A stretch of DNA of 64,000 nucleotides from Bacillota bacterium (lineage in GTDB: Bacteria > Bacillota > SHA-98 > Ch115), in contig JABLXA010000001.1 of NCBI GenBank assembly GCA_013178415.1, positions 33,445 to 97,444 of the forward strand. The letters run 5' to 3'. Both the position numbers and the translations under genes were made by a program. The notes beneath the pieces were generated by a model. It searched no databases, was not told where the DNA came from, and was given only the letters and a program-made list of their open reading frames with translations. This document shows, piece after piece, positions 1 to 64,000 of this stretch. Position 1 is the stretch's first letter; each line of letters opens with the position of its first letter.

Positions 1-1
1 G

Positions 2-1135
<1,134 letters not shown>

Positions 1136-1243
1136 TGGGAATGGAAGGAGGGGCAATGGCGGTTCATCCCCCCTTGCGAATGAGAGGAGATTGGCCCATC
1201 GGGATCACGATACCGGCGGGGGGTTTACCGCTTTTGTATCCAA

Positions 1244-2710
1244 ATGAGTATACTCGAGGCTGACGTAGTAGTAATTGGTTCAGGAATAACCGGCTGCATG
1301 ATTGCCCGTGAGTTATCCCGTTACAGGGTCAGCATAATCCTCCTTGAGAAGGGCTCTGATGTCGCTCAGGGATCTTCCAGGGCGAATACGGCAATAATCC
1401 ATGCGGGCTATGACGCTGATCCCAGGACATGGAAGGGAAAGCTCAATGCCAAAGGAAATGCAATGTATCGCCAGCTGGCTGAGGAATTAGATGTCCATTT
1501 CTCGCAGATAGGATCTCTGGTCGTTGCCTTGGAAGAGTCTGAAATACCAATCCTCGAGGACCTAATGAAACGAGGTAGAGAAAACGGAGTGAAGGGTCTC
1601 GAGATTGTAAATCGAGAATGGCTCCTCAGGAGGGAGCCAAATCTCAACCCAAAGGCGCTAGCGGCATTATGGGCTCCGACAGCAGGCATCATATGCCCTT
1701 ATGAGATGGTCATAGCTCTTGCGGAGAATGCCGTGGCCAATGGGGTTCGATTCCTCCGGGAAACCCCTGCAGCAGGGATTGTGGTTGAAGATGGACAAGT
1801 GAGAGGGGTTATGACGAATCGCGGCTTCATTAGGACAGGCTTTGTAGTGAACGCGGCCGGCCTCTATGCAGATGAAATAGCGAAAATGGCTGGGGATGAC
1901 TCATTCAGGATCATCCCGCGTAAGGGTGAGTATCACGTACTGGATAAACGTGTGGGAAATCTAGTGAGAACTGTTCTATTTCCGGTGCCAACCAAGATTA
2001 GTAAAGGAGTGGTCGTCACCCCCACAGTCGATGGGAATATCCTTGTAGGGCCTGATGCTAGAGATGTGGATGATAAGGAAGATGTTTCGACAACGCCGGA
2101 AGGCCTTGCTGGCGTCATGAGAGAGGCCAGGAGACTCATACCCGATATCCCTGTCAGAGAAGCCATAACCCAGTATGCAGGCCTAAGGGCGGTTGCCACT
2201 GGAGATGATTTCATAATAGGTCCTTCCGAAAGGGTTAGAGGCTTCTTTAATGCTGCAGGAATCCAGTCTCCCGGGCTGTCTTCCGCGCCAGCGATTGCCG
2301 AGGTCATAATAGACATGCTTAGAGATACAGGCTTGAGGCTAGTGCCGAGGCCCGATTTCAACCCTGTCCGTAAAGGGATAAGGAGGTTTTCCCAGCTCTC
2401 GATGTCTGAGCGGGCAAAGGCCGTGTGGCGCAATCCGGATTATGGTCAGATCATCTGCCGCTGCGAACTCGTAACCAAGGCTGAGATCGTTGAAGCGATA
2501 CGGAGATCTCCGGGGGCTACCACCATAGATGGAATCAAGATGCGAACAAGGGCGGGAATGGGAAGGTGTCAGGGGGGATTCTGTGGGCCGAGGGTTCTAG
2601 CCATTCTCTCACAAGAATTGAGGATTCCCCCCGAAAAGGTAACGAAAAACGGAGGTTCATCCTATATCTTGAACTGCAAAACCAAAGAACCTTTGTTGTA
2701 TATCAAATAA
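1244..2710 (+). CDS. glpA: FAD-dependent glycerol-3-phosphate dehydrogenase, GlpA-like large subunit with a C-terminal BFD-like [2Fe-2S] domain.
   Basis: N-terminal dinucleotide-binding motif VVVIGSGITGCMIAREL. C-terminal Cys cluster CRCELVTKAEIVEAI...GMGRCQGGFCGPRV. Position between glpK and glpP. Confidence 0.8.
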   Translation: MSILEADVVVIGSGITGCMIARELSRYRVSIILLEKGSDVAQGSSRANTAIIHAGYDADPRTWKGKLNAKGNAMYRQLAEELDVHFSQIGSLVVALEESEIPILEDLMKRGRENGVKGLEIVNREWLLRREPNLNPKALAALWAPTAGIICPYEMVIALAENAVANGVRFLRETPAAGIVVEDGQVRGVMTNRGFIRTGFVVNAAGLYADEIAKMAGDDSFRIIPRKGEYHVLDKRVGNLVRTVLFPVPTKISKGVVVTPTVDGNILVGPDARDVDDKEDVSTTPEGLAGVMREARRLIPDIPVREAITQYAGLRAVATGDDFIIGPSERVRGFFNAAGIQSPGLSSAPAIAEVIIDMLRDTGLRLVPRPDFNPVRKGIRRFSQLSMSERAKAVWRNPDYGQIICRCELVTKAEIVEAIRRSPGATTIDGIKMRTRAGMGRCQGGFCGPRVLAILSQELRIPPEKVTKNGGSSYILNCKTKEPLLYIK

Positions 2711-4062
2711 TGGAAAATCTGTATGCGATGAGGATGGTACACATGATCGATGGCGAAGACGAGATGATACCAACTATTCATTCAGATGTAGTGGTGATAG
2801 GCGGAGGACCTGCGGGTCTAGCCGCTGCTATCGCTGCTAAAGAAAATGGCGCTGACCGGGTCATGATCTTGGAGAGAGATAGGGAACTGGGGGGCATTCT
2901 TCAACAATGCATTCATACCGGCTTTGGTTTGCAGATATTCAAGGAGGAGCTTACAGGACCTGAATATGCCTCTAGGTTTATAGAGAGGGCCATGAATATT
3001 GGTGTGCAGTCGAGAACCAATACCATGGTGCTTGGGGTTCGAAAGGACCGGACGGTCCTGGCGGTCAACCCTGGTGATGGACTTGTGAGATATATAGCCG
3101 GGGCTGTAGTCCTTGCCATGGGCTGCCGGGAGAGGACGCGCGGGGCCCTGGCAATCCCAGGTACACGACCTGCAGGCATCTTCACCGCAGGAACGGTTCA
3201 AAGATACGTTAACATGGAAGGTTATATGCCCGGGCGAAAGATTGTGATCCTGGGCTCTGGAGATGTAGGCATGATCATGGCCAGGCGGCTTACCCTGGAG
3301 GGAGCGGAGGTCAAGGCTGTCATTGAGATATACCCTTACCCGGGTGGGCTTACGCGAAATGTGGTCCAGTGCCTCGAGGATTTTGGGATACCCCTTCTAC
3401 TTTCTCATACAGTGACGAAAATAGAAGGGAGAGAGCGAGTTTCTTCTATCACTATCTCTAGAGTTGATGATGATCTCAAGCCGGTCCCCGGCACGGAAGA
3501 GGTCATAGAGTGCGATACTCTGTTATTGTCTGTGGGCCTCATACCCGAGAATGAGCTCTCAAGGGAACTGGGGATCGAGATTGACCCGCGCACTGGCGGA
3601 CCGGTGGTCACGAATGAAATGGAGACTTCCATAGAAGGTATCTTCGCATGCGGAAATGCAGTTCATGTGAACGACCTTGTTGATAATGTGACCCGTGAAG
3701 GTATTGTCGCTGGCTCTTCCGCTGCTATCTACGCGCGCAAGGGCGCTTCAGCGGGTCGCAGGCTATTACAGATAGTCCCCGGCGAGGGTGTGAGATATGT
3801 TGTGCCTCAAAGGATAACTTTGATCCATGATGGCGATGCGGCAATGACCGGCGATAGCGGGGCTGCGAGGTTGAGCCTGAGGGTCGCAAGATCCATGATT
3901 TCGGCGCGGATCAATTTGGTGTCGCAGGGCCGGTCGATTCCCGTAGCAAGGAAAAGGCGAGCCCGTCCTTCAGAGATGATTGATCTCCCGCTCCGGCCCG
4001 ATTTATTACGGGAGATCGCAACTGAGAAATCAGTCTTCCTGACGGCAGAAGAAGGTGTTTGA
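2710..4062 (+). CDS. NAD(P)/FAD-dependent pyridine-nucleotide-disulfide-type oxidoreductase, second subunit of the three-component G3P dehydrogenase. The start is taken at the ATG overlapping the upstream stop (TAATG); the six-frame ORF extends upstream to 2566.
   Basis: Two Rossmann motifs (VVVIGGGPAGLAAAIAA and IVILGSGDVGMIMARRL) and the conserved GlpA-like / FAD-NAD oxidoreductase / DUF1667 gene order. Confidence 0.7.
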   Translation: MENLYAMRMVHMIDGEDEMIPTIHSDVVVIGGGPAGLAAAIAAKENGADRVMILERDRELGGILQQCIHTGFGLQIFKEELTGPEYASRFIERAMNIGVQSRTNTMVLGVRKDRTVLAVNPGDGLVRYIAGAVVLAMGCRERTRGALAIPGTRPAGIFTAGTVQRYVNMEGYMPGRKIVILGSGDVGMIMARRLTLEGAEVKAVIEIYPYPGGLTRNVVQCLEDFGIPLLLSHTVTKIEGRERVSSITISRVDDDLKPVPGTEEVIECDTLLLSVGLIPENELSRELGIEIDPRTGGPVVTNEMETSIEGIFACGNAVHVNDLVDNVTREGIVAGSSAAIYARKGASAGRRLLQIVPGEGVRYVVPQRITLIHDGDAAMTGDSGAARLSLRVARSMISARINLVSQGRSIPVARKRRARPSEMIDLPLRPDLLREIATEKSVFLTAEEGV

Positions 4063-4505
4063 TGCTCATGGGCGAATACGAGACTACAGAACGTAAGATC
4101 ACATGCATTGTTTGCCCTGAGGGTTGTTCCATAAAGGTGTCTATACGCGGGGGTAGGGTTGATTCCATTGAGGGAGCTAAGTGTAAGAGGGGGGTAGAAT
4201 ATGCCTCAACAGAAGTGACGGCGCCCAGGAGGATATTGACTACCACGGTGAGGGTATCTGGCGGAACGCTCCCCGTTGCCCCGGTAAGAACATCCACCCC
4301 CATCCCGAAAGAATATATCCCGCTGGCCATGAGAGAGATCGCGAAAGTGGTGCTCGCAGCGCCACTTCGCCGCGGTGAAGTGGTCATCCGGGACCTGCTT
4401 GGAACGGGCGCTGATGTAATCGTGACTCGAAATCTCGATGCAACCAACGGCAGAATCTCGATGAAAGTGACGGCAGACCCCCTTCAGGGTATGCCACACG
4501 CTTGA
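4059..4505 (+). CDS. DUF1667-domain Cys-rich protein, third subunit of the glycerol-3-phosphate dehydrogenase complex.
   Basis: CIVCPEGC...KCKRG cysteine motif, 148 aa. Translationally coupled to the upstream gene by an ATGA overlap. Confidence 0.7.
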   Translation: MMLMGEYETTERKITCIVCPEGCSIKVSIRGGRVDSIEGAKCKRGVEYASTEVTAPRRILTTTVRVSGGTLPVAPVRTSTPIPKEYIPLAMREIAKVVLAAPLRRGEVVIRDLLGTGADVIVTRNLDATNGRISMKVTADPLQGMPHA

Positions 4506-4579
4506 TGGTAGAACTGATGGCGGGCTCGCGGTTGATTGCAGACCGGTAGTCCGACAGCAAATCTGAAACCTGGAAGGTC

Positions 4580-5155
4580 GTGACCGGGATGAACCTGAGC
4601 GAGATCTTGGGTGGTAATCCCATTATTGCCGCAGTGAGACGCCGGGAGGATCTTGAAGATGCATTGAACAGCAGGGCAGGGGCTATTTTCATGCTTTCAG
4701 GAGAACTCTCGGACCTTATCGAGATGGTGAAGGCCGCGAGGCTCAAGGGAAAGCCCATATTCCTGCATATGGAACTCATAGGCGGGCTTTCACAAGATAT
4801 GGCTGCCGTGAAATTCGTGGCACAAAAGGCGCAGCCGGCTGGCATAATAACTACCCGCAGCCATCTCATATCTTTCGCCAAAAAGGCCGGCCTTCTAACG
4901 ATTCAGCGCCTTTTCATCCTTGATTCCCTGGCTGTCAGGACCGGAATCACAACGGCGCTCAATACGAAGCCAGATGCAGTGGAGGTTTTGCCGGGAATCT
5001 TGCCCAGGATGATAAGGCGACTGGCCGATGAATTCAAACAGCCACTCATAGCGGGTGGTTTGATCGAGTCAGGGGAGGATATATTGGACGCGTTGAATGC
5101 GGGGGCAGTGGCAGTGTCTTTAAGCAGAAAGGAGCTCTGGAATTTCGGGCCGTAG
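4580..5155 (+). CDS. glpP: Glycerol-3-phosphate-responsive antiterminator GlpP.
   Basis: About 190 aa with the GlpP family pattern IIAAVRR...GKPIFLHMELIGGL...IQRLFILDS...LIAGGLI. Confidence 0.8.
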   Translation: MTGMNLSEILGGNPIIAAVRRREDLEDALNSRAGAIFMLSGELSDLIEMVKAARLKGKPIFLHMELIGGLSQDMAAVKFVAQKAQPAGIITTRSHLISFAKKAGLLTIQRLFILDSLAVRTGITTALNTKPDAVEVLPGILPRMIRRLADEFKQPLIAGGLIESGEDILDALNAGAVAVSLSRKELWNFGP

Positions 5156-5180
5156 CGCAGGAATATCCAGGCTACGGCCC
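5147..5180. terminator. Perfect 10-bp inverted repeat (GGGCCGTAGC ... GCTACGGCCC, 14-nt loop) between the convergent glpP and glnS. A possible bidirectional terminator, but with no clear U-tract.
   Basis: The repeat is seen directly in the sequence. It overlaps the glpP stop codon. Confidence 0.35.
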
Positions 5181-5204
5181 GGCGATTGTGATAATGGGAC
5201 CAGC

Positions 5205-6914
5205 TCATTTTGCCGCGGCTTTCTCGTTTTGCGCCTTCTCAATCCTGGCCCACTCATCTTTAAGGTCCACAGTCCGGTTGAATACCAATCTGCCTGCAGA
5301 AGAATCTGGGTCAACACAGAAATATCCGAGCCTTTCGAATTGGTATCTGTCGCCCGGTTTCGCGCCGGACAGGGAAGGCTCAATCTTGCATGCCGGCAGG
5401 ATTTTCAATGAATTCGGGTTTATGCAGGCCAGGAAATCCTCTTCTGCGCCTGGATCTTCTTTAGTGAAAAGCCTATCATACAAGCGTACCTCAGCCTCAA
5501 GAGCATGAGCGGACGAAACCCAGTGGAGAGTCGCCTTGACTTTCCGTTTATTCAGAGTTGTGCCCCCCCGAGTTTCCGGGTCATAGGTGCAATGAACCTC
5601 AACTACCTCGCCGGTCTTTTCGTCTTTAACCACTTCATTGCACTTGATGATATATGCATACCGCAGCCGCACCTCGCGTCCTGGAGCAAGACGGTAAAAC
5701 TTCGGGGGAGGATCCTCTCTGAAATCATCCTGTTCGATATAGAGCACCCGGGAGAAAGGCACTTTCCGCGTTCCCATGGACGGGTCCTCAGGATTGTTCA
5801 CCGCGTCAAGCCATTCCACTTGGCCTTCAGGATAGTTGTCGATGACCACCCGGAGAGGATGAAGAACAGCCATGACCCGTTGTGCCCGGCGGTTCAGATC
5901 CTCCCGGACGCAGTGTTCCAGAAGGGAGATGTCGACAACGCTGTTTGCCTTGGCAACGCCAATGCGGTCACAGAAGGCCCTGATAGACTCAGGTGTATAA
6001 CCGCGCCGTCGCAAGCCCGAGAGGGTCGGCATCCGCGGATCGTCCCAGCCCGAGACGATGCCTTTCTTTACAAGTTCCAATAGCTTCCGTTTGCTCATCA
6101 CCGTGAAATTGAGATTGAGGCGAGCAAACTCGATCTGCTTCGGCCGGCTCGGGACGTCGAGGTTTTCAATGAACCAATCATAGAGGGGACGATGATCCTC
6201 GAATTCAAGTGTGCAGATGGAATGGGTTATACCTTCCAATGCGTCTGAGATCGGATGGGCAAAGTCATACATTGGATAGATGCACCACTTGTCGCCGGTC
6301 CGGTGGTGCGTTGCCCTGAGGATGCGGTAAATGACCGGGTCTCGCATATTGAGATTCGGTGATGCCATATCGATCTTCGCTCGGAGGACGCGGGATCCAT
6401 CCGGAAACTCCCCTGCCCGCATACGTGCGAAAAGGTCAAGGTTTTCCTCTACCGAGCGATTACGATACGGGCTATCCTTGCCCGGCTCGGTCAGTGTGCC
6501 ACGATATTCCTTTATCTCATCCGGACTTAGGTCACAAACATAAGCCTTGCCTGCCTTGATGAGCTGGACCGCGTATTCATAGAGCTGCTCAAAATAATCA
6601 GACGCATAGAAAAGTCGGTCGTCCCAGTCAAAACCGAGCCAGCGGATGTCCTCTTTGATGGATTCGACATATTCAACATCTTCTTTACTCGGGTTGGTGT
6701 CGTCGAACCGCAGGTTGCATAGGCCCCCATACTTGGCGGCAAGACCGAAATTCAGGCAGATGGACTTGGCATGGCCTATATGCAGATAGCCATTGGGCTC
6801 AGGCGGAAAACGCGTATGAACCCGGCCGTCGTTCCTATTCTGCCTCAGATCCTCCTGGATGATGTCATCGATGAAATTCGTGGAAGTAGTGAAATTGGCC
6901 GGTCGGGTAGACAT
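5205..6914 (-). CDS. glnS: Glutaminyl-tRNA synthetase.
   Basis: Class I aaRS HIGH motif ([14 protein letters not shown]) and a KMSKS-like VMSKR; about 570 aa GlnRS architecture. Confidence 0.9.
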
Positions 6915-7027
6915 ACAATTTCTCTCCTTCTATTTGAAAAAGCGTGAACACCTTTATCTTAGCATACCCCCTTTCATTGGTCTATAGAGCGCGGAGGCAA
7001 ATATGCGCCGAGATGGGGTATGAAAAA

Positions 7028-7056
7028 TTGACAGGGCTCGCCTCTACTGGTATAAT
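7028..7056 (+). promoter_or_regulatory. Near-consensus sigma70 promoter (TTGACA - 17 nt - TATAAT) upstream of the Uma2 gene.
   Basis: TTGACA at 7028-7033, a 17-nt spacer, TATAAT at 7051-7056. Confidence 0.5.
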
Positions 7057-7068
7057 AAGGATGGCAGC

Positions 7069-7770
7069 ATGGCAATTCAATGTATATTGACGAGCGAGGT
7101 GGTCATGATGAAAGACCATTACATGGGGAAGTGCATGGGCACACAAGACAGCCGTGGAGCGCCGGATAACTTAGATGTGCCGGAAAACCCTGAGATGCTT
7201 GAAGAGACAGTCCCCCAATATACCTCTCTGGAATTACGCCTCACATATGAAGACTATTGCAAGATACCGTTCGGAGAAAGATATGAGCTCGTGGAAGGGG
7301 ACCTGAGGAAGATGACACCAGCTCCATCAGTGTTTCATCAGGAAATCTCCGGCAGGATCGAGATGGCGTTGAGGCAATGGGTCGGGGACCGTAAATTAGG
7401 TAAGGTATATTACTCCCCCATTGATGTGGTCTTGAGCAGGCATAATGTTGTCCAGCCTGATATATTGTTCATCTCGCGTGAAAGACTCGGGATAATCAAG
7501 GAGGCATGTATCCGAGGCGCCCCCGATCTGGTAATCGAGATCCTCTCGCCTTCCACGGAGGAATGGGACCGGATTATCAAGCGTCAAATCTATGGTCGTT
7601 ATGGTGTGCGTGAATACTGGATCGTAGATCCCGAGGGTCGCAGCATCGAGGTTACCGCGCATAACAGCAAAGAGCTCGCTACAGTGCAGATTTACTCCTC
7701 GGGGATGACATTGTCGAGCCCTCTGCTATGCGGTTTCGCGTTAGAGATAGATGATGTCTTCCGCCCATAG
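7069..7770 (+). CDS. Uma2-family (DUF820) putative restriction-like endonuclease, paralog 1. The true start is possibly the ATG at 7108, which follows an AGGTGG.
   Basis: Uma2 motifs YELVEGDL, PDLVIEILSPST, YGVREYWIVDP. About 80% identical to the ORF at 43990-44631. Confidence 0.8.
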   Translation: MAIQCILTSEVVMMKDHYMGKCMGTQDSRGAPDNLDVPENPEMLEETVPQYTSLELRLTYEDYCKIPFGERYELVEGDLRKMTPAPSVFHQEISGRIEMALRQWVGDRKLGKVYYSPIDVVLSRHNVVQPDILFISRERLGIIKEACIRGAPDLVIEILSPSTEEWDRIIKRQIYGRYGVREYWIVDPEGRSIEVTAHNSKELATVQIYSSGMTLSSPLLCGFALEIDDVFRP

Positions 7771-7853
7771 GAAGGAGATGCCTGCATATCCAGCCATCCC
7801 CTGGCCGATATACATCATATTCGGGCGTCTGATGCTATCGCGCGGCCAAAGAT

Positions 7854-9056
7854 TTATTCTTTTCTGTAAACATATTGCTTAGGATGCTTAGAGCCCGTCG
7901 AAGTGAGGTGTCCCTGTTCTATAAGGTCTTTGATGTCATTGTAGGCGGTCGCCGCGCTTACCTGAAAATGCTCCTGGTAGCTACTGATGGTCCAAATACA
8001 TCCCTGCTGGGCAAGGAGAAGCGCCTCGCGGTGACGGCCCAGACGATCTTTGACATAGACAGGAGCGGCGGCATTCCCTTCTACAGGATCTTCAGCCACA
8101 ATGCTTGTTTGGGAAGTCGTCGGAACAATGCCGGACGGGGAGTAGGACGCGTGGGCCGTCTCCTCGGGGTCAGTCTGCCGCCAACTGTCGGGATCCAGAC
8201 CTTCCTGGGTTTCCTTTTGGGTTTCAATCTGCCCCCGCAAGACAACCGCTGCAGCCGACAACCAGCGATAGGCCATATCCTGGGCCATACCTCGGGTTTC
8301 AGCAAAAATCCACTGGACGTTTGGGTACTCTGCTTGCAACGCGGCCACCAGGTTCAGCAACCATCCCGTAGAGACGCCACCCTTCTTTTCAGCCTTTACA
8401 AGGTCGCTGAGTCGTCCCTCTATTACAAGGCATCCTCGAGGCAGGCTGCTCAACTCTACTAGCTGCATTCGCAGGGTGCCCGATGAGAGAGCGCCGGCCA
8501 AATCCGCTACTGTTTTGCGCTCTACTGCCGCTATGAGCCTGTTCCCGAAAAAGATACCATAGTCGCCTGTGGGGAGTTCCCTGCGCTCCGTATATGCATG
8601 CTGGTGCGGGAATTTCCATGGATAACGTTCTCTATGATCTATGGCAATCGAGACTGTGCGTCGCTCGAGGCCCCTGGCCGTCGGCACCCGGATGCCGGGT
8701 CTGGCTGCCTGCATGGTCTGTTGGGTCCGCCAAAAGATCAATGTGCGTCCCTTGCTTTCTGTCCAGATAAACATGGAGCGGCGTCGCTGGCGTCGTTTCA
8801 GCACCAAATGCACGGCTTTGCCGGCCCGCCGGCATGATTGAACGGGCACTGCCTCAAGGACTTCCAATTTCTCTGGCCAGCTCTCCAATTGATAGCAGAA
8901 GAGATCCCGGCCAGTAGGCCAGGTGTCCGATGTAGCTAAAACGAGCGGCGCTTCCCCGGCCACAGGTAAGCATGCCAGATATGGTAGTCTGGCGTTGGGC
9001 TTAGGATTGCGGGCAATGATGAACATGGGCGCATGGCACTCATTATCCGAGATCAA
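7854..9056 (-). CDS. ERCC4 (XPF/Mus81/Hef-type) nuclease-domain protein with a C-terminal winged-helix-like domain, 400 aa.
   Basis: IAIDHRE ... GDYGIFFGNRLIAAVERKTVADLAGALSSGTLRMQL...LVIEG matches the ERCC4 signature (D, E, GDY, ERKxxxDL, S, G-L). The C-terminus (VSAATAYNDIKDLIEQGHL) is HTH-like. The N-terminal ~140 aa are unrecognised. Confidence 0.55.
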   Translation of the reverse strand: MISDNECHAPMFIIARNPKPNARLPYLACLPVAGEAPLVLATSDTWPTGRDLFCYQLESWPEKLEVLEAVPVQSCRRAGKAVHLVLKRRQRRRSMFIWTESKGRTLIFWRTQQTMQAARPGIRVPTARGLERRTVSIAIDHRERYPWKFPHQHAYTERRELPTGDYGIFFGNRLIAAVERKTVADLAGALSSGTLRMQLVELSSLPRGCLVIEGRLSDLVKAEKKGGVSTGWLLNLVAALQAEYPNVQWIFAETRGMAQDMAYRWLSAAAVVLRGQIETQKETQEGLDPDSWRQTDPEETAHASYSPSGIVPTTSQTSIVAEDPVEGNAAAPVYVKDRLGRHREALLLAQQGCIWTISSYQEHFQVSAATAYNDIKDLIEQGHLTSTGSKHPKQYVYRKE

Positions 9057-9081
9057 AGGGCCTCACCACCTTCATTATCAG

Positions 9082-11016
9082 CTACGCTCGCTCGATCCAT
9101 ACGGTCATCGGCGCGACCTCCCTGTTTGCCCAGGCGAAGTAGGGTATCGCTTTAAGCGCGACTTTCTTGGTGTCACTCTCAACAACATCTTCAATGGGCA
9201 TGTATAGAGCGGCGGGTAATTCCAAGGGCACTTCTCCTGGGCATTTAATTGTGGCCACCCCGCCCAGGAGATCTTCTTCATATTGGACTTTGATATCGTC
9301 CGGATGATCTATAGTGACCCTGGCATCTAGCACCGGCACCTCTGGATTGTCGACCCCCTCAAAGCAATAGACAATGGGCCCCCGCAATAGCGCGACGCTA
9401 TTTCGATTTTCCACTACCCTGGGGTGGCTAACCATAAAAACAGGTTCCATTGTCATCTGCAATGAGATTCTATCTCCCTTATTCCAGCATCGCCTTAGCT
9501 CTAGGTAACCATTGGATTCAATAGCGCTGGCGTGACTACGAGACTCACCCGCGTTAGCTAACTTTCCGCCGACTATGTCTCCGTTGATCGCTATTGTATA
9601 TTTTTTACACCATCCGGGAACTCGCAGGAAAACCGAGAATTCTGCAGGATGCTCAGGCGAGACCTCGAGTTCAATCCCGCCATCCCATGGATACTTCGTG
9701 GATTGCATCAATGTAAATGGGGTCCCGTCTTCCAGGCACCAATCCAGCATAGCATTATCGTAGAGGTGCACCCAGACTCCTTCCTTGCTGGTGCTAAAGA
9801 GGTAGCCTGGGATAGAGGCGATTTGTCTAATTACGTTGGTTGGACAGCAGGTGCAATCAAACCACTCTTGCCTGCGGTATGGCCCAACCCGCGCCCATTC
9901 GTACCATGGGTCGCCTTCCCCTTTTCCATTGTATCGCAATGGGTTCACGTAGAAGAAAGAGTCTCCTTCCAGAGATACTCCCGCCAAGAAGCCGTTGTAT
10001 AGGGCGAGTTCCATGATATCTGCGAATCTCGCCTCACCCTTCAAAGAAAGCATCCGGTAATTCCACATGGAATTGGCGATTGCCGCACAGGTTTCGGCAT
10101 AAGCCCTTTCATTCGGCAGTTCATAGGGCCTGCCGACTGATTCGCCAACGTGCCTGCCACCAAGGCCGCCGGTTATATACATCCTGGTCTTCGTCATGCT
10201 GTTCCACAGCTTCTCGAGGACCGAGAGAGCGATGGGATTTCCCGTTTCGGCATAATAATCCGCTAGCCCTGACGCGAAATAGGCTGCGCGGACTGCGTGG
10301 CCTTGGAACTCCTCCATATCCTGGTAGCCCTGTTGTTCCAGGAAGAACTCCGAAAGCCTCAAATATCGCTCCTTTCCGGTTTCCCGGTAGAGCTCCACCA
10401 GTGCCATTTCAACCTCCGGGTGTCCATCAAAGCCTTTTCGCTTGTCTGGTCCGAATACATTGCACAAGTAGTCGGCGAATCTAGTTGATACATCCAGGAG
10501 TCTAGTGTCCCCGATGCCTCTGTAGAGGGCTAAGGCCGCCTGGAAAAGATGACCTGCGCAATAGAGCTCATGCGATCCCTTCTCGAGGTTCTGAAACCGT
10601 TCGCCTTTCCTTTCATCCACATGCCATGTATTCAAATAACCATCCTCACCCTGGGCGCCCGCAATAGCTTCGATGACCCGGTTGAGGGCGCTCTGTAGCT
10701 CGCGGTCCATTTCGGATTGAAGGGCAAAGGCGGCTGCTTCGACCCATTTATAGAGGTCGGAATCAGTAAACAGTGGACCCCTTCGCGGGACATTTTTCTT
10801 ACCTGCAAGGCGGAGAAAATTATCGACGACGCCATGCTCTTCCAAACGCTGCAGAACCGCGGGTATAGCCACCTTCTGGTTCTTCAGCATCCTCTTTTTC
10901 CAGAATCCGTCTTGCATCTTCACGGCAGCAACCGGAACAGAGTGTAATCTGGCAAACGGACTGTCATGATTGGCTAAGATTCCTGTCTTCTTGCGCTCCT
11001 TGTAGACATCAAACAT
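9082..11016 (-). CDS. Glycoside hydrolase family 127 (DUF1680) beta-L-arabinofuranosidase-like protein.
   Basis: 644 aa, no signal peptide. GH127-like Cys cluster (EWFDCTCCPTNV...) and the overall DUF1680 pattern. Confidence 0.75.
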   Translation of the reverse strand: MFDVYKERKKTGILANHDSPFARLHSVPVAAVKMQDGFWKKRMLKNQKVAIPAVLQRLEEHGVVDNFLRLAGKKNVPRRGPLFTDSDLYKWVEAAAFALQSEMDRELQSALNRVIEAIAGAQGEDGYLNTWHVDERKGERFQNLEKGSHELYCAGHLFQAALALYRGIGDTRLLDVSTRFADYLCNVFGPDKRKGFDGHPEVEMALVELYRETGKERYLRLSEFFLEQQGYQDMEEFQGHAVRAAYFASGLADYYAETGNPIALSVLEKLWNSMTKTRMYITGGLGGRHVGESVGRPYELPNERAYAETCAAIANSMWNYRMLSLKGEARFADIMELALYNGFLAGVSLEGDSFFYVNPLRYNGKGEGDPWYEWARVGPYRRQEWFDCTCCPTNVIRQIASIPGYLFSTSKEGVWVHLYDNAMLDWCLEDGTPFTLMQSTKYPWDGGIELEVSPEHPAEFSVFLRVPGWCKKYTIAINGDIVGGKLANAGESRSHASAIESNGYLELRRCWNKGDRISLQMTMEPVFMVSHPRVVENRNSVALLRGPIVYCFEGVDNPEVPVLDARVTIDHPDDIKVQYEEDLLGGVATIKCPGEVPLELPAALYMPIEDVVESDTKKVALKAIPYFAWANREVAPMTVWIERA

Positions 11017-11130
11017 TCCTCACTCACTCTCCTTTTGAACATCCTCCCCGGCCGCTCAAGCATTATCAATGACATCAATGACGGGGAAATACCGCCTCGG
11101 CGGCAGGGTGCCCGCAAGATATTTAATTCG

Positions 11131-11556
11131 TCAGCTCTTTATGGCAATAATAAGCGCTCCGGCGACGATCAGAAGACCGCCGATCAGCGCCCCGGCATTT
11201 ACCTTCTCCTTCAGGAATATGAACGCAAAAGCCATCGCAAATACTACTCCGAGCTTGTCTATGGGAGCGACGCGGGAGGCAGGCCCTAATTGTAGCGCCC
11301 GATAATAGCATAGCCAGGAAGCTCCTGTGGCCAGGGCGGATAGAAAGAGAAAGAAAAGTGTCTTTTGCGGAAGGCGCAAAGGGTTTTCCCATTGCCTCGT
11401 CCCAATGACGATTCCCCCGGAGAATATCAGCACGACGATAGTCCTGAGAAAGGTGGCAAGATTCGAATTGATCCCTGTTACCCCGATTTTCCCGAATAGC
11501 GCGGTCAGGCCGGCGAAAAACGCCGAACCTATCGCGAAGTAAACCCAACCAGCCAA
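11131..11556 (-). CDS. Small EamA/DMT-superfamily membrane protein (4 TM).
   Basis: 141 aa, four hydrophobic helices, EamA-like sequence. The overlapping alternative frame 11123-11548 was rejected. Confidence 0.55.
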   Translation of the reverse strand: MAGWVYFAIGSAFFAGLTALFGKIGVTGINSNLATFLRTIVVLIFSGGIVIGTRQWENPLRLPQKTLFFLFLSALATGASWLCYYRALQLGPASRVAPIDKLGVVFAMAFAFIFLKEKVNAGALIGGLLIVAGALIIAIKS

Positions 11557-11563
11557 TTGACCC

Positions 11564-12658
11564 TCATCCCCCTGATACCATTTTCAGATCCAGTTGCCTT
11601 ACCGCGGGCGGCGCCACAACGGTCCGCCTTCCAGAATCATTCTGGCCTTTTGCGGCCGGCTCTGCCACCATTGTGCACCATTCAAGCACTGTCTCCGTTA
11701 GAGGTATGGCATCTATCCCGGTGCCTTCTATGAGGGCGCTCTTCGGCGTCGGTAAGGCCCTAACCCTGATAGCATTCTGCACTGAGAAATTCCATCCCAG
11801 TTTCTTGAAACTATTTAGAGCTTTGCTCCGGGTCCCAAAATCGGAAAGGCCATTCTTGTAGAGAAATTCTATAGTTGCAAGGTCATCCTCCTGGTCAAAC
11901 AGGGATATCGCCATAAGTCTGCCGGAGATGACCCGGGCAAGCTCCTGCAAGGCAGCGATTCCATCGCGGATATTCTGCAATCCGACATTGGTCGTTACTA
12001 TTGGTAGCGAATTCCCTTTGAAAGGCATCTTTCTTGCGTCAAAAGCAATGAAATTGGCATGATCATCCAGGCCGAGCCATTTGAAACGACGCTGGTCTCG
12101 ACGCAGTACCTGCGGGCTGAAGTCCGTCACGACGACATCCCGTCCGGCCAGCTCCTGCAACATTGCCTGGGCGAGAGCGCCCCTGCCTGATGCCAGGTCC
12201 AGGATGATACCATCAAGCCGGGATACCCTATCCAGAACAAATTGGAATTCTAATTCGCGGCCTTCCCGATATTCCGCGGTGTATATCTCCAGGTCAGCCA
12301 CGCAATAGGCTTCCTCTGCCTCGTGGAATTTGCCTCTTTCTTCGAGAATCATGGCTCTAAAGAATTTATCTGCAGGAGCGAGAGATTCAAGTGGAGAATC
12401 CAATAATCTCTCCTCGACTTCGGGATGGTCTGCCAAATAACGCGATATGTAGCTCCCCTGTGATTCCCAGAGGTCTTCTCTCGGAAGGTCCGGCGTGAGA
12501 AATACGGCTATGCCATCTCTCACCGGATATGTGGCTCCGCAACTATCGCAGCACGCCAGGCCTTCAAGAATTCTGTAGCTATCTCTCATGATAATAGTCC
12601 ACGACAGGTCCCCCCGGCAAGAGGGACATTGGAGCAATTCAAGCAGGAATTCGTGCAC
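11564..12658 (-). CDS. Class I SAM-dependent methyltransferase with an N-terminal Trm112-like zinc ribbon.
   Basis: CPSC...CDSCGATYPVRDGIAVF zinc ribbon, and MTase motif I ILDLASGRGALA...VVVTDFS. Confidence 0.7.
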   Translation of the reverse strand: MHEFLLELLQCPSCRGDLSWTIIMRDSYRILEGLACCDSCGATYPVRDGIAVFLTPDLPREDLWESQGSYISRYLADHPEVEERLLDSPLESLAPADKFFRAMILEERGKFHEAEEAYCVADLEIYTAEYREGRELEFQFVLDRVSRLDGIILDLASGRGALAQAMLQELAGRDVVVTDFSPQVLRRDQRRFKWLGLDDHANFIAFDARKMPFKGNSLPIVTTNVGLQNIRDGIAALQELARVISGRLMAISLFDQEDDLATIEFLYKNGLSDFGTRSKALNSFKKLGWNFSVQNAIRVRALPTPKSALIEGTGIDAIPLTETVLEWCTMVAEPAAKGQNDSGRRTVVAPPAVRQLDLKMVSGG

Positions 12659-13051
12659 CTTAGATCGCCTCTCTCTACCATATGACTAGTCCGGCCAACG
12701 GCTCGGGCGGCATATGCTGGTTTCACGCAAAGCGGGCGGCGTTCTCTGCCACATGCCCGATTTAGCCTCTTCATTATACAGGCAAGACGAAAGGAATTCC
12801 ACATATTTTCTGTGAAAATACCTTGAATCATGTGGATTAGCTCCTGGGCTGGTGAATTGGCGCTCGAGCCGGTGGTATGATTTGCTTCAGAAATGCACCC
12901 TGCAAGAAGAAAATGTGTTTTCGTACTTGGCTGACTGAGAGCCTTGATGATGCTGGAGGCGAGGGAAGGGGAGGGCGAAGGCGGGACATGCGCCATGACG
13001 CTGACTTGCCCGGGAGGGCTTTTGTTGTATGCTTATGTAAAACACGGATCT

Positions 13052-13753
13052 CTAAAAAGAGGCGATTGCGAGCATCAAACCCGATGTGACCCTTATTGTA
13101 GCAGACTGTGAAGTGAATACATTGCTTACACCAAGAGAGCTTCCAAATGAAAGTACAGCATCGTGAAGGGGATAGGCCAGCCCGTCTGTGGTCACGCCTT
13201 TCACCTGGGGAGTCATCGGGATAAGGGATAAAAGATCGCCTGGTTTTCCTTCCAGGACGAGCGTATCCGGTCCGCCGTAGTCAGGGGCGATGGCCCGGAT
13301 CCGACTATGCTTATCGATGATAGTGACATCAATCTGCCTTATGGCAAGTGACATGAGAAGGGTAATATTAGCCAGGGCGTGATCAATTCTGCCCCCAAGG
13401 GCGCCAAGGAATATAATTCTTTTGAATCCAAGGTCGAGCGCATAATCCGCTGCGAGTTCGGTATCTGTTTTGTCCTTTTCTGCCGGATATGTAAGGATCT
13501 TGACTCCCTTCTGCCGCCAGGATTCAAGGATCTCCGGCCCTGTAGAATCGAAATCTCCTATTATAATTTGGGGGACTAAACCAAGCACTTCTGCGATCTC
13601 GCTTCCTCCGTCCGCGCAGATGATGAAATCATCCGGGGCCAGAAGGCCCCGGTAAAACCCATCTCGATCCTCATTCTCATAGGTTCCATTTGCGAAAATG
13701 ACGGCACGGCCGAATTCTCTATTGATTTCGGCCTGCTCTACCTTTTCTTCCAC
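13052..13753 (-). CDS. thiN: Thiamine pyrophosphokinase.
   Basis: TPK catalytic-domain pattern (ICADGG, GDFDS, KDKTDTELA, GALGGRIDH) plus the thiamine-binding C-terminal domain. Confidence 0.8.
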   Translation of the reverse strand: MEEKVEQAEINREFGRAVIFANGTYENEDRDGFYRGLLAPDDFIICADGGSEIAEVLGLVPQIIIGDFDSTGPEILESWRQKGVKILTYPAEKDKTDTELAADYALDLGFKRIIFLGALGGRIDHALANITLLMSLAIRQIDVTIIDKHSRIRAIAPDYGGPDTLVLEGKPGDLLSLIPMTPQVKGVTTDGLAYPLHDAVLSFGSSLGVSNVFTSQSATIRVTSGLMLAIASF

Positions 13754-14378
13754 CGAAAACCCTCCCGGAACGCAATAATGCTTCTATGATTATGGCTGAT
13801 ATGATCAATTCCGGAATGATGTAACTGGCATTGTATATCGCGGAGTAAACCACCGGGCTTTGCCCCTTTGGAGCGTATGAGGCAAAGAATATTATTCCAG
13901 ATAGAAAGTGCACAAAGAAACGGGCTATACATCCCAGTGAAACGCCCGCTAACGGGCGCTCCCTGAAGAATCCCGCCAGACCAATGGCTGCAAAGGGCAA
14001 TGGATAGTCCATTATCAGTTGAATGGGGTGAATGATATATGGTTCAACAAAGAGCTTCCCAAACCCAAAGAGCGCTCCGCCGAGTACCCCTGCCTTCGGC
14101 CCCTTCCTGAAGGCCAGGTAAAATATAGGCACCATCTCTAGAGATACTGAGCCACCTTGCGGCATCCTGAGCACTTTTATAAATTGCAGGACTATCGCAA
14201 GAGCTACCGCGACCCCGATTTCCGCTATGTCACTGGCCCTTATAGCCACAGCGCCGGCTCCGGACGCCCTCCTTACATCTGTTGAGAGTCCGTTTCCCTT
14301 TTCGTTGCCCTTTCCCGCCTTTTCTGTTGTTGTGGACCTATTTCCCTTTTCGTTAACCTTCCCCGCTTTTTCTATCAT
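13719..14378 (-). CDS. thiT: ECF-transporter S component for thiamine (ThiT-like), with a low-complexity, Lys/Gly/Glu-rich, internally repeated N-terminal tail. The six-frame ORF extends to 14576; the start is chosen at the ATG at 14378, preceded by GGAGAGGAG.
   Basis: Multi-TM protein that resembles ThiT. It sits directly downstream of a TPP riboswitch and upstream of, and overlapping, thiN. Confidence 0.6.
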   Translation of the reverse strand: MIEKAGKVNEKGNRSTTTEKAGKGNEKGNGLSTDVRRASGAGAVAIRASDIAEIGVAVALAIVLQFIKVLRMPQGGSVSLEMVPIFYLAFRKGPKAGVLGGALFGFGKLFVEPYIIHPIQLIMDYPLPFAAIGLAGFFRERPLAGVSLGCIARFFVHFLSGIIFFASYAPKGQSPVVYSAIYNASYIIPELIISAIIIEALLRSGRVFGGRKGRAGRNQ

Positions 14379-14529
14379 GCTCTCTATCTCCTCTCCACAT
14401 CCCTTGAAGGATACCCGTGTTGCCGGGACAACGTCAAATGGCATCCGGCTACCTTCATAGAAGATAACGCAGAGAGGCGCAGGCGGGTGAACCTGGTGTA
14501 TGTAGTTTTTAATGAGTCTGAATCGGCAA

Positions 14530-14559
14530 TAAAAAGCGCCTACCAGAAAGAGTAGGCGG
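14530..14559 (-). terminator. Riboswitch expression-platform terminator hairpin (CGCCTAC...GTAGGCG followed by a T-run on the minus strand).
   Basis: 7-bp stem, 8-nt loop, then TTTTTATTG on the minus strand, immediately 3' of the TPP aptamer. Confidence 0.45.
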
Positions 14560-14582
14560 AAGGATCCGAAAATCAATTCTCC

Positions 14583-14722
14583 CGCTTCCCTACGCTGGTA
14601 TTACCCAGTGCCGATCGCCCTTCAGGCCCTTCGAATCGGCAAGCATCAGGTTCTAAGGGTTGGCGCAGCTACCTCTCTTGAAATAGCCCCGCCTTCTCAG
14701 CCTCGCGAGCACCCCTAGCGGT
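14583..14722 (-). promoter_or_regulatory. TPP (thiamine pyrophosphate, THI-box) riboswitch controlling thiT-thiN.
   Basis: The minus strand contains GGGGUGC, CUGAGA and the 3' box CUGGGUAAUACCAGCGUAGGGAA (consensus ACCUGAUCUGGAUAAUGCCAGCGUAGGGAA), in the correct order and spacing. Confidence 0.85.
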
Positions 14723-14946
14723 ATCCTCTATTCTTTTATAAAATTCATATCACATTCTTTCTCAAAGTGCAATAGTATCTGCCCAGCTTGCCCAGCTACC
14801 CAGCGACCAAGGGTACGTCAAAGTCCTGCGATATAGTTGCCACTCCATATATCGGAACCCAAAAGCCCTTGCCCCCTGGCCCTCGTGCTGGGTACAGTGA
14901 GCTGGACAGGGGAGCAGCAATTTATAATGCCTGACTTAGCATTCGG

Positions 14947-15372
14947 TCAGGCTCGGGCATCAAGATTTCTAGCGTCAATGTAGGCCTTGAGGAGAATCTG
15001 CAATATGTCAGGGGTTATCTTGTTGCTCAGAGCCCTTTCAATAATAGGGAAATAATCAGGAACCTTCTCGCGGTATTCAGGGCTTGCTTCATCTATAGCT
15101 TTGGCCAGGGACTTCCCCAATCCCTGTTGCGCCCTCCACATTGCATAGTTTCTAAGATTTGTCCTGCCGACAAGATAATCTACCGATACATCAAAGAAAT
15201 CGGCGATCTGCATCATGATCTCTATGCTCGGTTTGCGCCTGCCTGATAGGTATTGAGATAGTGTAGATTCCGCTACATGGAGATGGCGTGCGAACTCCTG
15301 TTGCGACATGTTCTTCTCCTCAAGCAAGCCTCTTAGCCTGCGTTCAAATTCCACAATGATCACCATTTCCAT
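14947..15372 (-). CDS. XRE-family (Cro/C1-type HTH) transcriptional regulator.
   Basis: HTH segment LSQQEFARHLHVAESTLSQYLSGRRKPSIEIMMQIADFFDVSVDYLVG. Confidence 0.75.
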   Translation of the reverse strand: MEMVIIVEFERRLRGLLEEKNMSQQEFARHLHVAESTLSQYLSGRRKPSIEIMMQIADFFDVSVDYLVGRTNLRNYAMWRAQQGLGKSLAKAIDEASPEYREKVPDYFPIIERALSNKITPDILQILLKAYIDARNLDARA

Positions 15373-15426
15373 AATACAAGGGAAATGGAAAATAGATAGA
15401 AATGTTCACAAATCGATAAAGCAAAG

Positions 15427-15455
15427 GTTGACAATTCTCAGATTGTGAATTAATA
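15427..15455 (+). promoter_or_regulatory. Strong sigma70-like promoter (TTGACA - 17 nt - TAATAT), about 690 nt upstream of the Opp/Dpp-like operon.
   Basis: TTGACA at 15427-15432, a 17-nt spacer, TAATAT at 15450-15455. Confidence 0.5.
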
Positions 15456-16139
15456 TGGATATCAGAAAATCTATCTAAAGCTGACCAGTAATATAATTTC
15501 AAAGAAACTGCATAAGCATAAAGTATGGTAGACTGAAGGGAAAATGTCCACTTTTCCCCCGGCGAATGAAAGGATAGGCGGGCCTATATCAGCCTAGATG
15601 CGATCTTTCGGGTCTTTCCTCTCTCGGAGGTTATCATCTGGGGAAACCTCCGCTGGTATTACTCCTGCTCAAATATCGTTGGGAGCGACCGTTCCAACAG
15701 TTACAGGGAGCAGGGACTATAGCGGCTCAGGAGAGTTCTTTTCCATATGCTAACTCGGGTCTGAAGGGGGGAGTTCTGATGACCTGAATAGAATCAAGAC
15801 CATCTTATGCGTCACGCCACATTGAATATTGGCTGCGACAGTGACGAAATAAAGGAGATTAGGAAGCTACGAATCCTGTGAGAAGGCAACAAGGGGCTTA
15901 CCGGTCTCGCATGGGAAATGTCCAGTAACTTGCCCGTTTCATGACAGTCCTCCATGCCGGCTTTCGGCCGGCACCGTCGAAAGGATGGGAATGCCGTCGG
16001 GATGTTTTCAGAGTAAATTCAAAGGAAATTTATGGATGAAATAGTATAGATAAGCCAGGAAAGGGAATGACAGGGTTAAGGTATATGGAGCAATTGTGAT
16101 TTTGCGGAGGAGTTCATCCTATGTAAGGGAGAGATACCG

Positions 16140-18059
16140 ATGAGCAGGTTCTCCAAGCCATCTTTGGTAGTAGCATTTGCGTGCATCATGATTACTTTGC
16201 TAGCAACGAGCGGCTTTTGTGCCCAGAAGTATAACGAAGCCCCGATGCTTAGTGCACTGGTGAAAGCAGGGAAGCTCCCGCCGGTAGAAAAGCGTCTTCC
16301 TGTATCGGAGGATATTTATGTGGTAAAGCCGGTAGAGGAGGTTGGAGTCTACGGCGGAACATGGAGAATGGTGGATACCAGTCCAGGAATGGGCTTCTGG
16401 AACATGGTGAATGAGGTAGAGCCTTTAGTCCGCTGGAATAGGGTGAAAGATGGGTATGAAGGGTTTAAACCGGGTCTTGCAAAGGCATGGACCTACAGTA
16501 ACGATGGCAAAGCATGTACCATCTATCTGCGCCGAGGCGTAAGGTGGTCGGATGGGCAGCCTTTTACCACCGATGATATTATGTTCTGGTGGAAGGATCT
16601 GATTACAAATAAGGATTATGGTTTTGAGATGCCCCCACGGTGGGCCTGGAGAGCGGGCAAACTGATGGAGGTGGAAAAGGTTGATGATTACACAATAAAG
16701 TTCAAATTCGCCGCCCCCTACTATACTTTCCATACCGCAATTGCCCAAGGTTTTTGGGAAAACGTCGGCTATCTTACGCCCAAGCATTACCTAAAGCAGT
16801 TTCATCCAGCATATAACCCTAAACTTAAGGACTATCAAGCATTGAGAGAGAAAAGAACTAATCCTCATTTGAACCCCGAATACCCTGTACTATACGCCTG
16901 GAAGACGGTTTCCTGGGATGCTTCAAAAGGGGTCTTAGTTGCAGAACGCAATCCGTATTACTGGAAGATAGATACTAAAGGGAATCAGCTCCCATACATC
17001 GATAGAGTGGAAGTTACTATCGTGCAGGATCCCAAATTAATACCTTTGAAGGCTATAGCAGGTGAACTTGATGCCCAATTTCGGCCTTTTGAACTCAAGG
17101 ACGCCTCGCTCTTGATGGAAAACCGTTCGAAGGGAAACTATAGAGTCCTCAGGTGGGCCGTAGGCGATGGAGGAGCTACGGTGTTTTACGTGAACTGGGA
17201 CGTCAAGGACCCTAAGCTGCGTCCGATCTTCCGCAATCAGGACTTCCGTATAGCACTCTCCCTAGCCATAGATCGAAACCGTATCAACCAGATTGTCTGG
17301 AACGGTCTTGCTACCCCGGCTCAGGCTACTATGGGGAAATATCTGATCCATTATCAAGGGGTCACCTGGGCGCAGGATTTCCATAAGGAATGGACCACAA
17401 CATATTCCGAATATAACCCTGAGAAGGCTAAAGGTCTTCTGGATAGAGTAGGACTCAAAGATGTAAACAAAGATGGGTGGCGAGAACTCCCCGATGGATC
17501 CCCGCTAAAGCTGTTAATTGATGTCGGTGCTTCCGACCTCACAGCTATAGATGGCCTTGAGCTAGTTGCCAAAGATCTGAAAGCTATAGGTCTCAATGTC
17601 TCGTTGAATACGATAAGCCCTGAGCTTTGGGGAGTTCGTGCCCAGAATGGTGAGTTCCACTTCCAGGGATGGGGTACTGCTGGAGATATAGATTTGATAA
17701 ACTATCCGGATAACATCTTCCCTATAGGAAATTCACGTTTCCACCCATTGACCGGCCTATGGCATCAAACAGGAGGGAAACAGGGCGAACCTCCAGAAGG
17801 TCCGATGAAGAGGTTACTGGATCTCTATGAAAAGGCACTGGGAACACGAGATGAAGTGGAGCGGAATAAGGTAGTATTGGAGGCCTGCAAGATACATATT
17901 ACTGAGGGTCCCTTTGCGATCGGGGCATGCTATGATCTTCCGGCTATAGTGGTCGTGAAGAATAATTTTAGGAACATCCCCGAGTTTGGGATCACGGGAC
18001 CTTGGGCTATAGGTGAGCCAGGAACTTCCGAACCAAGCCAGTTCTTCTTCAAGAGGTAA
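16140..18059 (+). CDS. ABC transporter substrate-binding protein, family 5 (Opp/Dpp-like), paralog 1.
   Basis: Signal peptide / lipobox-like N-terminus, 639 aa, SBP_bac_5 pattern. About 70% identical to the ORF at 22468-24405. Confidence 0.85.
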   Translation: MSRFSKPSLVVAFACIMITLLATSGFCAQKYNEAPMLSALVKAGKLPPVEKRLPVSEDIYVVKPVEEVGVYGGTWRMVDTSPGMGFWNMVNEVEPLVRWNRVKDGYEGFKPGLAKAWTYSNDGKACTIYLRRGVRWSDGQPFTTDDIMFWWKDLITNKDYGFEMPPRWAWRAGKLMEVEKVDDYTIKFKFAAPYYTFHTAIAQGFWENVGYLTPKHYLKQFHPAYNPKLKDYQALREKRTNPHLNPEYPVLYAWKTVSWDASKGVLVAERNPYYWKIDTKGNQLPYIDRVEVTIVQDPKLIPLKAIAGELDAQFRPFELKDASLLMENRSKGNYRVLRWAVGDGGATVFYVNWDVKDPKLRPIFRNQDFRIALSLAIDRNRINQIVWNGLATPAQATMGKYLIHYQGVTWAQDFHKEWTTTYSEYNPEKAKGLLDRVGLKDVNKDGWRELPDGSPLKLLIDVGASDLTAIDGLELVAKDLKAIGLNVSLNTISPELWGVRAQNGEFHFQGWGTAGDIDLINYPDNIFPIGNSRFHPLTGLWHQTGGKQGEPPEGPMKRLLDLYEKALGTRDEVERNKVVLEACKIHITEGPFAIGACYDLPAIVVVKNNFRNIPEFGITGPWAIGEPGTSEPSQFFFKR

Positions 18060-18127
18060 AAGTGTTAAGTTATTGGAGCAAGTGGCCCTTTTCTCTGCCA
18101 CTTGCTCCTCTATGAGGAGACTTCAAG

Positions 18128-19111
18128 ATGCGGGAATTTATGATTCGAAGGTTCCTTTACCTGATACCCACATTAATTCTAATCAGCATCGTCAGCTTCA
18201 TCATCATAAACCTGCCTCCGGGTGACTATCTCACAGCTCGCATTGCGGAGCTTGAGATGGCGGGTGATACCACATCCCGCCAGTACCTGGAGCAGTTGAA
18301 GACCTACTATGGCCTGGATAGGCCTGTGTATGTTCAATACATAAAATGGGTTACCCGGTTCGTCAGGGGGGATTTTGGCATATCGTTTGAGTATAACAAG
18401 CCGGTCAAAGACCTGATCAAGGAGAGGTTAGCCTTAACCATCCTTCTTTCGCTTTCGACCATGGTCTTCACCTGGGTGGTTGCAGTGCCCATAGGGATCT
18501 ACTCAGCCACCCACCAGCACTCATTCCTGGATAGGTTCTTCACATTTGTAAGCTTTGCGGGCATGGCCACCCCGGGTTTCCTTTTAGCTCTGGTGATAAT
18601 GGTTCTGGTCCTGATGAGGTTCAACCAATCCCTTATAGGGTTATTCTCCCCCCAATATGTGAATGCCCCCTGGGACCTTGCCAAATTCATAGATATGCTG
18701 AAACATCTCTGGTTGCCGGTAGTTCTCATTGGTTTCTCTGGGACTGCGGGGCTCATAAGAATCACTCGAGGGAACCTATTGGATGTGCTGGGACAACAGT
18801 ATATCCTCACAGCTAGGGCTAAGGGTCTCAAGGAGGCTATGGTGATATACAAGCATGCTATGAGGATAGCAATAAATCCCCTTATCAGCATCGCTGGCAT
18901 GAGCCTCCCGGGAATTATAGGCGGGGAGATGCTTACATCAATAGTCCTAAACCTCCCCACTACCGGTCCGCTGTTTTATAGGGCGCTTCAAGTACAGGAT
19001 ATGTTCCTGGCGGGGAGTTTCCTTATGTTCCTTGTGGTGTTCCTGGTGATCGGAAACTTCCTAGCGGACCTGGCCCTTGCGTGGGCGGATCCAAGAATCA
19101 GATACGAATGA
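18128..19111 (+). CDS. ABC transporter permease, DppB/OppB-like.
   Basis: N-terminus MREFMIRRFLYLIPTLILIS, 6 TM, and an EAA-like loop. Confidence 0.85.
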   Translation: MREFMIRRFLYLIPTLILISIVSFIIINLPPGDYLTARIAELEMAGDTTSRQYLEQLKTYYGLDRPVYVQYIKWVTRFVRGDFGISFEYNKPVKDLIKERLALTILLSLSTMVFTWVVAVPIGIYSATHQHSFLDRFFTFVSFAGMATPGFLLALVIMVLVLMRFNQSLIGLFSPQYVNAPWDLAKFIDMLKHLWLPVVLIGFSGTAGLIRITRGNLLDVLGQQYILTARAKGLKEAMVIYKHAMRIAINPLISIAGMSLPGIIGGEMLTSIVLNLPTTGPLFYRALQVQDMFLAGSFLMFLVVFLVIGNFLADLALAWADPRIRYE

Positions 19112-19125
19112 TGAGGGGAAAGAAG

Positions 19126-20277
19126 ATGGGAAAACAGGTTGAGGAATTCAAAGATCTTGAAGAACGGCTTTTGGAGGAAGAAGAGGATAAGGATTACGGG
19201 CTCTCTTACTGGCAGCTTGTTTGGAGGAAGTTCCGGCGCGATAAGGCTGCGCTTTTGGGTGGGGGTATACTTATCCTGTTCTATATTACAATGGTGTTCT
19301 TTGCGGAGTTCTTTGCGCCTTACCACCTGGAAACCAGGTTTATAGAGCATATAAACGCGCCGCCACAGCGGTTTCATTTCATCGATACCAATGGGAGGTT
19401 TCACCTTCGCCCCTTTGTTTACGGCCTCAAACAGGAGGTGGATTTCGAGAGTTTCACCAAGGTGTTCAAGGAGGATAGAAGCAGGGTCTACCCGGTAAGG
19501 TTCTTCGTGCGGGGTGATTCCTACCGGCTTATGGGGTTATTCCCTGGGAACATACATCTGTTCGGGGTTGAGGGCCAGGGCACTATCTTTCTGTTCGGTA
19601 CGGATAGACAGGGCAGGGACCTGTTCTCGCGCATATTCTACGGAGGCAGGATCTCCCTTACGGTGGGCCTGGTGGGGGTTTTCCTGAGCATATTCTTCGG
19701 GACGGTTATCGGGATAGCATCCGGGTATTATGGGGGGACCGTAGATAACATAGTCCAGAGGTCCATAGAGTTCCTTATGTCATTCCCTGCTATACCTCTA
19801 TGGATGGGGCTTGCGGCTGCTCTCCCGCCTGACTGGTCTTCGATAAAGGTTTACTTTGGTATTACCATCATCCTCTCGGTAATAGGTTGGGGAAGCCTCG
19901 CAAGGCAGATCCGTGGCAAGGTGCTTTCGCTCAGGGAGGAGGAGTACATACTGGCTGCAAAGGCCATGGGGGCCGGGGAGGGGAGCATAATCTTCACCCA
20001 TCTTCTCCCCAACTGCTTTAGTCACATAATCGTGATAGCAACCCTTTCCATACCCGGCATGATACTGGGTGAGACCTCCCTGAGCTTTCTGGGGCTCGGG
20101 ATCAAGCCCCCTATGACTAGCTGGGGGGTTCTCCTGCAGGAGGCCCAGAATGTAAGGACCGTTGTGCAGACCCCCTGGCTCTTGATCCCTGTCGGGTTTG
20201 TGATCCTGACGGTCCTCTGCTTCAATTTCCTTGGGGACGGGTTGCGGGATGCCGCCGACCCCTTTGTACGTATCTAG
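19126..20277 (+). CDS. ABC transporter permease, DppC/OppC-like, with a charged N-terminal extension. The start is chosen at the ATG after GAGGGG; the ORF opens at 19081.
   Basis: BPD_transp_1 core (GTDRQGRDLFSRIFYG...). Overlap-coupled to the upstream permease. Confidence 0.8.
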   Translation: MGKQVEEFKDLEERLLEEEEDKDYGLSYWQLVWRKFRRDKAALLGGGILILFYITMVFFAEFFAPYHLETRFIEHINAPPQRFHFIDTNGRFHLRPFVYGLKQEVDFESFTKVFKEDRSRVYPVRFFVRGDSYRLMGLFPGNIHLFGVEGQGTIFLFGTDRQGRDLFSRIFYGGRISLTVGLVGVFLSIFFGTVIGIASGYYGGTVDNIVQRSIEFLMSFPAIPLWMGLAAALPPDWSSIKVYFGITIILSVIGWGSLARQIRGKVLSLREEEYILAAKAMGAGEGSIIFTHLLPNCFSHIIVIATLSIPGMILGETSLSFLGLGIKPPMTSWGVLLQEAQNVRTVVQTPWLLIPVGFVILTVLCFNFLGDGLRDAADPFVRI

Positions 20278-20316
20278 CTACGAAAAGGCGATGAAAAAGG
20301 AAACGGATGGGAGAGT

Positions 20317-21351
20317 ATGAGCGAAGTGTGTGAGGGAAATCCATCTTTGGCCGACAGGCTCATCGAAATCCAGGACCTGAGCGTGCATTTCTATTATGAA
20401 GAAGGGGTAGTAAGGGCTGTTGACGGGATAGACCTTACAATATCAAGGAGGCGTGTCCTGGGCCTGGTCGGGGAGAGCGGCTGCGGGAAGAGCGTCACGG
20501 CCCTGTCCATCCTGAACCTGATCCCGCGTCCCCCTGCCAAAGCGAAGGGCAGGATTCTGTTTTTCGGCACGCCCGGTGAACCCTTGGACCTCATTAACCT
20601 CTATCCGAAGGGGGACACGATCCGGGGTATAAGGGGAAAAGAGATCTCCATGATATTTCAGGAACCTATGACCTCCCTTAATCCGGTATATACCATAGGG
20701 GAGCAGATCACAGAGGCCATAGTCCTTCACCAGAAAATAGATAAGAGGGAAGCACGGAGGAAAGCTATAGAGATGCTGGAAAGGGTGGGGATTCCATCCC
20801 CGGAGCGGAGAATAGACGATTATCCGCATCAACTTAGCGGCGGTATGCGGCAGAGGGTTATGATCGCCATGGCGCTTTCCTGTAACCCGGCCCTTTTGAT
20901 AGCAGATGAACCCACGACAGCCCTGGATGTTACCATACAGGCCCAGATACTGGAGCTCATGAAGGAGTTACAGGAAGAATTCGAGTCCTCGATCCTGATC
21001 ATCACCCACGACCTGGGTGTAGTGGCTGAGATGGCCCATGAAGTGGCTGTAATGTATATGGGCCAGATAGTTGAGTATGCAGGCGTAAGAGAGGTCTTCC
21101 ATAACCCACTTCACCCCTACACCCAGGGGCTCCTCAAGTCCGTGCCGGTCCTGGGCAGGGGAGGAAGGGAGAGGCTGGTACCCATTGAAGGCTCTGTGCC
21201 AGACCCCTATTCTCTGCCAAAGGGGTGCAGATTCAGGCCCCGGTGCCGTCATCGGGATAGGATGTGCCTTGAATTGCCGGCTCTGGTCGAATGTGAAAAG
21301 GGCCACCTGGTCCGATGCCATCTGTATGGAGGGGCGGAGAATGCGGGGTAA
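20317..21351 (+). CDS. ABC transporter ATP-binding protein, OppD/DppD-like.
   Basis: Walker A GESGCGKS, signature LSGGMRQR, Walker [13 protein letters not shown], and an oligopeptide C-terminal Cys/His-rich tail. Confidence 0.85.
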
Positions 21352-22375
21352 TGACGTCATACTGGAGCTTAAGGGCTTGAAGGTCTATTTCCCTGTTACA
21401 AGGGGCATTTTTAAAAGGGTTATGGGTTACATAAAGGCGGTGGACGGGGTAAACCTGGTCATACACCGGGGGGAGACATTGGGGCTTGTAGGGGAAAGTG
21501 GGTGCGGTAAGTCCACGCTCGGCCGGTCCATCCTGAGACTGGTAGAACCGCTGGATAGCGAGATACTATACTCGACGGAAGCCCCGATAGGTTGTGAAAG
21601 GCTGGTAGATATTCTGAAGCTTGACGCCAGGGAGCTTAAGGGGATCAGGAGGGAGATCTCTATTATATTCCAGGATCCCTACTCCTCCCTAAACCCCAGG
21701 ATGACCGTGGCCGACATCATAGGTGAGCCGCTCAAGATTCACGGGGTGAGGAAATCGGAAAGGCGGGAGAGGATAGCCGAACTCCTCGAGACCGTTGGGT
21801 TGCGGGCGGTTCATATGAACCGCTACCCCCACGAATTCAGCGGAGGACAGAGGCAGAGGATAAGCATCGCAAGGGCCCTCGCCCTGAACCCCAGGTTCGT
21901 GATAGCAGATGAACCCGTATCAGCGCTTGATGTATCCATCCAGGCGCAGATACTGAATCTCCTTGAGGACCTGCAGGTGAAGTTTGGGCTTACTTATCTC
22001 TTTATCTCTCACAACCTAGCGGTTGTGGAGCACATAAGCGACAGGATAGCCGTGATGTACCTGGGTAAGATAGTGGAGTTAACCGTCCCCGAGAGCCTGT
22101 ATAAGAACCCGCTTCACCCTTATACAGAAGCGCTGCTTTCCGCCATTCCAATACCCGAGCCGGACTATAAGAGGGAGAGGATTCTCCTTGCGGGGAACGT
22201 CCCTTCCCCTCTAAACCCTCCTTCGGGTTGTAATTTCCATACCCGGTGCATGTATAGCAGGGAGGTATGCGCCAGGGAAGAGCCGGAATTCAAGGAGCTT
22301 GAGGCTGGCCACTGGGTCGCCTGCCACAGGGCAGCCGAGCTTGAGCTCAAGGGGATTCTCTTGCATAGGGGGTGA
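21341..22375 (+). CDS. ABC transporter ATP-binding protein, OppF/DppF-like. The start is at the internal ATG ([13 protein letters not shown]) after GGAGGGG; the six-frame ORF opens at 21185.
   Basis: Walker [10 protein letters not shown], signature FSGGQRQR, Walker [13 protein letters not shown]. Confidence 0.85.
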
Positions 22376-22467
22376 GATCCAAGAAAGGGATCTGAACCCT
22401 GTTCCCATAAAGTAAATTAGGATCCGAATTCACACCTCATGTTAGGTTAAAAGGAGGGAACTAGAAA

Positions 22468-24405
22468 ATGAGAGTATTTATCAGACCGGTTCTAACGATC
22501 GTATTAGTGCTTATTGTAACCATCTCGCTTGGAGTCGGCGTGGCCGCCGCTGCCACTTATAGGCAGGCGCCCATGTTTGATGAATTGGTTAAGGCAGGAA
22601 AACTCCCATCAGTGGAGAAGCGCCTCCCCGTTCCTTCAGACATATACGTCGTGAAGCCGGTGGAGGAGATCGGCCAGTATGGCGGCACCTGGAGGATGGT
22701 GGATACGGGGCCGGGAATGGGCCAGTGGTTGATGGCCAACGCCGTGGAACCGCTGATCCGCTGGAGGCCGGACCTCAAGGGTTACCAGGCAGGTTTGGCC
22801 AAGTCCTGGGAATATAGCGACGATGGTAAGACCTGCACCATCCACCTCCGCAAGGGAGTCAAATGGTCCGACGGCCAGCCGTTTACAGCGGATGATATAA
22901 TGTTCTGGTGGGAGGACCTTATACTGAACAAGGATTATCCCGAGGACCCCCCGAGGTGGGCCTGGAAGGGCGGGAAGCTGATGACGGTTGAGAAGGTGGA
23001 TGACTATACTGTCCGGTTCAAATTCGCCCAACCGTACTACACCTTCCATGCCGCCCTGGCTCAGGGTTATTGGGAAAACGTAGGCTACCTTGCCCCAAAG
23101 CACTATCTGAAGCAGTTCCACCCCAAATACAATTCCAAGGTTAAAGATTACCAGAAGCTTCGGGAGATAAGGACCAACCCCCACCTGAATCCTGCCTACC
23201 CCTGCCTTTATCCCTGGAGGACCGTTTCCTGGGACGCAGCAAAGGGGATACTGGTAGCCGAGCGGAACCCTTATTACTGGAAGGTGGATACGAAGGGGAA
23301 CCAGCTTCCTTACATCGATAAGGTCACGGTGACCATAGTCCAGGACCCCAAGTTGATACCCCTGAAGGCTATATCCGGGGAGCTTGATTGCCAGGTGAGG
23401 GGATTCGAATTCAGGGATATCTCCCTCTTAACTCAAAACCAGACTAAGGGCGATTACAGGGTCATCCGGTGGGAGTATGGGGATGGCGGAGCCCCCATGA
23501 TCTTTATAAACTGGGATGTTACGGACAAGAACCTCAGGCCCGTATTCCGCAACCAGAAGTTCCGGATCGCCCTGTCGCTGGCCATCAACCGCAAGCGCAT
23601 AAACCAGATCGTTTTCCAGGGATTTGGTAACATCCAGAACGCCACCATGTCCAAGTACCTAATACACTACAACCACCCCGACGGCCCAAAGCTCCATCAG
23701 GAGTGGATGAAAGCGTATGCGGATTATGACCCGGAGAGGGCGAAGAAGCTTCTGGACGAGGCAGGCCTTAAAGATGTAAATAACGACGGCTACCGGGAGC
23801 TTCCCAACGGTGAGCCCCTGCACCTGCTATTCGATGTGGGCGCTACAGACCTCCAGTCCATAGACGCCTGTCAGCTTATAGCTGAGGACTGGAAGGCCGT
23901 CGGCATCAAGGCATCTGTGAACGCAGTATCGGGAGAACTCTGGGCCTCCCGGAGCATGACGGGTAAATTCCATCTCCAGGTGTTCGGCTACGGCTCTGAG
24001 GTGGACCTCACCACATACCCTGATAATGTATTCCCCGTCGGTAACACCAGATTCCACCCGCTTACAGGACTCTGGCAGCAGACGGGAGGTAAAGAGGGCG
24101 AGGAGCCGACCGGGGTCATGAGGAAGCTCCTGGATCTTTACGAAAAGGCAATAGGGACCAAGGATGAGATCGAACGGAACGGCCTGGTGTTGGAAGCCAT
24201 AAAGATCCACATCGAGGAAGGGCCGTTCATATACGCCCCTGTCGCAGACCTCCCTGCGCCGATAGTCGTGAAAAATAACTTCAGGAACGTCCCGGGCATC
24301 GGGGTTGCGCCTAACGGGATAGAATACAGGCCGATACTGGGTCCCTGGGCTCCCGGGTTCCCCGGAACGGCCGAGCCTTCCCAGTTCTTCATCAAGAAGT
24401 CCTAG
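22468..24405 (+). CDS. ABC transporter substrate-binding protein, family 5, paralog 2.
   Basis: 645 aa with a signal peptide. Shares long identical blocks with paralog 1 (KAGKLPxVEKRLPV, DIYVVKPVEE, GGTWRMVDT). Confidence 0.85.
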   Translation: MRVFIRPVLTIVLVLIVTISLGVGVAAAATYRQAPMFDELVKAGKLPSVEKRLPVPSDIYVVKPVEEIGQYGGTWRMVDTGPGMGQWLMANAVEPLIRWRPDLKGYQAGLAKSWEYSDDGKTCTIHLRKGVKWSDGQPFTADDIMFWWEDLILNKDYPEDPPRWAWKGGKLMTVEKVDDYTVRFKFAQPYYTFHAALAQGYWENVGYLAPKHYLKQFHPKYNSKVKDYQKLREIRTNPHLNPAYPCLYPWRTVSWDAAKGILVAERNPYYWKVDTKGNQLPYIDKVTVTIVQDPKLIPLKAISGELDCQVRGFEFRDISLLTQNQTKGDYRVIRWEYGDGGAPMIFINWDVTDKNLRPVFRNQKFRIALSLAINRKRINQIVFQGFGNIQNATMSKYLIHYNHPDGPKLHQEWMKAYADYDPERAKKLLDEAGLKDVNNDGYRELPNGEPLHLLFDVGATDLQSIDACQLIAEDWKAVGIKASVNAVSGELWASRSMTGKFHLQVFGYGSEVDLTTYPDNVFPVGNTRFHPLTGLWQQTGGKEGEEPTGVMRKLLDLYEKAIGTKDEIERNGLVLEAIKIHIEEGPFIYAPVADLPAPIVVKNNFRNVPGIGVAPNGIEYRPILGPWAPGFPGTAEPSQFFIKKS

Positions 24406-24419
24406 ACGGGACCGAAATC

Positions 24420-24455
24420 GGGGAGGGGGAGAAGGTTCCCCCACCCCGGGATTTT
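24420..24455 (+). terminator. Putative intrinsic terminator after the second binding-protein gene.
   Basis: GGGGAGGGGG - 8-nt loop - CCCCCACCCC (one central mismatch), followed by GGGATTTTAT. Confidence 0.4.
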
Positions 24456-24595
24456 ATAGAACGGGCATTGAGGTGCTTAAGAAGCGGATTGGCCGGCCAT
24501 TTTATCACGAACCCCGCGCGACGGCCCGTTTCTGGTGATAGGCCTGACAGGGGGATGGCGAATATTATCTTAGTATCCTGCAGGGAGGTGATGGT

Positions 24596-25660
24596 GTGGG
24601 GATGACATCGCAGGAGCGTTTTATGCGGATGTTCCAGCACCGGGAAGCGGATAGGGTTCCAATAATAGACTCCCCCTGGAGGTCCACCATTGAACGCTGG
24701 CACAGAGAGGGAATGCCAGAGGGGATGAGTTTTGTAGACTACTTCGACCTCGATAGGGTTGCGCATATCCATGTCGACAACAGTCCCCGCTATGAGGTTA
24801 CCATCCTGGAGGAAACGGAGGGATATGTAATATCCACCACGGCCTGGGGCGCTACGCTGAAACAATGGAGGCATGCGGACTCAACCCCAGAATTCCTGGA
24901 CTTCAAGGTCACAAGCATGGATAGATGGCTCGAGGCTAAGGAGCGGATGACGCCGACCCCGGACAGGATCCCCTGGGATTACCTCAGGGAGAACTACCCG
25001 AGATGGCGCAAGGAAGGGTACTGGATCCAGGCGCAGCTGTGGTTCGGCTTTGATGTAACCCACTCGTGGACGGTCGGGACCGAGCGGCTCCTTATAGCCC
25101 TGATCGAGAATCCGGAATGGTGCGTGGATATGTTCAATCATTTCCTCGATGTGGACCTGGCGCTCCTGGATATGGTCTGGAACGCAGGATATGAGTTCGA
25201 CTGTATATCGTGGCCCGATGACATGGGCTATAAGAATAACCAGTTTTTCTCGGTAAAGCTCTACCGGGAACTCCTGAAGCCCATTCATAAGAGAGCCGCG
25301 GACTGGGCCCATGCCAGAGGGGTGAAGGTACACCTGCATTCCTGTGGGGACATCAGGCCTTTTATCCCCGAACTTATTGAGATCGGCATAGACGCCCTGA
25401 ACCCGCTCGAGGTAAAGGCGGGGATGGATCCTATCGAGATCAAGAGAAAATACGGAAATGACCTGGTGTTACACGGTGGTATCAATGCCGTGCTCTGGGA
25501 TAAACCCGAAGCCATTGAGGCGGAGATGAGGAATGTCATACCCGTTGTCAAGGAATCCGGGGGGTATATCTTCTCCTCGGACCATTCCGTGCCTTCCACC
25601 GTGAGCCTCGAAGACTTCAGGCGCATCGTAGAGCTGGCAAAGGAGCTGGGAAAGTATTGA
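24596..25660 (+). CDS. Uroporphyrinogen decarboxylase (URO-D) family protein, MtaA/CmuA-like.
   Basis: 354 aa with the URO-D fold pattern (DSPW...DDMGYKNNQFFS...HSCG...GGY). Confidence 0.7.
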   Translation: MGMTSQERFMRMFQHREADRVPIIDSPWRSTIERWHREGMPEGMSFVDYFDLDRVAHIHVDNSPRYEVTILEETEGYVISTTAWGATLKQWRHADSTPEFLDFKVTSMDRWLEAKERMTPTPDRIPWDYLRENYPRWRKEGYWIQAQLWFGFDVTHSWTVGTERLLIALIENPEWCVDMFNHFLDVDLALLDMVWNAGYEFDCISWPDDMGYKNNQFFSVKLYRELLKPIHKRAADWAHARGVKVHLHSCGDIRPFIPELIEIGIDALNPLEVKAGMDPIEIKRKYGNDLVLHGGINAVLWDKPEAIEAEMRNVIPVVKESGGYIFSSDHSVPSTVSLEDFRRIVELAKELGKY

Positions 25661-25792
25661 GACCGGAGGTGGGGTTCACTGTCTCCGGCTGGGGACCCTT
25701 ACCGGAGAGCCAATCCCCCTTGTGAGCCTTGGGAAATTGGCTTTGCGTCATCGCCGATCTTTCCCATCCTTGTCCGTGTGGCTCTTCAGGTT

Positions 25793-26347
25793 TCAAGGGC
25801 CCACGTTTTGCTCTAGAGCGCACAGGTATACCGATGAGGATGCGCCTAAGGCTTTAAACATCTTAGCGGGAAACAGCGGAGATTCGGCCAGCGCTCGGGT
25901 GCCGTTGAGCATTATTATCACAATGATTGGATCAAACGAATCGAGAATCATACGCGCTGTGGGCCGCATCGAGGTCCTCTTGCCCGGGATCGGAAGCACC
26001 ACGTGCGCCAAACCCTCCAGATGCTCAGGCTTCTTCACATATATCGGGCCAACGAACTCCGGCTCCTTTATTGCCTTGAACTGAAGCTCAATAGATATCT
26101 GCTCCTTATACTCCCGGAGTACCCTCTCTGCCGGGAACTCGTTTGTGTCCTGTATATTGGTTACCAGAACAAAACACGAGGCCCTCAGCTTTGCCTGCGC
26201 ATATGCTTCTTCATTCAGAGCACCTATTTGTGCTTTCACTCTGTAGACCGTCTTCGTCGGAGGGGCTTCGCCTTTTCTGGCGTTCCCGGCCTCTAACGCT
26301 TCAGAATGATCTCCCCGGGCGAACGTTTGCGCTGCTTCGGGTCCCAC
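25793..26347 (-). pseudogene. C-terminal fragment of an IS4/IS1634-superfamily DDE transposase (IS remnant).
   Basis: Carries REYKEQISIELQFKAIKEPEFVGPIYVKKPEHLEGLAHV, the conserved YxxRxxIExxF(K)xxK tail of IS4-superfamily transposases. Only about 180 aa; the N-terminus and catalytic core are absent. Confidence 0.5.
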
Positions 26348-26636
26348 GCCGCCAGGCTGTCAATGTTCTTCGGAATCCCCAACTCTCTTACGATACACGC
26401 AACCAAAGCACTCGCGCCTGCCCGAGAAGCCCTCGACAGTACTCTCGCCTCCCATTGCGACTATACATCAATCACAGTGGAAATACAAGTCAATTATCGC
26501 CATTTATCGACCACATAGACATGTCATAATCTCTGTCATCCTGCCTCTAAGAGCAGGAAGGATCGGATTTATCAAACTTATGAAGGAAATCTATAAACTT
26601 TATAGAATTATAGAATTGACGCACGAATGTTATATA

Positions 26637-26652
26637 TTGCACAAATGTGCAA
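26637..26652. promoter_or_regulatory. 16-bp palindrome TTGCACAAATGTGCAA (candidate operator) next to a tandem TATAGAAT-TATAGAAT and a TTGACG box, about 270 nt upstream of the sugar binding-protein gene.
   Basis: Perfect 7-bp half-sites seen in the sequence. It lies in the promoter region of the second ABC locus. Confidence 0.3.
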
Positions 26653-26922
26653 CGACTATTGGCTGTAGGTATAGTCTAGCGTTACCACGTGTAGGTCCAG
26701 AAAGGTGAGAAATATCATTATTGTCTAATCATAAAACGTAACAGGAACTTGAAGGAGGTGGCCATTGGAACAAGACAATCGTGGGATAAATTGAATGCAA
26801 CCAAAAGGAAATCCACGCATGAACGGGTGGAAGTAAACCAGGAGGAGAAGAACGACAGAGTTAAAGTGCAGAAAGGAGTTATGGCTTTCCGAACAACTTC
26901 TACGATGTAAGGAGGAGATTTT

Positions 26923-28461
26923 ATGTCCAAAAGGGGCCTTGCAAAACTGGGTTATCTGTTGTTGCTGGCTATCTTCGTGCTCGGTTCGGTCCTGTCAGTT
27001 CAGGCGAAAGAATGGAAGGGCAAGATTCAGATTAGCATATCTATGGGTGCGTCAAAACCGGTATGGGAAGCTGTAGTGAAGGCCTATATGGCCAAGAACC
27101 CGGGTGTTACAGTCATACTAGACGATAAAGAAGGAGGCAGCGCTTATACTGATTGGCTCAGCAATCAGCTGGCCGGCGGACATATCACAGCTGACATTGT
27201 GATTAATAATACGGTCGCCCAGTACTACGCTGAAGGTAAATTCGTGGATTTTGGAGAGTATCTGATACAAAAGAACCCTTACGCCGGTAACAAGCGGTGG
27301 ATGGACACGATGAATCCTGCCGCCTACCGCTCAAATGGGCCCAACGAGGAAATATTCAACCTGAATGTCGATTCCGTCCAGATCCTATGGTTTTACAATA
27401 AGGACATATTTAAAAAGATTGGTGTGGAGCCGCCAAAAGACTTTGATGAGCTAGTGGGGATATCCAAGAAGATTAAGGCCGCGGGGTATATACCTATAGC
27501 CCTTGCCGGAGATGCGCAAAGCTTTTGGGAGATGACCGTGGGCTGGTTGTTCAGAATATACCACGATCAATTCTGGCGAGACCACGAGCCCCTCGTAGCC
27601 GTTCGGAAGGGCGATTGGAACTACGACCCGGAAAGGGATGGTACCTGGAAGTTTGATCCCAGCAAGATCGATAACGACCTCCCCACCAAGATCAAGTTTA
27701 ACCCCATCAGGGTAGCCAAGCTTCTTAAGGAAGGCAAGATCGGCCCTGATTCCGATAAGTACCGGGCGATGTACAGGAATTTCGCTAGGTTGATTCCGGA
27801 GTATGTGCAGCCAGGGTTCTTTGGCACCAGTGTATCGCAGGCCATGCAGTACTTCATTCGTGGCGAAGCTGCCATGTGGGTCGACGGCGGATGGTTTGGC
27901 GCGGCTTTCGATAGATACATGAAAGATGCGCCCAGGAAGTTCGAACTCGGTTACTTCTGGAGCCCGCCCATGACCGATAAGGAGGTAGCTGTAAAGTACA
28001 CCCGCAGCCTGGGTGGCCCGAACGGGTTTATCGGGGTGATAAACAAGTCCAAGGAACAGAATGATTTGAACATGGATTTCATGATGTTCTTCAGTTCGCC
28101 TGAGGGGCAGTCGATCCGGTATCAGGCGATGATGGAGAACAACCAATCGCCAGCTGGGCCGTCGCTTGTCTACAACGTCAAAATGCCGGGCAAATGGGCC
28201 AGCATATTCAGCGGTATGGGATATCGAGGAGAATGTGACCTCAATCCCCTGGGTGCTTTCAACCGCGGGTTTAATGATGAGCAGGAGAGCGTCAGAGCTT
28301 GGGTAGATTACGCCCAGAGGTACTTCAAGGGTGAACTGACCGTTGAGAAGTTCTCGAAGATAATGCAGCAGGTTATGGTAGATGCCATACCTCGCTGGTT
28401 AAAGACCCGGGGTTACCGCCCCGACGCTCTGGACGACCCTAGCAGAGACCCAACGATGTAA
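26923..28461 (+). CDS. ABC transporter extracellular solute-binding protein, family 1 (sugar).
   Basis: Signal peptide MSKRGLAKLGYLLLLAIFVLGSVLSVQA; 512 aa with the SBP_bac_1 pattern. Confidence 0.8.
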   Translation: MSKRGLAKLGYLLLLAIFVLGSVLSVQAKEWKGKIQISISMGASKPVWEAVVKAYMAKNPGVTVILDDKEGGSAYTDWLSNQLAGGHITADIVINNTVAQYYAEGKFVDFGEYLIQKNPYAGNKRWMDTMNPAAYRSNGPNEEIFNLNVDSVQILWFYNKDIFKKIGVEPPKDFDELVGISKKIKAAGYIPIALAGDAQSFWEMTVGWLFRIYHDQFWRDHEPLVAVRKGDWNYDPERDGTWKFDPSKIDNDLPTKIKFNPIRVAKLLKEGKIGPDSDKYRAMYRNFARLIPEYVQPGFFGTSVSQAMQYFIRGEAAMWVDGGWFGAAFDRYMKDAPRKFELGYFWSPPMTDKEVAVKYTRSLGGPNGFIGVINKSKEQNDLNMDFMMFFSSPEGQSIRYQAMMENNQSPAGPSLVYNVKMPGKWASIFSGMGYRGECDLNPLGAFNRGFNDEQESVRAWVDYAQRYFKGELTVEKFSKIMQQVMVDAIPRWLKTRGYRPDALDDPSRDPTM

Positions 28462-28477
28462 TAATCGCAGCGACAGT

Positions 28478-30523
28478 GTGGTTAGCAGGTTAGCAGGGCG
28501 CCTCTTGACGGGGCCCCTGCTCTTTGTGGAAAGGGGGATGGAGATGCAATTGTTGCCGCGTCGCGCCTTGACTAAAAGGGAGCGCTTTGTGTCCTTTGCA
28601 GTCATTCTTGTTTTGATGTTTGCCGCCTTCTCTTATACCATAAGTCTAAGGAATGCGCTAGATGGATTGAAGCCTAAACGTGTTGTTGTTCCAGATGCGG
28701 TTACGACGATAGATTTTTCGCAGGACGGAGCATTGACATACCTGGGGCTCAGGGATAAGGGCGTTTTGGCTCTGGACGAGAATGATAGTGTGGCCTGGCA
28801 ATTCCCTATCAAGGGCAGAGTGCTCGACCTAAAGGCAGAGGGTGACCACATCTACGTGGGTGTGGATGATCGCAAGCTTTACATCCTTGACAGGCAAGGG
28901 CAGCTGGTCAACTCCATCAGGGCTTCATACAGACCTATATCCGTGGCGGGGAATGCCACCGCTAGGAGAGTTATAGTCAGTAGCTCCCTGTCGGCAATGA
29001 AAAACCGCCTGGAGCTTTTCGATTTCAATGGAGAGAAGTTGTTCAGCATAAACCTTTATGATACCGTTTTTGACGTATTTATGCTTCCGGGGGGAGAAGA
29101 GGCCATCTATGTAACCAGGGGAGCAGAGGTACATCGCATAAATGCGGCCGGTGAGAAGATAGCCAGCAACGGCCTGGAGTATTATCCTGTGGATTCGGCT
29201 TATAGCCCCTCTGAAAACATGCTGGTGGTTTCGGATGAGGGTAATAACGTGTATGCATTCACAGACGATATGGAGCTTCTCTGGAAGAAGAAACTTGACA
29301 GTAAGATCAACGCGGTGGACATTGATGGCCAGCATCGGCGGATTGTCGTTGCATCAGACGCCGGTTACCTCATTACACTCGGGCTGGACGGTAGTCTGGA
29401 CACTCAACTAAACTCCGCCGCCGGCATCAGGATGGTACGGGTTAACCAGGCTGCTGGCACACTGTATACTCTCAAAGACGACAGCGATCTGAGGCGATAC
29501 AGAGTCGAGGCGCTGACCGACTTCTCGCGTATGCAATATCTTATGGGGCGCATACGAGTCATCGACATCATTCTACTGGTTCTGATGGTGGTGACGGCAA
29601 TGAACCTCTCACCCAGGATCAGTAGTGCCGTATGGGGGAAGCTGGCCCGAGGTTTAAGGGTGCTGCGGAGAGCAAGGTTATCCTATATGCTCTTGCTGCC
29701 TACCATATTTCTTTTGCTCGCATTCAACTACTATCCTGCCGTATCCGGCCTGTTCATCGCCTTTACGGATTACAAGCCGGGAATATACATGCGGTGGGTA
29801 GGTTTGACCAATTTCATCAACATGCTCCATAACGAGTACTTCTGGGTAGGCGTGTGGAACATGGTGATTTTCCTGATCACCGACCTTATTAAAGTTCTGG
29901 TACCATCCATTTTATTCGCAGAGCTAATCCTGGCCATGCGGTCCAAAGCTGCCCAGTACTGGACCAGGGTGGCTCTGTACCTACCGGGTATCCTGCCCGG
30001 GATTGCCGGGTTGCTTATCTGGACAGACGGTATCCTGGGCATGAACGGAATCATCAACCAGTTTCTGCGGGCTGTAGGTCTGGGCAATCTAGCCACGCCC
30101 TGGCTGGGCAATTCAAAGACCGCCCTCGGTGCTTTAATATTTATTGGGTTTCCCTGGGTGGGGGCGTACATCATCTTTTACGGGGCCTTGATCAGCATCC
30201 CCAACAGCCTGTTTGAAGCCGCGAAGATAGATGGATGCAGCTGGTGGAAGAGGATCCTGACAATAGACGTTCCCCTGATCAGCCCACAGATTAAGTTCGT
30301 ATTTGTAACCAGCTTTATTGCTTCAGTCCAGAACTTCGGCCGGGTATATGTGACCACCATGGGTGGCCCGGGACACAGCACCTACATCCCCATACTAGAG
30401 CTCTTCTACAACATGTCCAAATTCACCAATTACGGTGAGGCAGCCGCCATGGGCCTGTTCCTCTTCATCGTTGTGTTCGGAGCAACGTTGATGAATTTGA
30501 GAATGAAGACTGTCAGCCAGTAG
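28478..30523 (+). CDS. Fusion protein, 681 aa: N-terminal TM anchor + ~330-aa beta-propeller-like extracytoplasmic domain + C-terminal MalF/UgpA-type ABC sugar permease.
   Basis: The C-terminal 300 aa are a BPD_transp_1 permease (EAA loop ...SLFEAAKIDGCSWWKRILTIDVPL). The N-terminal part has one TM (FVSFAVILVLMFAAF) followed by about 7 repeats of ~40 aa of the blade type (DHIYVGVDDRKLYILDRQGQLV, NMLVVSDEGNNVYAFTDD...). It is one continuous ORF. Confidence 0.7.
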   Translation: MVSRLAGRLLTGPLLFVERGMEMQLLPRRALTKRERFVSFAVILVLMFAAFSYTISLRNALDGLKPKRVVVPDAVTTIDFSQDGALTYLGLRDKGVLALDENDSVAWQFPIKGRVLDLKAEGDHIYVGVDDRKLYILDRQGQLVNSIRASYRPISVAGNATARRVIVSSSLSAMKNRLELFDFNGEKLFSINLYDTVFDVFMLPGGEEAIYVTRGAEVHRINAAGEKIASNGLEYYPVDSAYSPSENMLVVSDEGNNVYAFTDDMELLWKKKLDSKINAVDIDGQHRRIVVASDAGYLITLGLDGSLDTQLNSAAGIRMVRVNQAAGTLYTLKDDSDLRRYRVEALTDFSRMQYLMGRIRVIDIILLVLMVVTAMNLSPRISSAVWGKLARGLRVLRRARLSYMLLLPTIFLLLAFNYYPAVSGLFIAFTDYKPGIYMRWVGLTNFINMLHNEYFWVGVWNMVIFLITDLIKVLVPSILFAELILAMRSKAAQYWTRVALYLPGILPGIAGLLIWTDGILGMNGIINQFLRAVGLGNLATPWLGNSKTALGALIFIGFPWVGAYIIFYGALISIPNSLFEAAKIDGCSWWKRILTIDVPLISPQIKFVFVTSFIASVQNFGRVYVTTMGGPGHSTYIPILELFYNMSKFTNYGEAAAMGLFLFIVVFGATLMNLRMKTVSQ

Positions 30524-30545
30524 AAATTGAACAGGGGGGTCGCAA

Positions 30546-31424
30546 ATGCCTGATAAGGGTCTAGCGGTGTCGCGAGGATTAAACAAGGGAAAAGGTATAG
30601 ATGGTCCGGTGGCGCAGACTGCAGTCGCGGTTATCATGCTGGTCACGGTGTTTATCAATTTCCTGCCAATCATAATCACTATTCTGAGCTCGTTGAAAAC
30701 TAACTATGAAGCCCAGTTGGGCGTTTGGGTGTGGCCACGCACTCCCGTCTGGAGCAACTGGTTCTATGGGTTGAAGGGTATCACCAGGAACATGCTCAAT
30801 AGCATTTTCATATGCCTCGTATCCACTGGGGGAGTCGTTCTTCTCGGTTCCATTTCTGCCTATGTGTTTGTCCGGCACAATTTTCCCGGCAAGGAGGTCA
30901 TCTTTGCCGCCATTATCGCTTTGATGGTCGTCCCGGCGGTTTTGACTCTGACCCCGTCGTATCTCTTAATGATCAGACTGGGCATAAAGAATACCTGGTG
31001 GGCGTTGATTTTACCCTACATTGCCGGCGGTCAGGTCGGCGCTATATTTCTATTTCGCACTTTCCTCTCCCAGCAGCCGGAGGAGCTGTTTGAAGCTGCC
31101 AGGATCGACGGCGCCGGCGAGTTTACCATATACTGGAGAATTGCCATCCCGCTGGCGATCCCGGTGCTGTCAATACAGGCTCTGGGTTCTTTTGCAGCTT
31201 ATTATAACGACTATTTGTGGCCCATGCTGGTGATCGACGAGTCCAGTCTCCAAACGCTTATGCCGATTCTCCGGGCTCTAACCGCCCAGATTGCGGGTGT
31301 ATACGACGAGCAGGGGATCAGACACGCAATGTTTCTGCTGAGCGGCATCCCGCTGATCTTTACCACCGCCTTTGGTTTAAAGTACTTCATCAGTGGTGAG
31401 TTTGCATCTGGGTTGAAACTTTAG
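30546..31424 (+). CDS. ABC sugar permease, MalG/UgpE-like.
   Basis: 6 TM and an EAA loop (LFEAARIDGAGEFTIYWRIAIPL). Confidence 0.85.
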   Translation: MPDKGLAVSRGLNKGKGIDGPVAQTAVAVIMLVTVFINFLPIIITILSSLKTNYEAQLGVWVWPRTPVWSNWFYGLKGITRNMLNSIFICLVSTGGVVLLGSISAYVFVRHNFPGKEVIFAAIIALMVVPAVLTLTPSYLLMIRLGIKNTWWALILPYIAGGQVGAIFLFRTFLSQQPEELFEAARIDGAGEFTIYWRIAIPLAIPVLSIQALGSFAAYYNDYLWPMLVIDESSLQTLMPILRALTAQIAGVYDEQGIRHAMFLLSGIPLIFTTAFGLKYFISGEFASGLKL

Positions 31425-31448
31425 TCCCCGGAGGGACGGTGAAATACA

Positions 31449-32096
31449 TTGCGAGCCAGGCGCTGGCTGGAGTGGGTATTTATAAAGGAAGGATTTGTAA
31501 ACCTATTCTGGAATTTCCACTACGCGGTCATCCTGGGCATTATCACCCTGGTTTTGTTCTTGGGAGTAGTAACTATTGGGCCGGCCCTGCTCGCCCTGTG
31601 CAGCAGCATGAGGCTGGCTGCCGAGGGTAAGGCCGTGAGGGTGGGGCATTATCTGAGAGAGGTTAAGCGTCTGTTCATCCCCGGGATTGTGTTTTCGGGG
31701 ATTCTGGGCTTTGCCGCTGGCAGCCTGTACTCTAATCTCTACGTGCTGGCCAACACTGCGTCAGCAGGTTACCACGGGGTTGCCTACTTGGCTATCGCCC
31801 TTGTCACCGTTCTGCTCTTCTTTTCGATATACTACCCCTTTGTGGCATTGCGAGAGCCGCGGATTCTGCAGATCATTGTGAAATCGGTATTTTATACTGC
31901 TGAACACTTCTGGGACACCATCATACACATTAGTTTGCTATACCTTTTGTGGCGGATTCTGGCCATTTCACCACTGGTAGCGGCCATAGTCTTTTTGCCG
32001 CTGGCTACTTATGCCTTGAATCGATTTATCGTAGCCAACAATCAGGTTATCGACGAACTGGACGAGAAATCTGCTCGAGAAACCGGCCATGGTTAA
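31449..32096 (+). CDS. YesL/DUF624-like integral membrane protein.
   Basis: 215 aa, multi-TM, adjacent to the sugar ABC permeases as yesL is in Bacillus. Confidence 0.45.
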   Translation: MRARRWLEWVFIKEGFVNLFWNFHYAVILGIITLVLFLGVVTIGPALLALCSSMRLAAEGKAVRVGHYLREVKRLFIPGIVFSGILGFAAGSLYSNLYVLANTASAGYHGVAYLAIALVTVLLFFSIYYPFVALREPRILQIIVKSVFYTAEHFWDTIIHISLLYLLWRILAISPLVAAIVFLPLATYALNRFIVANNQVIDELDEKSARETGHG

Positions 32097-32208
32097 CCCG
32101 AGCAGCTTTTCCGCCATCGGAGGCCCGGCTGGAGATGCCTACCGGCGGACTAAGACATGGCTGAGGCGACTTTACGAGCAGATTCGTAAGGGTGAGTCAT
32201 CAAACTGA

Positions 32209-35130
32209 ATGGGGGAGTTTAGAATGGAGATCATCAAGCGTGAGGGCGTGTGGTGCCTCTTTGACAAGACTGTACCCCTGATTCTAACTGATGAGAAACA
32301 GCTGGAGATCATCCTGAAAGACCCGGCTCAGCCCCTGTTTGCGGAGGAAGAGAGGGGGTACTCCGGCGAAAGGAGGGGGCTTTACGACCCTGAAACTTCC
32401 CTCATCGACATAGTGAAACGAGGCCAGGAGCAGGGGGCACAAAGGCTGGAAGTATCCTACGACTTTTTCTTCGGCGGAAAGAAGCGGACAAATTACCCCG
32501 ACAGCGGGATCACAGTCGCTGCTTTGAAGGTCATCCATGACCTTGCAGAAAAGCATGGCCTGGACTTTTCTGCCAGCATCATATCTCCACTGGATATAGG
32601 GGGAGGCTATGCCCAGAAGCATGAACCCACTGGTTTCACTTACCAGTACCAGGAAGGTTTGATAGACAAAGAAGGCAACTACTCTGTGGACATGGTGTAC
32701 CAGAAACAGTGGTGCAACAACAAGGGACCCATAGAGCTGAAACTCGATAAGGTGCTGGTATACGCTTTCCGTGAGGAAAGGCTGGGTAATACCAGCTTCT
32801 TTTACGTGAATCCCGACGAAATCGTGGATATCTCGTCTACAGCCCATTGCCAGGTGGACGAAGCGTCGGTGACCATCACCGGGGCCGGGTACGGATACGG
32901 AAAGATGAGGGTGTTTGGCCTTTGGGAAGATCCGGAGCGGATTCCGGGGTTTAACCGGTGCCTTGCCGTGGCGGTATACAAGACTCCCGAACTGGATTAT
33001 TTCAGCCCGCAGGCCTTGCCATATATGAAGAGCATAATCGACCTGCACAAAGATGCCGGCATCGACTACCAGGGGTTTTACTCCGATGAGATGCACATCC
33101 AGTTTGATTGGGACCTGAGCACTCATTTCGGCCACGAGGAGATCAACACCCGGTACCTTACTGGCAGCCTCATGGGCGAGTATGCAGACAGGTACGGCGA
33201 GCAATACCGTAACTTCGCCAGGTATCTCATCTATTTCTCATACCACCAGCACGATTTCCTAGGCGGTGAGGAGGGCGGTTTGCCGGCACAGCACGTGTTC
33301 GGCAAGGACGAGAAGAGCATTTACCAAACCTGGTTATTCCGCAAACGGTATTTCGAGCTGCTTCAAAGGCGTGTGGTAGATCTGTGCAATGCGGCGAAAG
33401 ATTACGCTGAGGGGCTGTTTGGTGGGCCGATTATGACCAGGGCGCACGCTACATGGCAGGAATCCCCGACCTGCGACCGGTTTTACGACCGTTCCATCTT
33501 TACAGAACATGAGGGCGGGCGTCCTTCCCGATACGAATACACCCCTTCTTATGTTTGGTCATCCTCCATCAGGGAGAATATCTCTGCCTGCTACGACTAT
33601 TTTCTCTGGAATGATTTCTTAACCGGCGCTGGAACCGACCACCCTGAAGGCGGCAATATTGATAGGAACTACTACGCCCAGGCCCTGGCCTGCAGCTTTG
33701 GAGTTTTGAACAAATTCCCCTATGCCTACTGCGGTAGCTGGGGAAGCCCGAAGGAGGTTTTGCGGCGCCTGCAAAACATAGGGATCAGTTACGGCACGAC
33801 GGACTGGCGGGTGGAACTGGGCCACAGTCTGGTGCAGGGCCTATCCCACAGGCTCACCGATGTATTGGCCCTTTATCCCCTGGAGTTGAATTACGTGGAA
33901 GAGCGGTTCGGCAGCTGGATGGTACAGTACGGTTACTGCAACTACATAACAGAAGGCAAGCTGTTAGAGAATGCGACAGTGACCGGGCGGGGGACTCTTC
34001 TGGTCAAGGGAAGAGAGTACCGAGCTCTCGTAGTCCTGTTTGAACCGTTTGTGCGGCGAGAAACTCTGGAGTTGATCAGAGACTTCCTCTCCAGGGGCGG
34101 CAAGGTGGTCTGGACATCGATCTATCCCCTGCTGGCAGAAGACGGGGAAGACATCCTGCCGGCGTGGAAAGAACTCTTCGGGATAAGAGATGTAGAGTCC
34201 GCTATCAGGGGGACAGCGATGCCCGGCGAAACCATCGCTTTCCGGGGATTACTGGCAGACGTCAGGCCCATGCAGGTTCTTACCGACATGTTGCCAGATC
34301 GGGTTTACCCCTGTGTGCCGGGTGAAAAGGCCACAGTCGTGGCGGTTGCCAGAGACAAGGTGTTGGGTGCGGCCCGTGAGCATGCCGGAGGTGGGCTGGC
34401 CCTTTATCTCGGGTTCAGACCGCGGGACGACCAGTCCTGTTCCACCGGTCAGGACATTGACACCTTGTTTTCAGTCCTCAAATCCGTGGGGGCTTACGAC
34501 CCGGATGGACTGGAGGTCAAGTCACGTCCGGCCGGCAGCCGTTACAATATGAACCGGTTTCCCAACGGCGCGGTTTCCATCGCCAACCACTACCGCACCT
34601 TTTACGAAAAATGGAGCGGTCGGTTTTTCCGGGATGAAAAGGAGGATGCTGCCGCTTTGGAGGGTCGCGAGTTGCCCCCGGTAGAGATCAACCTTCGGGA
34701 GATGCTGATACTCGGCCACACCATTACCTATACCGGTACGGACGTTTTGACCTACAACCTTGGCCCGGCCGGGAGGTTGCTGGGGTTTGCCGGTTCTAAT
34801 ACTAAAGGGATTACTGTGGATGGGAAGAAGTACGAGTTTGTACAGGAACCGGCGGACTTGGTGTGGACTGTCATACCCGAAGAACAGCTGGCTGCCGGTA
34901 TCAAGAGCCTGTTCCTCGCCCGAGTAGATAGGCCGACCAGATTAACGCTGCCCCTATCTGGGTTGCCCAATGCGTCCCGGGAGACAGCTCCGAGCCTGCA
35001 GGTAAGGGTGTGCGACGACTCCCTGTTTACCGCGGGTAGGGCAGTGCCGTACGAATGGGATGGAGAGAATCTGGCGGTGAACATATCCGAAGAAGAAGCG
35101 GGTAAGTGGATAGCGGTAATCTTGGTATGA
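32209..35130 (+). CDS. Large hypothetical cytoplasmic protein (973 aa), no recognisable family. A candidate novel carbohydrate-active enzyme.
   Basis: Long ORF co-directional with the ABC locus, no signal peptide, plausible amino-acid composition. Rich in conserved-looking Trp/Tyr/acidic blocks (FDWDLSTHFGHEEINTRY, YFLWNDFLTGAGTDHPEGG). Confidence 0.6.
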   Translation: MGEFRMEIIKREGVWCLFDKTVPLILTDEKQLEIILKDPAQPLFAEEERGYSGERRGLYDPETSLIDIVKRGQEQGAQRLEVSYDFFFGGKKRTNYPDSGITVAALKVIHDLAEKHGLDFSASIISPLDIGGGYAQKHEPTGFTYQYQEGLIDKEGNYSVDMVYQKQWCNNKGPIELKLDKVLVYAFREERLGNTSFFYVNPDEIVDISSTAHCQVDEASVTITGAGYGYGKMRVFGLWEDPERIPGFNRCLAVAVYKTPELDYFSPQALPYMKSIIDLHKDAGIDYQGFYSDEMHIQFDWDLSTHFGHEEINTRYLTGSLMGEYADRYGEQYRNFARYLIYFSYHQHDFLGGEEGGLPAQHVFGKDEKSIYQTWLFRKRYFELLQRRVVDLCNAAKDYAEGLFGGPIMTRAHATWQESPTCDRFYDRSIFTEHEGGRPSRYEYTPSYVWSSSIRENISACYDYFLWNDFLTGAGTDHPEGGNIDRNYYAQALACSFGVLNKFPYAYCGSWGSPKEVLRRLQNIGISYGTTDWRVELGHSLVQGLSHRLTDVLALYPLELNYVEERFGSWMVQYGYCNYITEGKLLENATVTGRGTLLVKGREYRALVVLFEPFVRRETLELIRDFLSRGGKVVWTSIYPLLAEDGEDILPAWKELFGIRDVESAIRGTAMPGETIAFRGLLADVRPMQVLTDMLPDRVYPCVPGEKATVVAVARDKVLGAAREHAGGGLALYLGFRPRDDQSCSTGQDIDTLFSVLKSVGAYDPDGLEVKSRPAGSRYNMNRFPNGAVSIANHYRTFYEKWSGRFFRDEKEDAAALEGRELPPVEINLREMLILGHTITYTGTDVLTYNLGPAGRLLGFAGSNTKGITVDGKKYEFVQEPADLVWTVIPEEQLAAGIKSLFLARVDRPTRLTLPLSGLPNASRETAPSLQVRVCDDSLFTAGRAVPYEWDGENLAVNISEEEAGKWIAVILV

Positions 35131-35348
35131 AAACAAAACATGCCTTTGAGTATTTTGGCTTACCGGACACTAGACGAAGCCGCGCCCTAAGACTTCACCA
35201 TTGGTCACCCGGGCTCCGAAGCCTTCACAACGCCGGCTGCTCCAGAAGCATTCAGAAGCCGTGTTTGTTGGCTCCACCGGTAGCGTGTCCTGTCCCCACA
35301 GGCATTTTTCAGTCCATCGGTGGGCCAGCTTGCTGAATTGGAGGTGTT

Positions 35349-36314
35349 ATGACGGCTATGAGTGGACGTGTAGATTCGATAACTGTCAGTAAGGATAAGA
35401 TCTGCTTTGCTGGTGGGTACGGCAAAAATGGCGAGGTGCGCGGGGCCTGGTTCAAGGTCTATGCTTTTGAGCCCTGCGCAGCCGTCCCGCACAATATAGA
35501 TCCTTTTCCCGCTCCCATTGCGACCATACCGGCTGAGTGTAGGAACGGCAGCTTTCAAGTCGCAGTAGACCGGTTCAGGGACAAAAAAGACGGGATATAT
35601 TGCAGGTACAAACTTGCAGTGAGCGACTCCGGGGATTCGGGCCTTAGCCTTCTGTCCGGGGTTTGCTATCCCACGGAATTGGACGGTATAGCGTTGTACA
35701 ACTACGCTTACCCTGCTGCCCGGACAATCAAGGGATTGCAGGTGAGGATGATTGATGATGCCATAGCGCTCCGAACCGCCTATTATGCAGCCAGGAAGAA
35801 GTATTCGGAAGCCAGGGTCTACATATCCCTGGACCATTTTTGGACCCTTTTCTACCAGGATAACCCGCTGCGATGTTATCCCGGGAAAAAGGTATTGGAC
35901 ATCTTGAACGGCCTGGCGCTTCAGGAGGGCAATTTCGACTGGTCGGTTGCCTATCACCCGTATCCTGAAGATCTCTCCCGCCCCGATTTCTGGAACGATA
36001 AAACGGCCGTTCATTCTTTTGATGCCGGCCGCATCACCTTTTGTCTGGCCTACCGGAAGGTTGAAAAGACGCCGGGTATTGAATCCTTCATTCTCCACGC
36101 CCACGTAGATAATCGGGATGAGTTCGGTTTGAACCTGGGGTTGTGGCGGAGAGATAAGGAAAGCGACGATCCCAGCGCCCCCGGCAGTCCCAAGCCCATT
36201 TATTACATTTTCAAAGATATCGACGGACCCAAAGGAGAGGAAGCCTGTAGATTCGCCAGAGAGGTTGTCGGTGAGGAGAAATGGGCCGAGATTCTCGGTG
36301 AGGATCAGGAATGA
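35349..36314 (+). CDS. Hypothetical protein (321 aa), unknown family. The strand choice is uncertain: a 388-aa antisense ORF overlaps it.
   Basis: Co-directional with the flanking genes. Its composition is more protein-like than the G/P/R-rich antisense translation. Confidence 0.45.
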   Translation: MTAMSGRVDSITVSKDKICFAGGYGKNGEVRGAWFKVYAFEPCAAVPHNIDPFPAPIATIPAECRNGSFQVAVDRFRDKKDGIYCRYKLAVSDSGDSGLSLLSGVCYPTELDGIALYNYAYPAARTIKGLQVRMIDDAIALRTAYYAARKKYSEARVYISLDHFWTLFYQDNPLRCYPGKKVLDILNGLALQEGNFDWSVAYHPYPEDLSRPDFWNDKTAVHSFDAGRITFCLAYRKVEKTPGIESFILHAHVDNRDEFGLNLGLWRRDKESDDPSAPGSPKPIYYIFKDIDGPKGEEACRFAREVVGEEKWAEILGEDQE

Positions 36315-36399
36315 GAATTGGTGGTTGATGTCAATCAAGCTTGGGTGCCATAAGTGGGCCTTTGCAAACATTTAATAGCCAAGGGAGGTTTGTTTAGCC

Positions 36400-38445
36400 A
36401 TGCCGCTGTACCGTGATGCTGTTTACGGTTGTGAAACGGTTACCCTGGAGAACCCGTTTCTGAGGCTGGATGTTCACAAGCGCAGCAGCGGGTGGGGATG
36501 GGGAGAGCTATTTGTGCCCGATGATGAGGGCAAGCTGACCAAATTCATGGCGGTTCTTGAGCATCTGGCTGAGGCGGAAATGGCCGGAGTACCCCATCCG
36601 CTCCGCCTCGAGGCGAGTAACTACAAACTGACTGAGGATGCGGGAAATAAGACTCTTTCATTTGAGGTGGAATTGCAGGAAGTGGCTCCACCCAGCGAGT
36701 ACCTTGCCGGCAAGTCTGCTTTGCGGGGGGGTGTCAAGCTCACGGTTCCCGCCAAAGAGCCAGTAATATACTATGAAATGTCCTTGAAGAGTGAGTGCCT
36801 TCTTCGTCTCCACTACATCCGGGGGCCCTGGCTCAGGGTTGGCGCCTGCAGCTTCGGCATAGACCGCCACGACGCTATATTTCCGGGTGTGGAGTGGGTA
36901 ATAGGTGATGAGTGGTCTAGCGGGACGGACTGGTTTGAAAACCCCGAGGCCCTGCGGGTTACCCCGCACCCTCACAAGGTCGCCATACCAATCATGGCCA
37001 TAAGCCAGGGCGGGACGGGTGTTGGCCTTTCCTGGAACCCGGAGCAAGCTGTCCTTTCCCCCTGGACACGCATTCGCGGTCCTCAGCCCGTTTTTGCCAC
37101 TCCGAACTTTGTAGATCGGAGGAGCCACCATCTCCTGGGATTGATGTTCCCCAGTGCCCGATGGGGTATGAAAGAAAATGACCTGAGGGCCGACCCTCCC
37201 ATCCTGGTAGGAAAGGGAGTAACCTTCTCTCTCAATGCGCAGATCTCTGTTGTCGAGGGGACGAGTCTAGACGTAGTTGTGGACTGGGTGCAGCGCAACG
37301 GCATGCCCGACCCCGGTAAACCCCGGTATGGATGGGAGGATGCCCTGAATCGGATAGCCCGGGCTTACAACACCAACCTGTGGATAGAGGGTAAGGGCTG
37401 GGGTTTCCGGGGCCAGGGGAATACCAGCGTACCTGACTTCGTTTTGTACTACATTGAGCACGGTTCTGACAGTGAAGTGAAGGCCGGTCTTCGAGACAAG
37501 GTTGACTGGTGTAAGAAGCACCAGATTGACCCGCATAAGGTGGAAGCGGGCCTGCACGGCCACCCGATACTTTCCCGGCCGCTGTGGTGGGTCATGAGTC
37601 GTCCCCAGGACTCTATCGAGGTCGGCAATCGTCTTCTGGAAATGCAGATTTCGGAAGGCGATTTCCCTTACGCCCCGAATGGAATACACGGGACCGTGCT
37701 CAAGGACTGGGCCGAAACCTGGCGTCCACTGGGGCAGGAAGGCGATTCGGCCGTAGACCTCTGCGCCACTGCGGCGGCAGCTCTAATTCTCGCCGGCAAG
37801 AATACGGGTGAAGGGAGATTCCTCGATGCAGCGAGGAAGACCCTGGACTTTGCCCTGGGGTTTGAACGGCCTGAAGGTGGGGACTGGTGGGAGACCCCGC
37901 TGAAGAGTCCCAATCTGCTGGCTGCTGGGCACGCGGCCATCGCCTATTATCTGGGCTATAAGGAGTTCGGTAAGGACGAATACCTGAAGAAAGCCATCCG
38001 CTGGATACGCAGCCTTATCCCGTTTACGCACCTTTGGGAACCGGCAGACATCCCTATGATGTACAACACGAAGCCGTGTTTCTGCAGTACGTGCTGGTTC
38101 CTTAGCGATTGGGTATCCAAACACGTGCAGTGGGAAGTCCTGCAGGTTTTCGCCATGTCCTCTAAGCTGGGCATTGATTGGGCGCAAATCGATCCCGATA
38201 TTGATTGGAACCAGTTCCAGAAGGGGGTCACGACTGCCGTGCTCCGCTGGATGATCGATCACGAAGATGCCGAGTGGATGTACCGCTCGGAGTTTCCCGC
38301 TGAACTGCTCAGCAACGGGACATGGGACACCCTTTTCTGCGATACCTTTGATCCGGTCAACAATACCTACGGCGGCGGGCCTATCATGCCTGAGGTCATT
38401 GCAGACAATATTCTCTTGATATTGCAGCGGGGAAAAGGGAAATAG
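36400..38445 (+). CDS. Large hypothetical cytoplasmic protein (681 aa). An N-terminal beta-rich region plus a C-terminal helical-repeat region (possibly an alpha/alpha toroid). A candidate novel glycoside hydrolase or lyase.
   Basis: No signal peptide. The C-terminal segment DLCATAAAALILAGKNTGEGRFLDAARKTLDFAL...LLAAGHAAIAYYLGY resembles six-hairpin glycosidase helices. No family could be assigned. Confidence 0.6.
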   Translation: MPLYRDAVYGCETVTLENPFLRLDVHKRSSGWGWGELFVPDDEGKLTKFMAVLEHLAEAEMAGVPHPLRLEASNYKLTEDAGNKTLSFEVELQEVAPPSEYLAGKSALRGGVKLTVPAKEPVIYYEMSLKSECLLRLHYIRGPWLRVGACSFGIDRHDAIFPGVEWVIGDEWSSGTDWFENPEALRVTPHPHKVAIPIMAISQGGTGVGLSWNPEQAVLSPWTRIRGPQPVFATPNFVDRRSHHLLGLMFPSARWGMKENDLRADPPILVGKGVTFSLNAQISVVEGTSLDVVVDWVQRNGMPDPGKPRYGWEDALNRIARAYNTNLWIEGKGWGFRGQGNTSVPDFVLYYIEHGSDSEVKAGLRDKVDWCKKHQIDPHKVEAGLHGHPILSRPLWWVMSRPQDSIEVGNRLLEMQISEGDFPYAPNGIHGTVLKDWAETWRPLGQEGDSAVDLCATAAAALILAGKNTGEGRFLDAARKTLDFALGFERPEGGDWWETPLKSPNLLAAGHAAIAYYLGYKEFGKDEYLKKAIRWIRSLIPFTHLWEPADIPMMYNTKPCFCSTCWFLSDWVSKHVQWEVLQVFAMSSKLGIDWAQIDPDIDWNQFQKGVTTAVLRWMIDHEDAEWMYRSEFPAELLSNGTWDTLFCDTFDPVNNTYGGGPIMPEVIADNILLILQRGKGK

Positions 38446-38751
38446 TGGAGTATAGCATAACTCCATACTGTTTGATTGCTGACAGTCACACGTGGAGATA
38501 GCTTTCGCTGGAGCAGGAGTTGGCACTCGCATGTCGTGGGTCCCACTCCGTGCTTTGGATTGCCACTGGGAGTTGTTCCATGGGAGTTGTTTAAGTGGTT
38601 TCCAATCTGGCGAGATTGCTCGGAAACCCTTGCAGTCACCATATATTGTGGCCATACTTAGACGCTGCCCCAATATAGCCCTTTCGAGAGAGTTTCCGAG
38701 CATATTCCTAGATAGTATACGTTCAATGAAAGCATATACAAATTTTCCCTT

Positions 38752-40716
38752 TCAGACCGCCTGGTCATCAGCATAGGCCCCGACAAATTGGCTATTGTAA
38801 AGATCGGCGTAAAAACCTCCCTTGGCGAGCAATTGCCTGTGAGTGCCGGTCTCGATGATTCTGCCTTCATTCATCACCAGAATCAACTCCGCGTTGCGGA
38901 TCGTGGAGAGCCGGTGGGCGATGACAAAGCTCGTGCGCCCCTTCATCAATTCTGCCATTGCCCGTTGAACCTGAATCTCGGTCCTCGTGTCAACGCTGCT
39001 GGTCGCCTCATCCAGAATGAGGATGGCTGGATCTGCCAGGAATGCCCGCGCGATGGTCAGCAACTGTTTCTCACCCTGAGATATGTTGGAAGCCTCTTCA
39101 TTTAAAACTGTGTCGTAACCATCTGGAAGTGTCCTGATGAAATGGTCTGCCTGAGCAGCCTTGGCTGCCCGGACGATCTCTTCGTCAGTAGCACCCTCGC
39201 GACCATAGGCGATATTGTCCCGGATAGTGCCGTTGAAAAGCCAGGTATCCTGCAACACCATGCCAAAAAGCTTTCTCAGCTCGCTGCGCTTCAAGTCCCT
39301 GATGTCAATACCGTCGATGGTGATGCTGCCGCCGTCTATCTCATAGAAACGCATCAGCAGGTTGACGAGGGTGGTCTTGCCCGCACCGGTCGGGCCCACG
39401 ATGGCGATGGTCTGCCCTGGCTTAACCTCTATATTGAGGTTTTCGATCAAGGAGACGTCTTTTTTATAGCTGAACCTGACATTTTGGAATTTGACCTCGC
39501 CCCGCGGAGACACGATGGTCGCCGCCGCGGTGTCGGGACTTTCTTCCGACTCATCCAGCAGCTCAAAGACACGCTCAGCAGAGGCTACCGTCGACTGGAG
39601 AATGTTCACGATGTTGGCAGTTTGCGCAATGGGCATGGTGAACATCCTTTGATACTGGATGAATGCCGTGATGTCGCCGAGTTCGATCCTCCGTTTTGTG
39701 ACCATGATCCCGCCGACTACGCAGATCAGGACATAGCCAATGTTGTTTATGAAATTCATCAGCGGGAAGATGATGCCTGAGACGAATTGCGCCCGCCAGG
39801 CCGCATTGTAAAGCCGTTCATTGATCTGGTTGAATCGATCGATGGCCTCACCCTCGTGACCAAATGCCTTGACGATCTTGTGGCCGGTATACATCTCCTC
39901 CACGTGGCCGTTAAGTAGGCCAAGTTCCTTCTGCTGCTCCGCGAAATTCTTCTGTGAGAATTTGGCGATCATGGCCGTCACGAAGAATGAAAGCGGCAGT
40001 GTCAATAGGCAGATCAGCGTCAGTAGCCAGCTGATGGTGGACATCATGATGATGGCGCCGATGATGCCGACAAATGAAGTAATGAGCTGTCCCAAGCTCT
40101 GCTGCAATGTCATGCTGATGTTGTCGATGTCATTGGTCATCCGGCTCATTATCTCGCCGTGCGTGCGCCCGTCAAAGAATTTCAGCGGCAGCCGGGAGAG
40201 CTTGTCATTCATATCCCGGCGCATGGCGAAAACGGTCTTCTGAGCCACGCCCGCCATGGTATATTGCATCACATAGCTGAAAAGCGAGCTTGCGACATAA
40301 AGACCGATGAGCCATAGAACGATATGCCCAATATATTGAAAATCCACATTGGCGGGCAAGCCCATGAATCTCATCCCGAATGTCCGCCCCAGGCTTGTGA
40401 TGGCCCTCCCCATGACCTTCGGGCTGATGATGCTGAGCATTGTGCTGGCGATGGCAGCCAGAAACACGACCGCCAGACGCGGCCACATAGGCTTCAAATA
40501 GATGGCCAATCTCTTCAACGTGCCCTTAAAGTCTTTGGCCTTTTCCACCGGCCGGCCAAACCCATGGCCGCCGCCGAAACCTCCCCTGCCGGGCCTGAAG
40601 CCGCCAGGCACCATACCGCCAGGCCTTACCGGCCCTGCTGGCCGTTGTTGCTCCGTGGGATTCCCGCCCATGCGATTTCCACTCATGCGGTCTCTACTCG
40701 TGTGATCTGCGCTCAT
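38752..40716 (-). CDS. ABC exporter half-transporter (TMD-NBD), subunit B of a heterodimer, with a Gly/Pro/Arg-rich ~55-aa N-terminal extension.
   Basis: Six TM helices; Walker A GPTGAGKTT; signature LSGGQRQ-like ISQGEKQLL; Walker B ILILDEATS. ATGA overlap with the upstream gene. Confidence 0.85.
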   Translation of the reverse strand: MSADHTSRDRMSGNRMGGNPTEQQRPAGPVRPGGMVPGGFRPGRGGFGGGHGFGRPVEKAKDFKGTLKRLAIYLKPMWPRLAVVFLAAIASTMLSIISPKVMGRAITSLGRTFGMRFMGLPANVDFQYIGHIVLWLIGLYVASSLFSYVMQYTMAGVAQKTVFAMRRDMNDKLSRLPLKFFDGRTHGEIMSRMTNDIDNISMTLQQSLGQLITSFVGIIGAIIMMSTISWLLTLICLLTLPLSFFVTAMIAKFSQKNFAEQQKELGLLNGHVEEMYTGHKIVKAFGHEGEAIDRFNQINERLYNAAWRAQFVSGIIFPLMNFINNIGYVLICVVGGIMVTKRRIELGDITAFIQYQRMFTMPIAQTANIVNILQSTVASAERVFELLDESEESPDTAAATIVSPRGEVKFQNVRFSYKKDVSLIENLNIEVKPGQTIAIVGPTGAGKTTLVNLLMRFYEIDGGSITIDGIDIRDLKRSELRKLFGMVLQDTWLFNGTIRDNIAYGREGATDEEIVRAAKAAQADHFIRTLPDGYDTVLNEEASNISQGEKQLLTIARAFLADPAILILDEATSSVDTRTEIQVQRAMAELMKGRTSFVIAHRLSTIRNAELILVMNEGRIIETGTHRQLLAKGGFYADLYNSQFVGAYADDQAV

Positions 40717-42440
40717 GCGATCTCCTCCTCTGAAAGCTGCGAGGAAACGATCTCGCGGTAGACTTCGCAGGTTTTCAAGAGCTCTCTATGGGTGCCGATA
40801 CCGGCGACCCTCCCTTCATCCAGGACTACGATCCGGTCTGCATCCATGATTGTGCTGACCCTCTGGGCGACGATTATCACTGTTGCGCCAGCCGTTTCCT
40901 TCTTTAGCGCCGCGCGCAGCCTGGCATCGGTCTTGAAGTCGAGAGCAGAGAAACTGTCATCAAAGATGTAGATTTCGGGCTTTCTGACCAGCGCGCGGGC
41001 GATGGCAAGACGCTGTTTCTGGCCACCAGAGATATTGGTCCCGCCCTGGGCGATTTCTGAATCAAAGCCGTCCTTCATCTCTGAGATGAAATCCAGGGCC
41101 TGGGCGATCTCTGCAGCACGCCGGATTTCTTCATCAGTCGCGTCCTTCTTGCCATACCTGATATTGTCAGCGACCGTGCCAGAAAAGAGCACAGCCTTTT
41201 GAGGCACGAAGCCGATCTTGGCCCTCAGTTCTTCTTGGGCCATTTCCCGGACATCCACCCCATCCACCAGAATGCTACCGCTAGTGACGTCGTAAAAGCG
41301 CGGGATCAGGTTGACCAAGGTTGATTTGCCCGAGCCTGTGCCGCCGATGATGGCGGTGACCTCGCCCGGGCAGGCGCGGAAGGAAATATCTCTGATTGCG
41401 GGTTCTTCTGCGCCGTGGTACCTGAAGGTGACATCATGAAACTCAACATACCCCTTCTCGCTGCCTGCTCTCCTGGCAGCCGCCGGGTCGTTGATCTCAG
41501 GCTCGATGGCCAGCACCTCATTGATTCTATCTGCCGAAGCCTGGGCGCGGGGGATCATGATGAACAGCATCGAGGCCATGAGGAGAGATATCATGATTTG
41601 CATAGCGTATTGGAAGAACGCCATCATATTGCCGATTTCCAGGGTCCCATGGTCGATGCGGATGCTTCCGAACCAGATGATGGCGACTATGGTGAGGTTC
41701 ATGATCAGCATCATTACCGGCATCAAAAGAGCCATCAACCTGTTGACTCTGATAGAGGTTTCAGTCAGATCGAGGTTGGCTTCGTGGAAACGCCTTCTCT
41801 CATGGTCTGTGCGGTCGAAAGCGCGGATGACCCTGATACCCTCGAGATTCTCGCGCACGATCAGGTTTATCCGGTCGATCTTTTTCTGAATGCTCCTGAA
41901 AAGCGGAAGGCCTTTATGAGCGACAAAAACGATTATGGCAGCAAGGATGGGCAGAACAACGGCCAAAACCCAGGCCAGACCTCTATCCTTCGATAGGGCC
42001 ATGATGATACCGCCAATGCACATGATGGGCGCGCTTATCATCATCCGCATCATGATCATGATGACCATTTGAATCTGGGTGACATCATTGGTATTCCTGG
42101 TAATGAGGGAGGGGGTGCCGATCTTGTCAAATTCGTGTAGTGAAAACTTCTCCACATGGGCGAAAATCTTGGCGCGCAATATCTTGCCAAAGCCCATGGC
42201 CGTTCTCGCCGATAGGAAAGCCGCTGTGATTGAACAAATCGTCCCGCCCAAGGCGACGAGTAGCATCAACCGGCCGATTCTCCAGATATAGCTGACATCG
42301 CCTTTCATGATTCCGGTATTGACGATGTCCGACATCAATGTCGGGAGGTACAGCTCGGAAAGCGTCTGCAGGAATACAAGGCTGATAACAAACACGATTT
42401 GGATTCGGTATGGTTTGAGGAATTTGAATAGTTTTATCAT
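40713..42440 (-). CDS. ABC exporter half-transporter (TMD-NBD), subunit A of a heterodimer.
   Basis: Six TM helices; Walker A GGTGSGKST; signature ISGGQKQR; Walker B IYIFDDSFSALD. Confidence 0.85.
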   Translation of the reverse strand: MIKLFKFLKPYRIQIVFVISLVFLQTLSELYLPTLMSDIVNTGIMKGDVSYIWRIGRLMLLVALGGTICSITAAFLSARTAMGFGKILRAKIFAHVEKFSLHEFDKIGTPSLITRNTNDVTQIQMVIMIMMRMMISAPIMCIGGIIMALSKDRGLAWVLAVVLPILAAIIVFVAHKGLPLFRSIQKKIDRINLIVRENLEGIRVIRAFDRTDHERRRFHEANLDLTETSIRVNRLMALLMPVMMLIMNLTIVAIIWFGSIRIDHGTLEIGNMMAFFQYAMQIMISLLMASMLFIMIPRAQASADRINEVLAIEPEINDPAAARRAGSEKGYVEFHDVTFRYHGAEEPAIRDISFRACPGEVTAIIGGTGSGKSTLVNLIPRFYDVTSGSILVDGVDVREMAQEELRAKIGFVPQKAVLFSGTVADNIRYGKKDATDEEIRRAAEIAQALDFISEMKDGFDSEIAQGGTNISGGQKQRLAIARALVRKPEIYIFDDSFSALDFKTDARLRAALKKETAGATVIIVAQRVSTIMDADRIVVLDEGRVAGIGTHRELLKTCEVYREIVSSQLSEEEIA

Positions 42441-42581
42441 ATTCCACCATCTCTCTATATCAAAACACGAGAATCCCCGTAGCTCCTATAGTCTCATGCA
42501 GTCTCATGACCCACATATTGGCCGACCCTGCGTATGACAAAGCGGCAGGGATCCATGACTTCAGTTTGATGGCGATTCCGG

Positions 42582-42872
42582 CTAATCCTGCCCTTTTTCA
42601 TCCGGCCCCTCTGCGGATCTATATGGGTCCTCTACAGACATTCGAAACAATTTCTCAAGGGTATTTACATGCTCGCTCAACCTCGCCAGCAACCCGCTGA
42701 CTGCCTCGGCCTTGATCATCATCAAGCCACGGCCGCCAAAGCCCCCGCCCAGCACCAATATCTTGTCGCCAGGCTTGATCCCCAGAGCCTCCCTGGCCTG
42801 TTGGGGGATGACCACCTGCCCGCGTTCACCCACGGTTACGGCACCATAGAAAATCGGTTCATGCCCGGCCAT
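42582..42872 (-). CDS. AbrB/MazE/SpoVT-family DNA-binding domain protein. The start is at the internal ATG (MAGHEPIFYGAVTVGERGQVVIP) after AAGAAGG; the six-frame ORF opens at 42938.
   Basis: Swapped-hairpin motif VTVGERGQVVIPQQAREALGIKPGDKILV; 140 nt upstream of the ABC exporter pair. Confidence 0.55.
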   Translation of the reverse strand: MAGHEPIFYGAVTVGERGQVVIPQQAREALGIKPGDKILVLGGGFGGRGLMMIKAEAVSGLLARLSEHVNTLEKLFRMSVEDPYRSAEGPDEKGQD

Positions 42873-42936
42873 GATATACCTTCTTTCGCGAAATAGATCA
42901 TGTATGATCATTTTTACATGAATAGTATGATAGCAC

Positions 42937-43308
42937 ATGTTTGAGAGCGGAGCAAGGGGTGACGGTTTTCACCTGAAAGTTGCCCCGCACATTGTATGCG
43001 AGGTCATTTATATTCTTGAGGGCCAAGACTACTCACGAGATAAAATCTACAACGCATTAAGGGATTTCAGTCGGATAGACGGGATTGAGTTCGTGGACGG
43101 GGGTGCCATACTTGAAGCTGCAGTCGACTATGGAGACAAGAACATCGATTTCTCTGATGCGCTCTTGGCTGCCATCAGCGGGACCCGGGCCGAGAAGGTA
43201 TGTGCATTCCTTCGATTGGCAACACCTTCAAACCCGGGATCCTTGAGAAATGTTCTATATTATGTGTGGCAAGCGGGATATCGCGCTCGAGGCAGATGGC
43301 GGCAATGA
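42937..43308 (+). pseudogene. N-terminally truncated PIN-domain (VapC-like) toxin remnant.
   Basis: C-terminal PIN pattern (...EVIYILEG...EFVDGGAILEAAVDYGDKNIDFSDALLAAIS) but no N-terminal Asp-containing strand. Partially overlaps vapC on the opposite strand. Confidence 0.35.
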
Positions 43309-43597
43309 ATGTATCCGCAGGGCCAATGACATTACCCTGCGCACGCAAGTCATTCTCTATTTGTGCAGCACGCAAGGCGGCGTCCTTGTCAAACGATAAC
43401 ACCGGTATAATGCTAAACAGCTTCTCGAGAATCCGGTCACGTCGGCTATTTGGCTTGATGCCCACACGTAACTCGAATAAAGTGATAGCAGTAACTGCCA
43501 TGTCGCCCGTCTTGAGCAATTCCTCTACATAATCTGCCCCCGGGTTCGCACCTCTCAGAAAGTCTATCACAACGCACGTATCGACTACCGTCTGCAT
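43175..43597 (-). CDS. vapC: PIN-domain toxin VapC. The start is taken at MQTVVDTCVVIDFL; the ORF opens at 43615.
   Basis: Conserved PIN acidic residues (VDTCVVIDFL, ...LATHNIEHFSRIPGL). Confidence 0.7.
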   Translation of the reverse strand: MQTVVDTCVVIDFLRGANPGADYVEELLKTGDMAVTAITLFELRVGIKPNSRRDRILEKLFSIIPVLSFDKDAALRAAQIENDLRAQGNVIGPADTFIAAICLERDIPLATHNIEHFSRIPGLKVLPIEGMHIPSRPGSR

Positions 43598-43836
43598 GAC
43601 TTCCACCTTTCCCAAAATTCTTTGACCGCTTCTGTCGCCGCTTTGGCCTCCTCATTGCTCAGCGAGCCTCTAAGGTTAAGAACTTCCTCGAGGTCGTCCT
43701 GTCTTGATTCGTGTCGCGCAATGTATTCCTCGATGGCCTGGCGTACGATTTCCGAATAGCCACGGAGCCCCGCCCGTGCAGCAAGAGCAAGCAGCTTTGC
43801 ACGAAGCTCATTATCAATATCTATCGTCGTCCTCAT
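43585..43836 (-). CDS. vapB: VapB-type antitoxin (MRTTIDID... family). The start is at the internal Met; the ORF opens at 43857.
   Basis: MRTTIDIDNELRAKLLALAARAGL is the typical start of Rv0623-like VapB antitoxins. Overlaps vapC. Confidence 0.6.
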   Translation of the reverse strand: MRTTIDIDNELRAKLLALAARAGLRGYSEIVRQAIEEYIARHESRQDDLEEVLNLRGSLSNEEAKAATEAVKEFWERWKSCRR

Positions 43837-43989
43837 GGCGTTCACCTCTGATGACATTCTAGTATTGGAACATTAGAATGTCAAGATGATGACATTAATT
43901 GTACGCGTTGGGGGAATAATAGATAGAAGGCTAAATATGGCGCGGGACATTATAATTGAGACGAACGGGAGTCGGGTAATTCAATTGAA

Positions 43990-44631
43990 TCAACGGAAGA
44001 CCTCATCTATCTCCAATCTAAAGCCATCCAACAGGGGGCTTTCCAGTGTCGTGCCAGGCGGATAAACCTGGACAGTGGCGAGCTCCCTGCCGTTATGAGC
44101 GGCAACCTCGATGCTGTGACCGTCGGGATCCACTATCCAGAATTCGCGAACTCCATAGCGGCCGTAAATCCGGCGTTTGGTCACCCTATCCAACTCCGCG
44201 GTAGAAGGTGAGAGGATCTCGACCACTAGGTCCGGCGCGCCTTGAATATAGGCCTCTTTGATTATCCCAAGGCGTTCCAGTGAGACATACAGGATATCAG
44301 GCTGGACCACGTTATGTTCACTTAATACCACATCAATGGGAGCATCATACACTTCTCCAAGGTCACGATTCTCAACCCAGTGCCGCAGTGCCTTTTCAAT
44401 CCTCCCGGAGACTTTTTGGTGAAAAACAGATGGAGCCGGTGTCATCTTCCTCAGGTCCCCCTCCACGAGCTCATATCTTTCCCCGGACGGCATCCGGCAA
44501 TAATCTGCGTATGTAAGACGAAGATCAGCCGTATAATATTGAACTGCCGTTTCCTTCACCATATCCGGAGGCTTTGGCACACTGGGGCCCTTCATCGGAT
44601 CCTGGTCTTTCACAGTAATCACCTCGATCAT
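43990..44631 (-). CDS. Uma2-family (DUF820) putative endonuclease, paralog 2.
   Basis: About 80% identical to paralog 1, with the same motifs (YELVEGDLRKMTPAPSVFHQ, PDLVVEILSPST, YGVREFWIVDP). Confidence 0.8.
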   Translation of the reverse strand: MIEVITVKDQDPMKGPSVPKPPDMVKETAVQYYTADLRLTYADYCRMPSGERYELVEGDLRKMTPAPSVFHQKVSGRIEKALRHWVENRDLGEVYDAPIDVVLSEHNVVQPDILYVSLERLGIIKEAYIQGAPDLVVEILSPSTAELDRVTKRRIYGRYGVREFWIVDPDGHSIEVAAHNGRELATVQVYPPGTTLESPLLDGFRLEIDEVFR

Positions 44632-44794
44632 GTGAATTCACGCACTTATTGACATCCTAATTCTACCAATAAAGAAGGGACCGGTCAAGGATTACTCGCA
44701 AGGACCGGTCAACGACTGCTCACGATGGCAGGACTACTCGTGATAGCTTGGTTGCTATAAACTGGGAAACCGGGAGACTCCGCCGACCATTTAC

Positions 44795-45586
44795 TCAGGG
44801 TATGTCAGCAAATACCTGGCTCAAAACATCCTCCAGGGGCACTTCCTCAACGGTGAAGTCCTGCACCGGGAAACTCGCAATAAGGGCCGAAGCAATACGG
44901 GTTGTCTCGCCAAAGGGCACCTTGAGGGTAGCAGACAGGCCGCCGTTGCTTACCACGCGCCCCAGGCGGCCGAGGGCGGCGCCCAGGCCTGTGTTATCAA
45001 CCTCGACTGCCCGGCACATGTTGATCAACTACTAGCGCTCTCGTAGCGCTTGAGCCCGTATTTCCATAGCACACGACTCACAGCGAGCATGATTCCGGTT
45101 GCCACAAAAGACCAAACGATCTCCCACCATGTGATCTTGCCGAATACCAGCCGGGCCGGGAAACTAGCGATCACCGTCATCGGCAATATGATCGTAAGGA
45201 AGAATCGCAGTACCCGCCCGTATATGCCATCCGGCTTGAGCGCGAAATGAAATAGCGAATCAAGGGCCATAAACCCACTGGATTTCACCATCCACAAGCT
45301 GCAGTGTCATTTGCGCAGCAACTATGTATGACAGGAGGTGAGGAAGGTCATACATGCCGATCCGTACTCCGGAGTGCGACCGGAATACGGCCACCCACAC
45401 CAGAGTATCAACGAGGAGTGGGGCGAGATTCAATACAGTGCGAATAAGATAATCAGCCCGGTATTCGAGCATATCCTGCGCTCCAGCGGCCACGTATGCC
45501 ATAAGCCTGCGCAAGGCTGAGAACCTACGAAAAGATCGAGATCTTTGCGGAGCCGCAAACCCGTGTGAGGCCGGAAATCTGCGCAC
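44795..45586 (-). pseudogene. Degraded ABC-2-type transporter genes: a frameshifted permease (two ORFs, 45260-45586 and 45025-45297) plus a C-terminal fragment of an ABC ATPase (44795-45028).
   Basis: Consecutive short ORFs in different frames with ABC-2 permease-like TM segments. The ATPase fragment ends ...EEVPLEDVLSQVF and has no Walker motifs. Confidence 0.4.
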
Positions 45587-45591
45587 CTTCC

Positions 45592-46557
45592 TTACCTCCC
45601 CTCCATAAGCTTCACATAATGTTCATACCGTGCGGGGCGTATGAATCCCGACGCGAGGGCATCTCGCACTGCACATCCTGGTTCGGTCAGGTGCGCGCAA
45701 TTGGAAAATCGGCATTTCCCTATATACGGCCTCATTTCACGAAAGCACGATGCAAGATCCTGGGCTGAAATCTCCCAAAATCCGAATTCCCTCATCCCCG
45801 CTGTATCCACCACGAAACCGCCTGCGCGGAGCTGAATGAGCCGGGAGGCCGTGGTTGTGTGGCGGCCCCGGTGTGTGATCCGACCGACCTCACCTGTCGC
45901 AAGGCCAAGTTCCGGCTCCACAGCATTGAGTAGTGACGACTTCCCCACTCCTGATGGGCCAACCACAACGGAAATCCTGCCCGCGAGGAGGGACCTGAGG
46001 TCATCTATGCCCTGGCCTGTCTTGGCGCATGTATGTAGAACTTGGTAGCCGATTTCCTCATAGGGAACGGTCATGTTGGCGGCATCCTCAGGGGAGGCAA
46101 GGTCGATCTTGTTGAGGCATATAACAGCTGGTATTCCTGAATACTCGGCTACGGCAAGGTACCGGTCAAGGCCCCGTGCCCTGAATGTAGGTTCCGCCGC
46201 CGCGTATACGATGATGATCTGGTCCACATTAGCTGCGATGACTTGCTCTCCCGGACGGCCACCTGCGGCCTTCCTGCCAAATGAATTGCGTCGCTTGCCG
46301 ATTTCCTCTATCACACCTCCGCCACCATCAAGAATGGATAGATAGACGATATCTCCAGGCGCCACTGGATTTATGGTGTTTTCAGTCTCTTTAATCAATC
46401 TCCGCCGGATTGTGCACAGGATAGGCCTGCCATCTACAAGCACTTGATAGATGTCACTTCCTATCCGGATGACCAAGCCGCTGCGGAGGTTTTCCTGTGG
46501 ACCGGATGTGATGCGGATACCACAAACATCAGTATTGGAAAGGCCTTCATTATTCAT
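45592..46557 (-). CDS. rsgA: Ribosome small-subunit-dependent GTPase A (RsgA/YjeQ). The start is at MNNEGL after GGGAGG; the ORF opens at 46590.
   Basis: OB-fold N-terminus, circularly permuted GTPase motifs (NKIDL..., GPSGVGKSSLLN, DTAG), and a C-terminal zinc finger CRFSNCAHLTEPGCAV. Confidence 0.85.
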   Translation of the reverse strand: MNNEGLSNTDVCGIRITSGPQENLRSGLVIRIGSDIYQVLVDGRPILCTIRRRLIKETENTINPVAPGDIVYLSILDGGGGVIEEIGKRRNSFGRKAAGGRPGEQVIAANVDQIIIVYAAAEPTFRARGLDRYLAVAEYSGIPAVICLNKIDLASPEDAANMTVPYEEIGYQVLHTCAKTGQGIDDLRSLLAGRISVVVGPSGVGKSSLLNAVEPELGLATGEVGRITHRGRHTTTASRLIQLRAGGFVVDTAGMREFGFWEISAQDLASCFREMRPYIGKCRFSNCAHLTEPGCAVRDALASGFIRPARYEHYVKLMEGR

Positions 46558-46852
46558 CGAAATCAGCCTCCCTATCGAAGAATTCGTCAATGAGATCTAT
46601 GGTTTCTCTATCACGGCGCGGCGGATCATGGCGCCTTCCCCGCTTTTCCTGCCGCCGTGTCTTGAGTCGTTCTTTCATCTTGTCGCGATTGCGCTTTTGT
46701 TCAAAGTCCTTTCTCAACCTCGATATCTGTCGTTCTGTCAGTCTATCAGTCACGGTTACATAACCTCCATAAGCACTTTTTTGAGAACTGCTACTACTTT
46801 GAAAATAGCTGAGCGCCATTTTCATTTTTCGTTGGTGCCGCCCCGGCGGCAT
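46550..46852 (-). CDS. Small, highly basic hypothetical protein with an acidic C-terminal tail, immediately upstream of rsgA. The real start is probably internal, giving about 66-90 aa.
   Basis: Lys/Arg-rich (RLRKDFEQKRNRDKMKERLKTRRQEKRGRRH...DEFFDREADFDE). It contains the rsgA RBS at its 3' end, and its N-terminal 10 codons lie inside a repeat element. Confidence 0.35.
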   Translation of the reverse strand: MPPGRHQRKMKMALSYFQSSSSSQKSAYGGYVTVTDRLTERQISRLRKDFEQKRNRDKMKERLKTRRQEKRGRRHDPPRRDRETIDLIDEFFDREADFDE

Positions 46853-46942
46853 GGGGGGCTATCCTGAAAATAGCGGCGCCCGCCTCGGGAGATTTTCATC
46901 CCCCTGATGATGCCGCTATAGCGGCATGGGAGTCTACCCTGA
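46835..46942 (+). repeat. Composite intergenic repeat element: two GC-hairpin units (GTGCCGC-CCCG-GCGGCATGGGGGGCTATCCTGA and GATGCCGC-TATA-GCGGCATGGGAGTCTACCCTGA) separated by a conserved 41-nt linker.
   Basis: The two units are seen directly. The linker plus second unit recur at 60973-61048, and single hairpin units recur at 47047-47070 and 48711-48741 (inverted). Confidence 0.5.
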
Positions 46943-47046
46943 CATTGCTTTTGGTACGCAAAAAGGCCATGGGCGACACCTTACCCACGGCCGGCATAGT
47001 TTTATCCTGCGCCTAATATCCTTGCTCATCAACCGGGCGAATAGAA

Positions 47047-47070
47047 ATGCCCGCTATCGCGGGCATGCAG
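47047..47070 (+). repeat. Hairpin-unit variant of the same repeat family (ATGCCCGC-TATC-GCGGGCATGCAG).
   Basis: Same architecture: a GC stem, a 4-nt TAT(A/C) loop, then CATG. Confidence 0.3.
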
Positions 47071-47485
47071 TATCAAAGCAGACTTTAGTAATATGCGGGA
47101 ATACGATTTAGTCTTCCCATAGCTTTCCCTTCATGCCCCGGACGACAAGGTGGGTAAGGTGAATTTTGGGAATAGCAAACACACGCACAACGACCTCATT
47201 CACATAACCCACCTCCACTTCAGAAGCATAATCGGGACACTTCTACCCTACCATTTCAGGGAGCCTATGTCAATATATCATGAGCACCTTTGCCATTTTT
47301 TGTTCTTCGCTTCCCCCCAGCCGAGGTTTATGTCTCGCGCGTAATCACAGGGATGGACCTGCTAATCTAGATGTCCATGTTGTCATGACAGATAGGCAAA
47401 ATCAGACCCGATAAAGCGGTCGCCCCTTACGCGTGAGAATCAAGACGCTGGGGGATGGCTATATATGCTCAATCTCACGGTGCAA

Positions 47486-47941
47486 TCATTCAAGGGGTGG
47501 TATCTTTTGGCTGCGCGTCTCGATGAAGGAAAGAAACTCCTCTATTTCTGTTTTAACCCTTATAAAGGTCTCCTGGATATTGTCTACCAATGGTTGCATT
47601 CGGGCGGGAGATAGGTGGAAGGTATATACATTTCGGACCACGTGACGGAAACCTCTATATGCATCTAGGCTATCCCTTGTCTTCTTTGAAATAACGGGGG
47701 GGCGAACCATTTCGATTTCTATTGCCATCTGGTGCAATAACTCTTGATGCCAGTTGTCTCCCTCCGGTTTGCTTTGATCAATATTGGCGGCAATTAATTC
47801 GAAAATCCTCTCCAGACCGGTATAGAGGCTATGTAGATTAAATGCTACGCTATCAAGATAAAGATCATCATTTTCGCGCCTAGCTCGTTCCCATCCGAGA
47901 TGAATACGCTCGGATGGCCTGTTGAAGTTCAGAGAGTTCAT
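47486..47941 (-). CDS. HEPN-domain protein, the putative toxin partner of the upstream nucleotidyltransferase (HepT or NTase-substrate-binding type).
   Basis: 151 aa and helical. Contains AYRGFRHVVRNVYTFH, which is an Rx4-6H / RNxxxH-like HEPN motif. Sits directly downstream of the MNT gene. Confidence 0.55.
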   Translation of the reverse strand: MNSLNFNRPSERIHLGWERARRENDDLYLDSVAFNLHSLYTGLERIFELIAANIDQSKPEGDNWHQELLHQMAIEIEMVRPPVISKKTRDSLDAYRGFRHVVRNVYTFHLSPARMQPLVDNIQETFIRVKTEIEEFLSFIETRSQKIPPLE

Positions 47942-47982
47942 CGCATACTCGACTGGCCATGGTTAGATGCTTCTTGCCCATA

Positions 47983-48396
47983 TTATATCTCCATCCCTTC
48001 GCCTTCAATAGCTCTGCGCAGAGATTCGCGGCAAGATTCCGGATCGACCAAGTCTATCTTGAATCTCGTGCTTAACCCTATAACTTCCCCCACTGCGGCG
48101 TAAAATTTATGGTCCGAGACCCCCCATGCTGCCAAATCAATATCAGACCATAGGCTGAATCGGGAGCGGTCGACCAATGAGCCAAAGACTACCACCTTCG
48201 AGGCGCCATACCTGCCTTTCAATATGTCTGCAGCCATCTTGGCAACTTCCCACGCTTCCCGGTAACGCTCGACCAGGAATGACTCAGCCGGGAGAGAATC
48301 GTCCGTGAATGTGAGGGGATATTTCCTAGCATAATAGGCAGCCAGGCTGTCAGGCTGCACGTCCATATCCCATATACCTCCCTGACGAAATGTCAT
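47983..48396 (-). CDS. Minimal nucleotidyltransferase (MNT/MntA-like, Pol-beta superfamily), the putative antitoxin.
   Basis: VVVFGSLVDRSRFSLWSDIDLAAW, i.e. the GS-x9-13-DxD nucleotidyltransferase motif. Confidence 0.7.
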   Translation of the reverse strand: MTFRQGGIWDMDVQPDSLAAYYARKYPLTFTDDSLPAESFLVERYREAWEVAKMAADILKGRYGASKVVVFGSLVDRSRFSLWSDIDLAAWGVSDHKFYAAVGEVIGLSTRFKIDLVDPESCRESLRRAIEGEGMEI

Positions 48397-48710
48397 TGAT
48401 AGACCTTATCCCTCAAATCCTTCTCAAAGGCCCTCCTAGTTCAGTATATCATAACCACGCTCTAGACTCTAGGTGATCCTGCGGCCGGGTATGTGTCAAG
48501 AAGATTGGTGCAACCTTCCCCCTTGATTTGAAATCCATTTTTTGGTTGCGATCCCGGTCACACGACGTCAGGTCCGGTAATCCTCCCATGGGGAACCTCG
48601 ACCAGGGGGCTGCATAAGGTAACACACCCGCGGCCCTGGCGCTGCGGTCTTAGCTTAGCATGCTATAATCTTGCATGCTATCGTCATCACCGGATTGGTT
48701 CCTTAAAACA

Positions 48711-48741
48711 GGGTAGACTCCCATGCCGCTGTAGCGGCACC
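48711..48741 (-). repeat. Inverted copy of the hairpin unit (reverse complement GGTGCCGC-TACA-GCGGCATGGGAGTCTACCC).
   Basis: 28 of 30 nt match unit 2 of the element at 46909-46942. Confidence 0.4.
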
Positions 48742-49280
48742 AGAAGAATGGGAACCGCAGCGTTCGATTCTTGGGGCGGCAAAGCCGGTGTCCTTGGGAA
48801 GACATACCCTCTTCCAGGCTCGGTAAAGCTCGAGTGAATTCTCTGCCTGCAGGCCTGGGTACCGTAATGAAAAATTACGGCGTATAGCAGATAAACACAG
48901 CAAATGTAGGATTTAATACGACAGAAAATGAACACCAAGCTGTCATAGTGTGAGGCGGTTAAGAGGATATTGTCCATCGGATACTATAGCATGGGGAATA
49001 ATATGAGAACAGTGAGTTTTGGGATGTGCGCTTGGCGACTCAAGATAGTGGAAGATGTCCGCCTGCGGCGGGAGCATTTTGGCGGGCAGGCCATCCAAAT
49101 AACTACAGGTATGCTGCCGGCCACAGGGAGCGATTCCAAGTTTATTGTGCGGCGGACGGGGCTCTGCCCGGGCTCACTTGGTCTCGGGGGCTTCATGCAC
49201 GGGTTTTGCAGGTGGCGTGGCAATATATATCATCGTTCGGTATTCCCGAGCCTTGGTCTAACTGCAGGGGGGTGGATATC

Positions 49281-50018
49281 ATGCACTTCTGGGAAGGCCA
49301 GGAGGAATTGTCCGCTGTCCAGTGGGTAGCACGGGCAGTGGTTTTCTATATTGTCCTTTTCCTTACCGCGCGGGCTATGGGGCAAAGGTCCATAGCTAAT
49401 CTCAGGCTGGTGGATTTCATAACTGCCATCGTCATAGGCAATCCGATAGCTCACCCTCTTTCAGACAGCCGGCTCCCATTTTCCGGAGCGCTTCTGGCTC
49501 TTGCGATCTTCGCGCTTTTTCATTTTTTGCTTGCCTGGCTTTCAACCCTCAAGCGGGGATTTCGCGTGCTAATAGAATCAAAGCCGATACAGCTCATCGA
49601 AAATGGGCGGATACTGCCTGAAGGCCTGGCAAAGGCCAGGATCAATCATGATATCCTTTTATCCGAACTCAGGCTCAACAGCGTAGCCGGCCCGGAAGAG
49701 GTGGCCATGGCGGCCCTCGAGCCCAACGGCCGTATAAGCGTAATCAAGAAGGGGGCAAACCGCCCTGCGACACCGGAAGATTTGAGGATAGCTGTGCCAG
49801 AGGTGAAACTGCCTGTCATCCTGATTGAGAATGGAGTTACCATCGAGGAAAATCTCCGGCTCCTGGGACTTTCAAAGGAAATTCTGACGCAAATGCTAGT
49901 ATCTCTCGGTGTCAATGATCCGGGTGAACTGTTCCTCGCATACCTGGACTCTGAGCGACGGGCGCATGTGATACGAAAACCTGCCGGCGGCAATTCATCC
50001 AGTTTGTGTAAAATCTAA
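49281..50018 (+). CDS. YetF/DUF421-family membrane protein. The start is at the ATG at 49281; the six-frame ORF opens at a GTG at 49026.
   Basis: Two to three N-terminal TM helices (VVFYIVLFLTARAMGQRSIANLRLVDFITAIVIGN) plus the DUF421 C-terminal domain. About 245 aa fits the family. Confidence 0.65.
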   Translation: MHFWEGQEELSAVQWVARAVVFYIVLFLTARAMGQRSIANLRLVDFITAIVIGNPIAHPLSDSRLPFSGALLALAIFALFHFLLAWLSTLKRGFRVLIESKPIQLIENGRILPEGLAKARINHDILLSELRLNSVAGPEEVAMAALEPNGRISVIKKGANRPATPEDLRIAVPEVKLPVILIENGVTIEENLRLLGLSKEILTQMLVSLGVNDPGELFLAYLDSERRAHVIRKPAGGNSSSLCKI

Positions 50019-50193
50019 TGGGGACAGGAAACGTTCGTGTAAAACTTAATGGGGCAGGAAACCGAGGTATTGATGGACTTCGCAAGGTCGGCTATGATGA
50101 ATATAGATTTGCTCGTGCAAGTATCTATCGTTTCAAATCGTAAGGTCTTTTTGGTGCTTCGCATCATAAAAACTATGTTATTACCTTGTAGAG

Positions 50194-50973
50194 GTGTTAC
50201 CGGTGGAGGGCTGGGGATTATTTGTCACATCATTTTTGGTAGGCTTATCCGGAGCTGTGATGCCGGGACCGCTCGTAACAGTCGCGATAGCCGGAGTCGG
50301 GCGATTGGGCGGTCTTTCGGGGCTTGTAGCATCAGCGGGGCATGGGATTCCGGAGGCGTTTCTAGTTGTTGCGCTGGCCTTGGGTTTTGGCGGCGTGCTG
50401 CGGATCCCTCTGGTCACCGGTTTGATTGCAGTAATTGGCGGAGTGGTCTTGGCCTGGATGGCTATTGGGATGTTTCGCTCTGCCGCGACTGTTGAAATCG
50501 CAACTGCTGCCGAGGCCGAAGGGCCCGCCAAGGAGGGTGGACATGATGCGATTGGCGGGAGCGCTACGGCTGGCAGACATGCTGCGTCTAATGTGTGCGT
50601 TGTGGCCGATACGCGCATCCCTCAAGGCATTATCAGGGCAATGAAAATCCCGCGACCGAGGGCGGCTTTCCCGACGATGGCCGCAGGAGCGGCGGCAAGT
50701 GTCTCTAATCCTTACTGGATCCTCTGGTGGACCACCATAGGCGCTACCTATGTCTCACAGGCACTTGGCTCTGGGTGGGCAGGAGTTGGATTCTTCTTTG
50801 GCGGTCATATCCTATCAGATATACTGTGGCTTACCTTCGTCAGCAGCGCCATTGCAGTGGGGAGTAGTTTTCTGACCCGCAATTTCTACACGCGGCTCAT
50901 ACAGGTCCTGGCGAGCCTGCTATTTCTGATGGCTATCTATTTTTTGTTCACGGGAGTAAAAGCGCTGTTTTAG
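50194..50973 (+). CDS. LysE/RhtB-family amino-acid exporter (GTG start).
   Basis: N-terminus LFVTSFLVGLSGAVMPGPLVTVAIAG; 6 TM with a central cytoplasmic loop; about 259 aa. Confidence 0.6.
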   Translation: MLPVEGWGLFVTSFLVGLSGAVMPGPLVTVAIAGVGRLGGLSGLVASAGHGIPEAFLVVALALGFGGVLRIPLVTGLIAVIGGVVLAWMAIGMFRSAATVEIATAAEAEGPAKEGGHDAIGGSATAGRHAASNVCVVADTRIPQGIIRAMKIPRPRAAFPTMAAGAAASVSNPYWILWWTTIGATYVSQALGSGWAGVGFFFGGHILSDILWLTFVSSAIAVGSSFLTRNFYTRLIQVLASLLFLMAIYFLFTGVKALF

Positions 50974-51344
50974 TTTCGAACAGCTATAGATTGCCAAGTC
51001 CAGAATTGAAAGATAACCTAGCTATGTCACCACGCGGTTGCCGGGCGCGCCGCACACTGTTAGCTCATAATTTCTAAGTTCGAGCTTGGTCATCTATAGC
51101 TGCCAATGGCGCAGGGGCGGTGCCATCAGAATCATGAGAATGGCGGTGGCCAATCTTCGGGGGTAGGTCCTCATACTGCTACGCCAGCATTACCAGAATG
51201 ATGAAAACCGGGGCGGCTCATTTTCTAGGTGGCTTTCGATTGAAGATAGATGACTTGGAAAGAGAAAATACTTTCTCCCGGCAGGATTTCATATATCAAT
51301 ATCGAATTGAATTATTGAGATGCCGTTGGAGCGGTCCAATAAAA

Positions 51345-51356
51345 GGACAATTGTCC
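51345..51356. promoter_or_regulatory. 12-bp perfect palindrome GGACAATTGTCC, 40 nt upstream of the LacI-family regulator gene (candidate autoregulatory operator).
   Basis: Seen directly in the sequence. Confidence 0.3.
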
Positions 51357-51394
51357 AAAGTGCAGGGATGATGGGTTAAGAGAGGGCATCACTG

Positions 51395-52423
51395 ATGGGA
51401 AGAAAACCTACATTGCGTGATATAGCCTCAGCTGCCTCGGTTTCCAAGTCGACGGTGTCCCTGGTCCTTCAAAATAGCCCTAAGGTGGCCCCCGAGACAC
51501 GGGCAAGGGTTCGTGAAATGTTGAACCGGTTTAATTACTTTCCCAATGCAAGTGCCAAGAATCTGGCCAGAGGGAAGACCAGGATCATAGGGCTCGCCAC
51601 CAGATTCTTCAGGCATGAATTCATAGAACAGAGTTATTTTGGCGAGCTCCTGGGCGGGTTACTCGATGTCCTCGGCGGGTTGAATTACCACCTGATGCTT
51701 TACAATATGAATATGCCATTTGAGTTGAATACAGACGGGATCATTTTCGTCGGGGTCAACATCGACGATCCTTTCTGTCAGGATGTGCGCCGGGCGCCTA
51801 TCCCTATTGTGTTCGCTAATAGGCGTGCTGCGAATTCGGATATAAATTATGTGACGACCGATTTCGTAGGTGGGGGTATTATCGCCACGAGACACCTTTT
51901 AGAGCTTGGGCATAGGCACATTGCTTACATATCCGGCCCTACGGAGCATCCTCCTCAGGCCGATAGGCTCCGGGGTTACAGAATGGCGCTAGACGCAGCC
52001 GGCGTGCGGGTTGACGATAGCTTAATTGTAATAGAGCCCGCTGGGGGCGAACAATTTGGTTATCATGCTGCGGAATTCCTGACAAGCCTTTCTCCTCCCC
52101 CGACAGCTATCTTCGTTGCAACCCAGGATATGGCCCTAGGGGTTTTACGCTGTCTCAAAGATAAAGGATGGAAGATCCCGGACGACATATCCATTGTATG
52201 TTTCGATGACAGCAAGACTTTCTCGGAAATTGATCCCCCTCTTACGGTCATTCGCCAGCCCAGTCATGAAATTGGAGTACGATGCGCTCAGATGATGATC
52301 CGGCTCATCGAGGGCGGGAAGGTCAGGGATAATCAAATTCTGCTGCCCGCGGAGCTGGTCGTTAGGAAATCATGCGAAAGGAGGGAGGGGGGTGCGAGGA
52401 GCTCATATAGCTTATTTGATTAG
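51395..52423 (+). CDS. LacI-family transcriptional regulator.
   Basis: N-terminal HTH (PTLRDIASAASVSKSTVSLVLQNSPKVAPETRARV) plus a periplasmic-binding-protein-like sugar-binding core. Confidence 0.85.
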   Translation: MGRKPTLRDIASAASVSKSTVSLVLQNSPKVAPETRARVREMLNRFNYFPNASAKNLARGKTRIIGLATRFFRHEFIEQSYFGELLGGLLDVLGGLNYHLMLYNMNMPFELNTDGIIFVGVNIDDPFCQDVRRAPIPIVFANRRAANSDINYVTTDFVGGGIIATRHLLELGHRHIAYISGPTEHPPQADRLRGYRMALDAAGVRVDDSLIVIEPAGGEQFGYHAAEFLTSLSPPPTAIFVATQDMALGVLRCLKDKGWKIPDDISIVCFDDSKTFSEIDPPLTVIRQPSHEIGVRCAQMMIRLIEGGKVRDNQILLPAELVVRKSCERREGGARSSYSLFD

Positions 52424-52506
52424 TGAGGGTCGGGATCCACAATTCGTAATCTTTGCGATCCTGAGGAGGGAATCTGGTAGAACACAAATAATCTGGTAGA
52501 ACACAA

Positions 52507-53574
52507 ATGACTCTGGAGGTGGCCGTCATGGGCGGAGATCACGACTCACCAATTCGCGTAGGCATAGCGGGCCTTGGCCGTAGCGGCTGGGACATTCATG
52601 CCAAAATGCTGGGGAACATGGGGGATAAATTCAGGATTGTGGCAGTAACTGATAAGGAGACCTCGCGCCTGAAGGAAGCAGAGGAAACGCTGGGCTGTCG
52701 GGCATATGGCCAATATGAGGAACTTTTGGGTGATGCGGAAGTAGAATTGGTCATAGTAGCTATGCCCAGCCATCTTCATGCCCCATATTCTATCGCAGCC
52801 CTTCGCGCCGGGAAGGCGGTGCTTTGTGAAAAGCCGATGGCTCCCAGCCTTAAAGAAGCTGATGAAATGATCAGTGTATCTAAGGAGACGGGGCGACTTC
52901 TCACAGTGTTTCAGAATCGACGGTATTCAAAGGATTTTGTAAAGGTACGCGAGGTAATCAGTTCCGGCAGGCTGGGTCGCATTGTCCAGATCCGCATCGC
53001 TCTCAACGGCTTTGGTCGTCGATGGGACTGGCAGACCCTAAAAGAATTTGGCGGAGGCACCCTCAACAATAATGGTATTCATCTCATAGACAGGGCGATG
53101 GTTCTTATCGATGAGAAGGAACCTGAGATATTTTGTCATCTTGACAGGGCCCTGACCCTGGGAGACGCAGATGATCATGTAAAGGTGATTTTGAAGGCCC
53201 CTGGGGAGCCTTTGGTCGACATAGAATTAACAAGCGCTTGCGCCTATCCAACCGAAAACTGGCTCGTGATGGGGACACAGGGGACATTGATCGGCACAGC
53301 AACCGAACTTAGGTGGAAATACATAGATCCAGCTGAACTCCCGCACAGGGAAGTGGATCGAAAGCCTACGCCGGACAGGAGTTACAATAGAGAGGATCTT
53401 CACTGGTATGAAGAAACATGGAGCGCGGCAGATGATCCTGGAATGGGTGAGGCTGCTTTTTATGTCGACCTGTATAATACGATCCGTAAAGGCGCTCCGC
53501 TCGCTGTAACCCCGGAGAGTGTTCGTAAGAGAATAGCTTTACTGCAACGGTGCCATGAGATATCCGGTCTATAG
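52507..53574 (+). CDS. Gfo/Idh/MocA-family NAD(P)-dependent oxidoreductase.
   Basis: Rossmann motif IRVGIAGLGRSGWDIH, and the EKP motif (AVLCEKPMAP). Confidence 0.85.
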   Translation: MTLEVAVMGGDHDSPIRVGIAGLGRSGWDIHAKMLGNMGDKFRIVAVTDKETSRLKEAEETLGCRAYGQYEELLGDAEVELVIVAMPSHLHAPYSIAALRAGKAVLCEKPMAPSLKEADEMISVSKETGRLLTVFQNRRYSKDFVKVREVISSGRLGRIVQIRIALNGFGRRWDWQTLKEFGGGTLNNNGIHLIDRAMVLIDEKEPEIFCHLDRALTLGDADDHVKVILKAPGEPLVDIELTSACAYPTENWLVMGTQGTLIGTATELRWKYIDPAELPHREVDRKPTPDRSYNREDLHWYEETWSAADDPGMGEAAFYVDLYNTIRKGAPLAVTPESVRKRIALLQRCHEISGL

Positions 53575-53586
53575 GAGGGAATTCCA

Positions 53587-54423
53587 TTGAATTTATCTAT
53601 CTGCCACTATAGTTTCCACAGGCGCTGGAAAGAGGAAAACTGGACTCCTGAGAGGCTATGCGAGGAGGTAAAGGCTCTAGGGATCGGAGCCGTGGATTTC
53701 CATGCAGGCTTGCTTGGTCAGATCGAAGGCGCAGTTGATAATATCAAAGCTGCGCTTTCAAAGACAGGACTCGCTCTGTCAGGGCTCTCCCTTTCCACTA
53801 ATTTCAACCTTGATGATCCCGGTGCGTATCAGGATATGGTGAATAATACGATTGCATGGATGCGTGCGGCATCTGAGTTGGGTGCTCCGGTATCGAGGAT
53901 CTTCGGTGGCGCCCTTAAGAACAGGCTTGAAGTCGATGAAGGGACCAAGAAGGGCATCTTCCAGCGTGTAATTGATGCCCTCGGAAGACTTGCCCATGAG
54001 GCAGAGAGACTCGGGCTTGTGTTGGCGCTCGAAAATCATGGAGGGCTTCCATGTACAGGCGAGGAGCAGGTCGAAATGATAGAGAAGGTAGGGTCCAAGT
54101 ATCTTCGCGCCACTATCGACGTAGGAAATTACATGGCGGGTGGCCAGGAGGCGGTAGAAGGCACAAGGATAGCCGCCAAGTACTGTGCCTATGTTCACTT
54201 TAAGGATTTCAAGAAATGCCCGGACCCTTCGCTTCCATGGGGATGGGGCATCCAAGCGTGCACCGTGGGAAAGGGCGATGTGGATCATCTCGGCTGCCTC
54301 AGGGAACTCAAAGCCGCGGGCTACGACGGGTATATTGCCCTTGAGTATGAAGGCCCCGACGATGAGAAGATAGGGGTGCCGGAGAGTATCGAGTTTATGA
54401 AGGCTGTTGCGAGCAAAGTCTGA
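53587..54423 (+). CDS. Sugar phosphate isomerase/epimerase (xylose-isomerase-like TIM barrel).
   Basis: 278 aa with the AP_endonuc_2-like pattern (ALENHGG..., IDVGNY..., HFKD). Confidence 0.8.
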   Translation: MNLSICHYSFHRRWKEENWTPERLCEEVKALGIGAVDFHAGLLGQIEGAVDNIKAALSKTGLALSGLSLSTNFNLDDPGAYQDMVNNTIAWMRAASELGAPVSRIFGGALKNRLEVDEGTKKGIFQRVIDALGRLAHEAERLGLVLALENHGGLPCTGEEQVEMIEKVGSKYLRATIDVGNYMAGGQEAVEGTRIAAKYCAYVHFKDFKKCPDPSLPWGWGIQACTVGKGDVDHLGCLRELKAAGYDGYIALEYEGPDDEKIGVPESIEFMKAVASKV

Positions 54424-54851
54424 GCCCGCCCAATTACCTCCTGAGCCCGGGATTCATCCTCAGCGTAAGCAGGATGGATCCCGGGTTGCACTATGATTAT
54501 GTCTGCATCGGGCACAGACTTCGCTCGCCTACCTCCGTGGTGGGATAGATCGCATCAGCCCGTGGAGCTCCTGCGGCAAAGGTCAATGCTGCCTGGATGG
54601 CTTCACGCATCAGCATTGCATTCTGAACATATTGACATATTCAAAACCTTGAAAGGCAAGGTTACGTCAAAGTCATGACCAGAATTCGGGAGAGAAATGA
54701 AGCAATGATCTGCATGAGCCAGTTGAAGAGTAGAAAAGGCCATCTTTCAACCTGTCATCTAGGAATTTCGGCCAATTAGGGCATGACAAACCAAGCCTGC
54801 ATTAGGTGTTTTTATGCAGACCTTCGAGGGAAGGGCCCGGTATGGTTAGGC

Positions 54852-55591
54852 TTATAACCCGATAAGCCCCAGGGCACGGCGAGGGTCTCGAGCATGATAG
54901 CGAATCGCTTTAGCTATACTGGTATATCCCCGGAGACGAAACAGGCTGATGGCAAGATTCTGCAATGTAGCCATGGCCCGCGGGCCCGAGCCTATACGTA
55001 CCTGGGAGCGATCCTCATCCAAAGTGACATCTCGCACCCAGTGTAGACGGTCCTCAATTTCCTATTGACCCCGTGTGAGGGTTAAAAGCCGATTTGGGCT
55101 GGCCTTCTCTGGAGAGAGGTTTGTCACACCATAGGCTATTTTATGCCGGAGGAGTTCCCCACGTAGATCGGTTGTGATCCTTTCAATCCGGAAGACCTGG
55201 GCGAGGTATGGAAAATTAAGATAATCATTTGGTGCTATGCTGGTTTGGACCTTTGAGCAATAGTTGCCCATGCAGATATTCTAGCAGACTATGCGAAAAA
55301 ACGTCAGAGCCTTTATGAGAATCTCATAAGTCGCGGCTCAACAGGGACTTTGACGTTGTTCTGGGGAGTAGACCCAGTGCTATTGTCCATTTCTTCTTGG
55401 GCCTTCCCAGCCTTCGCCGTCCACTCAGCGGCTCGGCACTCCCAATCCCCACCCCCAGCTTCAGGTGGGCCAGTGTGTCGATGCTGCAAGATTCGCTTTA
55501 TGCTATGGCCTTCGAGGTTGCTCGGCCCCTGTGCCAGTCCTACCTCGAAGGAGAGGAGCGTTTTCCTTTGAGCCTTCTCCTTGCCGGTCAC
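54852..55591 (-). pseudogene. ISAs1-like (IS4-superfamily) DDE transposase C-terminal region, broken into 3 ORFs by an in-frame stop and frameshifts.
   Basis: The fragments read ...RLLTLTRGQ*EIEDRLHWVRDVTLDEDRSQVRIGSGPRAMATLQNLAISLFRL, matching the ISAs1 tail (RGHWxIEN-LHWxxDVxFxEDxSRxR...NLALSLLR). Confidence 0.5.
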
Positions 55592-55901
55592 CCAAGCAAG
55601 AAGTCAAGGGTTGCTATGCGGCCATATGAGCAATAACCGCGACCGGACTTTCACCGGCAAGATTGTCAAGGTTACAGGCTGCACGAGCTAGAATGCCTGA
55701 CAGATACTGGGAAACATCAACGGTCTCACGGATTTATACTTAGTGGCCAATTCCCGGGTCACGGCCTGCTTTTCGCGCAGAATGAGTGGCATATGCTGTT
55801 CACCCTTTCCTAACAGGTACTCAAGGGTTCTAGGCATACATCGCTCACTCCTTTCATGCACATTTTTGATATGAGGCAATGAAGCGGTTTCAAGCACATT
55901 T

Positions 55902-56132
55902 TTGATGAGGCAATTCGCGGAAAGCCTCGGGTATCCGTATACCTTCCATAGCCTGCGGCACTTTCACGCATCCGCATTGATCAAAGCCGGTGTCCCCATT
56001 AAAGTCATAAGCGAAAGGTTAGGCCATAGCTCAATATCCGTCACCATGGACATATACGGCCATCTGCTCCCGGGAATGCAAAAGGAGGCCGCGGAGGCAT
56101 TTGAGGAACTGCTGTCAAAAAGTGGCTCGTGA
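55902..56132 (+). pseudogene. Tyrosine recombinase (phage-type integrase), C-terminal 76-aa fragment.
   Basis: HSLRHFHASALIKAGVPIKVISERLGHSSISVTMDIYGHL is the R-H-R-Y catalytic-domain tail. No upstream coding region in frame. A 20-22-nt direct duplication (CACATTTTTGAT(AT)GAGGCAAT) sits at its 5' edge. Confidence 0.55.
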
Positions 56133-56212
56133 CCATTCTGTGACCGTCTCGAGTTCCAAACACAAAACGGCAGGTATTCCCAGTCCGGAAAGCCTTGCCG
56201 TTGTTATATTCT

Positions 56213-56288
56213 TGGAGCCGACGACCGGGATCGAACCGGTGACCTGCGCATTACGAGTGCGCCGCTCTGCCTGCTGAGCTACGTCGGC
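56213..56288 (-). tRNA. tRNA-Thr (anticodon CGT).
   Basis: Manual cloverleaf: acceptor GCCGACG/CGTCGGC, D-arm GCTC-AGCAGGCA-GAGC, anticodon arm GCGCA-CTCGTAA-TGCGC, T-arm ACCGG-TTCGATC-CCGGT, CCA encoded. Confidence 0.8.
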
Positions 56289-56314
56289 ATTGTGATCGTG
56301 CGGGCCCATAAATA

Positions 56315-56389
56315 TGGAGCGGATGACGGGATTCGAACCCGCGGCCCTCGGCTTGGGAAGCCGATGTTCTACCACTAAACTACATCCGC
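56315..56389 (-). tRNA. tRNA-Gly (anticodon CCC).
   Basis: Manual fold: acceptor GCGGATG/CATCCGC, anticodon arm TCGGC-TTCCCAA-GCCGA, T-loop TTCGAAT, CCA encoded. Confidence 0.7.
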
Positions 56390-56556
56390 TCAAACGAGGA
56401 AACCCTTTTTTACTCAAATATATTCTACCTTGAAGTCAGGAATTTTGCAACCCCTTTTTTCCATGTAAGTCAACGATCTGACGGGAAATCAACCCGGCCT
56501 TTCGGGGTATATTACCATAATAGAGGTAAAGTTCTCGTGAGATCGGGGGTTATAGG

Positions 56557-57498
56557 ATGGCTAAAGGCCAAAAGAGTTTTTCAGACTATGGGAATAGGTG
56601 CATCATTCCATCCATTTCGCGTTCTGTCACGGCATTCATTGTGTTCTTAATCTCATTGCTGGGTCTATCTTTGGGGACCTTCACATCATGGGAGATGGGG
56701 ATTTTAAGAATAAATATCGGGTCGACCTGGAGCTCCGCATTTATATGCCGTGCACAGACCCCCCTGGGGAGTCGCGAGCTATCATATGGATCGCGGGGGG
56801 ATGATGTGCTTGAGTTGCAATATCGCTTGAATTTGTTGGGTTTCTATATTAAGGTGCTTGATGGAATATATGGAAATGAAACCCTCAGGGCGGTATTGGA
56901 ATTTCAGGCTGCGGCGAATCTATCAAGGACCGGAAAAGTGGATGCATCTACCGCCCAGGCCATACTATCAGGAAAGGTGAAGAAAGGCACGGGACTTCAA
57001 GAGGTTTCCCAAGATTATAGAACAGAGAAACCTCCAGCGCCAAAGCAGACTCCCAGACCGTCGGAGTCCAAAACGCCAACATCTAAAACTACGCCGCGCG
57101 AAAAGCAGGTCACAAAGAACCAAGCCGCTGGACCTAAAACCCTCAGTTCCGCGCCGGCAGCGAAGAGACAGGACATCGCGCACGTGGTGAAGAAGGGCGA
57201 GTGCCTGTCCATCCTGGGGGAAAGGTATAATGTGTCAGTAAAGGAGATAATGAAGCTAAATGGCTTACAAAATACAATAATATACATTGGCCAGAGACTT
57301 ACAATACCTGCCGGGTCTGGTGTGGCCAAGGGAAAAGACGCTCATAAGAACATAGAATATTTAGTGAAAGATGGTGATTGCCTTTCTACCATCGCAGCTA
57401 GCTTTAAAATCACTATCTCCAATATCATCAGGGCAAACAATATAAAAGATCCAGATTTCATCAGGGCCGGTCAGACTCTTACAATTCCCCTGAGCTAG
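56557..57498 (+). CDS. Peptidoglycan-binding protein: N-terminal TM, a PG_binding_1 domain, a Pro/Thr/Lys-rich linker, and two LysM domains.
   Basis: PG-binding motif GDDVLELQYRLNLLGFY...DGIYGNETLRAVLEFQ. Two LysM repeats (HVVKKGECLSILGERYNVSVKEIMKLNGL...GQRLTIP and YLVKDGDCLSTIAASFKITISNIIRANNI...GQTLTIP). Confidence 0.75.
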   Translation: MAKGQKSFSDYGNRCIIPSISRSVTAFIVFLISLLGLSLGTFTSWEMGILRINIGSTWSSAFICRAQTPLGSRELSYGSRGDDVLELQYRLNLLGFYIKVLDGIYGNETLRAVLEFQAAANLSRTGKVDASTAQAILSGKVKKGTGLQEVSQDYRTEKPPAPKQTPRPSESKTPTSKTTPREKQVTKNQAAGPKTLSSAPAAKRQDIAHVVKKGECLSILGERYNVSVKEIMKLNGLQNTIIYIGQRLTIPAGSGVAKGKDAHKNIEYLVKDGDCLSTIAASFKITISNIIRANNIKDPDFIRAGQTLTIPLS

Positions 57499-57524
57499 TT
57501 CTTGACGGGTCATGGTCGAATCTA

Positions 57525-57645
57525 GATGATGGGCCGGGCCTGAACCCGCGGGACCTTTGGCACCGATGGGGTGGCGACCAGTGAGATGACGGGCCTAACC
57601 TGAGCCTCCGGGACCTCTAGCGCTAGTGGATGGCGGCCAGTGACT
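57525..57645. repeat. Tandem duplication of a ~60-nt unit immediately after the LysM gene (GATGATGGGCCGGGCCTGAACCCGCGGGACCTTTGGCACCGATGGGGTGGCGACCAGTGA, followed by a diverged second copy).
   Basis: Seen directly; the two units are about 75% identical. Confidence 0.4.
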
Positions 57646-57736
57646 GGGCTATGCTCAAAGCAGAGTAGGCATGGTATAATTTTATTGAAGGATCTTTTGG
57701 GATGTTATACATGATTGTAGATGGGGGGGAGCGGCC

Positions 57737-58600
57737 ATGGAGGTCACCAATCGATATCTTAATTCCTTGTCCGAGGCGGACCTGGATTTTATCATACGCA
57801 CAGTCGTCACAAAGCGGAGCGATTATGACGAAATCCGCGGAATCGTCAAGGGCAAGGGCGACCTCATCGACATCATGCTGGATGACGAAAGGCTATTCCG
57901 GGCAGTTATGGCCGATGATGACATCTTTCTAAAACTTTCACCATTTCTACTATTTATCATCTTGCTAAGGAAAGTGTACCGGGATCTCAAGGAGACGACC
58001 TTTACGATAGAACCCGTTGGCAAGAAGGAACGTCTTCCAGTCTTTGATGCGCCACAAGTGGTAGAGTTGCTAGGTGATAAGGATATCTGCACCTATCTGG
58101 CCGATATGCTGAGCTCATTTACGAAGGTAGGCACGACAACTCTATATTTCAAGAACGGTCCGACTCTTTCGAAGCGGGTTTTCAATGATACAGATCTCGA
58201 GGATGTTGTTGACCTTTCAAATATACTGCCAGAGGATTCGCGATTCAGCCTGTATAAGAGAGCCGCAGATATCTGTTTATTTCTGACTGGCGTCTTTCCC
58301 GACTATATATTCTCCAAGGAAGAGGAAGGGAATGGACTCCCAAAGAATAAAGAGCCTGGAAACGGTCAAGGCGGCCTCGAAGCTTATGAAAAGCAAGGAC
58401 AGATGTTCTATCGGCAGGCGGCCTTGCATAAGGTGGCCAAAGCCGTTGGGCTGGACCGTGTCTTGCTGACTCTGTCGGAGAAATTCATTCTTGCGCGAAA
58501 GCCTCTCACCATAATTGCGGATAGATATATGGGGGCAAAAAGGGATCAATGGTTCAACCAGTGGGCCCAGTCACCGACAAGTCCGGGGTTTGGCGCCTGA
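57737..58600 (+). CDS. Hypothetical protein (287 aa), unknown family.
   Basis: Long ORF with good coding-like composition, no TM helix, no recognisable motif. Confidence 0.5.
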   Translation: MEVTNRYLNSLSEADLDFIIRTVVTKRSDYDEIRGIVKGKGDLIDIMLDDERLFRAVMADDDIFLKLSPFLLFIILLRKVYRDLKETTFTIEPVGKKERLPVFDAPQVVELLGDKDICTYLADMLSSFTKVGTTTLYFKNGPTLSKRVFNDTDLEDVVDLSNILPEDSRFSLYKRAADICLFLTGVFPDYIFSKEEEGNGLPKNKEPGNGQGGLEAYEKQGQMFYRQAALHKVAKAVGLDRVLLTLSEKFILARKPLTIIADRYMGAKRDQWFNQWAQSPTSPGFGA

Positions 58601-58829
58601 TAAATGCTCTGCTGCGGATTACATCCGCTCAAAGGCAAGAGAAGCCGGAGTACGATTAAAGCCTGGGCGATGAAAAGAAAAAACAGGAATTGACTACAAA
58701 TCCCACAATGATTATTAAATTCGGTCTCTTAAGTAGCCTGCCACTTAGCGGGTAATCCGAACCGGTGGGATTGTAGTGGTAGTTTAGATCTTGCGATACC
58801 CTCTTGGGGCCTCAAGCCCTTGATATTGT

Positions 58830-58905
58830 TGGTGGGCGAAACAGGACTTGAACCTGTGACCTCCTAGATGTGAACCAGGCGCTCTGCCAGCTGAGCTATT
58901 CGCCC
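58830..58905 (-). tRNA. tRNA-Val (anticodon CAC).
   Basis: Manual fold: acceptor GGGCGAA/TTCGCCC, D-arm GCTC-AGCTGGCA-GAGC, anticodon arm CCTGG-TTCACAT-CTAGG, T-arm ACAGG-TTCAAGT-CCTGT, discriminator A, CCA encoded. Confidence 0.75.
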
Positions 58906-59256
58906 ACGACTTCCGTGACGATTTTATTTTACCTTATATGCTCCAAAGCGTCAAGCGCCGTTTTGAAATTGCGGGCGCCATCCAATATACTTAAAATTGC
59001 CTCGAGGCTGGTTGTTGAACCGGTGCTTGCTGGCATAGAGACCTCAACCTCCGTCGAGGGAAGTTCGAGGTCTCTATATTTGTCCATCAAGACCCCGGTT
59101 TCCTGCCCCATGATGGATAGGCGGGCAGGACCTCTCGCAGGAAACCTCTTCAGGGTGTCTTTTGGCAACGAAAAGAAGGGCCATGAATATTTGATGCAGC
59201 GGTGGTCAAGATATAGGTGTAGTGGCTAATAATCAGCTTTTGGGGGTGAAAACTAA

Positions 59257-59592
59257 GTGGGCGATTGGGTCCGTCACCTTGTTAGGTTTGTGGTTTCAGC
59301 TTTGGTTCTTATGTTTGTAGGGCTTATCGTGCCAGGCTTTAGTACGTTGAGTTTCCTTAACGCCCTGATTGCAGCGGCTGTCATCACGATAGTCGGCTAT
59401 GTGATCGAGGCGGTGATTGGCAGGAATGTTTCGCCCTACGGGAGAGGAATCGTGGGATTCCTGGTTTCTGCGGCCGTGATCTATGCTGCTCAATTCGTGG
59501 TGCCCACGATGCGCGTGACGGTCTTAGGCGCTTTGATAGCGGCGTTCGTCATCGGGTTGATCGATATGTTCATTCCTACCACACTTCGCTGA
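59257..59592 (+). CDS. Small 4-TM membrane protein, phage-holin-4_2 (DUF360)-like.
   Basis: 111 aa with four hydrophobic helices, and a LNALIAAAVITIVGYVIEAVIG pattern that resembles the DUF360 family. Confidence 0.45.
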   Translation: MGDWVRHLVRFVVSALVLMFVGLIVPGFSTLSFLNALIAAAVITIVGYVIEAVIGRNVSPYGRGIVGFLVSAAVIYAAQFVVPTMRVTVLGALIAAFVIGLIDMFIPTTLR

Positions 59593-59829
59593 CTAGGTTT
59601 CATGGATTCACTCCATGAAGATGAGCGCGCTGCATTCCCCATTTCTGGATGGGAATGAGGTGCAGTGATTCTACAACTAAAAGGCCACTCTAACAAGAGA
59701 GGGGAACGTCCCCTCTCTGTTCCTTTCCTCGGGTTCCAAAGGCAGGATTGGACGAATAGGATGAAGAAATGAAATAGAAATTATTGATACAGCATCGTAG
59801 ATGGGCCTGTCCGGGCTTGGCACTATATT

Positions 59830-60783
59830 ATGGCATTTATAATCTGCCTGAGGCACCATATACGGGTTATCTGGAATCTAAGGGGGGTGGACACATTGGC
59901 GCAAGGGCGAGATTTCATCTTTTCGAACCTGCTGCCAGCGGATAAGCTCTGGGACATCGCGTTTGCGATCAGTAGAGGGGCTGCTTCAATAGGAATTACG
60001 GTTATTGTGGCCGCCTTGCTCATGAAATTCAGCAGCGTGTTGATTGACCGGGCATTGACCCAGGCGGAAAAAAATAAGACGGGCTATATAGATGGACGAA
60101 AGATAAAGACCCTCGCCCCGCTGCTCAAGAGCGTCATCCGATATACCATCTATTTATTTGCCGGGCTCTCAATCCTGAGCAAGTTGGGGGTCGATACTAG
60201 AAGTCTCCTGGCAGGCGCCGGGATCGCCGGGCTTGCCCTGGGCTTTGGAGCACAGAGCCTGGTGAAGGATGTAATCAATGGCTTTTTCATCCTTTTCGAG
60301 GATCAATTCGCGGTCGGGGATTATGTAGGCATCAATAATGTGTCAGGAATCGTCGAAGATGTGGGGCTCAGGGTGACGCGCATTCGGGATTTCGGCGGTC
60401 AACTCCATATCGTCCCTAACAGCCAGATTTCGCAGGTCACCAATTATATGGGATCCGCCATGAGGGTGCTTTTTGAGGTTGGCGTTTCTTATGATACCGA
60501 TATCGATCGCGCCCTGGAACTGCTGGCGCAGGACTTCGAGAAGGCAAAGACCGAGATCCCGGGCATAGTAGATGGACCGACGGCTCTGGGTGTCAGCGAT
60601 CTTGCCGATTCATCCATCAAGATCATGGTGATAGCAAAGACACAGCCTATGGAGCAATGGCGGGTTGAGCGGGCTTTGAAGAAGCGTATCAAAGATCTAT
60701 TCGACCAGGAAGGGATAAGAATACCGTATCCACATATGAATGTGATTTTGGAGGGCAAGGATGGCCAAATTCCACATTGGTGA
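59830..60783 (+). CDS. Mechanosensitive ion channel, MscS family. The true start may lie downstream of 59830.
   Basis: TM3 pore helix and beta domain (AGAGIAGLALGFGAQSLVKDVINGFFILFEDQFAVGDYV...GIVEDVGLRVTRIRDFGGQLHIVPNS). Confidence 0.75.
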   Translation: MAFIICLRHHIRVIWNLRGVDTLAQGRDFIFSNLLPADKLWDIAFAISRGAASIGITVIVAALLMKFSSVLIDRALTQAEKNKTGYIDGRKIKTLAPLLKSVIRYTIYLFAGLSILSKLGVDTRSLLAGAGIAGLALGFGAQSLVKDVINGFFILFEDQFAVGDYVGINNVSGIVEDVGLRVTRIRDFGGQLHIVPNSQISQVTNYMGSAMRVLFEVGVSYDTDIDRALELLAQDFEKAKTEIPGIVDGPTALGVSDLADSSIKIMVIAKTQPMEQWRVERALKKRIKDLFDQEGIRIPYPHMNVILEGKDGQIPHW

Positions 60784-60976
60784 TATAGTGAGAATGAGAA
60801 AACAGCATCCCTGCGGCAGCTTTCTCTGGGAAGTCCTGAGGGTTGGCGCAGATTTCAGGATCAGGTGCAGGGGGTGCCAGAGGGTTGTTATGCTCCCTCG
60901 GGCCAAGTTCGAGAAAAGCGTAAAGGGGATAGTATCATCGGCTTTCGACCAGTCTATTGATCTAACCCAAGGATAG
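60761..60976 (+). CDS. DUF951-family small protein.
   Basis: GDIVRMRKQHPCGSFLWEVLRVGADFRIRCRGCQRVVMLPRAKFEK matches the DUF951 consensus (HPCGS..W...R.GADI.I.C.GC.R.VM). Confidence 0.65.
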   Translation: MAKFHIGDIVRMRKQHPCGSFLWEVLRVGADFRIRCRGCQRVVMLPRAKFEKSVKGIVSSAFDQSIDLTQG

Positions 60977-61048
60977 GGGCGCCCGCCTCGGGGGATTATC
61001 ATCCCTCTGATGGCGCCGCCGAAGCAGCATGGGAGTCTGTCTACGAAG
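60973..61048 (+). repeat. Second copy of the intergenic repeat element (linker plus hairpin unit), located between the DUF951 gene and rpsF.
   Basis: GGCGCCCGCCTCGGGGGATTATCATCCCTCTGATGGCGCCGCCGAAGCAGCATGGGAGTCTGTCTA is about 85% identical to 46875-46937. Confidence 0.45.
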
Positions 61049-61235
61049 AAATAGATAGATGGCCAGTGAGGAAGATCATGCCTCCTATGCCTTAACCTTC
61101 TTCCCTTTGACTTTATGCGCCCTATGCGAGATCACGCAGAATATAATTGTGTTTGCGGGACGTGAATGTTATAATATTTAAGATCCCTGCTCCGCGCACG
61201 TCGCGGGGCCGTAAGTCCGAGGGGAGGTGAGCAGG

Positions 61236-61523
61236 GTGCGGGATTATGAGGTAATGTTTGTAATCCGGCCCGACCTGGATGAGGCTGCTATAGAGGCCAC
61301 CATCGCCAAGTTTGAGGAGCTTATCAAAAACGGCGGTGGAGAAATCGAAAAGCTGGACAGGTGGGGCAAGAGGCGTCTCGCCTACGAGATCAATCATAGC
61401 ACTGAGGGATTCTATGTAGTGATTGATTTCAAGGCTACGACTGAGACTGCGCATGAGGTCGATAGGGTGCTCAGGATTACCGACGAAGTGATCCGCCATC
61501 TTGTTACGCGAAGAGAGAAGTAG
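61236..61523 (+). CDS. rpsF: 30S ribosomal protein S6 (GTG start after GGAGGTGA).
   Basis: (M)[29 protein letters not shown]... is canonical bS6. Confidence 0.9.
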
Positions 61524-61545
61524 TCGCCCTGGGGTGGTGTTATTC

Positions 61546-61947
61546 ATGAATCGAGTAGTGCTTGTTGGCCGGCTTGTTCGTGATCCGATATTGCGCTATA
61601 CCCAGCCGGGAGTGCCTGTGGCGACGTTTACGATAGCCGTGAACAGGTCTTTCACGAACCAGCAAGGGGAGCGGGAAGCAGATTTTATAGATATCGTTGT
61701 ATGGAGAAATCAGGCTGAAACCTGTTCCCACTATCTTACGAAGGGACGACTCGTAGGTATCGATGGCCGCCTGCAGATTCGTTCCTATGAAACTGCCGAT
61801 GGCCAGAAGAGGCGGGCTGCGGAGGTCGTTGCGGATCGCGTGGAATTCCTGGATAGGGGTGGCCGGGAGGGCCAGGGGTATTCTGAAGATGAGATCGGGC
61901 AGTCTCCCGGAGATTTTGATGCCCCGGATGATGCACCTTCTATGTGA
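61546..61947 (+). CDS. ssb: Single-stranded DNA-binding protein.
   Basis: [36 protein letters not shown]-fold and an acidic C-terminal tail. The ORF opens at 61501; the start is chosen at MNRV after GGGGTGG. Confidence 0.85.
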
Positions 61948-61992
61948 TTGATCTAGTTTTTGAGATACTGCCTTTTATCAGGAGGGATTTAG

Positions 61993-62223
61993 GTGAGACG
62001 CGAGAAGGGGAAAAAAGGCAAGAAGCGCGTATGCAGCTTCTGCGTTGATAAGGTAGAATTCATTGATTACAAGGATGCCTCTAAATTACGTAAGTATATT
62101 ACAGACAGGGGCAAGATCCTGCCAAAGAGGATCTCGGGAAATTGCGCCCGTCATCAGCGGGCATTGACTACTGCCATAAAGAGGGCAAGGCAGATGGCCC
62201 TTTTGCCATATACCGTGGAATGA
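61993..62223 (+). CDS. rpsR: 30S ribosomal protein S18 (GTG start).
   Basis: [64 protein letters not shown] is canonical bS18. Confidence 0.9.
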
Positions 62224-62646
62224 GTGGCAGGGGCTTCCATAACAAGGGTGAAAGAGGGGGGCCCGGGTGCTCCCCTTTTAATCGTTGCGGGGAGGGAGAT
62301 CCGGATGCTTGACGAACACTTCAATATGAGCACGCAGGTCGCTCGTGGGGTGGATATCGCGCGGGAGGTGAAGGCCATCGAGTGGCTCAAAACAGAGCTT
62401 CTCGGGAGCCTGGCATCCCTATATCAGGCAATGGCTCGCGACAGCGAGGACCTTGCCTCTGAATCTCTTTCCAATTTGATCATCGGGACTTACCTTCTTG
62501 CCAGCCGCCTTGGGATAAGCTTCGCCGCCCTTGATGCCAAGGTCGAGAGCAAGATTATGGCTAATATAGAGAAGGAACATGAGTTGGAGAAATGGTACGG
62601 AGATTTCAGCGCTCTTCAAAAGTATATGAAGGAGAGGAAGAGGTGA
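62224..62646 (+). CDS. Small helical protein, possibly a MazG-like nucleotide pyrophosphohydrolase-fold protein. The start is uncertain; an internal Met at 62305 is possible.
   Basis: 140 aa and helical. ...EWLKTELLGSLASLYQAMARDSEDLASESLSNLIIGTYLLASRLGISFAALDAKVESKI resembles MazG/EEXXE-type helices. Confidence 0.35.
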   Translation: MAGASITRVKEGGPGAPLLIVAGREIRMLDEHFNMSTQVARGVDIAREVKAIEWLKTELLGSLASLYQAMARDSEDLASESLSNLIIGTYLLASRLGISFAALDAKVESKIMANIEKEHELEKWYGDFSALQKYMKERKR

Positions 62647-62656
62647 GGCAATAGTA

Positions 62657-63601
62657 ATGCAGGATCGCACATCCACGAAGGCGATGGTAGAAGGAGCACT
62701 CTTGGTCTCCATAACGATCCTCCTGTGTGTTCTAGACACCTATATTCCTTTCCTGGCGCTGGTGTACCCGATCCCTATAGTCGTGCTGGTGACAAGACAT
62801 GGTTTGCGTTCCGGCGTTCTGGCCACCCTCATCGCAGTCCTAGGGACCAGCGTAATCACTGGTCCTATTCAGGGCGTGACTGTTTTGGCAAAGGTGGGAA
62901 TAGCGGGGGTATCTTTGGGCGAATGCCTGCGCCGCAAATTGGCGCCTGCACTGACGATAGGGATCACGAGTATAGCAGTAGCTCTTTCCGTAGCGCTTCT
63001 TTTCGGCATCTCAGCCGCAGCTTTTGGATTTTCCCTGGCACAATTGGAAAGAGAATTTACTACGAGTATACAGAGCGCTATATCATTGTATCGAAATCTG
63101 GGCATGCCTGAGAAGGAACTAGCGACCGCCAAGCAAAGCCTTGAGCAGATGCTTGCAATTGCCAAGATTTCCTTTCCCGCGATCGTGCTCCTGGCTGTTA
63201 TAATGTTGAGTGTGATAAATTATCTACTGGCGACATTTGTATTGCGAAGGCTTCGCTATGAGATCCCCACATTGCCAAAATTCCAGACCTGGCATCTTGC
63301 ATGGTACTGGGGATGGGGGTATATTCTTGGTGGTGTCTTGACTGTTCTGGGACAATATTATCATCAGGATATCATCTTCAGGACGGGTTTTAATCTCATG
63401 GCGGTGTTTTCATATATTTTCCTGATCCAGGGACTTTCCATCGCCTGGTTTTTCATGGATAGATATAAGGTAAGCATCCCAGTTCGATATTTGCTGGTAT
63501 TCTTCCTGGCCTTTACAAGATTGTTTTCGCAGGTTCTGGTATGGGCAGGGCTTCTCGACGGCTGGTTTGATTTCAGGAAGATCAGGGCCAGAGCTGCTTG
63601 A
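62657..63601 (+). CDS. yybS: DUF2232 (YybS-family) polytopic membrane protein.
   Basis: 314 aa with about 9 TM helices, positioned between rpsR and rplI as yybS is in Bacillota. Confidence 0.65.
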   Translation: MQDRTSTKAMVEGALLVSITILLCVLDTYIPFLALVYPIPIVVLVTRHGLRSGVLATLIAVLGTSVITGPIQGVTVLAKVGIAGVSLGECLRRKLAPALTIGITSIAVALSVALLFGISAAAFGFSLAQLEREFTTSIQSAISLYRNLGMPEKELATAKQSLEQMLAIAKISFPAIVLLAVIMLSVINYLLATFVLRRLRYEIPTLPKFQTWHLAWYWGWGYILGGVLTVLGQYYHQDIIFRTGFNLMAVFSYIFLIQGLSIAWFFMDRYKVSIPVRYLLVFFLAFTRLFSQVLVWAGLLDGWFDFRKIRARAA

Positions 63602-63631
63602 TTCTCATGCTTAATTCGGGGGGCGTTGGGG

Positions 63632-64000
63632 ATGAAGGTTATTCTCAAGCAAGATGTAAAGAACCTCGGTAAGCAAGGTACTCTTGTGAACGTCGCTGAG
63701 GGGTACGCCCGCAATTATCTCATACCGAGGGGGATGGCGGAAGAGGCCTCGGACTCCAATTTAAAGGCGCTGGCTGACAAGAAGAGGACTGAGGATGAAA
63801 AGGCGAGGCGGGAACTGGCATCAGCGCAGAAGCTCAAGAGTCGTCTTTCTGAAGCCAGTATCAGGATTTACGCGCGGGCTGGTGAAGGTGGCAAATTATT
63901 CGGATCTATCACGTCCAAGGATATATCTGATGCTATAATGTCGACTGTGAAGGTGGAGGTTGATAAAAAGAAGATAGAACTGGCGGAACCAATAAAGTCG
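63632..64000 (+). CDS. rplI: 50S ribosomal protein L9, N-terminal 123 aa. The 3' end is cut by the window edge.
   Basis: MKVILKQDVKNLGKQGTLVNVAEGYARNYLIPRGMAEEA is canonical bL9. It was not in the ORF track because there is no stop codon in the window. Confidence 0.85.
   Translation, partial: MKVILKQDVKNLGKQGTLVNVAEGYARNYLIPRGMAEEASDSNLKALADKKRTEDEKARRELASAQKLKSRLSEASIRIYARAGEGGKLFGSITSKDISDAIMSTVKVEVDKKKIELAEPIKS

Follow-up and report, generated by a model that had tools for sequence, protein, structure and literature searches.

ERCC4 nucleases of the XPF/Mus81/Hef type have a central part in the DNA repair of eukaryotes and archaea, and a gene for such a protein in a member of the Bacillota raises the question of what it does there. 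The gene lies in a 64,000-nucleotide stretch of contig JABLXA010000001.1 (GenBank assembly GCA_013178415.1, positions 33,445 to 97,444), hereafter called the window, to which all coordinates refer. An earlier note, made from the letters of the window alone, had described a nuclease with a winged-helix tail and suggested that it might be a defence or repair effector. We have defined a coherent bacterial ERCC4 family with a predicted-intact active site and an unexpected domain composition, and we infer for it a role in the maintenance of resident replicons.

That the locus holds a gene for an ERCC4 nuclease joined to a winged helix was confirmed by the open reading frame and by a Pfam match. The frame runs from a TTG start to a stop codon at 7854-7856, its limits are exactly those of the described gene, and the AlphaFold model of its product has a pLDDT of 84.6. 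The features of the gene and its two neighbours are collected in Table 1.

Table 1. Features of the ERCC4 gene and its flanks in the window (residue numbers refer to the encoded protein; PE, 3'-phosphoesterase)
Feature	Positions	Strand	Basis
Uma2 gene	7069..7770	+	Pfam scan
Whole gene; 400-aa protein with PE-like barrel, ERCC4 nuclease, linker and winged helix	7854..9056	-	Open reading frame list, homologs, AlphaFold model
DeoR-like winged helix-turn-helix, residues 333-400	7857..8060	-	
Variable disordered linker, residues 287-332; length differs widely among homologs	8061..8198	-	pLDDT < 50 at residues 298-327; alignment gaps
Long alpha-helix after the nuclease core, residues 255-286, with conserved R264, L266 and A268; candidate dimerisation element	8199..8294	-	Model secondary structure, conservation
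ERCC4 nuclease core, residues 133-256; D140, E143, G164-D165-Y166, E179-R180-K181, D185, E213-G214	8289..8660	-	
Connector RPGIRVPxARGL, residues 119-132; R119, P120, P125 and R128 at least 97% conserved	8661..8702	-	Alignment; low-confidence model (pLDDT 49-71)
Eight-stranded beta-barrel and short helix, residues 10-118; LigD PE-like fold without Mn site	8703..9029	-	
Shine-Dalgarno-like GGTGGTGAGG, 4-nt spacing to the TTG start	9061..9070	-	Sequence
GH127 gene	9082..11016	-	Pfam scan

A Pfam scan also bore out the neighbours that had been assigned, with Uma2 on one side and GH127 on the other. Beyond these two in the window are genes for GlnRS, an EamA transporter and a methyltransferase, and a second Uma2 copy is found at 43993..44625. 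The ERCC4 gene starts 25 nt past the stop of the upstream GH127 gene, and a promoter scan from that stop (9082) to the ERCC4-gene start returned no promoter-like site. Because the gap is this short and holds no such site, the gene is probably co-transcribed with GH127. The GC content of the gene (0.559) does not differ significantly from that of the window (0.520 +/- 0.025), and a compositional signal of foreign DNA was rejected on this basis.

The central part of the protein, residues 139-256, matched Pfam ERCC4 (PF02732) with E = 2.1e-10 and 41.1 bits, above the curated cutoff of 24; actinobacterial members scored 56-65 bits against the same profile. The sole NCBIfam match was local and fell on the nuclease part of Hef. 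A profile of the family matched the Hef nuclease with E = 6.7e-7 and A. pernix XPF with E = 1.7e-4, and the motifs VDxRE, GDY, ERKxxxD and VEG aligned with both residue for residue. Profile, catalytic motif (an acidic pair followed by GDx(n)ERKx3D) and restriction-endonuclease-like ERCC4 fold all place the protein in the ERCC4 superfamily. The catalytic signature reported earlier is present, although the spacing from GDY to VERK is 11 residues and not 9. In an alignment of 79 sequences from all phyla, D140, E143, G164, D165, Y166, E179, R180, K181 and E213 were at least 97% conserved, and D185 was at least 90% conserved in the family alignment. Because the catalytic residues are conserved to this degree and align with those of Hef and XPF, the nuclease is probably active, as had been proposed.

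Conservation in the family alignment is concentrated in three stretches: residues ~10-132 at the N-terminus, where it is extreme; the ERCC4 core; and the C-terminal helix-turn-helix (HTH), which a linker of very variable length sets apart from the core. The first of these corresponds to the N-terminal ~140 residues that the earlier note had left uncharacterised and that, in the predicted structure, instead adopt a barrel like that of the LigD 3'-phosphoesterase. The PE domain is a distinctive eight-stranded barrel with a 3-10 helix; Mn is bound there by two His and one Asp, the phosphate by an Arg and a further His, and each of these active-site residues is essential (PMC3082917). Barrel and helix are both seen in the model of the N-domain, which by this measure would have the PE fold. 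The active site is a different matter, since not a single His, Asp or Glu position of the N-domain is invariant in the 79 sequences. At the level of sequence, Pfam gave no match to LigD_N at E <= 1, a profile search of PDB sequences gave none, and hhalign against four solved PE sequences yielded a non-significant E of 0.26; a relationship detectable in sequence was rejected on these three results. The hhalign register pairs RLPYLLRLPV with RLHYDFRLE of PE. In the best register the Mn ligands His48 and Asp50 fall on Pro25 and Leu27, and Arg52 falls on an Arg in 65% of sequences and on Cys in the window protein; the lack of any invariant His, Asp or Glu is the more robust observation. Since active site and sequence both fail to match, we call the domain PE-like and place it outside the PE enzyme family: as modelled, it has the fold but would be no phosphoesterase.

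These residues also speak against a bifunctional end-processing enzyme in which the N-domain would still be a 3'-phosphoesterase that uses different catalytic residues. The fold itself would agree with this, and a fusion of end-healing to flap-cutting makes biochemical sense. We nevertheless regard it as very unlikely, given that all five PE residues are individually essential (PMC3082917) and that the N-domain has no invariant His, Asp or Glu and carries Pro and Leu at two of the ligand positions. What the N-domain conserves instead is W46, W60, W109, R88, R93, R104, R119, R128 and several Pro, all invariant in the 79 sequences, with C54 nearly so. Such Arg- and Trp-rich conservation suggests nucleic-acid binding; this is of relevance in that PE, too, binds primer-template DNA, at the 3' termini (PMC3300020).

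In order to trace the N-domain, its profile was searched exhaustively with HMMER against 1.84 billion representative proteins, which returned 710 proteins, 391 of them at E <= 1e-10. This number is too small to hold the large LigD PE family. Every listed match that was checked with local HMMs fell within the ERCC4-fused family. An ERCC4 domain was found in 43 of the 51 listed matches that had at least 140 residues beyond the N-domain. The other eight were mostly explained by out-of-frame low-complexity sequence, frameshifts, fragments or interruption by a transposase fragment, and one of them is an N-terminally truncated fragment with an Lsr2 tail. Other architectures were rejected on these grounds, and the PE-like domain appears to occur solely fused to ERCC4.

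The C-terminal part is less constant. In the window protein, Pfam matches to HTH_11 and HTH_DeoR (residues 347-385) were below threshold, and the DeoR-type profile gave 15.6 bits against a cutoff of 21, with homologs at ~26 bits. The model fold is clearly a winged helix, in agreement with the tail described in the earlier note. Winged-helix tails occur in Bacillota, Chloroflexota and Trueperaceae. Among ten Actinomycetota proteins examined, eight have an Lsr2 DNA-binding domain instead (PF23359, E 1e-9 to 1e-14) and two, including that of Knoellia, have no tail. In a xenogeneic silencer, the Lsr2 DNA-binding domain serves as the module that binds AT-rich DNA. Several database records, some of them for plasmid proteins, label members of the family "Lsr2", which is misleading. 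Because the PE-like barrel is always joined to ERCC4 while the tail is swapped or absent, barrel and nuclease are the constant unit of the family, and the C-terminal module, flexibly tethered, is a replaceable and dispensable part that putatively binds duplex DNA. Its position and presumed role may make it equivalent to the (HhH)2 domain found in XPF, Hef and Mus81. A protein that acts mainly as a winged-helix transcription factor, or as a non-catalytic scaffold of nuclease fold such as ERCC1, EME1 and FAAP24, is scarcely credible: its HTH would not be expected to be dispensable or replaceable within the family, and all the catalytic residues missing from those inactive paralogs are conserved here.

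A search of 5.8 billion proteins recovered a 99%-identical protein in a Firmicutes MAG and more than 200 relatives, mostly of ~360 aa and with 43-50% identity across 96% of the query. These came from Bacillota, Chloroflexota, Dormibacterota and Trueperaceae and were named solely "hypothetical" or "ERCC4 domain-containing protein". Among species genomes (one genome per species), 456 of 185,579 (0.25%) carry the family, including cultured Knoellia and Janibacter, a MAG assigned to Symbiobacterium thermophilum and many Actinomycetota. The bacterial family spans Bacillota, Chloroflexota, Dormibacterota, Deinococcota and Actinomycetota. The rarity in bacteria that had been remarked upon is upheld by these counts and by a 2012 census of PD-(D/E)XK nucleases that lists ERCC4 under "Archaea & Eukaryota" (PMC3424549). 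A literature search for bacterial ERCC4 proteins and for PE-ERCC4 or ERCC4-Lsr2 fusions found nothing. A neighbour-joining tree of the 79 sequences recovered Actinomycetota, Trueperaceae and Chloroflexota plus Dormibacterota each as a clade, with a few Anaerolineales and one "Betaproteobacteria" MAG nested within Bacillota. As the clades largely match taxonomy, descent was probably mostly vertical, with occasional transfer or mis-binning.

The genomic context of the chromosomal and MAG loci was compared at several scales. Neighbours differed by lineage in six gene-called loci. Toxin-antitoxin pairs often adjoin the gene, namely HEPN/MNT (loci L001 and L002), PIN (L003 and L008) and DUF4160/DUF2442 (L003); in related Chloroflexota the nearby genes include Ogt, an ECF sigma factor and an AlkZ-like gene. 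When all open reading frames within 5 kb on either side were clustered in 91 loci, the largest cluster reached 9 of the 91 and consisted of generic ABC-ATPase and ECF-sigma paralogs. The 149 immediate neighbour proteins of 59 non-redundant loci were mostly metabolic and transport genes and fell into 157 Pfam families with at most four members each (PIN 4; MNT/Polbeta 3; sigma-70 3). PADLOC matches among them were scattered, with no more than two per model. Neither the clustering of 91 loci nor the Pfam and PADLOC scans of the 149 neighbours revealed a conserved partner gene, and PADLOC revealed no defence-island enrichment among these neighbours. A Cas4/RecB-like gene directly upstream in Knoellia was rejected as a partner, being found at that locus only. 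No homolog has any of the window's neighbours beside it, the one exception being a distant GH127. The adjacency of Uma2 is for this reason coincidental, and the accessory patch that the earlier note had placed around the gene finds no support. The converse possibility raised at the outset, that homologs are housekeeping repair genes in conserved core synteny, holds in part. Synteny does exist within lineages (five Trueperaceae loci, for instance, share upstream genes) and the tree follows the phyla, but no context is universal and actinobacterial copies occur on plasmids.

These plasmids were identified by tblastn against PLSDB, in which 23 carry the family, all of Actinomycetota: 14 from Mycobacterium, six from Rhodococcus and one each from Pseudonocardia, Streptomyces and Mycolicibacterium. 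The Mycobacterium plasmids include 21-kb plasmids (M. intracellulare, M. lentiflavum) and pMUM-type plasmids (M. ulcerans, M. liflandii, M. pseudoshottsii). All eight translated plasmid proteins had PE-like, ERCC4 and Lsr2 domains with intact catalytic motifs. On the 21-kb Mycobacterium plasmid a serine recombinase lies three genes from the family gene; on pMUM002 the gene sits between a tyrosine recombinase and IS21; on the Pseudonocardia plasmid it is directly upstream of a recombinase and beside a Tn3-type transposase; and on Rhodococcus pDK3 it adjoins TnsA of a Tn7-like TnsA-TnsB-TnsC-TniQ module. HipA and RelE/HigA toxin-antitoxin modules occur in the surroundings in R. pyridinivorans. 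No neighbour was constant across plasmids, and small open reading frames upstream of the gene on three plasmids were rejected as a shared partner, not being homologous to one another. Contexts so rich in mobile-element genes are compatible with a conflict or mobile-element role, at least in the actinobacterial branch.

One form of such a role would be an accessory nuclease with which mobile elements or plasmids resolve or process the branched DNA that arises in site-specific recombination, transposition, conjugation or plasmid replication; copies on chromosomes would then be domesticated or belong to integrated elements. The recombinases, transposase and TnsA listed above and the retention of the gene on a plasmid of just 21 kb all speak for it. 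We consider it distinctly improbable, however, because no recombinase or transposase recurs among the scanned neighbours of the 59 non-redundant chromosomal and MAG loci and no integrase or transposase was found among the genes that flank the gene in the window (5.2-12.7 kb); moreover, the plasmid neighbours differ from one plasmid to another, and IS elements abound on actinobacterial plasmids anyway. A phage origin was rejected. IMG/VR held no relatives of the bacterial family, and in BFVD and INPHARED the matches were limited to proteins with just the ERCC4 core, from archaeal and eukaryotic viruses (Foldseek E 7.6e-7 to 2e-5; a weak tblastn match of 7e-4 to a haloarchaeal virus).

A second form, closer to the defence effector of the earlier note, would be a single-protein nuclease of defence or plasmid competition, in which the dead PE-like domain would detect an invader by its free 3' ends or replication intermediates, the tail would recruit the protein to foreign (for example AT-rich) DNA and ERCC4 would destroy that DNA. 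The patchy distribution, the 23 plasmids with their mobile-element-rich regions and the toxin-antitoxin genes near several loci would suit this explanation, as would the Uma2 gene next door in the window (PADLOC PDC-S03) and an Lsr2 tail of a type that binds AT-rich DNA; nucleases that combine a constant core with variable sensor or DNA-binding domains are also a known theme in defence (Shedu). Against this, PADLOC-DB 2.0 gave a sole match for the window protein, to SoFic (E 0.0021), which is weak and lies on the HTH, and the Uma2 adjacency is unique to the window. The scattered PADLOC matches stand among neighbours that are mostly metabolic and transport genes, with no Pfam family exceeding four members. 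Phyla are largely recovered in the tree, conservation of the sequence is higher than is usual in a defence gene, and what varies is a generic module for duplex binding, which sits on a floppy linker and can be lacking entirely. The defence idea is thus weakened, and we judge it unlikely. Its fullest version, an undescribed immunity or plasmid-exclusion system of one gene on Terrabacteria chromosomes and plasmids, with a dead LigD-PE sensor, winged-helix or Lsr2 targeting and XPF-type destruction of the invader, we hold to be quite unlikely. If the family were a conflict gene, it would represent a new kind of single-gene system.

We favour, at about even odds of being right, a metal-dependent, structure-specific endonuclease of the XPF/Hef/Mus81 type that processes branched or flapped DNA in the maintenance of the resident replicon. 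Maintenance is preferred because conservation across phyla is strong, descent is mostly vertical, synteny exists within lineages and a defence signature is absent. To our knowledge, all characterised ERCC4 nucleases dimerise, those of canonical XPF/Hef/Mus81 architecture being obligate dimers with structure-specific cleavage at ss/ds junctions, and the protein would probably likewise form a homodimer through the nuclease core and the helix at residues 255-286. Where Hef and XPF have a helicase-like domain, the dead PE-like barrel would bind a single-stranded 3' tail or an ss/ds junction, and the tethered winged helix or Lsr2 domain would hold the flanking duplex in lieu of (HhH)2. The ERCC4 site could then incise a 3' flap, splayed arm or fork at its base, in repair, recombination, replication or fork rescue of the chromosome or, in Actinomycetota, the plasmid. 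Substrate, polarity and oligomeric state are in each case inferred.

Several observations run against replicon maintenance: the PE relationship comes from predicted structure, with a profile-profile E of 0.26; the distribution is patchy (0.25% of species); and plasmid copies lie beside recombinases, IS elements, a Tn7-like module and toxin-antitoxin genes, the last of which also recur near chromosomal copies. Regulation by SOS or RecA-NDp was rejected because the upstream regions of 90 loci had no LexA or RecA-NDp motif, and a link to NHEJ because neither the window nor any of the 99 fetched loci contained a LigD-type PE gene. Nothing in these searches thus ties the gene to a known repair regulon or to NHEJ. 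If the family does consist of 3'-flap or fork nucleases, it would bring an XPF-type activity that is new to textbook bacterial and plasmid DNA metabolism. Among its carriers are cultured strains of Knoellia, Janibacter and Rhodococcus and plasmids of pathogenic Mycobacterium species.

Among known systems, the nuclease domains of archaeal Hef and XPF (PDB 1j22, 2bgw), eukaryotic XPF and MUS81 share the ERCC4 core (PF02732) with the family. Unlike them, the family is bacterial and partly plasmid-borne. It lacks the (HhH)2 domain (no HhH in Pfam) and ends in a winged helix, an Lsr2 domain or nothing, and where the long canonical forms begin with an SF2 helicase or helicase-like domain it has a 110-aa beta-barrel. 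Inspection of the C-terminus by eye brought no PCNA- or clamp-binding motif to notice. The LigD PE and the stand-alone archaeal PEs (PDB 3n9b, 3p4h, 3p43; LigD_N) appear to have the barrel fold in common with the N-domain, which differs in lacking the His/His/Asp Mn site, the phosphate-binding His and profile similarity, and which was never found with ligase or polymerase domains. We know of no earlier example of the LigD-phosphoesterase fold reused as a non-catalytic domain. Shedu SduA and the winged-helix-fused type IV restriction nucleases likewise combine a core of the PD-(D/E)XK superfamily with DNA-binding or sensing domains in one polypeptide, but their nuclease family is a different one, and the present family has no defence-island context and a dispensable variable domain, so that the resemblance is one of analogy only. 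The ERCC4 nucleases of African swine fever virus (ASFV EP364R) and haloarchaeal tailed viruses share the ERCC4 core but consist of that core, at ~160 aa, without a PE-like or winged-helix domain. Set beside these systems, the family shows a natural swap of winged-helix and Lsr2 tails, and with it that one nuclease core can take quite different accessory modules.

The connector between the N-terminal PE-like barrel (LigD 3'-phosphoesterase-like fold) and the ERCC4 nuclease domain is nearly invariant across phyla, whereas the structural model places low confidence in it. These 14 residues may contact DNA or a partner and become ordered only within a complex. The features discussed here, in the window and at loci of ERCC4-family homologs in other genomes and plasmids (L numbers, with coordinates within each locus), are collected in the table.

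Features in the window and at homologous loci
Feature	Location	Strand	Remarks
Predicted extended sigma-70 promoter	window 7028-7056	+	TTGACA, 17-nt spacer, TG, TATAAT; 12/12 matches
Connector RPGIRVPxARGL, residues 119-132	window 8661-8702	-	joins PE-like barrel to ERCC4
GH127 protein	window 9082-11016	-	NCBIfam 'aceric acid hydrolase' model, 481 bits against a 950-bit cutoff
Class I SAM methyltransferase	window 11564-12658	-	N-terminal fused Trm112p-like zinc-ribbon domain; Pfam Trm112p (5e-8) and Methyltransf_25
Second Uma2-family gene	window 43993-44625	-	68% identity to Uma2 at 7069-7770
HEPN + MNT (nucleotidyltransferase) toxin-antitoxin pair	L001 9059-9788; L002 9347-10209		immediately adjoining ERCC4 gene
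AlkZ-like gene and Ogt + ECF-sigma pair	L001 4052-6451; L003 5857-7065; L008 2379-3469
297-aa protein gene	L081 7067-7960		Knoellia subterranea; 22 nt 5' of ERCC4 gene, same strand
Two small 'hypothetical' genes	L092 2312-2873		21-kb Mycobacterium plasmid; between ERCC4 gene and serine recombinase
Tn7-like module (TnsA, Mu-type TnsB, ATPase, TniQ) with ERCC4-Lsr2 gene	L099 1662-7972		Rhodococcus sp. DK176 plasmid pDK3

In the window, the ERCC4 and GH127 genes are probably co-transcribed. The GH127 product scores so far under the model cutoff that it is related to, yet distinct from, the aceric acid hydrolases modeled. The Uma2 gene on the other side (at 7069) matched the PADLOC candidate system PDC-S03 (1e-39), and a perfect sigma-70-type promoter sequence lies immediately 5' of it.

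Among chromosomal homologs, those of L001 and L002, from unrelated genomes (Chloroflexota and Bacillota), have the HEPN + MNT pair beside them, and PIN-type modules adjoin the ERCC4 gene in L003 and L008. In Limnocylindria-type Chloroflexota, an AlkZ-like gene and an Ogt + ECF-sigma pair occur 1-4 kb from the ERCC4 gene. The AlkZ-like family takes in interstrand-crosslink glycosylases. These surroundings could represent a lineage-specific DNA-damage neighborhood, or merely shared synteny. The tail-less ERCC4 gene of K. subterranea is preceded by a gene for a protein whose C-terminal Cys cluster (CxxC...C) is Cas4/RecB-like; this gene was found beside no other family member.

The ERCC4 protein of L014, from a metagenome-assembled genome labelled Betaproteobacteria (JBLNCC010000029.1), shares 60% identity with its counterpart in the window and falls within the Bacillota clade of the tree, beside L012 and L013; the contig was probably mis-binned, or else the gene was transferred recently. 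Several family members (L096 6995-8017, L099 6989-7972 and the plasmid matches H15-H17 from PLSDB) are named 'histone-like nucleoid-structuring protein Lsr2' in RefSeq because of their 35-aa C-terminal domain, an annotation that is misleading for these nucleases.

On the Mycobacterium plasmid, the two small genes look like a single gene split into two halves. On pDK3, the ERCC4-Lsr2 gene directly adjoins the Tn7-like module in divergent orientation, and could be cargo or the transposon-end gene.

Follow-up and report, generated by a model that had tools for sequence, protein, structure and literature searches.

Organization of the locus

The window, i.e., the whole stretch of DNA analysed here (64,000 nucleotides from a genome assigned to the Bacillota), contains a plus-strand gene cluster in which an ABC importer permease carrying a large extracytoplasmic domain is encoded next to a binding protein, a second permease and several proteins of uncharacterised families (Table 1). 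The central gene is an open frame that runs without interruption from a GTG codon and encodes 681 aa in its longest reading, as the earlier note on this DNA had claimed. An AAGGGGG ribosome-binding site is located immediately 5′ of ATG 28538 and ATG 28544, and the true start is probably one of these two codons, downstream of GTG 28478. The identical protein in NCBI, named 'ABC transporter permease subunit [Firmicutes bacterium]', has 659 aa, which implies a start at 28544. Residues of the fusion protein are counted here from ATG 28538 (661 aa). It might be objected that a misassembly or a frameshift has merged two separate genes into one. No supporting point was found for such an artefact, which can be excluded with near certainty because the identical ORF was recovered from independent assemblies (the NCBI MAG, Logan contigs and ENA contigs) and because about 50 other genomes, from three phyla, encode orthologous fusions as a single ORF; the coherent topology that the second transmembrane helix and the basic linker give to the fusion also argues against it. 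Split copies are limited to two loci (L043 and L024), both of them clearly broken forms of intact neighbours.

Table 1. Features of the propeller-permease locus; positions refer to the window, residues to the fusion protein.
Feature	Position	Strand	Residues	Basis
Cognate substrate-binding protein, 512 aa	26923..28461	+		SBP_bac_1 8.8e-23, SBP_bac_8
Propeller-permease fusion ORF	28478..30523	+		Identical protein NPV78699.1 (100%)
TM1, signal-anchor helix	28586..28642	+	17-35	Hydropathy peak 2.32
Extracytoplasmic 7-bladed WD40-like beta-propeller, ~280 aa	28670..29503	+	45-322	
TM2, brings the chain back into the cytoplasm	29552..29608	+	339-357	Hydropathy peak 2.28
Cytoplasmic linker	29609..29677	+	358-380	7 Lys/Arg, no acidic residue
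6-TM type I ABC importer core, UgpA/LplB-like	29678..30517	+	381-660	BPD_transp_1, UgpA alignment, hydropathy
EAA loop EAAKIDGCSWWKRILTIDVPLIS, ATPase-coupling motif	30215..30283	+	560-582	Read from sequence
Second permease, 292 aa, MalG/UgpE/GlcU-like	30546..31424	+		BPD_transp_1 7.9e-16, NCBIfam matches
DUF624 membrane protein, 215 aa, ~4 TM	31449..32096	+		Pfam DUF624 25.4 vs cut-off 24.2
Cytoplasmic protein of no recognised family, 973 aa, same operon direction	32209..35130	+		
DUF5722 homologue, 321 aa	35349..36314	+		Pfam DUF5722 8.1e-48
CAZyme-like cytoplasmic protein, 681 aa, undescribed family	36400..38445	+		AF2 pLDDT 90, pTM 0.92

The fusion gene is flanked by the two operon partners expected of a binding-protein-dependent importer, an SBP_bac_1 protein on its 5′ side and a MalG/UgpE-like permease on its 3′ side. 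A homologous binding-protein gene is found in nearly every complete propeller locus, usually directly upstream of the fusion gene, and the second permease gene is likewise kept directly downstream in homologous loci. The binding protein of the window carries a Sec-type signal peptide (...SVLSVQA/KEW), so that the mature form would start at residue 29, and has no lipobox cysteine, and the partner permease, as already noted, bears no extension. The DUF624 membrane protein that follows has homologues in the equivalent position of five loci (L002, L003, L007, L009 and L011), is not detected in most Chloroflexota loci, and is possibly an accessory subunit. No MalK/MsmX-type ATPase was found among the window ORFs scanned, where the ABC ATPases are only of the Opp type (20317-22375) or the exporter type (38752-42440). 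Since Firmicute CUT1 systems commonly use a shared ATPase encoded elsewhere, this absence does not exclude membership of the CUT1 family. A promoter and terminator scan of 25600-38900 gave counts no higher than those of shuffled sequence.

Three further genes lie downstream in the same direction. The 973-aa protein, with homologues in L003, L008, L009, L019 and L025, matches nothing in Pfam, NCBIfam or the PDB by sequence and has neither signal peptide nor TM helix. The DUF5722 homologue has an in-frame internal deletion of ~140 aa relative to full-length relatives, residues 9-137 and 278-510 of a homologue aligning in one frame by tblastn; DUF5722 genes are also present in L001 and L003, and the term itself was absent from the literature searched. 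The CAZyme-like protein is modelled by AF2 as a beta-sandwich followed by an (alpha/alpha)6 barrel, and its best Foldseek matches are to GH94, GH116, GH129-like and PL26 structures (E 4e-10, with TM scores of only 0.22-0.28). In many loci of Chloroflexota, a homologue of this protein stands after the second permease. None of these three proteins gave an informative sequence match to solved structures. A 388-aa minus-strand ORF that was also searched against solved structures is probably not a gene.

Membrane topology and the permease core

The fusion protein is built, in this order, of TM1, the propeller, TM2, a Lys/Arg-rich cytoplasmic linker and a 6-TM core, giving 8 TM helices (1 + 1 + 6), an arrangement on which hydropathy, charge distribution and the AF2 model concur. 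TM1 is preceded by a cytoplasmic N-terminus with 5 K/R within residues 1-17 and is spanned by an unbroken AF2 helix over residues 13-44. TM2, found at an equivalent place in nearly all homologues, is part of an AF2 helix (residues 323-357) that begins right where the propeller ends. The charge composition of the linker places it in the cytoplasm by the positive-inside rule and, with it, the propeller outside. Of the N-terminal anchor described in the earlier note, the short cytoplasmic N-terminus and TM1 have stood, but the anchor is not single, as a second helix follows the propeller; the 1 + 6 TM layout is wrong because the permease core would then sit upside down in the membrane. As both AF2 helices adjoin the first and last propeller strands with only 0-2 linker residues, the propeller is predicted to be mounted rigidly on its two flanking helices. 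Thus, two extra helices have been added to an ordinary 6-TM core, with a 7-bladed propeller in the outside loop between them, and the claim of a permease fused to a membrane-anchored extracytoplasmic propeller is borne out by hydropathy, profile matches and the AF2 model.

The core is matched by Pfam BPD_transp_1 with 35.2 bits (cut-off 26.4) over residues 487-671 in the 681-aa reading. The NCBIfam UgpA model (NF007852) aligns with it end to end (residues 395-676 of the protein with positions 7-287 of the 295 in the profile) and scores 75.6 bits, far below the equivalog cut-off of 335; the fusion protein is UgpA-like in layout and not a UgpA orthologue. A MalF-type identity was rejected, as the MalF model (NF008232; 40.7 bits vs a cut-off of 392) matches only the C-terminal part, residues 437-679 aligning to MalF positions 261-517, and the large loop is found between TM1 and TM2, not between TM3 and TM4. 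Of the MalF/UgpA-type permease with an EAA loop that had been proposed, the six helices, the EAA loop and the UgpA-like character therefore hold, and the MalF type does not. The EAA loop conforms to EAA-x3-G-x9-I-x-LP, lies between the third- and second-last TM helices, and has three invariant residues (D565, G566 and P579) among the 13 homologues aligned. In the AF2 model the permease half has low confidence (pLDDT about 45-70) because the alignment is shallow (13 sequences), and the model consequently does not establish how the domains are placed relative to one another.

Fold and evolution of the propeller

Structure prediction, which the earlier note had advised, yields a 7-bladed propeller in the N-terminal region, with seven 4-stranded blades that close in a ring and superpose on solved WD40 propellers. 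The blade number thus agrees with the ~7 repeats read from the sequence, but their PQQ/YVTN-like assignment does not stand: the fold is WD40-like, and the PQQ_2 profile scores 26.4 bits, just short of its cut-off (27.6), which no individual stretch passes. A PQQ_2/BamB-like propeller or that of a PQQ-dependent enzyme was ruled out by this sub-threshold score and by the count of seven blades, not eight. The Pfam scan gave no match to the WD40 repeat (PF00400) in the fusion protein of the window; remoter family members pass this profile (P0042 with 66.5 bits and L057 with 76.5 bits, cut-off 27). The conserved positions make up the blade-repeat scaffold motif S.DG..G.RD..V..D..G..LW. The only invariant columns are glycines (G121 and G205), R112 being the sole near-invariant polar residue. 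The propeller evolves faster than any other part of the system, with a mean p-distance of 0.69 (binding protein 0.51, core 0.41). Both chain ends appear to exit from its 'bottom' face, which would accordingly rest on the membrane beside the pore and leave the 'top' face pointing outward.

Distribution and the ectodomain slot

The search for homologous fusions in other genomes, likewise advised, was productive: full-length homologues with 29-57% identity are carried by about 50 species genomes, mostly of Chloroflexota, plus Bacillota and Spirochaetes, all with the TM-loop-TM-core layout in a single ORF. Thirteen full-length homologues align end to end, and both domains were present in 10 of the 10 representatives of ~650 aa tested. 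A cultured carrier is Paenibacillus cymbidii R196, whose protein (WP_167859122.1) is encoded at locus L007. The fusion, which had been called unusual, is hence uncommon and not unique, and it defines a clade within these three phyla.

The position held by the propeller is not reserved to it. In sister permeases whose core is ~40% identical, a whole SBP_bac_1 domain is inserted in the same TM-ectodomain-TM slot (L063, L068, L075 and L076, with E-values of 1e-25 to 1e-32), and the loci of these permeases have no separate binding-protein gene. Such binding-protein-fused cousins occur in Chlamydiota, Verrucomicrobiota, Victivallales, Gemmatimonadota and Latescibacterota, and a covalently attached binding protein coincides with the absence of the propeller; in turn, the Pfam scan found no SBP_bac_* fold within the fusion protein of the window. 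In clostridial relatives the slot is occupied by an enlarged propeller. The sister permeases indicate that a receptor domain can serve the pore from this slot. A full-text literature search found no description of propeller- or WD40-fused ABC permeases, nor of binding-domain fusions in carbohydrate importers, and the propeller-permease design appears to be undescribed so far.

Comparison with known systems

One of the closest known systems is the E. coli maltose transporter MalFGK2-MalE, in which the periplasmic P2 loop of the 8-TM subunit MalF, an Ig-like domain of ~180 aa between TM3 and TM4, docks MalE. To our knowledge, this loop is the only well-studied extracytoplasmic add-on of type I ABC importer permeases. 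MalF and the fusion protein are both CUT1 type I subunits that have gained two N-terminal TM helices and a large folded domain outside the cytoplasm, and each is paired with a shorter permease and a separate binding protein. Unlike MalF, the fusion protein carries a ~280-aa 7-bladed propeller between the extra helices themselves, and its core is UgpA/LplB-like, the MalF model aligning C-terminally and far below its cut-off. OpuA and GlnPQ, which belong to other importer families, resemble the fusion protein in having a receptor-side extracytoplasmic domain covalently attached to the transmembrane subunit; in the window protein, by contrast, that domain is a propeller and a separate binding protein is retained. 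In the binding-domain fusions known to us (OpuA and GlnPQ), the domain is placed at one end of the permease and not in a TM-held loop. Extracytoplasmic propellers are represented in bacteria by YncE (7 blades) and BamB (8 blades, of the PQQ_2 family whose cut-off the fusion protein fails to reach). As far as we know, both are stand-alone proteins, soluble or lipid-anchored, that are unconnected with ABC importers. In Corynebacterium glutamicum, the maltose importer MusEFGK2I includes an extra membrane subunit, MusI (PMC13008276). It shares with the window system the combination of a CUT1 importer and an additional small membrane protein in the operon, but the weak MusI_fam match of the DUF624 protein is far below the cut-off (33.4 vs 160 bits). 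We know of no propeller in the Mus permeases.

Possible roles of the propeller

Judged from sequence, the gene product is the predicted transmembrane subunit 1 of a CUT1-type binding-protein-dependent oligosaccharide importer, whose members would be the binding protein, the fusion permease, the second permease and the DUF624 membrane protein, with the ATPase encoded elsewhere. The propeller is best read as a non-catalytic receptor-side accessory that either docks the binding protein or catches glycans. Taken as a whole, the best explanation, which we hold tentatively and at somewhat less than even chances, is that it docks or retains the separately encoded binding protein at the transporter mouth, as the P2 loop does for MalE, although with a different fold and insertion point. 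The loaded binding protein would then pass its cargo to the permease pair, import would be powered by ATP that a shared MsmX/MalK-type ATPase hydrolyses, and the co-encoded 973-aa, DUF5722 and (alpha/alpha)6-barrel proteins would degrade the oligosaccharide in the cytoplasm. The divergence of the propeller tracks that of the binding protein slightly better (Spearman 0.90 overall, 0.85 in Chloroflexota only) than that of its own core (0.865 and 0.70, respectively), which may lend weak support to docking. A mirror-tree co-evolution specific to the propeller was rejected, since the correlation of the binding protein with permease 2, controlled for the core, is equally strong (0.57 overall and 0.74 in Chloroflexota). 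The binding proteins of propeller loci have no extra domain and no size difference when compared with those of plain relatives (L054, L078 and L080), which speaks against docking, as does the inferred outward top face, not obviously aimed at a pore-docked binding protein. The lipobox is missing in about half of the binding proteins from propeller loci, and the argument that the propeller retains an unanchored binding protein was rejected by a control with ordinary-transporter binding proteins: those of the same Chloroflexota genomes, as well as the two other binding proteins of the window, also lack a canonical lipobox. The missing lipid anchor is a lineage property and not a property of propeller loci.

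The other half of the accessory reading, a lectin-like module that captures oligo- or polysaccharide at the membrane surface and passes it to the binding protein or the pore, is plausible but somewhat less probable. Lectins with a 7-bladed propeller fold are known, and the rapid evolution of the domain would fit different sugars at loci with different enzymes. In the Bacillota clade, where top-face conservation slightly exceeds that of the bottom loops, the conserved motifs YRP, SAMK, YY and N map to blades 3-5, in their D-A and B-C loops, on an outward top face rich in Tyr, Arg, Asn and Asp. An Arg at the WD40 'D-1' hot-spot is conserved at 82-96% in blades 1, 2 and 4 and at 65% in blade 3. 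Across the whole family, on the contrary, the top loops are not more conserved than the bottom ones (0.43 vs 0.50), so that no conserved functional face emerges at this level. Some relatives exceed the cut-off of the lambda-carrageenase propeller family, but these matches are unspecific, being accompanied by dozens of generic WD40 families, and the protein matches none of the known lectin or carbohydrate-binding families. The retention of a separate binding protein in nearly every complete propeller locus also weighs against a propeller that captures the sugar itself. More far-reaching, and in our estimate unlikely, is the proposal that type I ABC sugar importers with this slot form a hitherto undescribed clade whose members have receptor-side modules built in, be it a propeller, an enlarged propeller or an entire binding protein, and that in the propeller-bearing members the propeller would be obligatory for transport, either as a clamp holding the binding protein on the transporter permanently or as a covalently attached second receptor that would bind the glycan and feed long chains to the pore.

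Two further roles would take the propeller away from both the binding protein and the sugar in transit, or make it act on the latter chemically. As a hub or spacer it would serve some other partner in the envelope (secreted glycanases, for example, or the DUF624 subunit, or components of the cell wall or S-layer), organising a surface degradation-uptake complex or positioning the transporter without contacting binding protein or sugar. WD40-type propellers are typically multi-partner scaffolds, as are the best structural matches here, the DUF624 protein is co-conserved in Bacillota-clade loci, and in L002 a 704-aa CBM9 protein is encoded beside the transporter. This role is nonetheless improbable, as no extracellular partner is conserved across loci, the DUF624 protein goes undetected in most of those from Chloroflexota, and the large co-encoded enzymes of the window, having neither signal peptide nor TM helix, would be cytoplasmic and could not meet the propeller. 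Least credible as a role is a propeller-fold glycoside hydrolase or lyase that trims the substrate right before uptake. The setting in a carbohydrate utilisation locus would suit an enzyme, and several carbohydrate-active enzyme families use propeller folds, including 7-bladed ones. Against this, the family alignment shows no conserved catalytic-type residue in the propeller, acidic or other, its invariant columns being glycines, no CAZyme family is matched, and the nearest folds are almost all non-enzymatic WD40 scaffold proteins. The enzymatic role that had been listed among the options is thus disfavoured, and the propeller is probably not an enzyme.

Implications for glycan uptake

The clade shows that the N-terminus of a permease is able to host interchangeable outside domains, which constitute a natural experiment on the coupling of substrate capture to translocation. 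Were the propeller obligatory for transport, the mechanism would depart from the textbook freely diffusing binding protein; were it a passive spacer, the finding would be merely an annotation curiosity. The clade also flags glycan-uptake loci with uncharacterised families, namely those of the 681-aa (alpha/alpha)6-barrel, 973-aa and DUF5722 proteins, and such loci may yield both a new substrate and families of carbohydrate-active enzymes not described before. The enzymes associated with related loci vary, and include GH78 rhamnosidases, a GH99-like protein, CBM9 proteins and DUF5722 proteins.

The fusion and its family

The propeller-permease fusion is encoded by one uninterrupted ORF (681 aa counted from GTG), as had been read from the sequence in the earlier note. 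An AAGGGGG ribosome-binding site lies directly 5' of ATG 28538 and ATG 28544, and the 659-aa length of the identical database protein NPV78699.1 ('ABC transporter permease subunit [Firmicutes bacterium]') places the start at 28544; the same sequence is present in Logan and ENA assemblies, where it is called as 672 aa. Residues are numbered here from ATG 28538 (661 aa).

A word-indexed search returned 15 full-length homologues (647-702 aa, 29-100% identity) that align with the fusion end to end; among them are WP_167859122.1 of Paenibacillus cymbidii and a protein from a Clostridiales MAG annotated as 'PQQ-binding-like beta-propeller repeat protein'. Exhaustive phmmer with the N-terminal 381 aa as query added 19 further representatives (clustered at 50% identity; 649-683 aa), all with a TM-loop-TM segment and a multi-TM C-terminus, and BPD_transp_1 was found in each of the ten tested. 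Scanning one genome per species gave 79 loci, about 50 of them with a single ORF of the same layout, mostly in Chloroflexota (Anaerolineae, Caldilineaceae, Thermomicrobiales, Sphaerobacteraceae, Aggregatilineales) and otherwise in Bacillota and two Spirochaetes. This conserved family of single-ORF fusions in other genomes excludes the misassembly or frameshift artefact against which the earlier note had cautioned. The public names of its members are just 'ABC transporter permease subunit', 'PQQ-binding-like beta-propeller repeat protein' or 'ABC-type sugar transport system permease subunit/outer membrane protein assembly factor BamB', and full-text literature searches returned no description of the architecture. 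It is real, widespread and unstudied.

Two copies are broken, one split by a frameshift (L043; L numbers denote loci in other genomes with relatives of the fusion) and one interrupted (L024). In a Phototrophicaceae MAG (L056), a core that shares 98.6% identity with the L053 core stands without the propeller module and without a binding-protein gene upstream; either the module was deleted recently or the assembly is at fault.

Coordinates of the features discussed, in the window and in related loci
Feature	Sequence	Positions	Strand
GH127 beta-L-arabinofuranosidase-like gene	window	9082-11016	-
Opp-type ABC system (two permeases, two ATPases, two family 5 binding proteins)	window	16140-24405	+
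Family 5 binding proteins	window	16140-18059; 22468-24405	+
URO-D (uroporphyrinogen decarboxylase-like) gene	window	24596-25660	+
Operon	window	26923-38445	
Binding protein	window	26923-28461	
Propeller-permease fusion	window	28478-30523	+
Permease 2	window	30546-31424	
DUF624 membrane protein	window	31449-32096	+
973-aa protein without family	window	32209-35130	+
388-aa ORF	window	35205-36371	-
DUF5722 homologue	window	35349-36314	+
681-aa protein without Pfam family	window	36400-38445	+
Permease core without propeller	L056	10013-10864	
SBP_bac_1-in-slot permeases	L063	8381-10861	
	L068	8378-10867	
	L075	1505-4399	
	L076	8303-10861	
	L062, L073, L084		
Enlarged-ectodomain permeases (730-806 aa)	L059, L064, L065, L067, L069, L070, L074, L077, L079, L081, L083		

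Permease class, topology and propeller fold

The C-terminal half of the fusion scores above the Pfam BPD_transp_1 cut-off (35.2 against 26.4 bits) and holds an EAA loop at residues 560-582; its alignment to the UgpA model runs end to end. By profile, EAA loop and operon partners, the fusion is a type I, CUT1-style importer permease in membership and working. The 6-TM core with EAA loop proposed in the earlier note stands, as UgpA/LplB-like and not as MalF-type. Orthology to MalF or UgpA was rejected, both scores lying far under the curated cut-offs.

Beyond the core, two strong hydropathy helices are present, at residues 17-35 and 339-357. Five Lys/Arg lie in the first 17 residues and seven in residues 358-380, a stretch after the second helix that is devoid of acidic residues. 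Since type I importer cores begin in the cytoplasm, this layout of helices and charges means that the N-terminus is inside, TM1 runs outward, the propeller is outside, TM2 runs inward and a basic linker on the inner side leads into the 6-TM core, eight TM helices in total. One TM helix, the propeller and then six TM helices, as first read, would invert the core.

In the N-terminal half, Pfam gave just weak sub-threshold propeller matches (Beta-prop_ACSF4, PQQ_2, EML). An AF2 model built from a 13-sequence alignment reached pLDDT 88-96 over residues 20-350, where 28 strands (residues 47-322) form seven 4-stranded blades of ~40 aa, the seventh completed by the N-terminal strand; long helices (13-44 and 323-357) adjoin the first and last strands. 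The permease half was modelled poorly (pLDDT about 45-70) owing to the shallow alignment. The best Foldseek matches in the PDB were 7-bladed WD40 propellers such as 7big_A and the prokaryotic WD40 domain 5yzv (target TM 0.83 each). The model bears out the roughly seven blades of the earlier note; the PQQ/YVTN-like label was wrong, as the propeller has a WD40-like fold and stays under the PQQ_2 cut-off. If the strands follow the usual WD40 order, the two chain ends would leave at the 'bottom' face, which would then point toward the membrane, with the 'top' face outward.

Slot contents in sister permeases

Other permeases of the same clade, with ~40% core identity, likewise carry TM-ectodomain-TM extensions ahead of the core (hereafter the slot). 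In Chlamydiota, Victivallales, Verrucomicrobiota, Gemmatimonadota and Latescibacterota the slot holds a complete SBP_bac_1 binding protein between the N-terminal helix and the second TM helix, and a separate binding-protein gene was not found nearby. The fusion is not itself a fused-binding-domain importer, though its cousins are. Our literature searches found no account of a binding protein fused in this manner into a CUT1-type permease.

The enlarged-ectodomain permeases belong to Clostridia (Scatosoma, Christensenellaceae and other gut or rumen MAGs). Their ectodomain of ~430-500 aa had no Pfam match in the four permeases tested; it aligned with the window-type propeller in profile-profile comparison (hhalign probability 98.4%, E 1e-14) and also matched YncE (4e-5), and is, judged from these profiles, a divergent propeller with insertions. 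A rough neighbour-joining core tree places all slot-bearing forms in one clade, away from the ordinary permeases of the same genomes, with the binding-protein-fused and three plain forms nested inside; computed without support values, this grouping is only suggestive. Slot content is interchangeable.

What the propeller may do

By mean p-distance the propeller (0.69) evolves faster than the binding protein (0.51), permease 2 (0.46) and the core (0.41), and is the fastest-evolving part of the system. In both a 13- and a 51-sequence set its invariant columns are glycines only, R112 being near-invariant, and conserved positions recur blade by blade as a scaffold motif. This pattern argues against catalysis, and an enzyme seems very improbable. 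The strongest comparative clue is that propeller loci always keep a separate binding protein, whereas a binding protein fused in the slot coincides with loss of both propeller and separate gene. Together, conservation and this clue lead us to favour a non-catalytic accessory on the receptor side.

Within that frame, the leading though tentative reading is a platform that docks or retains the binding protein, by analogy with MalF-P2, which differs in fold and insertion point. Of all components, the binding protein follows propeller divergence most closely, by a slight margin and with a signal that is not specific. A close rival, possible but doubtful, is a lectin-like module that catches glycans; a hub for other partners is less likely still. 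Top-face loops show no preferential conservation across the whole family; the Bacillota clade has conserved YRP, SAMK, YY and N motifs there. At the WD40 'D-1' position an Arg is retained in blades 1, 2 and 4 (82-96%) and in blade 3 (65%).

A canonical lipobox is absent from all three window binding proteins, two of which have Sec-type signal peptides that end in Ala-rich sites, while the third has an SGFC motif of atypical form. Such a set is unusual in a Bacillota genome and may bear on the organism's envelope. An argument from lipid anchors that the propeller retains the binding protein failed its control.

The operon and its neighbours

The operon genes are co-directional, and nearly all related loci have the binding protein, the fusion and permease 2 together. 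Next after permease 2 there is often a homologue of the 681-aa protein, and homologues of the 973-aa and DUF5722 proteins recur; in other loci GH78 rhamnosidases, a GH99-like protein, a protein with CBM9 and regulators of the LacI or AraC type are added. No MalK-type ATPase was found among the window ORFs scanned.

The 973-aa and 681-aa proteins lack signal peptides and are therefore cytoplasmic. For the former, sequence comparison with Pfam, NCBIfam and the PDB gave no match; its homologues (800-996 aa) occur in propeller-permease loci L003, L008, L009, L019 and L025. The latter belongs to a large, well-conserved family (378 hits) without a Pfam model, found in Chloroflexota, Bacillota and a Bathyarchaeia MAG, whose named members are all 'hypothetical protein'. 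Its AF2 model (pLDDT 90, pTM 0.92) combines a beta-sandwich with an (alpha/alpha)6 barrel distantly like GH94, GH116, GH129-like and PL26 enzymes (E 4e-10, TM just 0.22-0.28), and it probably represents an undescribed carbohydrate-active enzyme family. From this genomic context, the system would import an oligosaccharide to be broken down inside the cell.

The four-TM DUF624 protein directly follows permease 2, as in L003, L007, L009 and L011; in L002 a DUF624 gene lies further downstream. The window protein may be an accessory transporter subunit, given a weak match to the MusI family; in Corynebacterium, the maltose importer MusEFGK2I depends on MusI as an additional, essential membrane subunit (PMC13008276). 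The DUF5722 homologue may be degenerate, since it bears an in-frame internal deletion of ~140 aa relative to those in L001 and L003. The overlapping 388-aa ORF, longer than the DUF5722 gene, had no matches and is probably spurious.

Outside the operon, the window also holds the GH127-like gene and the Opp-type system. The URO-D gene lies upstream of the operon, and weakly similar genes recur in the Chloroflexota loci L015, L026, L030, L045 and L047, no more than 8 kb from a propeller-permease gene; L047 has three copies.

Follow-up and report, generated by a model that had tools for sequence, protein, structure and literature searches.

Hairpin-bearing repeats upstream of rsgA and elsewhere in a Bacillota genome, probably copies of a non-autonomous mobile element

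The spacer upstream of rsgA in a Bacillota bacterium (contig JABLXA010000001.1) contains two GC-rich hairpins whose sequence recurs elsewhere on the same contig, which raises the question of what kind of repeat this is. All positions refer to a stretch of 64,000 nt of this contig unless another contig is named, and we will use the term "window" for this whole stretch. The original prediction described a composite of two hairpin units at 46835-46942 and assigned it to a REP/MITE-like or small-RNA-like family with at least four copies, all of them intergenic and specific to this genome.

The repeat unit, the composite, and the copies in the window

In the alignment of all copies, the basic repeat unit is ~48 nt long and has the form TTTTCATCCCTCTGnTGGTGCCGC-loop-GCGGCATGGGAGTCTACCC. 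Its conservation begins ~16 nt upstream of the stem, at TTTTCAT, and ends sharply after CTACCC. Upstream of rsgA, two such units are present in direct orientation and are joined by a ~26-nt linker. Hairpin A (GTGCCGC-CCCG-GCGGCAT, 46835-46852) and hairpin B (ATGCCGC-TATA-GCGGCAT, 46910-46927) are each followed by GGGRGNCTAYCC. Both are on the top strand, hairpin A 16 nt from the 5' end of the composite and hairpin B 12 nt from its 3' end. Because the conserved unit begins ~16 nt upstream of the hairpin, the composite is defined here as 46819-46939; both hairpins of the original prediction are retained and its boundaries are not. The ends of the composite, TTTTCAT... and ...CTACCC, are direct repeats and not inverted repeats of each other. 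Terminal inverted repeats and target duplications, for which a check had been proposed, were looked for at the junctions of the composite and at the solo copies, and neither was seen.

The repeat family is real, beyond chance. With up to three mismatches, the 21-mer GCGGCATGGGAGTCTACCCTG has 3 matches in the window, compared with 0 in 100 shuffles. A repeat finder gives a direct repeat between 46859-46935 and 60962-61038 (81% identity over 77 nt; blastn E=1e-16). The predicted recurrence at 60973-61048 is thus confirmed as such, with a shifted position and an identity below the ~85% first given. The predicted inverted single copy at 48711-48741 also holds, as an inverted repeat between 46908-46941 and 48709-48742 (94% over 34 nt). 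A unit profile built from a hand alignment of the copies recovers A (46818-46865), B (46892-46940), C (48754-48710, minus strand), and D (60996-61038), and it also gives weak matches at 51207-51161 and 51137-51103 on the minus strand.

Table 1. Repeat copies and neighbouring hairpins in the window
Feature	Position	Strand	Description
Full composite element, 121 nt	46819-46939	+	Sequence, unit profile matches, block missing in relative L028
Unit A	46819-46865	+	Part of composite
Linker	46866-46891	+	Part of composite
Unit B	46892-46939	+	Part of composite
Solo unit C	48710-48754	-	Between divergent MNT (-) and DUF421-like (+) genes
Copies E-F	51096-51207	-	Decayed full composite (unit-linker-unit) between LysE-like and LacI-family genes
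Copy D	60962-61044	+	Linker and second unit, 5'-truncated or decayed composite; 81% over 77 nt, E=1e-16
Copy G, tentative	15945-15995	-	Diverged solo unit; weak match, nhmmer E about 0.05-0.5
Terminator-like hairpin	46965-46992	-	GGCCGTGGGTAAGGTGTCGCCCATGGCC then TTTTTG; not a family member; conserved in L021, L024, L026, L028
Terminator-like hairpin	47047-47066	-	ATGCCCGCGATAGCGGGCAT then TTCTATT; not a family member; conserved in L024, L026, L028

The copies differ in their state of preservation (Table 1), and several are visibly decayed by point mutation, truncation, and small indels. Solo unit C has 0 mismatches over the 21-mer and a profile E of 1e-10. Copy D has a 4-nt GTCT duplication in its tail and a weakened stem. 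Two copies were missed in the original prediction, namely E-F and G. The E-F region aligns collinearly with the whole of 46812-46950 (two collinear blastn HSPs, E=0.017 each; weak unit profile matches) and thus represents the whole composite a second time, in decayed form. Copy G reads TCCCATCCTTTCGACGGTGCCGGC-CGAAA-GCCGGCATGGAGGAC and has a compensated stem change (C-G to G-C, giving the stem GCCGGC/GCCGGC); judged from this sequence, it probably belongs to the family. A-B, E-F, and D are collinear including the linker, and the second units of all three share CTGATGG. The presence of the linker in D and the shared CTGATGG identify the composite, rather than the single unit, as the unit of duplication.

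Altogether, about 7 units are present at 5 loci in 64 kb, and five or more loci have unrelated flanks. The count of at least four copies is thus exceeded, although one of the units originally listed (47047-47070) is not a member of the family. Most copies are intergenic, as had been proposed, except copy D, which covers the last codons and the stop of a DUF951 ORF and lies upstream of rpsF. The copies mostly adjoin the 5' ends of genes and not the 3' ends. Their orientation relative to the neighbouring genes is mixed, with D in sense and A-B and E-F in antisense. Since both orientations are found within 15 kb, the copies show no replication-strand bias.

Other features of the window have been observed alongside the repeats. 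Between copies A-B and C, an MNT-like nucleotidyltransferase and HepT-like ORF pair (47486-48396, minus strand) looks like a toxin-antitoxin module, as judged from the translations alone. The pair is missing from the rsgA neighbourhood of relatives, and a second pair with Pfam Polbeta (weak) and HepT-like_2 matches is found just past the window end (L004 18407-19287). The two arms of an inverted repeat of 30 nt (50049-50078 and 59082-59111, 93%) both start ATGGGGCAGGAAACC (MGQET...) and probably mark where two paralogous small ORFs begin, which face in opposite directions, 9 kb from each other, on either side of a variable region. A 527-nt inverted repeat (7237-7763 and 43994-44520, 75% identity) presumably represents paralogous genes. 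At 55498-55660 on the minus strand, within 54424-56115, there is a match to group II intron D1-D4 (49.2 vs gathering 49). This ~1.7-kb stretch adjoins two tRNA genes and contains no ORF of at least 90 aa save a doubtful one of 92 aa, and no ORF of reverse-transcriptase size.

The rsgA leader and the block missing from relatives

The composite lies in the leader of an operon formed by a small ORF and rsgA. The small ORF (46550-46753, minus strand) encodes a conserved, very basic protein of 67 aa (VTDRLTERQISRLRKDFEQKRNRDKMKERLK...), and its stop overlaps the rsgA start (GATGAATAA). It is found upstream of rsgA in all relatives examined and has no Pfam match on record. In all relatives, it begins at a conserved GGAGG and GTG, the latter being at 46753 in the window. 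The ATG at 46852, inside unit A, opens the longest ORF, and the conserved start is 99 nt downstream of it. The ATG at 46852 is thus not the real start and only adds a spurious 33-codon N-terminal extension to the small ORF. The earlier statement that a repeat copy supplies the first ATG of this ORF holds for the longest ORF and is an artefact of choosing it; the conserved start is the GTG.

In the relatives, the shared order of the leader is two terminator-like hairpins, a short variable spacer, and the GGAGG and GTG of the small basic ORF. The two tandem hairpins upstream of the operon are conserved in sequence in the relatives and could be a conserved leader or attenuator, beyond a terminator of the upstream HepT gene. 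In the window, the hairpin at 46965-46992 directly adjoins the 3' end of the composite. The other one is the supposed single unit at 47047-47070. It is without the CATGGGAG...CTACCC tail, resembles an intrinsic terminator, and is conserved in relatives without the family, and is thus an ordinary conserved hairpin. A promoter or terminator role of the repeat units themselves has been rejected, as no consensus site is found on any unit and the terminator predictions fall on the two conserved hairpins nearby. A short peptide or ribosome binding site on the lower strand (GAGGGATGAAAA) has also been rejected, because the downstream ORF lengths are inconsistent and there is no proper SD-to-start spacing.

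The closest relative recovered, L028 (87% RsgA identity), has homologous flanks on both sides and is without the block at this position. L028 reads ...GCGTACCGAGAGCAACGCCA/TGGCAGTATTTCTCAAGG... and the window reads ...GCGTACCAAAAGCAATGTCA[121 nt]TGGCGCTCAGCTATTTTCAAAG.... On the lower strand of the window, the block between GCGTACCAAAAGCAATGTCA and TGGCGCTCAGCTATTTTCAAAG runs from GGGTAGAC to ATGAAAA, and these 121 nt are exactly 46939-46819. The ends of the block coincide with the limits of the unit as derived separately from the copies in other organisms. A comparison of CGCCA/TGGCAG in L028 with TGTCA[121 nt]TGGCGC in the window shows no duplication, with the junction uncertain by a few bases, since identity in the spacer is only ~70% and the position of the gap varies among automatic alignments. 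Three further relatives also have no copy upstream of rsgA; the RsgA identities of the relatives other than L028 are 79% (L026), 78% (L021-23), and 75% (L024-25). As the composite is missing from the same leader in four relatives, a function as a cis-regulatory leader of rsgA has been rejected. More broadly, no copy is present in ~100 kb from six relatives (rsgA loci, the DUF951 loci L030 and L032, and L036, a relative of the L015 organism described below). The block may also be missing from L028 by a precise deletion in that lineage. L020, a public short-read (Logan) contig carrying this rsgA, stops at 46820, a single base within the 5' boundary of the composite. This is as expected for a repeat, and small hairpin repeats break metagenome assemblies in this way.

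The window DUF951 protein is also encoded on metagenome contigs from biogas fermenters and in the NCBI MAG GCA_012842525.1. From 52515 or 56210 onward, these strains share 98.9-99.0% identity with the window. Copy D is present in all recovered strains of the species. No presence/absence differences between strains were seen; the other strains cover only copy D, and all carry it. A strain breakpoint is located at ~52515, where L004 is 98.9% identical over 52515-64000 and unrelated to the left; there, L004 1-1753 has an SBP_bac_5 gene in the place of the LacI-family gene of the window. In a comparison of matching positions, gene order was not conserved between L015 and its relative L036.

The surroundings of copy D differ from those in relatives in another respect. 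In relatives, ychF is found between DUF951 and rpsF (L030 10246-11343; L032 10215-11294). This organism and its sister strains are without ychF there (60977-61226), and it is not found elsewhere in the window. Copy D lies in the spacer left by ychF, not exactly where homology resumes; a position of D at the exact junction of the ychF loss has been rejected, since homology to the relatives resumes ~100 nt away. The rpsF leader (61150-61226) is conserved across relatives and consists of a TATAAT box followed by a hairpin, CCCTGCTCCGCGCAnGnCGCGGGGCC, just before the SD. Judged from its sequence, it may be an S6/S18-type autoregulatory leader; no Rfam match is found in it at E up to 10.

Related units in other organisms and tests of RNA and enzyme involvement

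Relatives of the repeat have been sought by exact 19-mer and pattern scans of genome and metagenome collections. True relatives are present in a Thermincola sp. MAG (L003), in two contigs of one organism (L013 and L015), and in a contig of 58% GC (L016). The same unit is found in all of them, and the repeat is therefore not specific to this genome. The L013/L015 organism has a CGGC-domain protein that is ~70% identical to that of Desulfoscipio gibsoniae. Across organisms of 46-58% GC, the unit is ~85-90% conserved. Further 19-mer matches (L001, L002/L017, L014, L018, and L019) have been rejected as chance or coding matches, and their number fits the arithmetic chance expectation.

L015 contains at least five units in 13.5 kb. 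In this contig, a ~300-nt element has the unit as its 3' end and is located at 8800-9096, 13187-12892, and 326-683, with a partial copy at 1860-1695, and the copies are 84-90% identical to each other. A diverged homologue of the element is found at 11446-11746 of L016. A long-range helix closes the body in both L015 (GGGTGCCCCGGTGGTTTCC with GGAAATCACCGGGTCACCC) and L016 (GGCCGGGTGTTGTCCCGG with CCTGGGACAATCACCCGGCC), and the L016 helix keeps its pairing through a sequence different from that of L015. On the other hand, the L015 copies carry uncompensated changes that disrupt their internal stems, a pattern expected of repeats in decay. At 13229-12890, L015 shows a unit, a 240-nt body, and a unit, which is formally parallel to the unit-linker-unit order of the window. 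Homology between the window linker and the ~240-nt L015 body has been rejected, as 21 of 200 shuffled linkers score as well, and the body of the long element is not found within the window. The 5' end of the ~300-nt element has no hairpin and reads GTTTCACyCnyCC..CTTCATTyCTACCyT (L015 8760-8800 and 1860-1900; L016 11446-11480). In two cases, this end overlaps, on the other strand, the Shine-Dalgarno sequence and start of a divergent neighbour gene, one a DEAD-box helicase and the other a DtxR-family regulator.

The suggested Rfam search has been run with Rfam 15, and scans of the window and of the copies gave no match on any of the copies, either at gathering or with E relaxed to 10. The only Rfam match in the related long elements is a marginal, partial TwoAYGGAY match in L016 (11553-11618, minus strand). 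It scores 44.1 vs gathering 43, covers only model positions 46-112, and comprises two adjacent hairpins with AAGGAGG and CAGGACG loops inside the long element. Over 12 copies, the stem is paired in 93% of cells, and stem covariation is not above controls. The pair at the stem base is G.U, A-U, or G-C on the top strand only (G.T as DNA). Single units fold well as single-stranded DNA (z about -4), whereas the decayed D and E do not. Compared with shuffles, the composite has a z of about -2.3 as DNA and of -1.3 and -1.9 as RNA. The sense orientation of D and the antisense orientation of A-B and E-F argue against a strand-specific RNA role. The small-RNA reading of the original prediction is thus unsupported, given no Rfam match, mixed orientation, and almost no stem covariation.

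No gene for a mobilising enzyme was detected in the sequence covered (~71 kb of the source organism, and the related loci). Transposase domains were found neither in the mid-sized window ORFs that were checked nor in L003, L015, and L016. A tblastn search with an approximate IS200 TnpA query gave no match, and no Y1 transposase, TnpB, or RAYT was found in the window or related loci. BLAST found no match for the composite among phage records or for the long element of L015 among plasmid records, and scans of viral contigs with three patterns gave nothing save one chance half-match. A description of this repeat family was not found in Rfam or in the literature searched.

Origin of the repeats and comparison with known systems

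The flagged repeats are probably a non-autonomous mobile repeat. This reading is based on the discrete extra block with sharp, reproducible ends, on the varied decay of the copies, and on a distribution that is patchy among close relatives while the end sequence is conserved in distant anaerobic Firmicutes. The mobile entity in this genome would be the 121-nt composite of two ~48-nt direct units and a ~26-nt linker. An enzyme acting in trans, we infer, would recognise the hairpins on single-stranded DNA. Candidates would be a HUH/Y1 transposase, either of the IS200/IS605 type, as for the gene-less PATE, or a REP-associated relative. Copies would insert between genes, with no detectable target duplication and no terminal inverted repeats, and would then decay by point mutation, truncation, and small indels. 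Their effects on neighbours, such as the rsgA-operon leader and the DUF951 stop codon, would be incidental. That a protein-less composite of 121 nt, which cannot move on its own, is moved in trans in this manner has, as a whole explanation, about an even chance of being correct. A HUH or single-strand mechanism specifically is suggested by analogy and is put forward tentatively. Counting against mobility are the absence of a transposase in the window and related loci, the absence of a fixed 5' target motif, and the absence of strain-level presence/absence differences. The 5' flanks of independent copies differ, being GCCA (A-B), CCGG (E-F), GCGG (C), and TAGA (L003). In an extended and unlikely form of this reading, the unit would be the conserved end of an undescribed HUH-type family in anaerobic spore-forming Firmicutes. 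The structured ~300-nt forms of L015 and L016 would be protein-less elements with a guide-RNA-like scaffold of the omega-RNA type, and the window composites minimal end-to-end derivatives. If true, this would be a new PATE/omega-RNA lineage without the usual fixed target motif.

Other origins account for part of the same evidence. The copies could form a REP/BIME-like host repeat kept by a domesticated RAYT for host functions (transcript stabilisation, protein binding, or supercoiling control) rather than by selfish transposition. The GC-rich hairpin, the intergenic location, and the dimers fit this idea, since REPs are described in dimers 20-100 bp apart (PMC3733652), as do the GTAG 5' of the hairpin on the lower strand (GGGTAGAC-TCCCAT-GCCGC) and the strong conservation of the unit across taxa. 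However, the CTAC/GTAG is 9 nt beyond the stem (GCGGCAT-GGGAGT-CTAC) and not next to the palindrome, the units of A-B and of E-F share one orientation, unlike the inverted pairs of REPINs or BIMEs, and the conserved unit reaches ~16 nt and 12 nt past the palindrome. GTAG REPs have also been reported from phyla other than Firmicutes (PMC3733652), the copies here are mostly located by gene 5' ends, several are decaying, and no RAYT was found. We therefore consider a REP/BIME-like host repeat unlikely. A structured RNA, in the form of a small RNA, a cis-regulatory leader, or an omega-RNA-like 3' scaffold of a guide RNA borne by a transposon, with the window copies as remnants of the ~300-nt form, is quite unlikely as well. 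In its favour, the ~300-nt element that terminates in the unit in L015 and L016 has a long-range closing helix, with the pairing kept in L016, G.U pairs favour the top strand, and the composite folds somewhat better than shuffles; PATE elements also often carry omega-RNAs (PMC10055086). It is opposed by the Rfam searches, in which the marginal TwoAYGGAY match in L016 stands alone, by the lack of significant stem covariation, by the mixed orientation, and by the uncompensated changes in the L015 internal stems. In addition, the window has no long body and its linker is not demonstrably homologous to that of L015, and the block is not in the rsgA leader of relatives, so it is no conserved regulator of the operon.

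Leftovers of site-specific recombination or local duplication (att-like or core sites that once flanked an integrative element, since excised or internally deleted, or sequence spread by gene conversion), with no dedicated transposition, could produce direct terminal repeats around a short linker and the unit-body-unit arrangement at 13229-12890 of L015, and copy D does sit where ychF is missing compared with relatives. Such leftovers are very unlikely given at least 5 loci in 64 kb with unrelated flanks, the recurrence of the whole composite with the same linker, the lack of an integrase adjoining any copy, and the ~100 nt that separate D from the point at which homology to the rpsF leader of relatives resumes. 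Lastly, the geometry of a repeat of ~34 nt, a spacer of ~41 nt, and a repeat, together with the partly palindromic repeats, resembles a two-repeat orphan CRISPR-like mini-array. This reading is hardly credible, because the "spacer" is itself shared by the copies (81% with D, collinear in E-F), its 3' half (TTTTCATCCCTCTG) is conserved beside solo units in other organisms, and the two repeats differ in loop and tail. The sole Rfam CRISPR match, a sub-threshold one (CRISPR-DR28, E = 5.3), is on the non-member hairpin at 47043-47066, and there is none on the units.

Considered as probable mobile repeats, the copies are a well-supported finding of an ordinary kind, with practical consequences for annotation. 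They mislead gene callers, here through 33 false codons at the N-terminus of the small ORF, and a second copy supplies the stop codon of a gene. They can also rewire leader regions of housekeeping operons, among them rsgA and rpsF. A family profile would aid the annotation of uncultured Firmicutes from biogas reactors, and the mobilising enzyme, if found, would bring a case from Firmicutes into the REP/PATE group of single-strand elements.

Among known systems, the MITE, BOX, RUP, and Bacillus bcr1 families are similar in being non-coding, intergenic, and ~100-150 nt long, in having modular or truncated copies, and in their ability to alter gene ends. We know of no sequence similarity of the composite to any of these families. 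The window composite differs from MITEs in that it is without terminal inverted repeats and target-site duplication. REP, BIME, and REPIN sequences are GC-rich intergenic stem-loops, often paired 20-100 bp apart, with GTAG on one side, and are thought to be moved by a HUH tyrosine transposase (RAYT). REPs often exceed 100 copies per genome, and the RAYT gene is flanked by REPs. The window family differs from them in the GTAG placed off the palindrome, the direct pairs, the longer conserved sequence, the Firmicute host, and the location at gene 5' ends. REPs are defined by a GTAG (or CGTC) tetranucleotide abutting the palindrome at one end, and GTAG REPs have been reported in Proteobacteria, Cyanobacteria, Chloroflexi, and PVC, not in Firmicutes (PMC3733652). 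The initial label "REP/MITE-like" is thus appropriate for multicopy hairpins that lie between genes as a discrete extra block, but neither the abutting GTAG and inverted pairs of REPs nor the terminal inverted repeats and target duplication of MITEs are seen.

The anatomy of the composite appears closest, by analogy, to that of PATEs, the gene-less derivatives of IS200/IS605 elements, for which transposition proceeds through single strands ("peel and paste") and is carried out by a Y1/HUH transposase, TnpA (PMC5934647, PMC10055086). Classical IS200/IS605 elements keep a conserved target motif 5' of their left end. The composite has no such conserved motif, its two ends share the ~48-nt unit and not the hairpin alone, no tnpA or tnpB with the same ends has been found, and a strand bias is not apparent. 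IS200/IS605 elements carry imperfect palindromes a little inside each of their ends, integrate with no target duplication, and leave no scar on excision, and gene-less PATE-like derivatives occur in Firmicutes (PMC5934647, PMC10055086). The composite is likewise short and protein-less, with hairpins of the same orientation a few bases inside each end, whose spacing from the ends (16 and 12 nt) is comparable in magnitude to that in IS608. It has no terminal inverted repeats, no target duplication is visible at a junction placed to within a few bases, it is a clean extra block compared with a relative, and its longer relatives in L015 and L016 carry a structured internal region. The family is best filed among the known small hairpin-bearing non-autonomous repeats.
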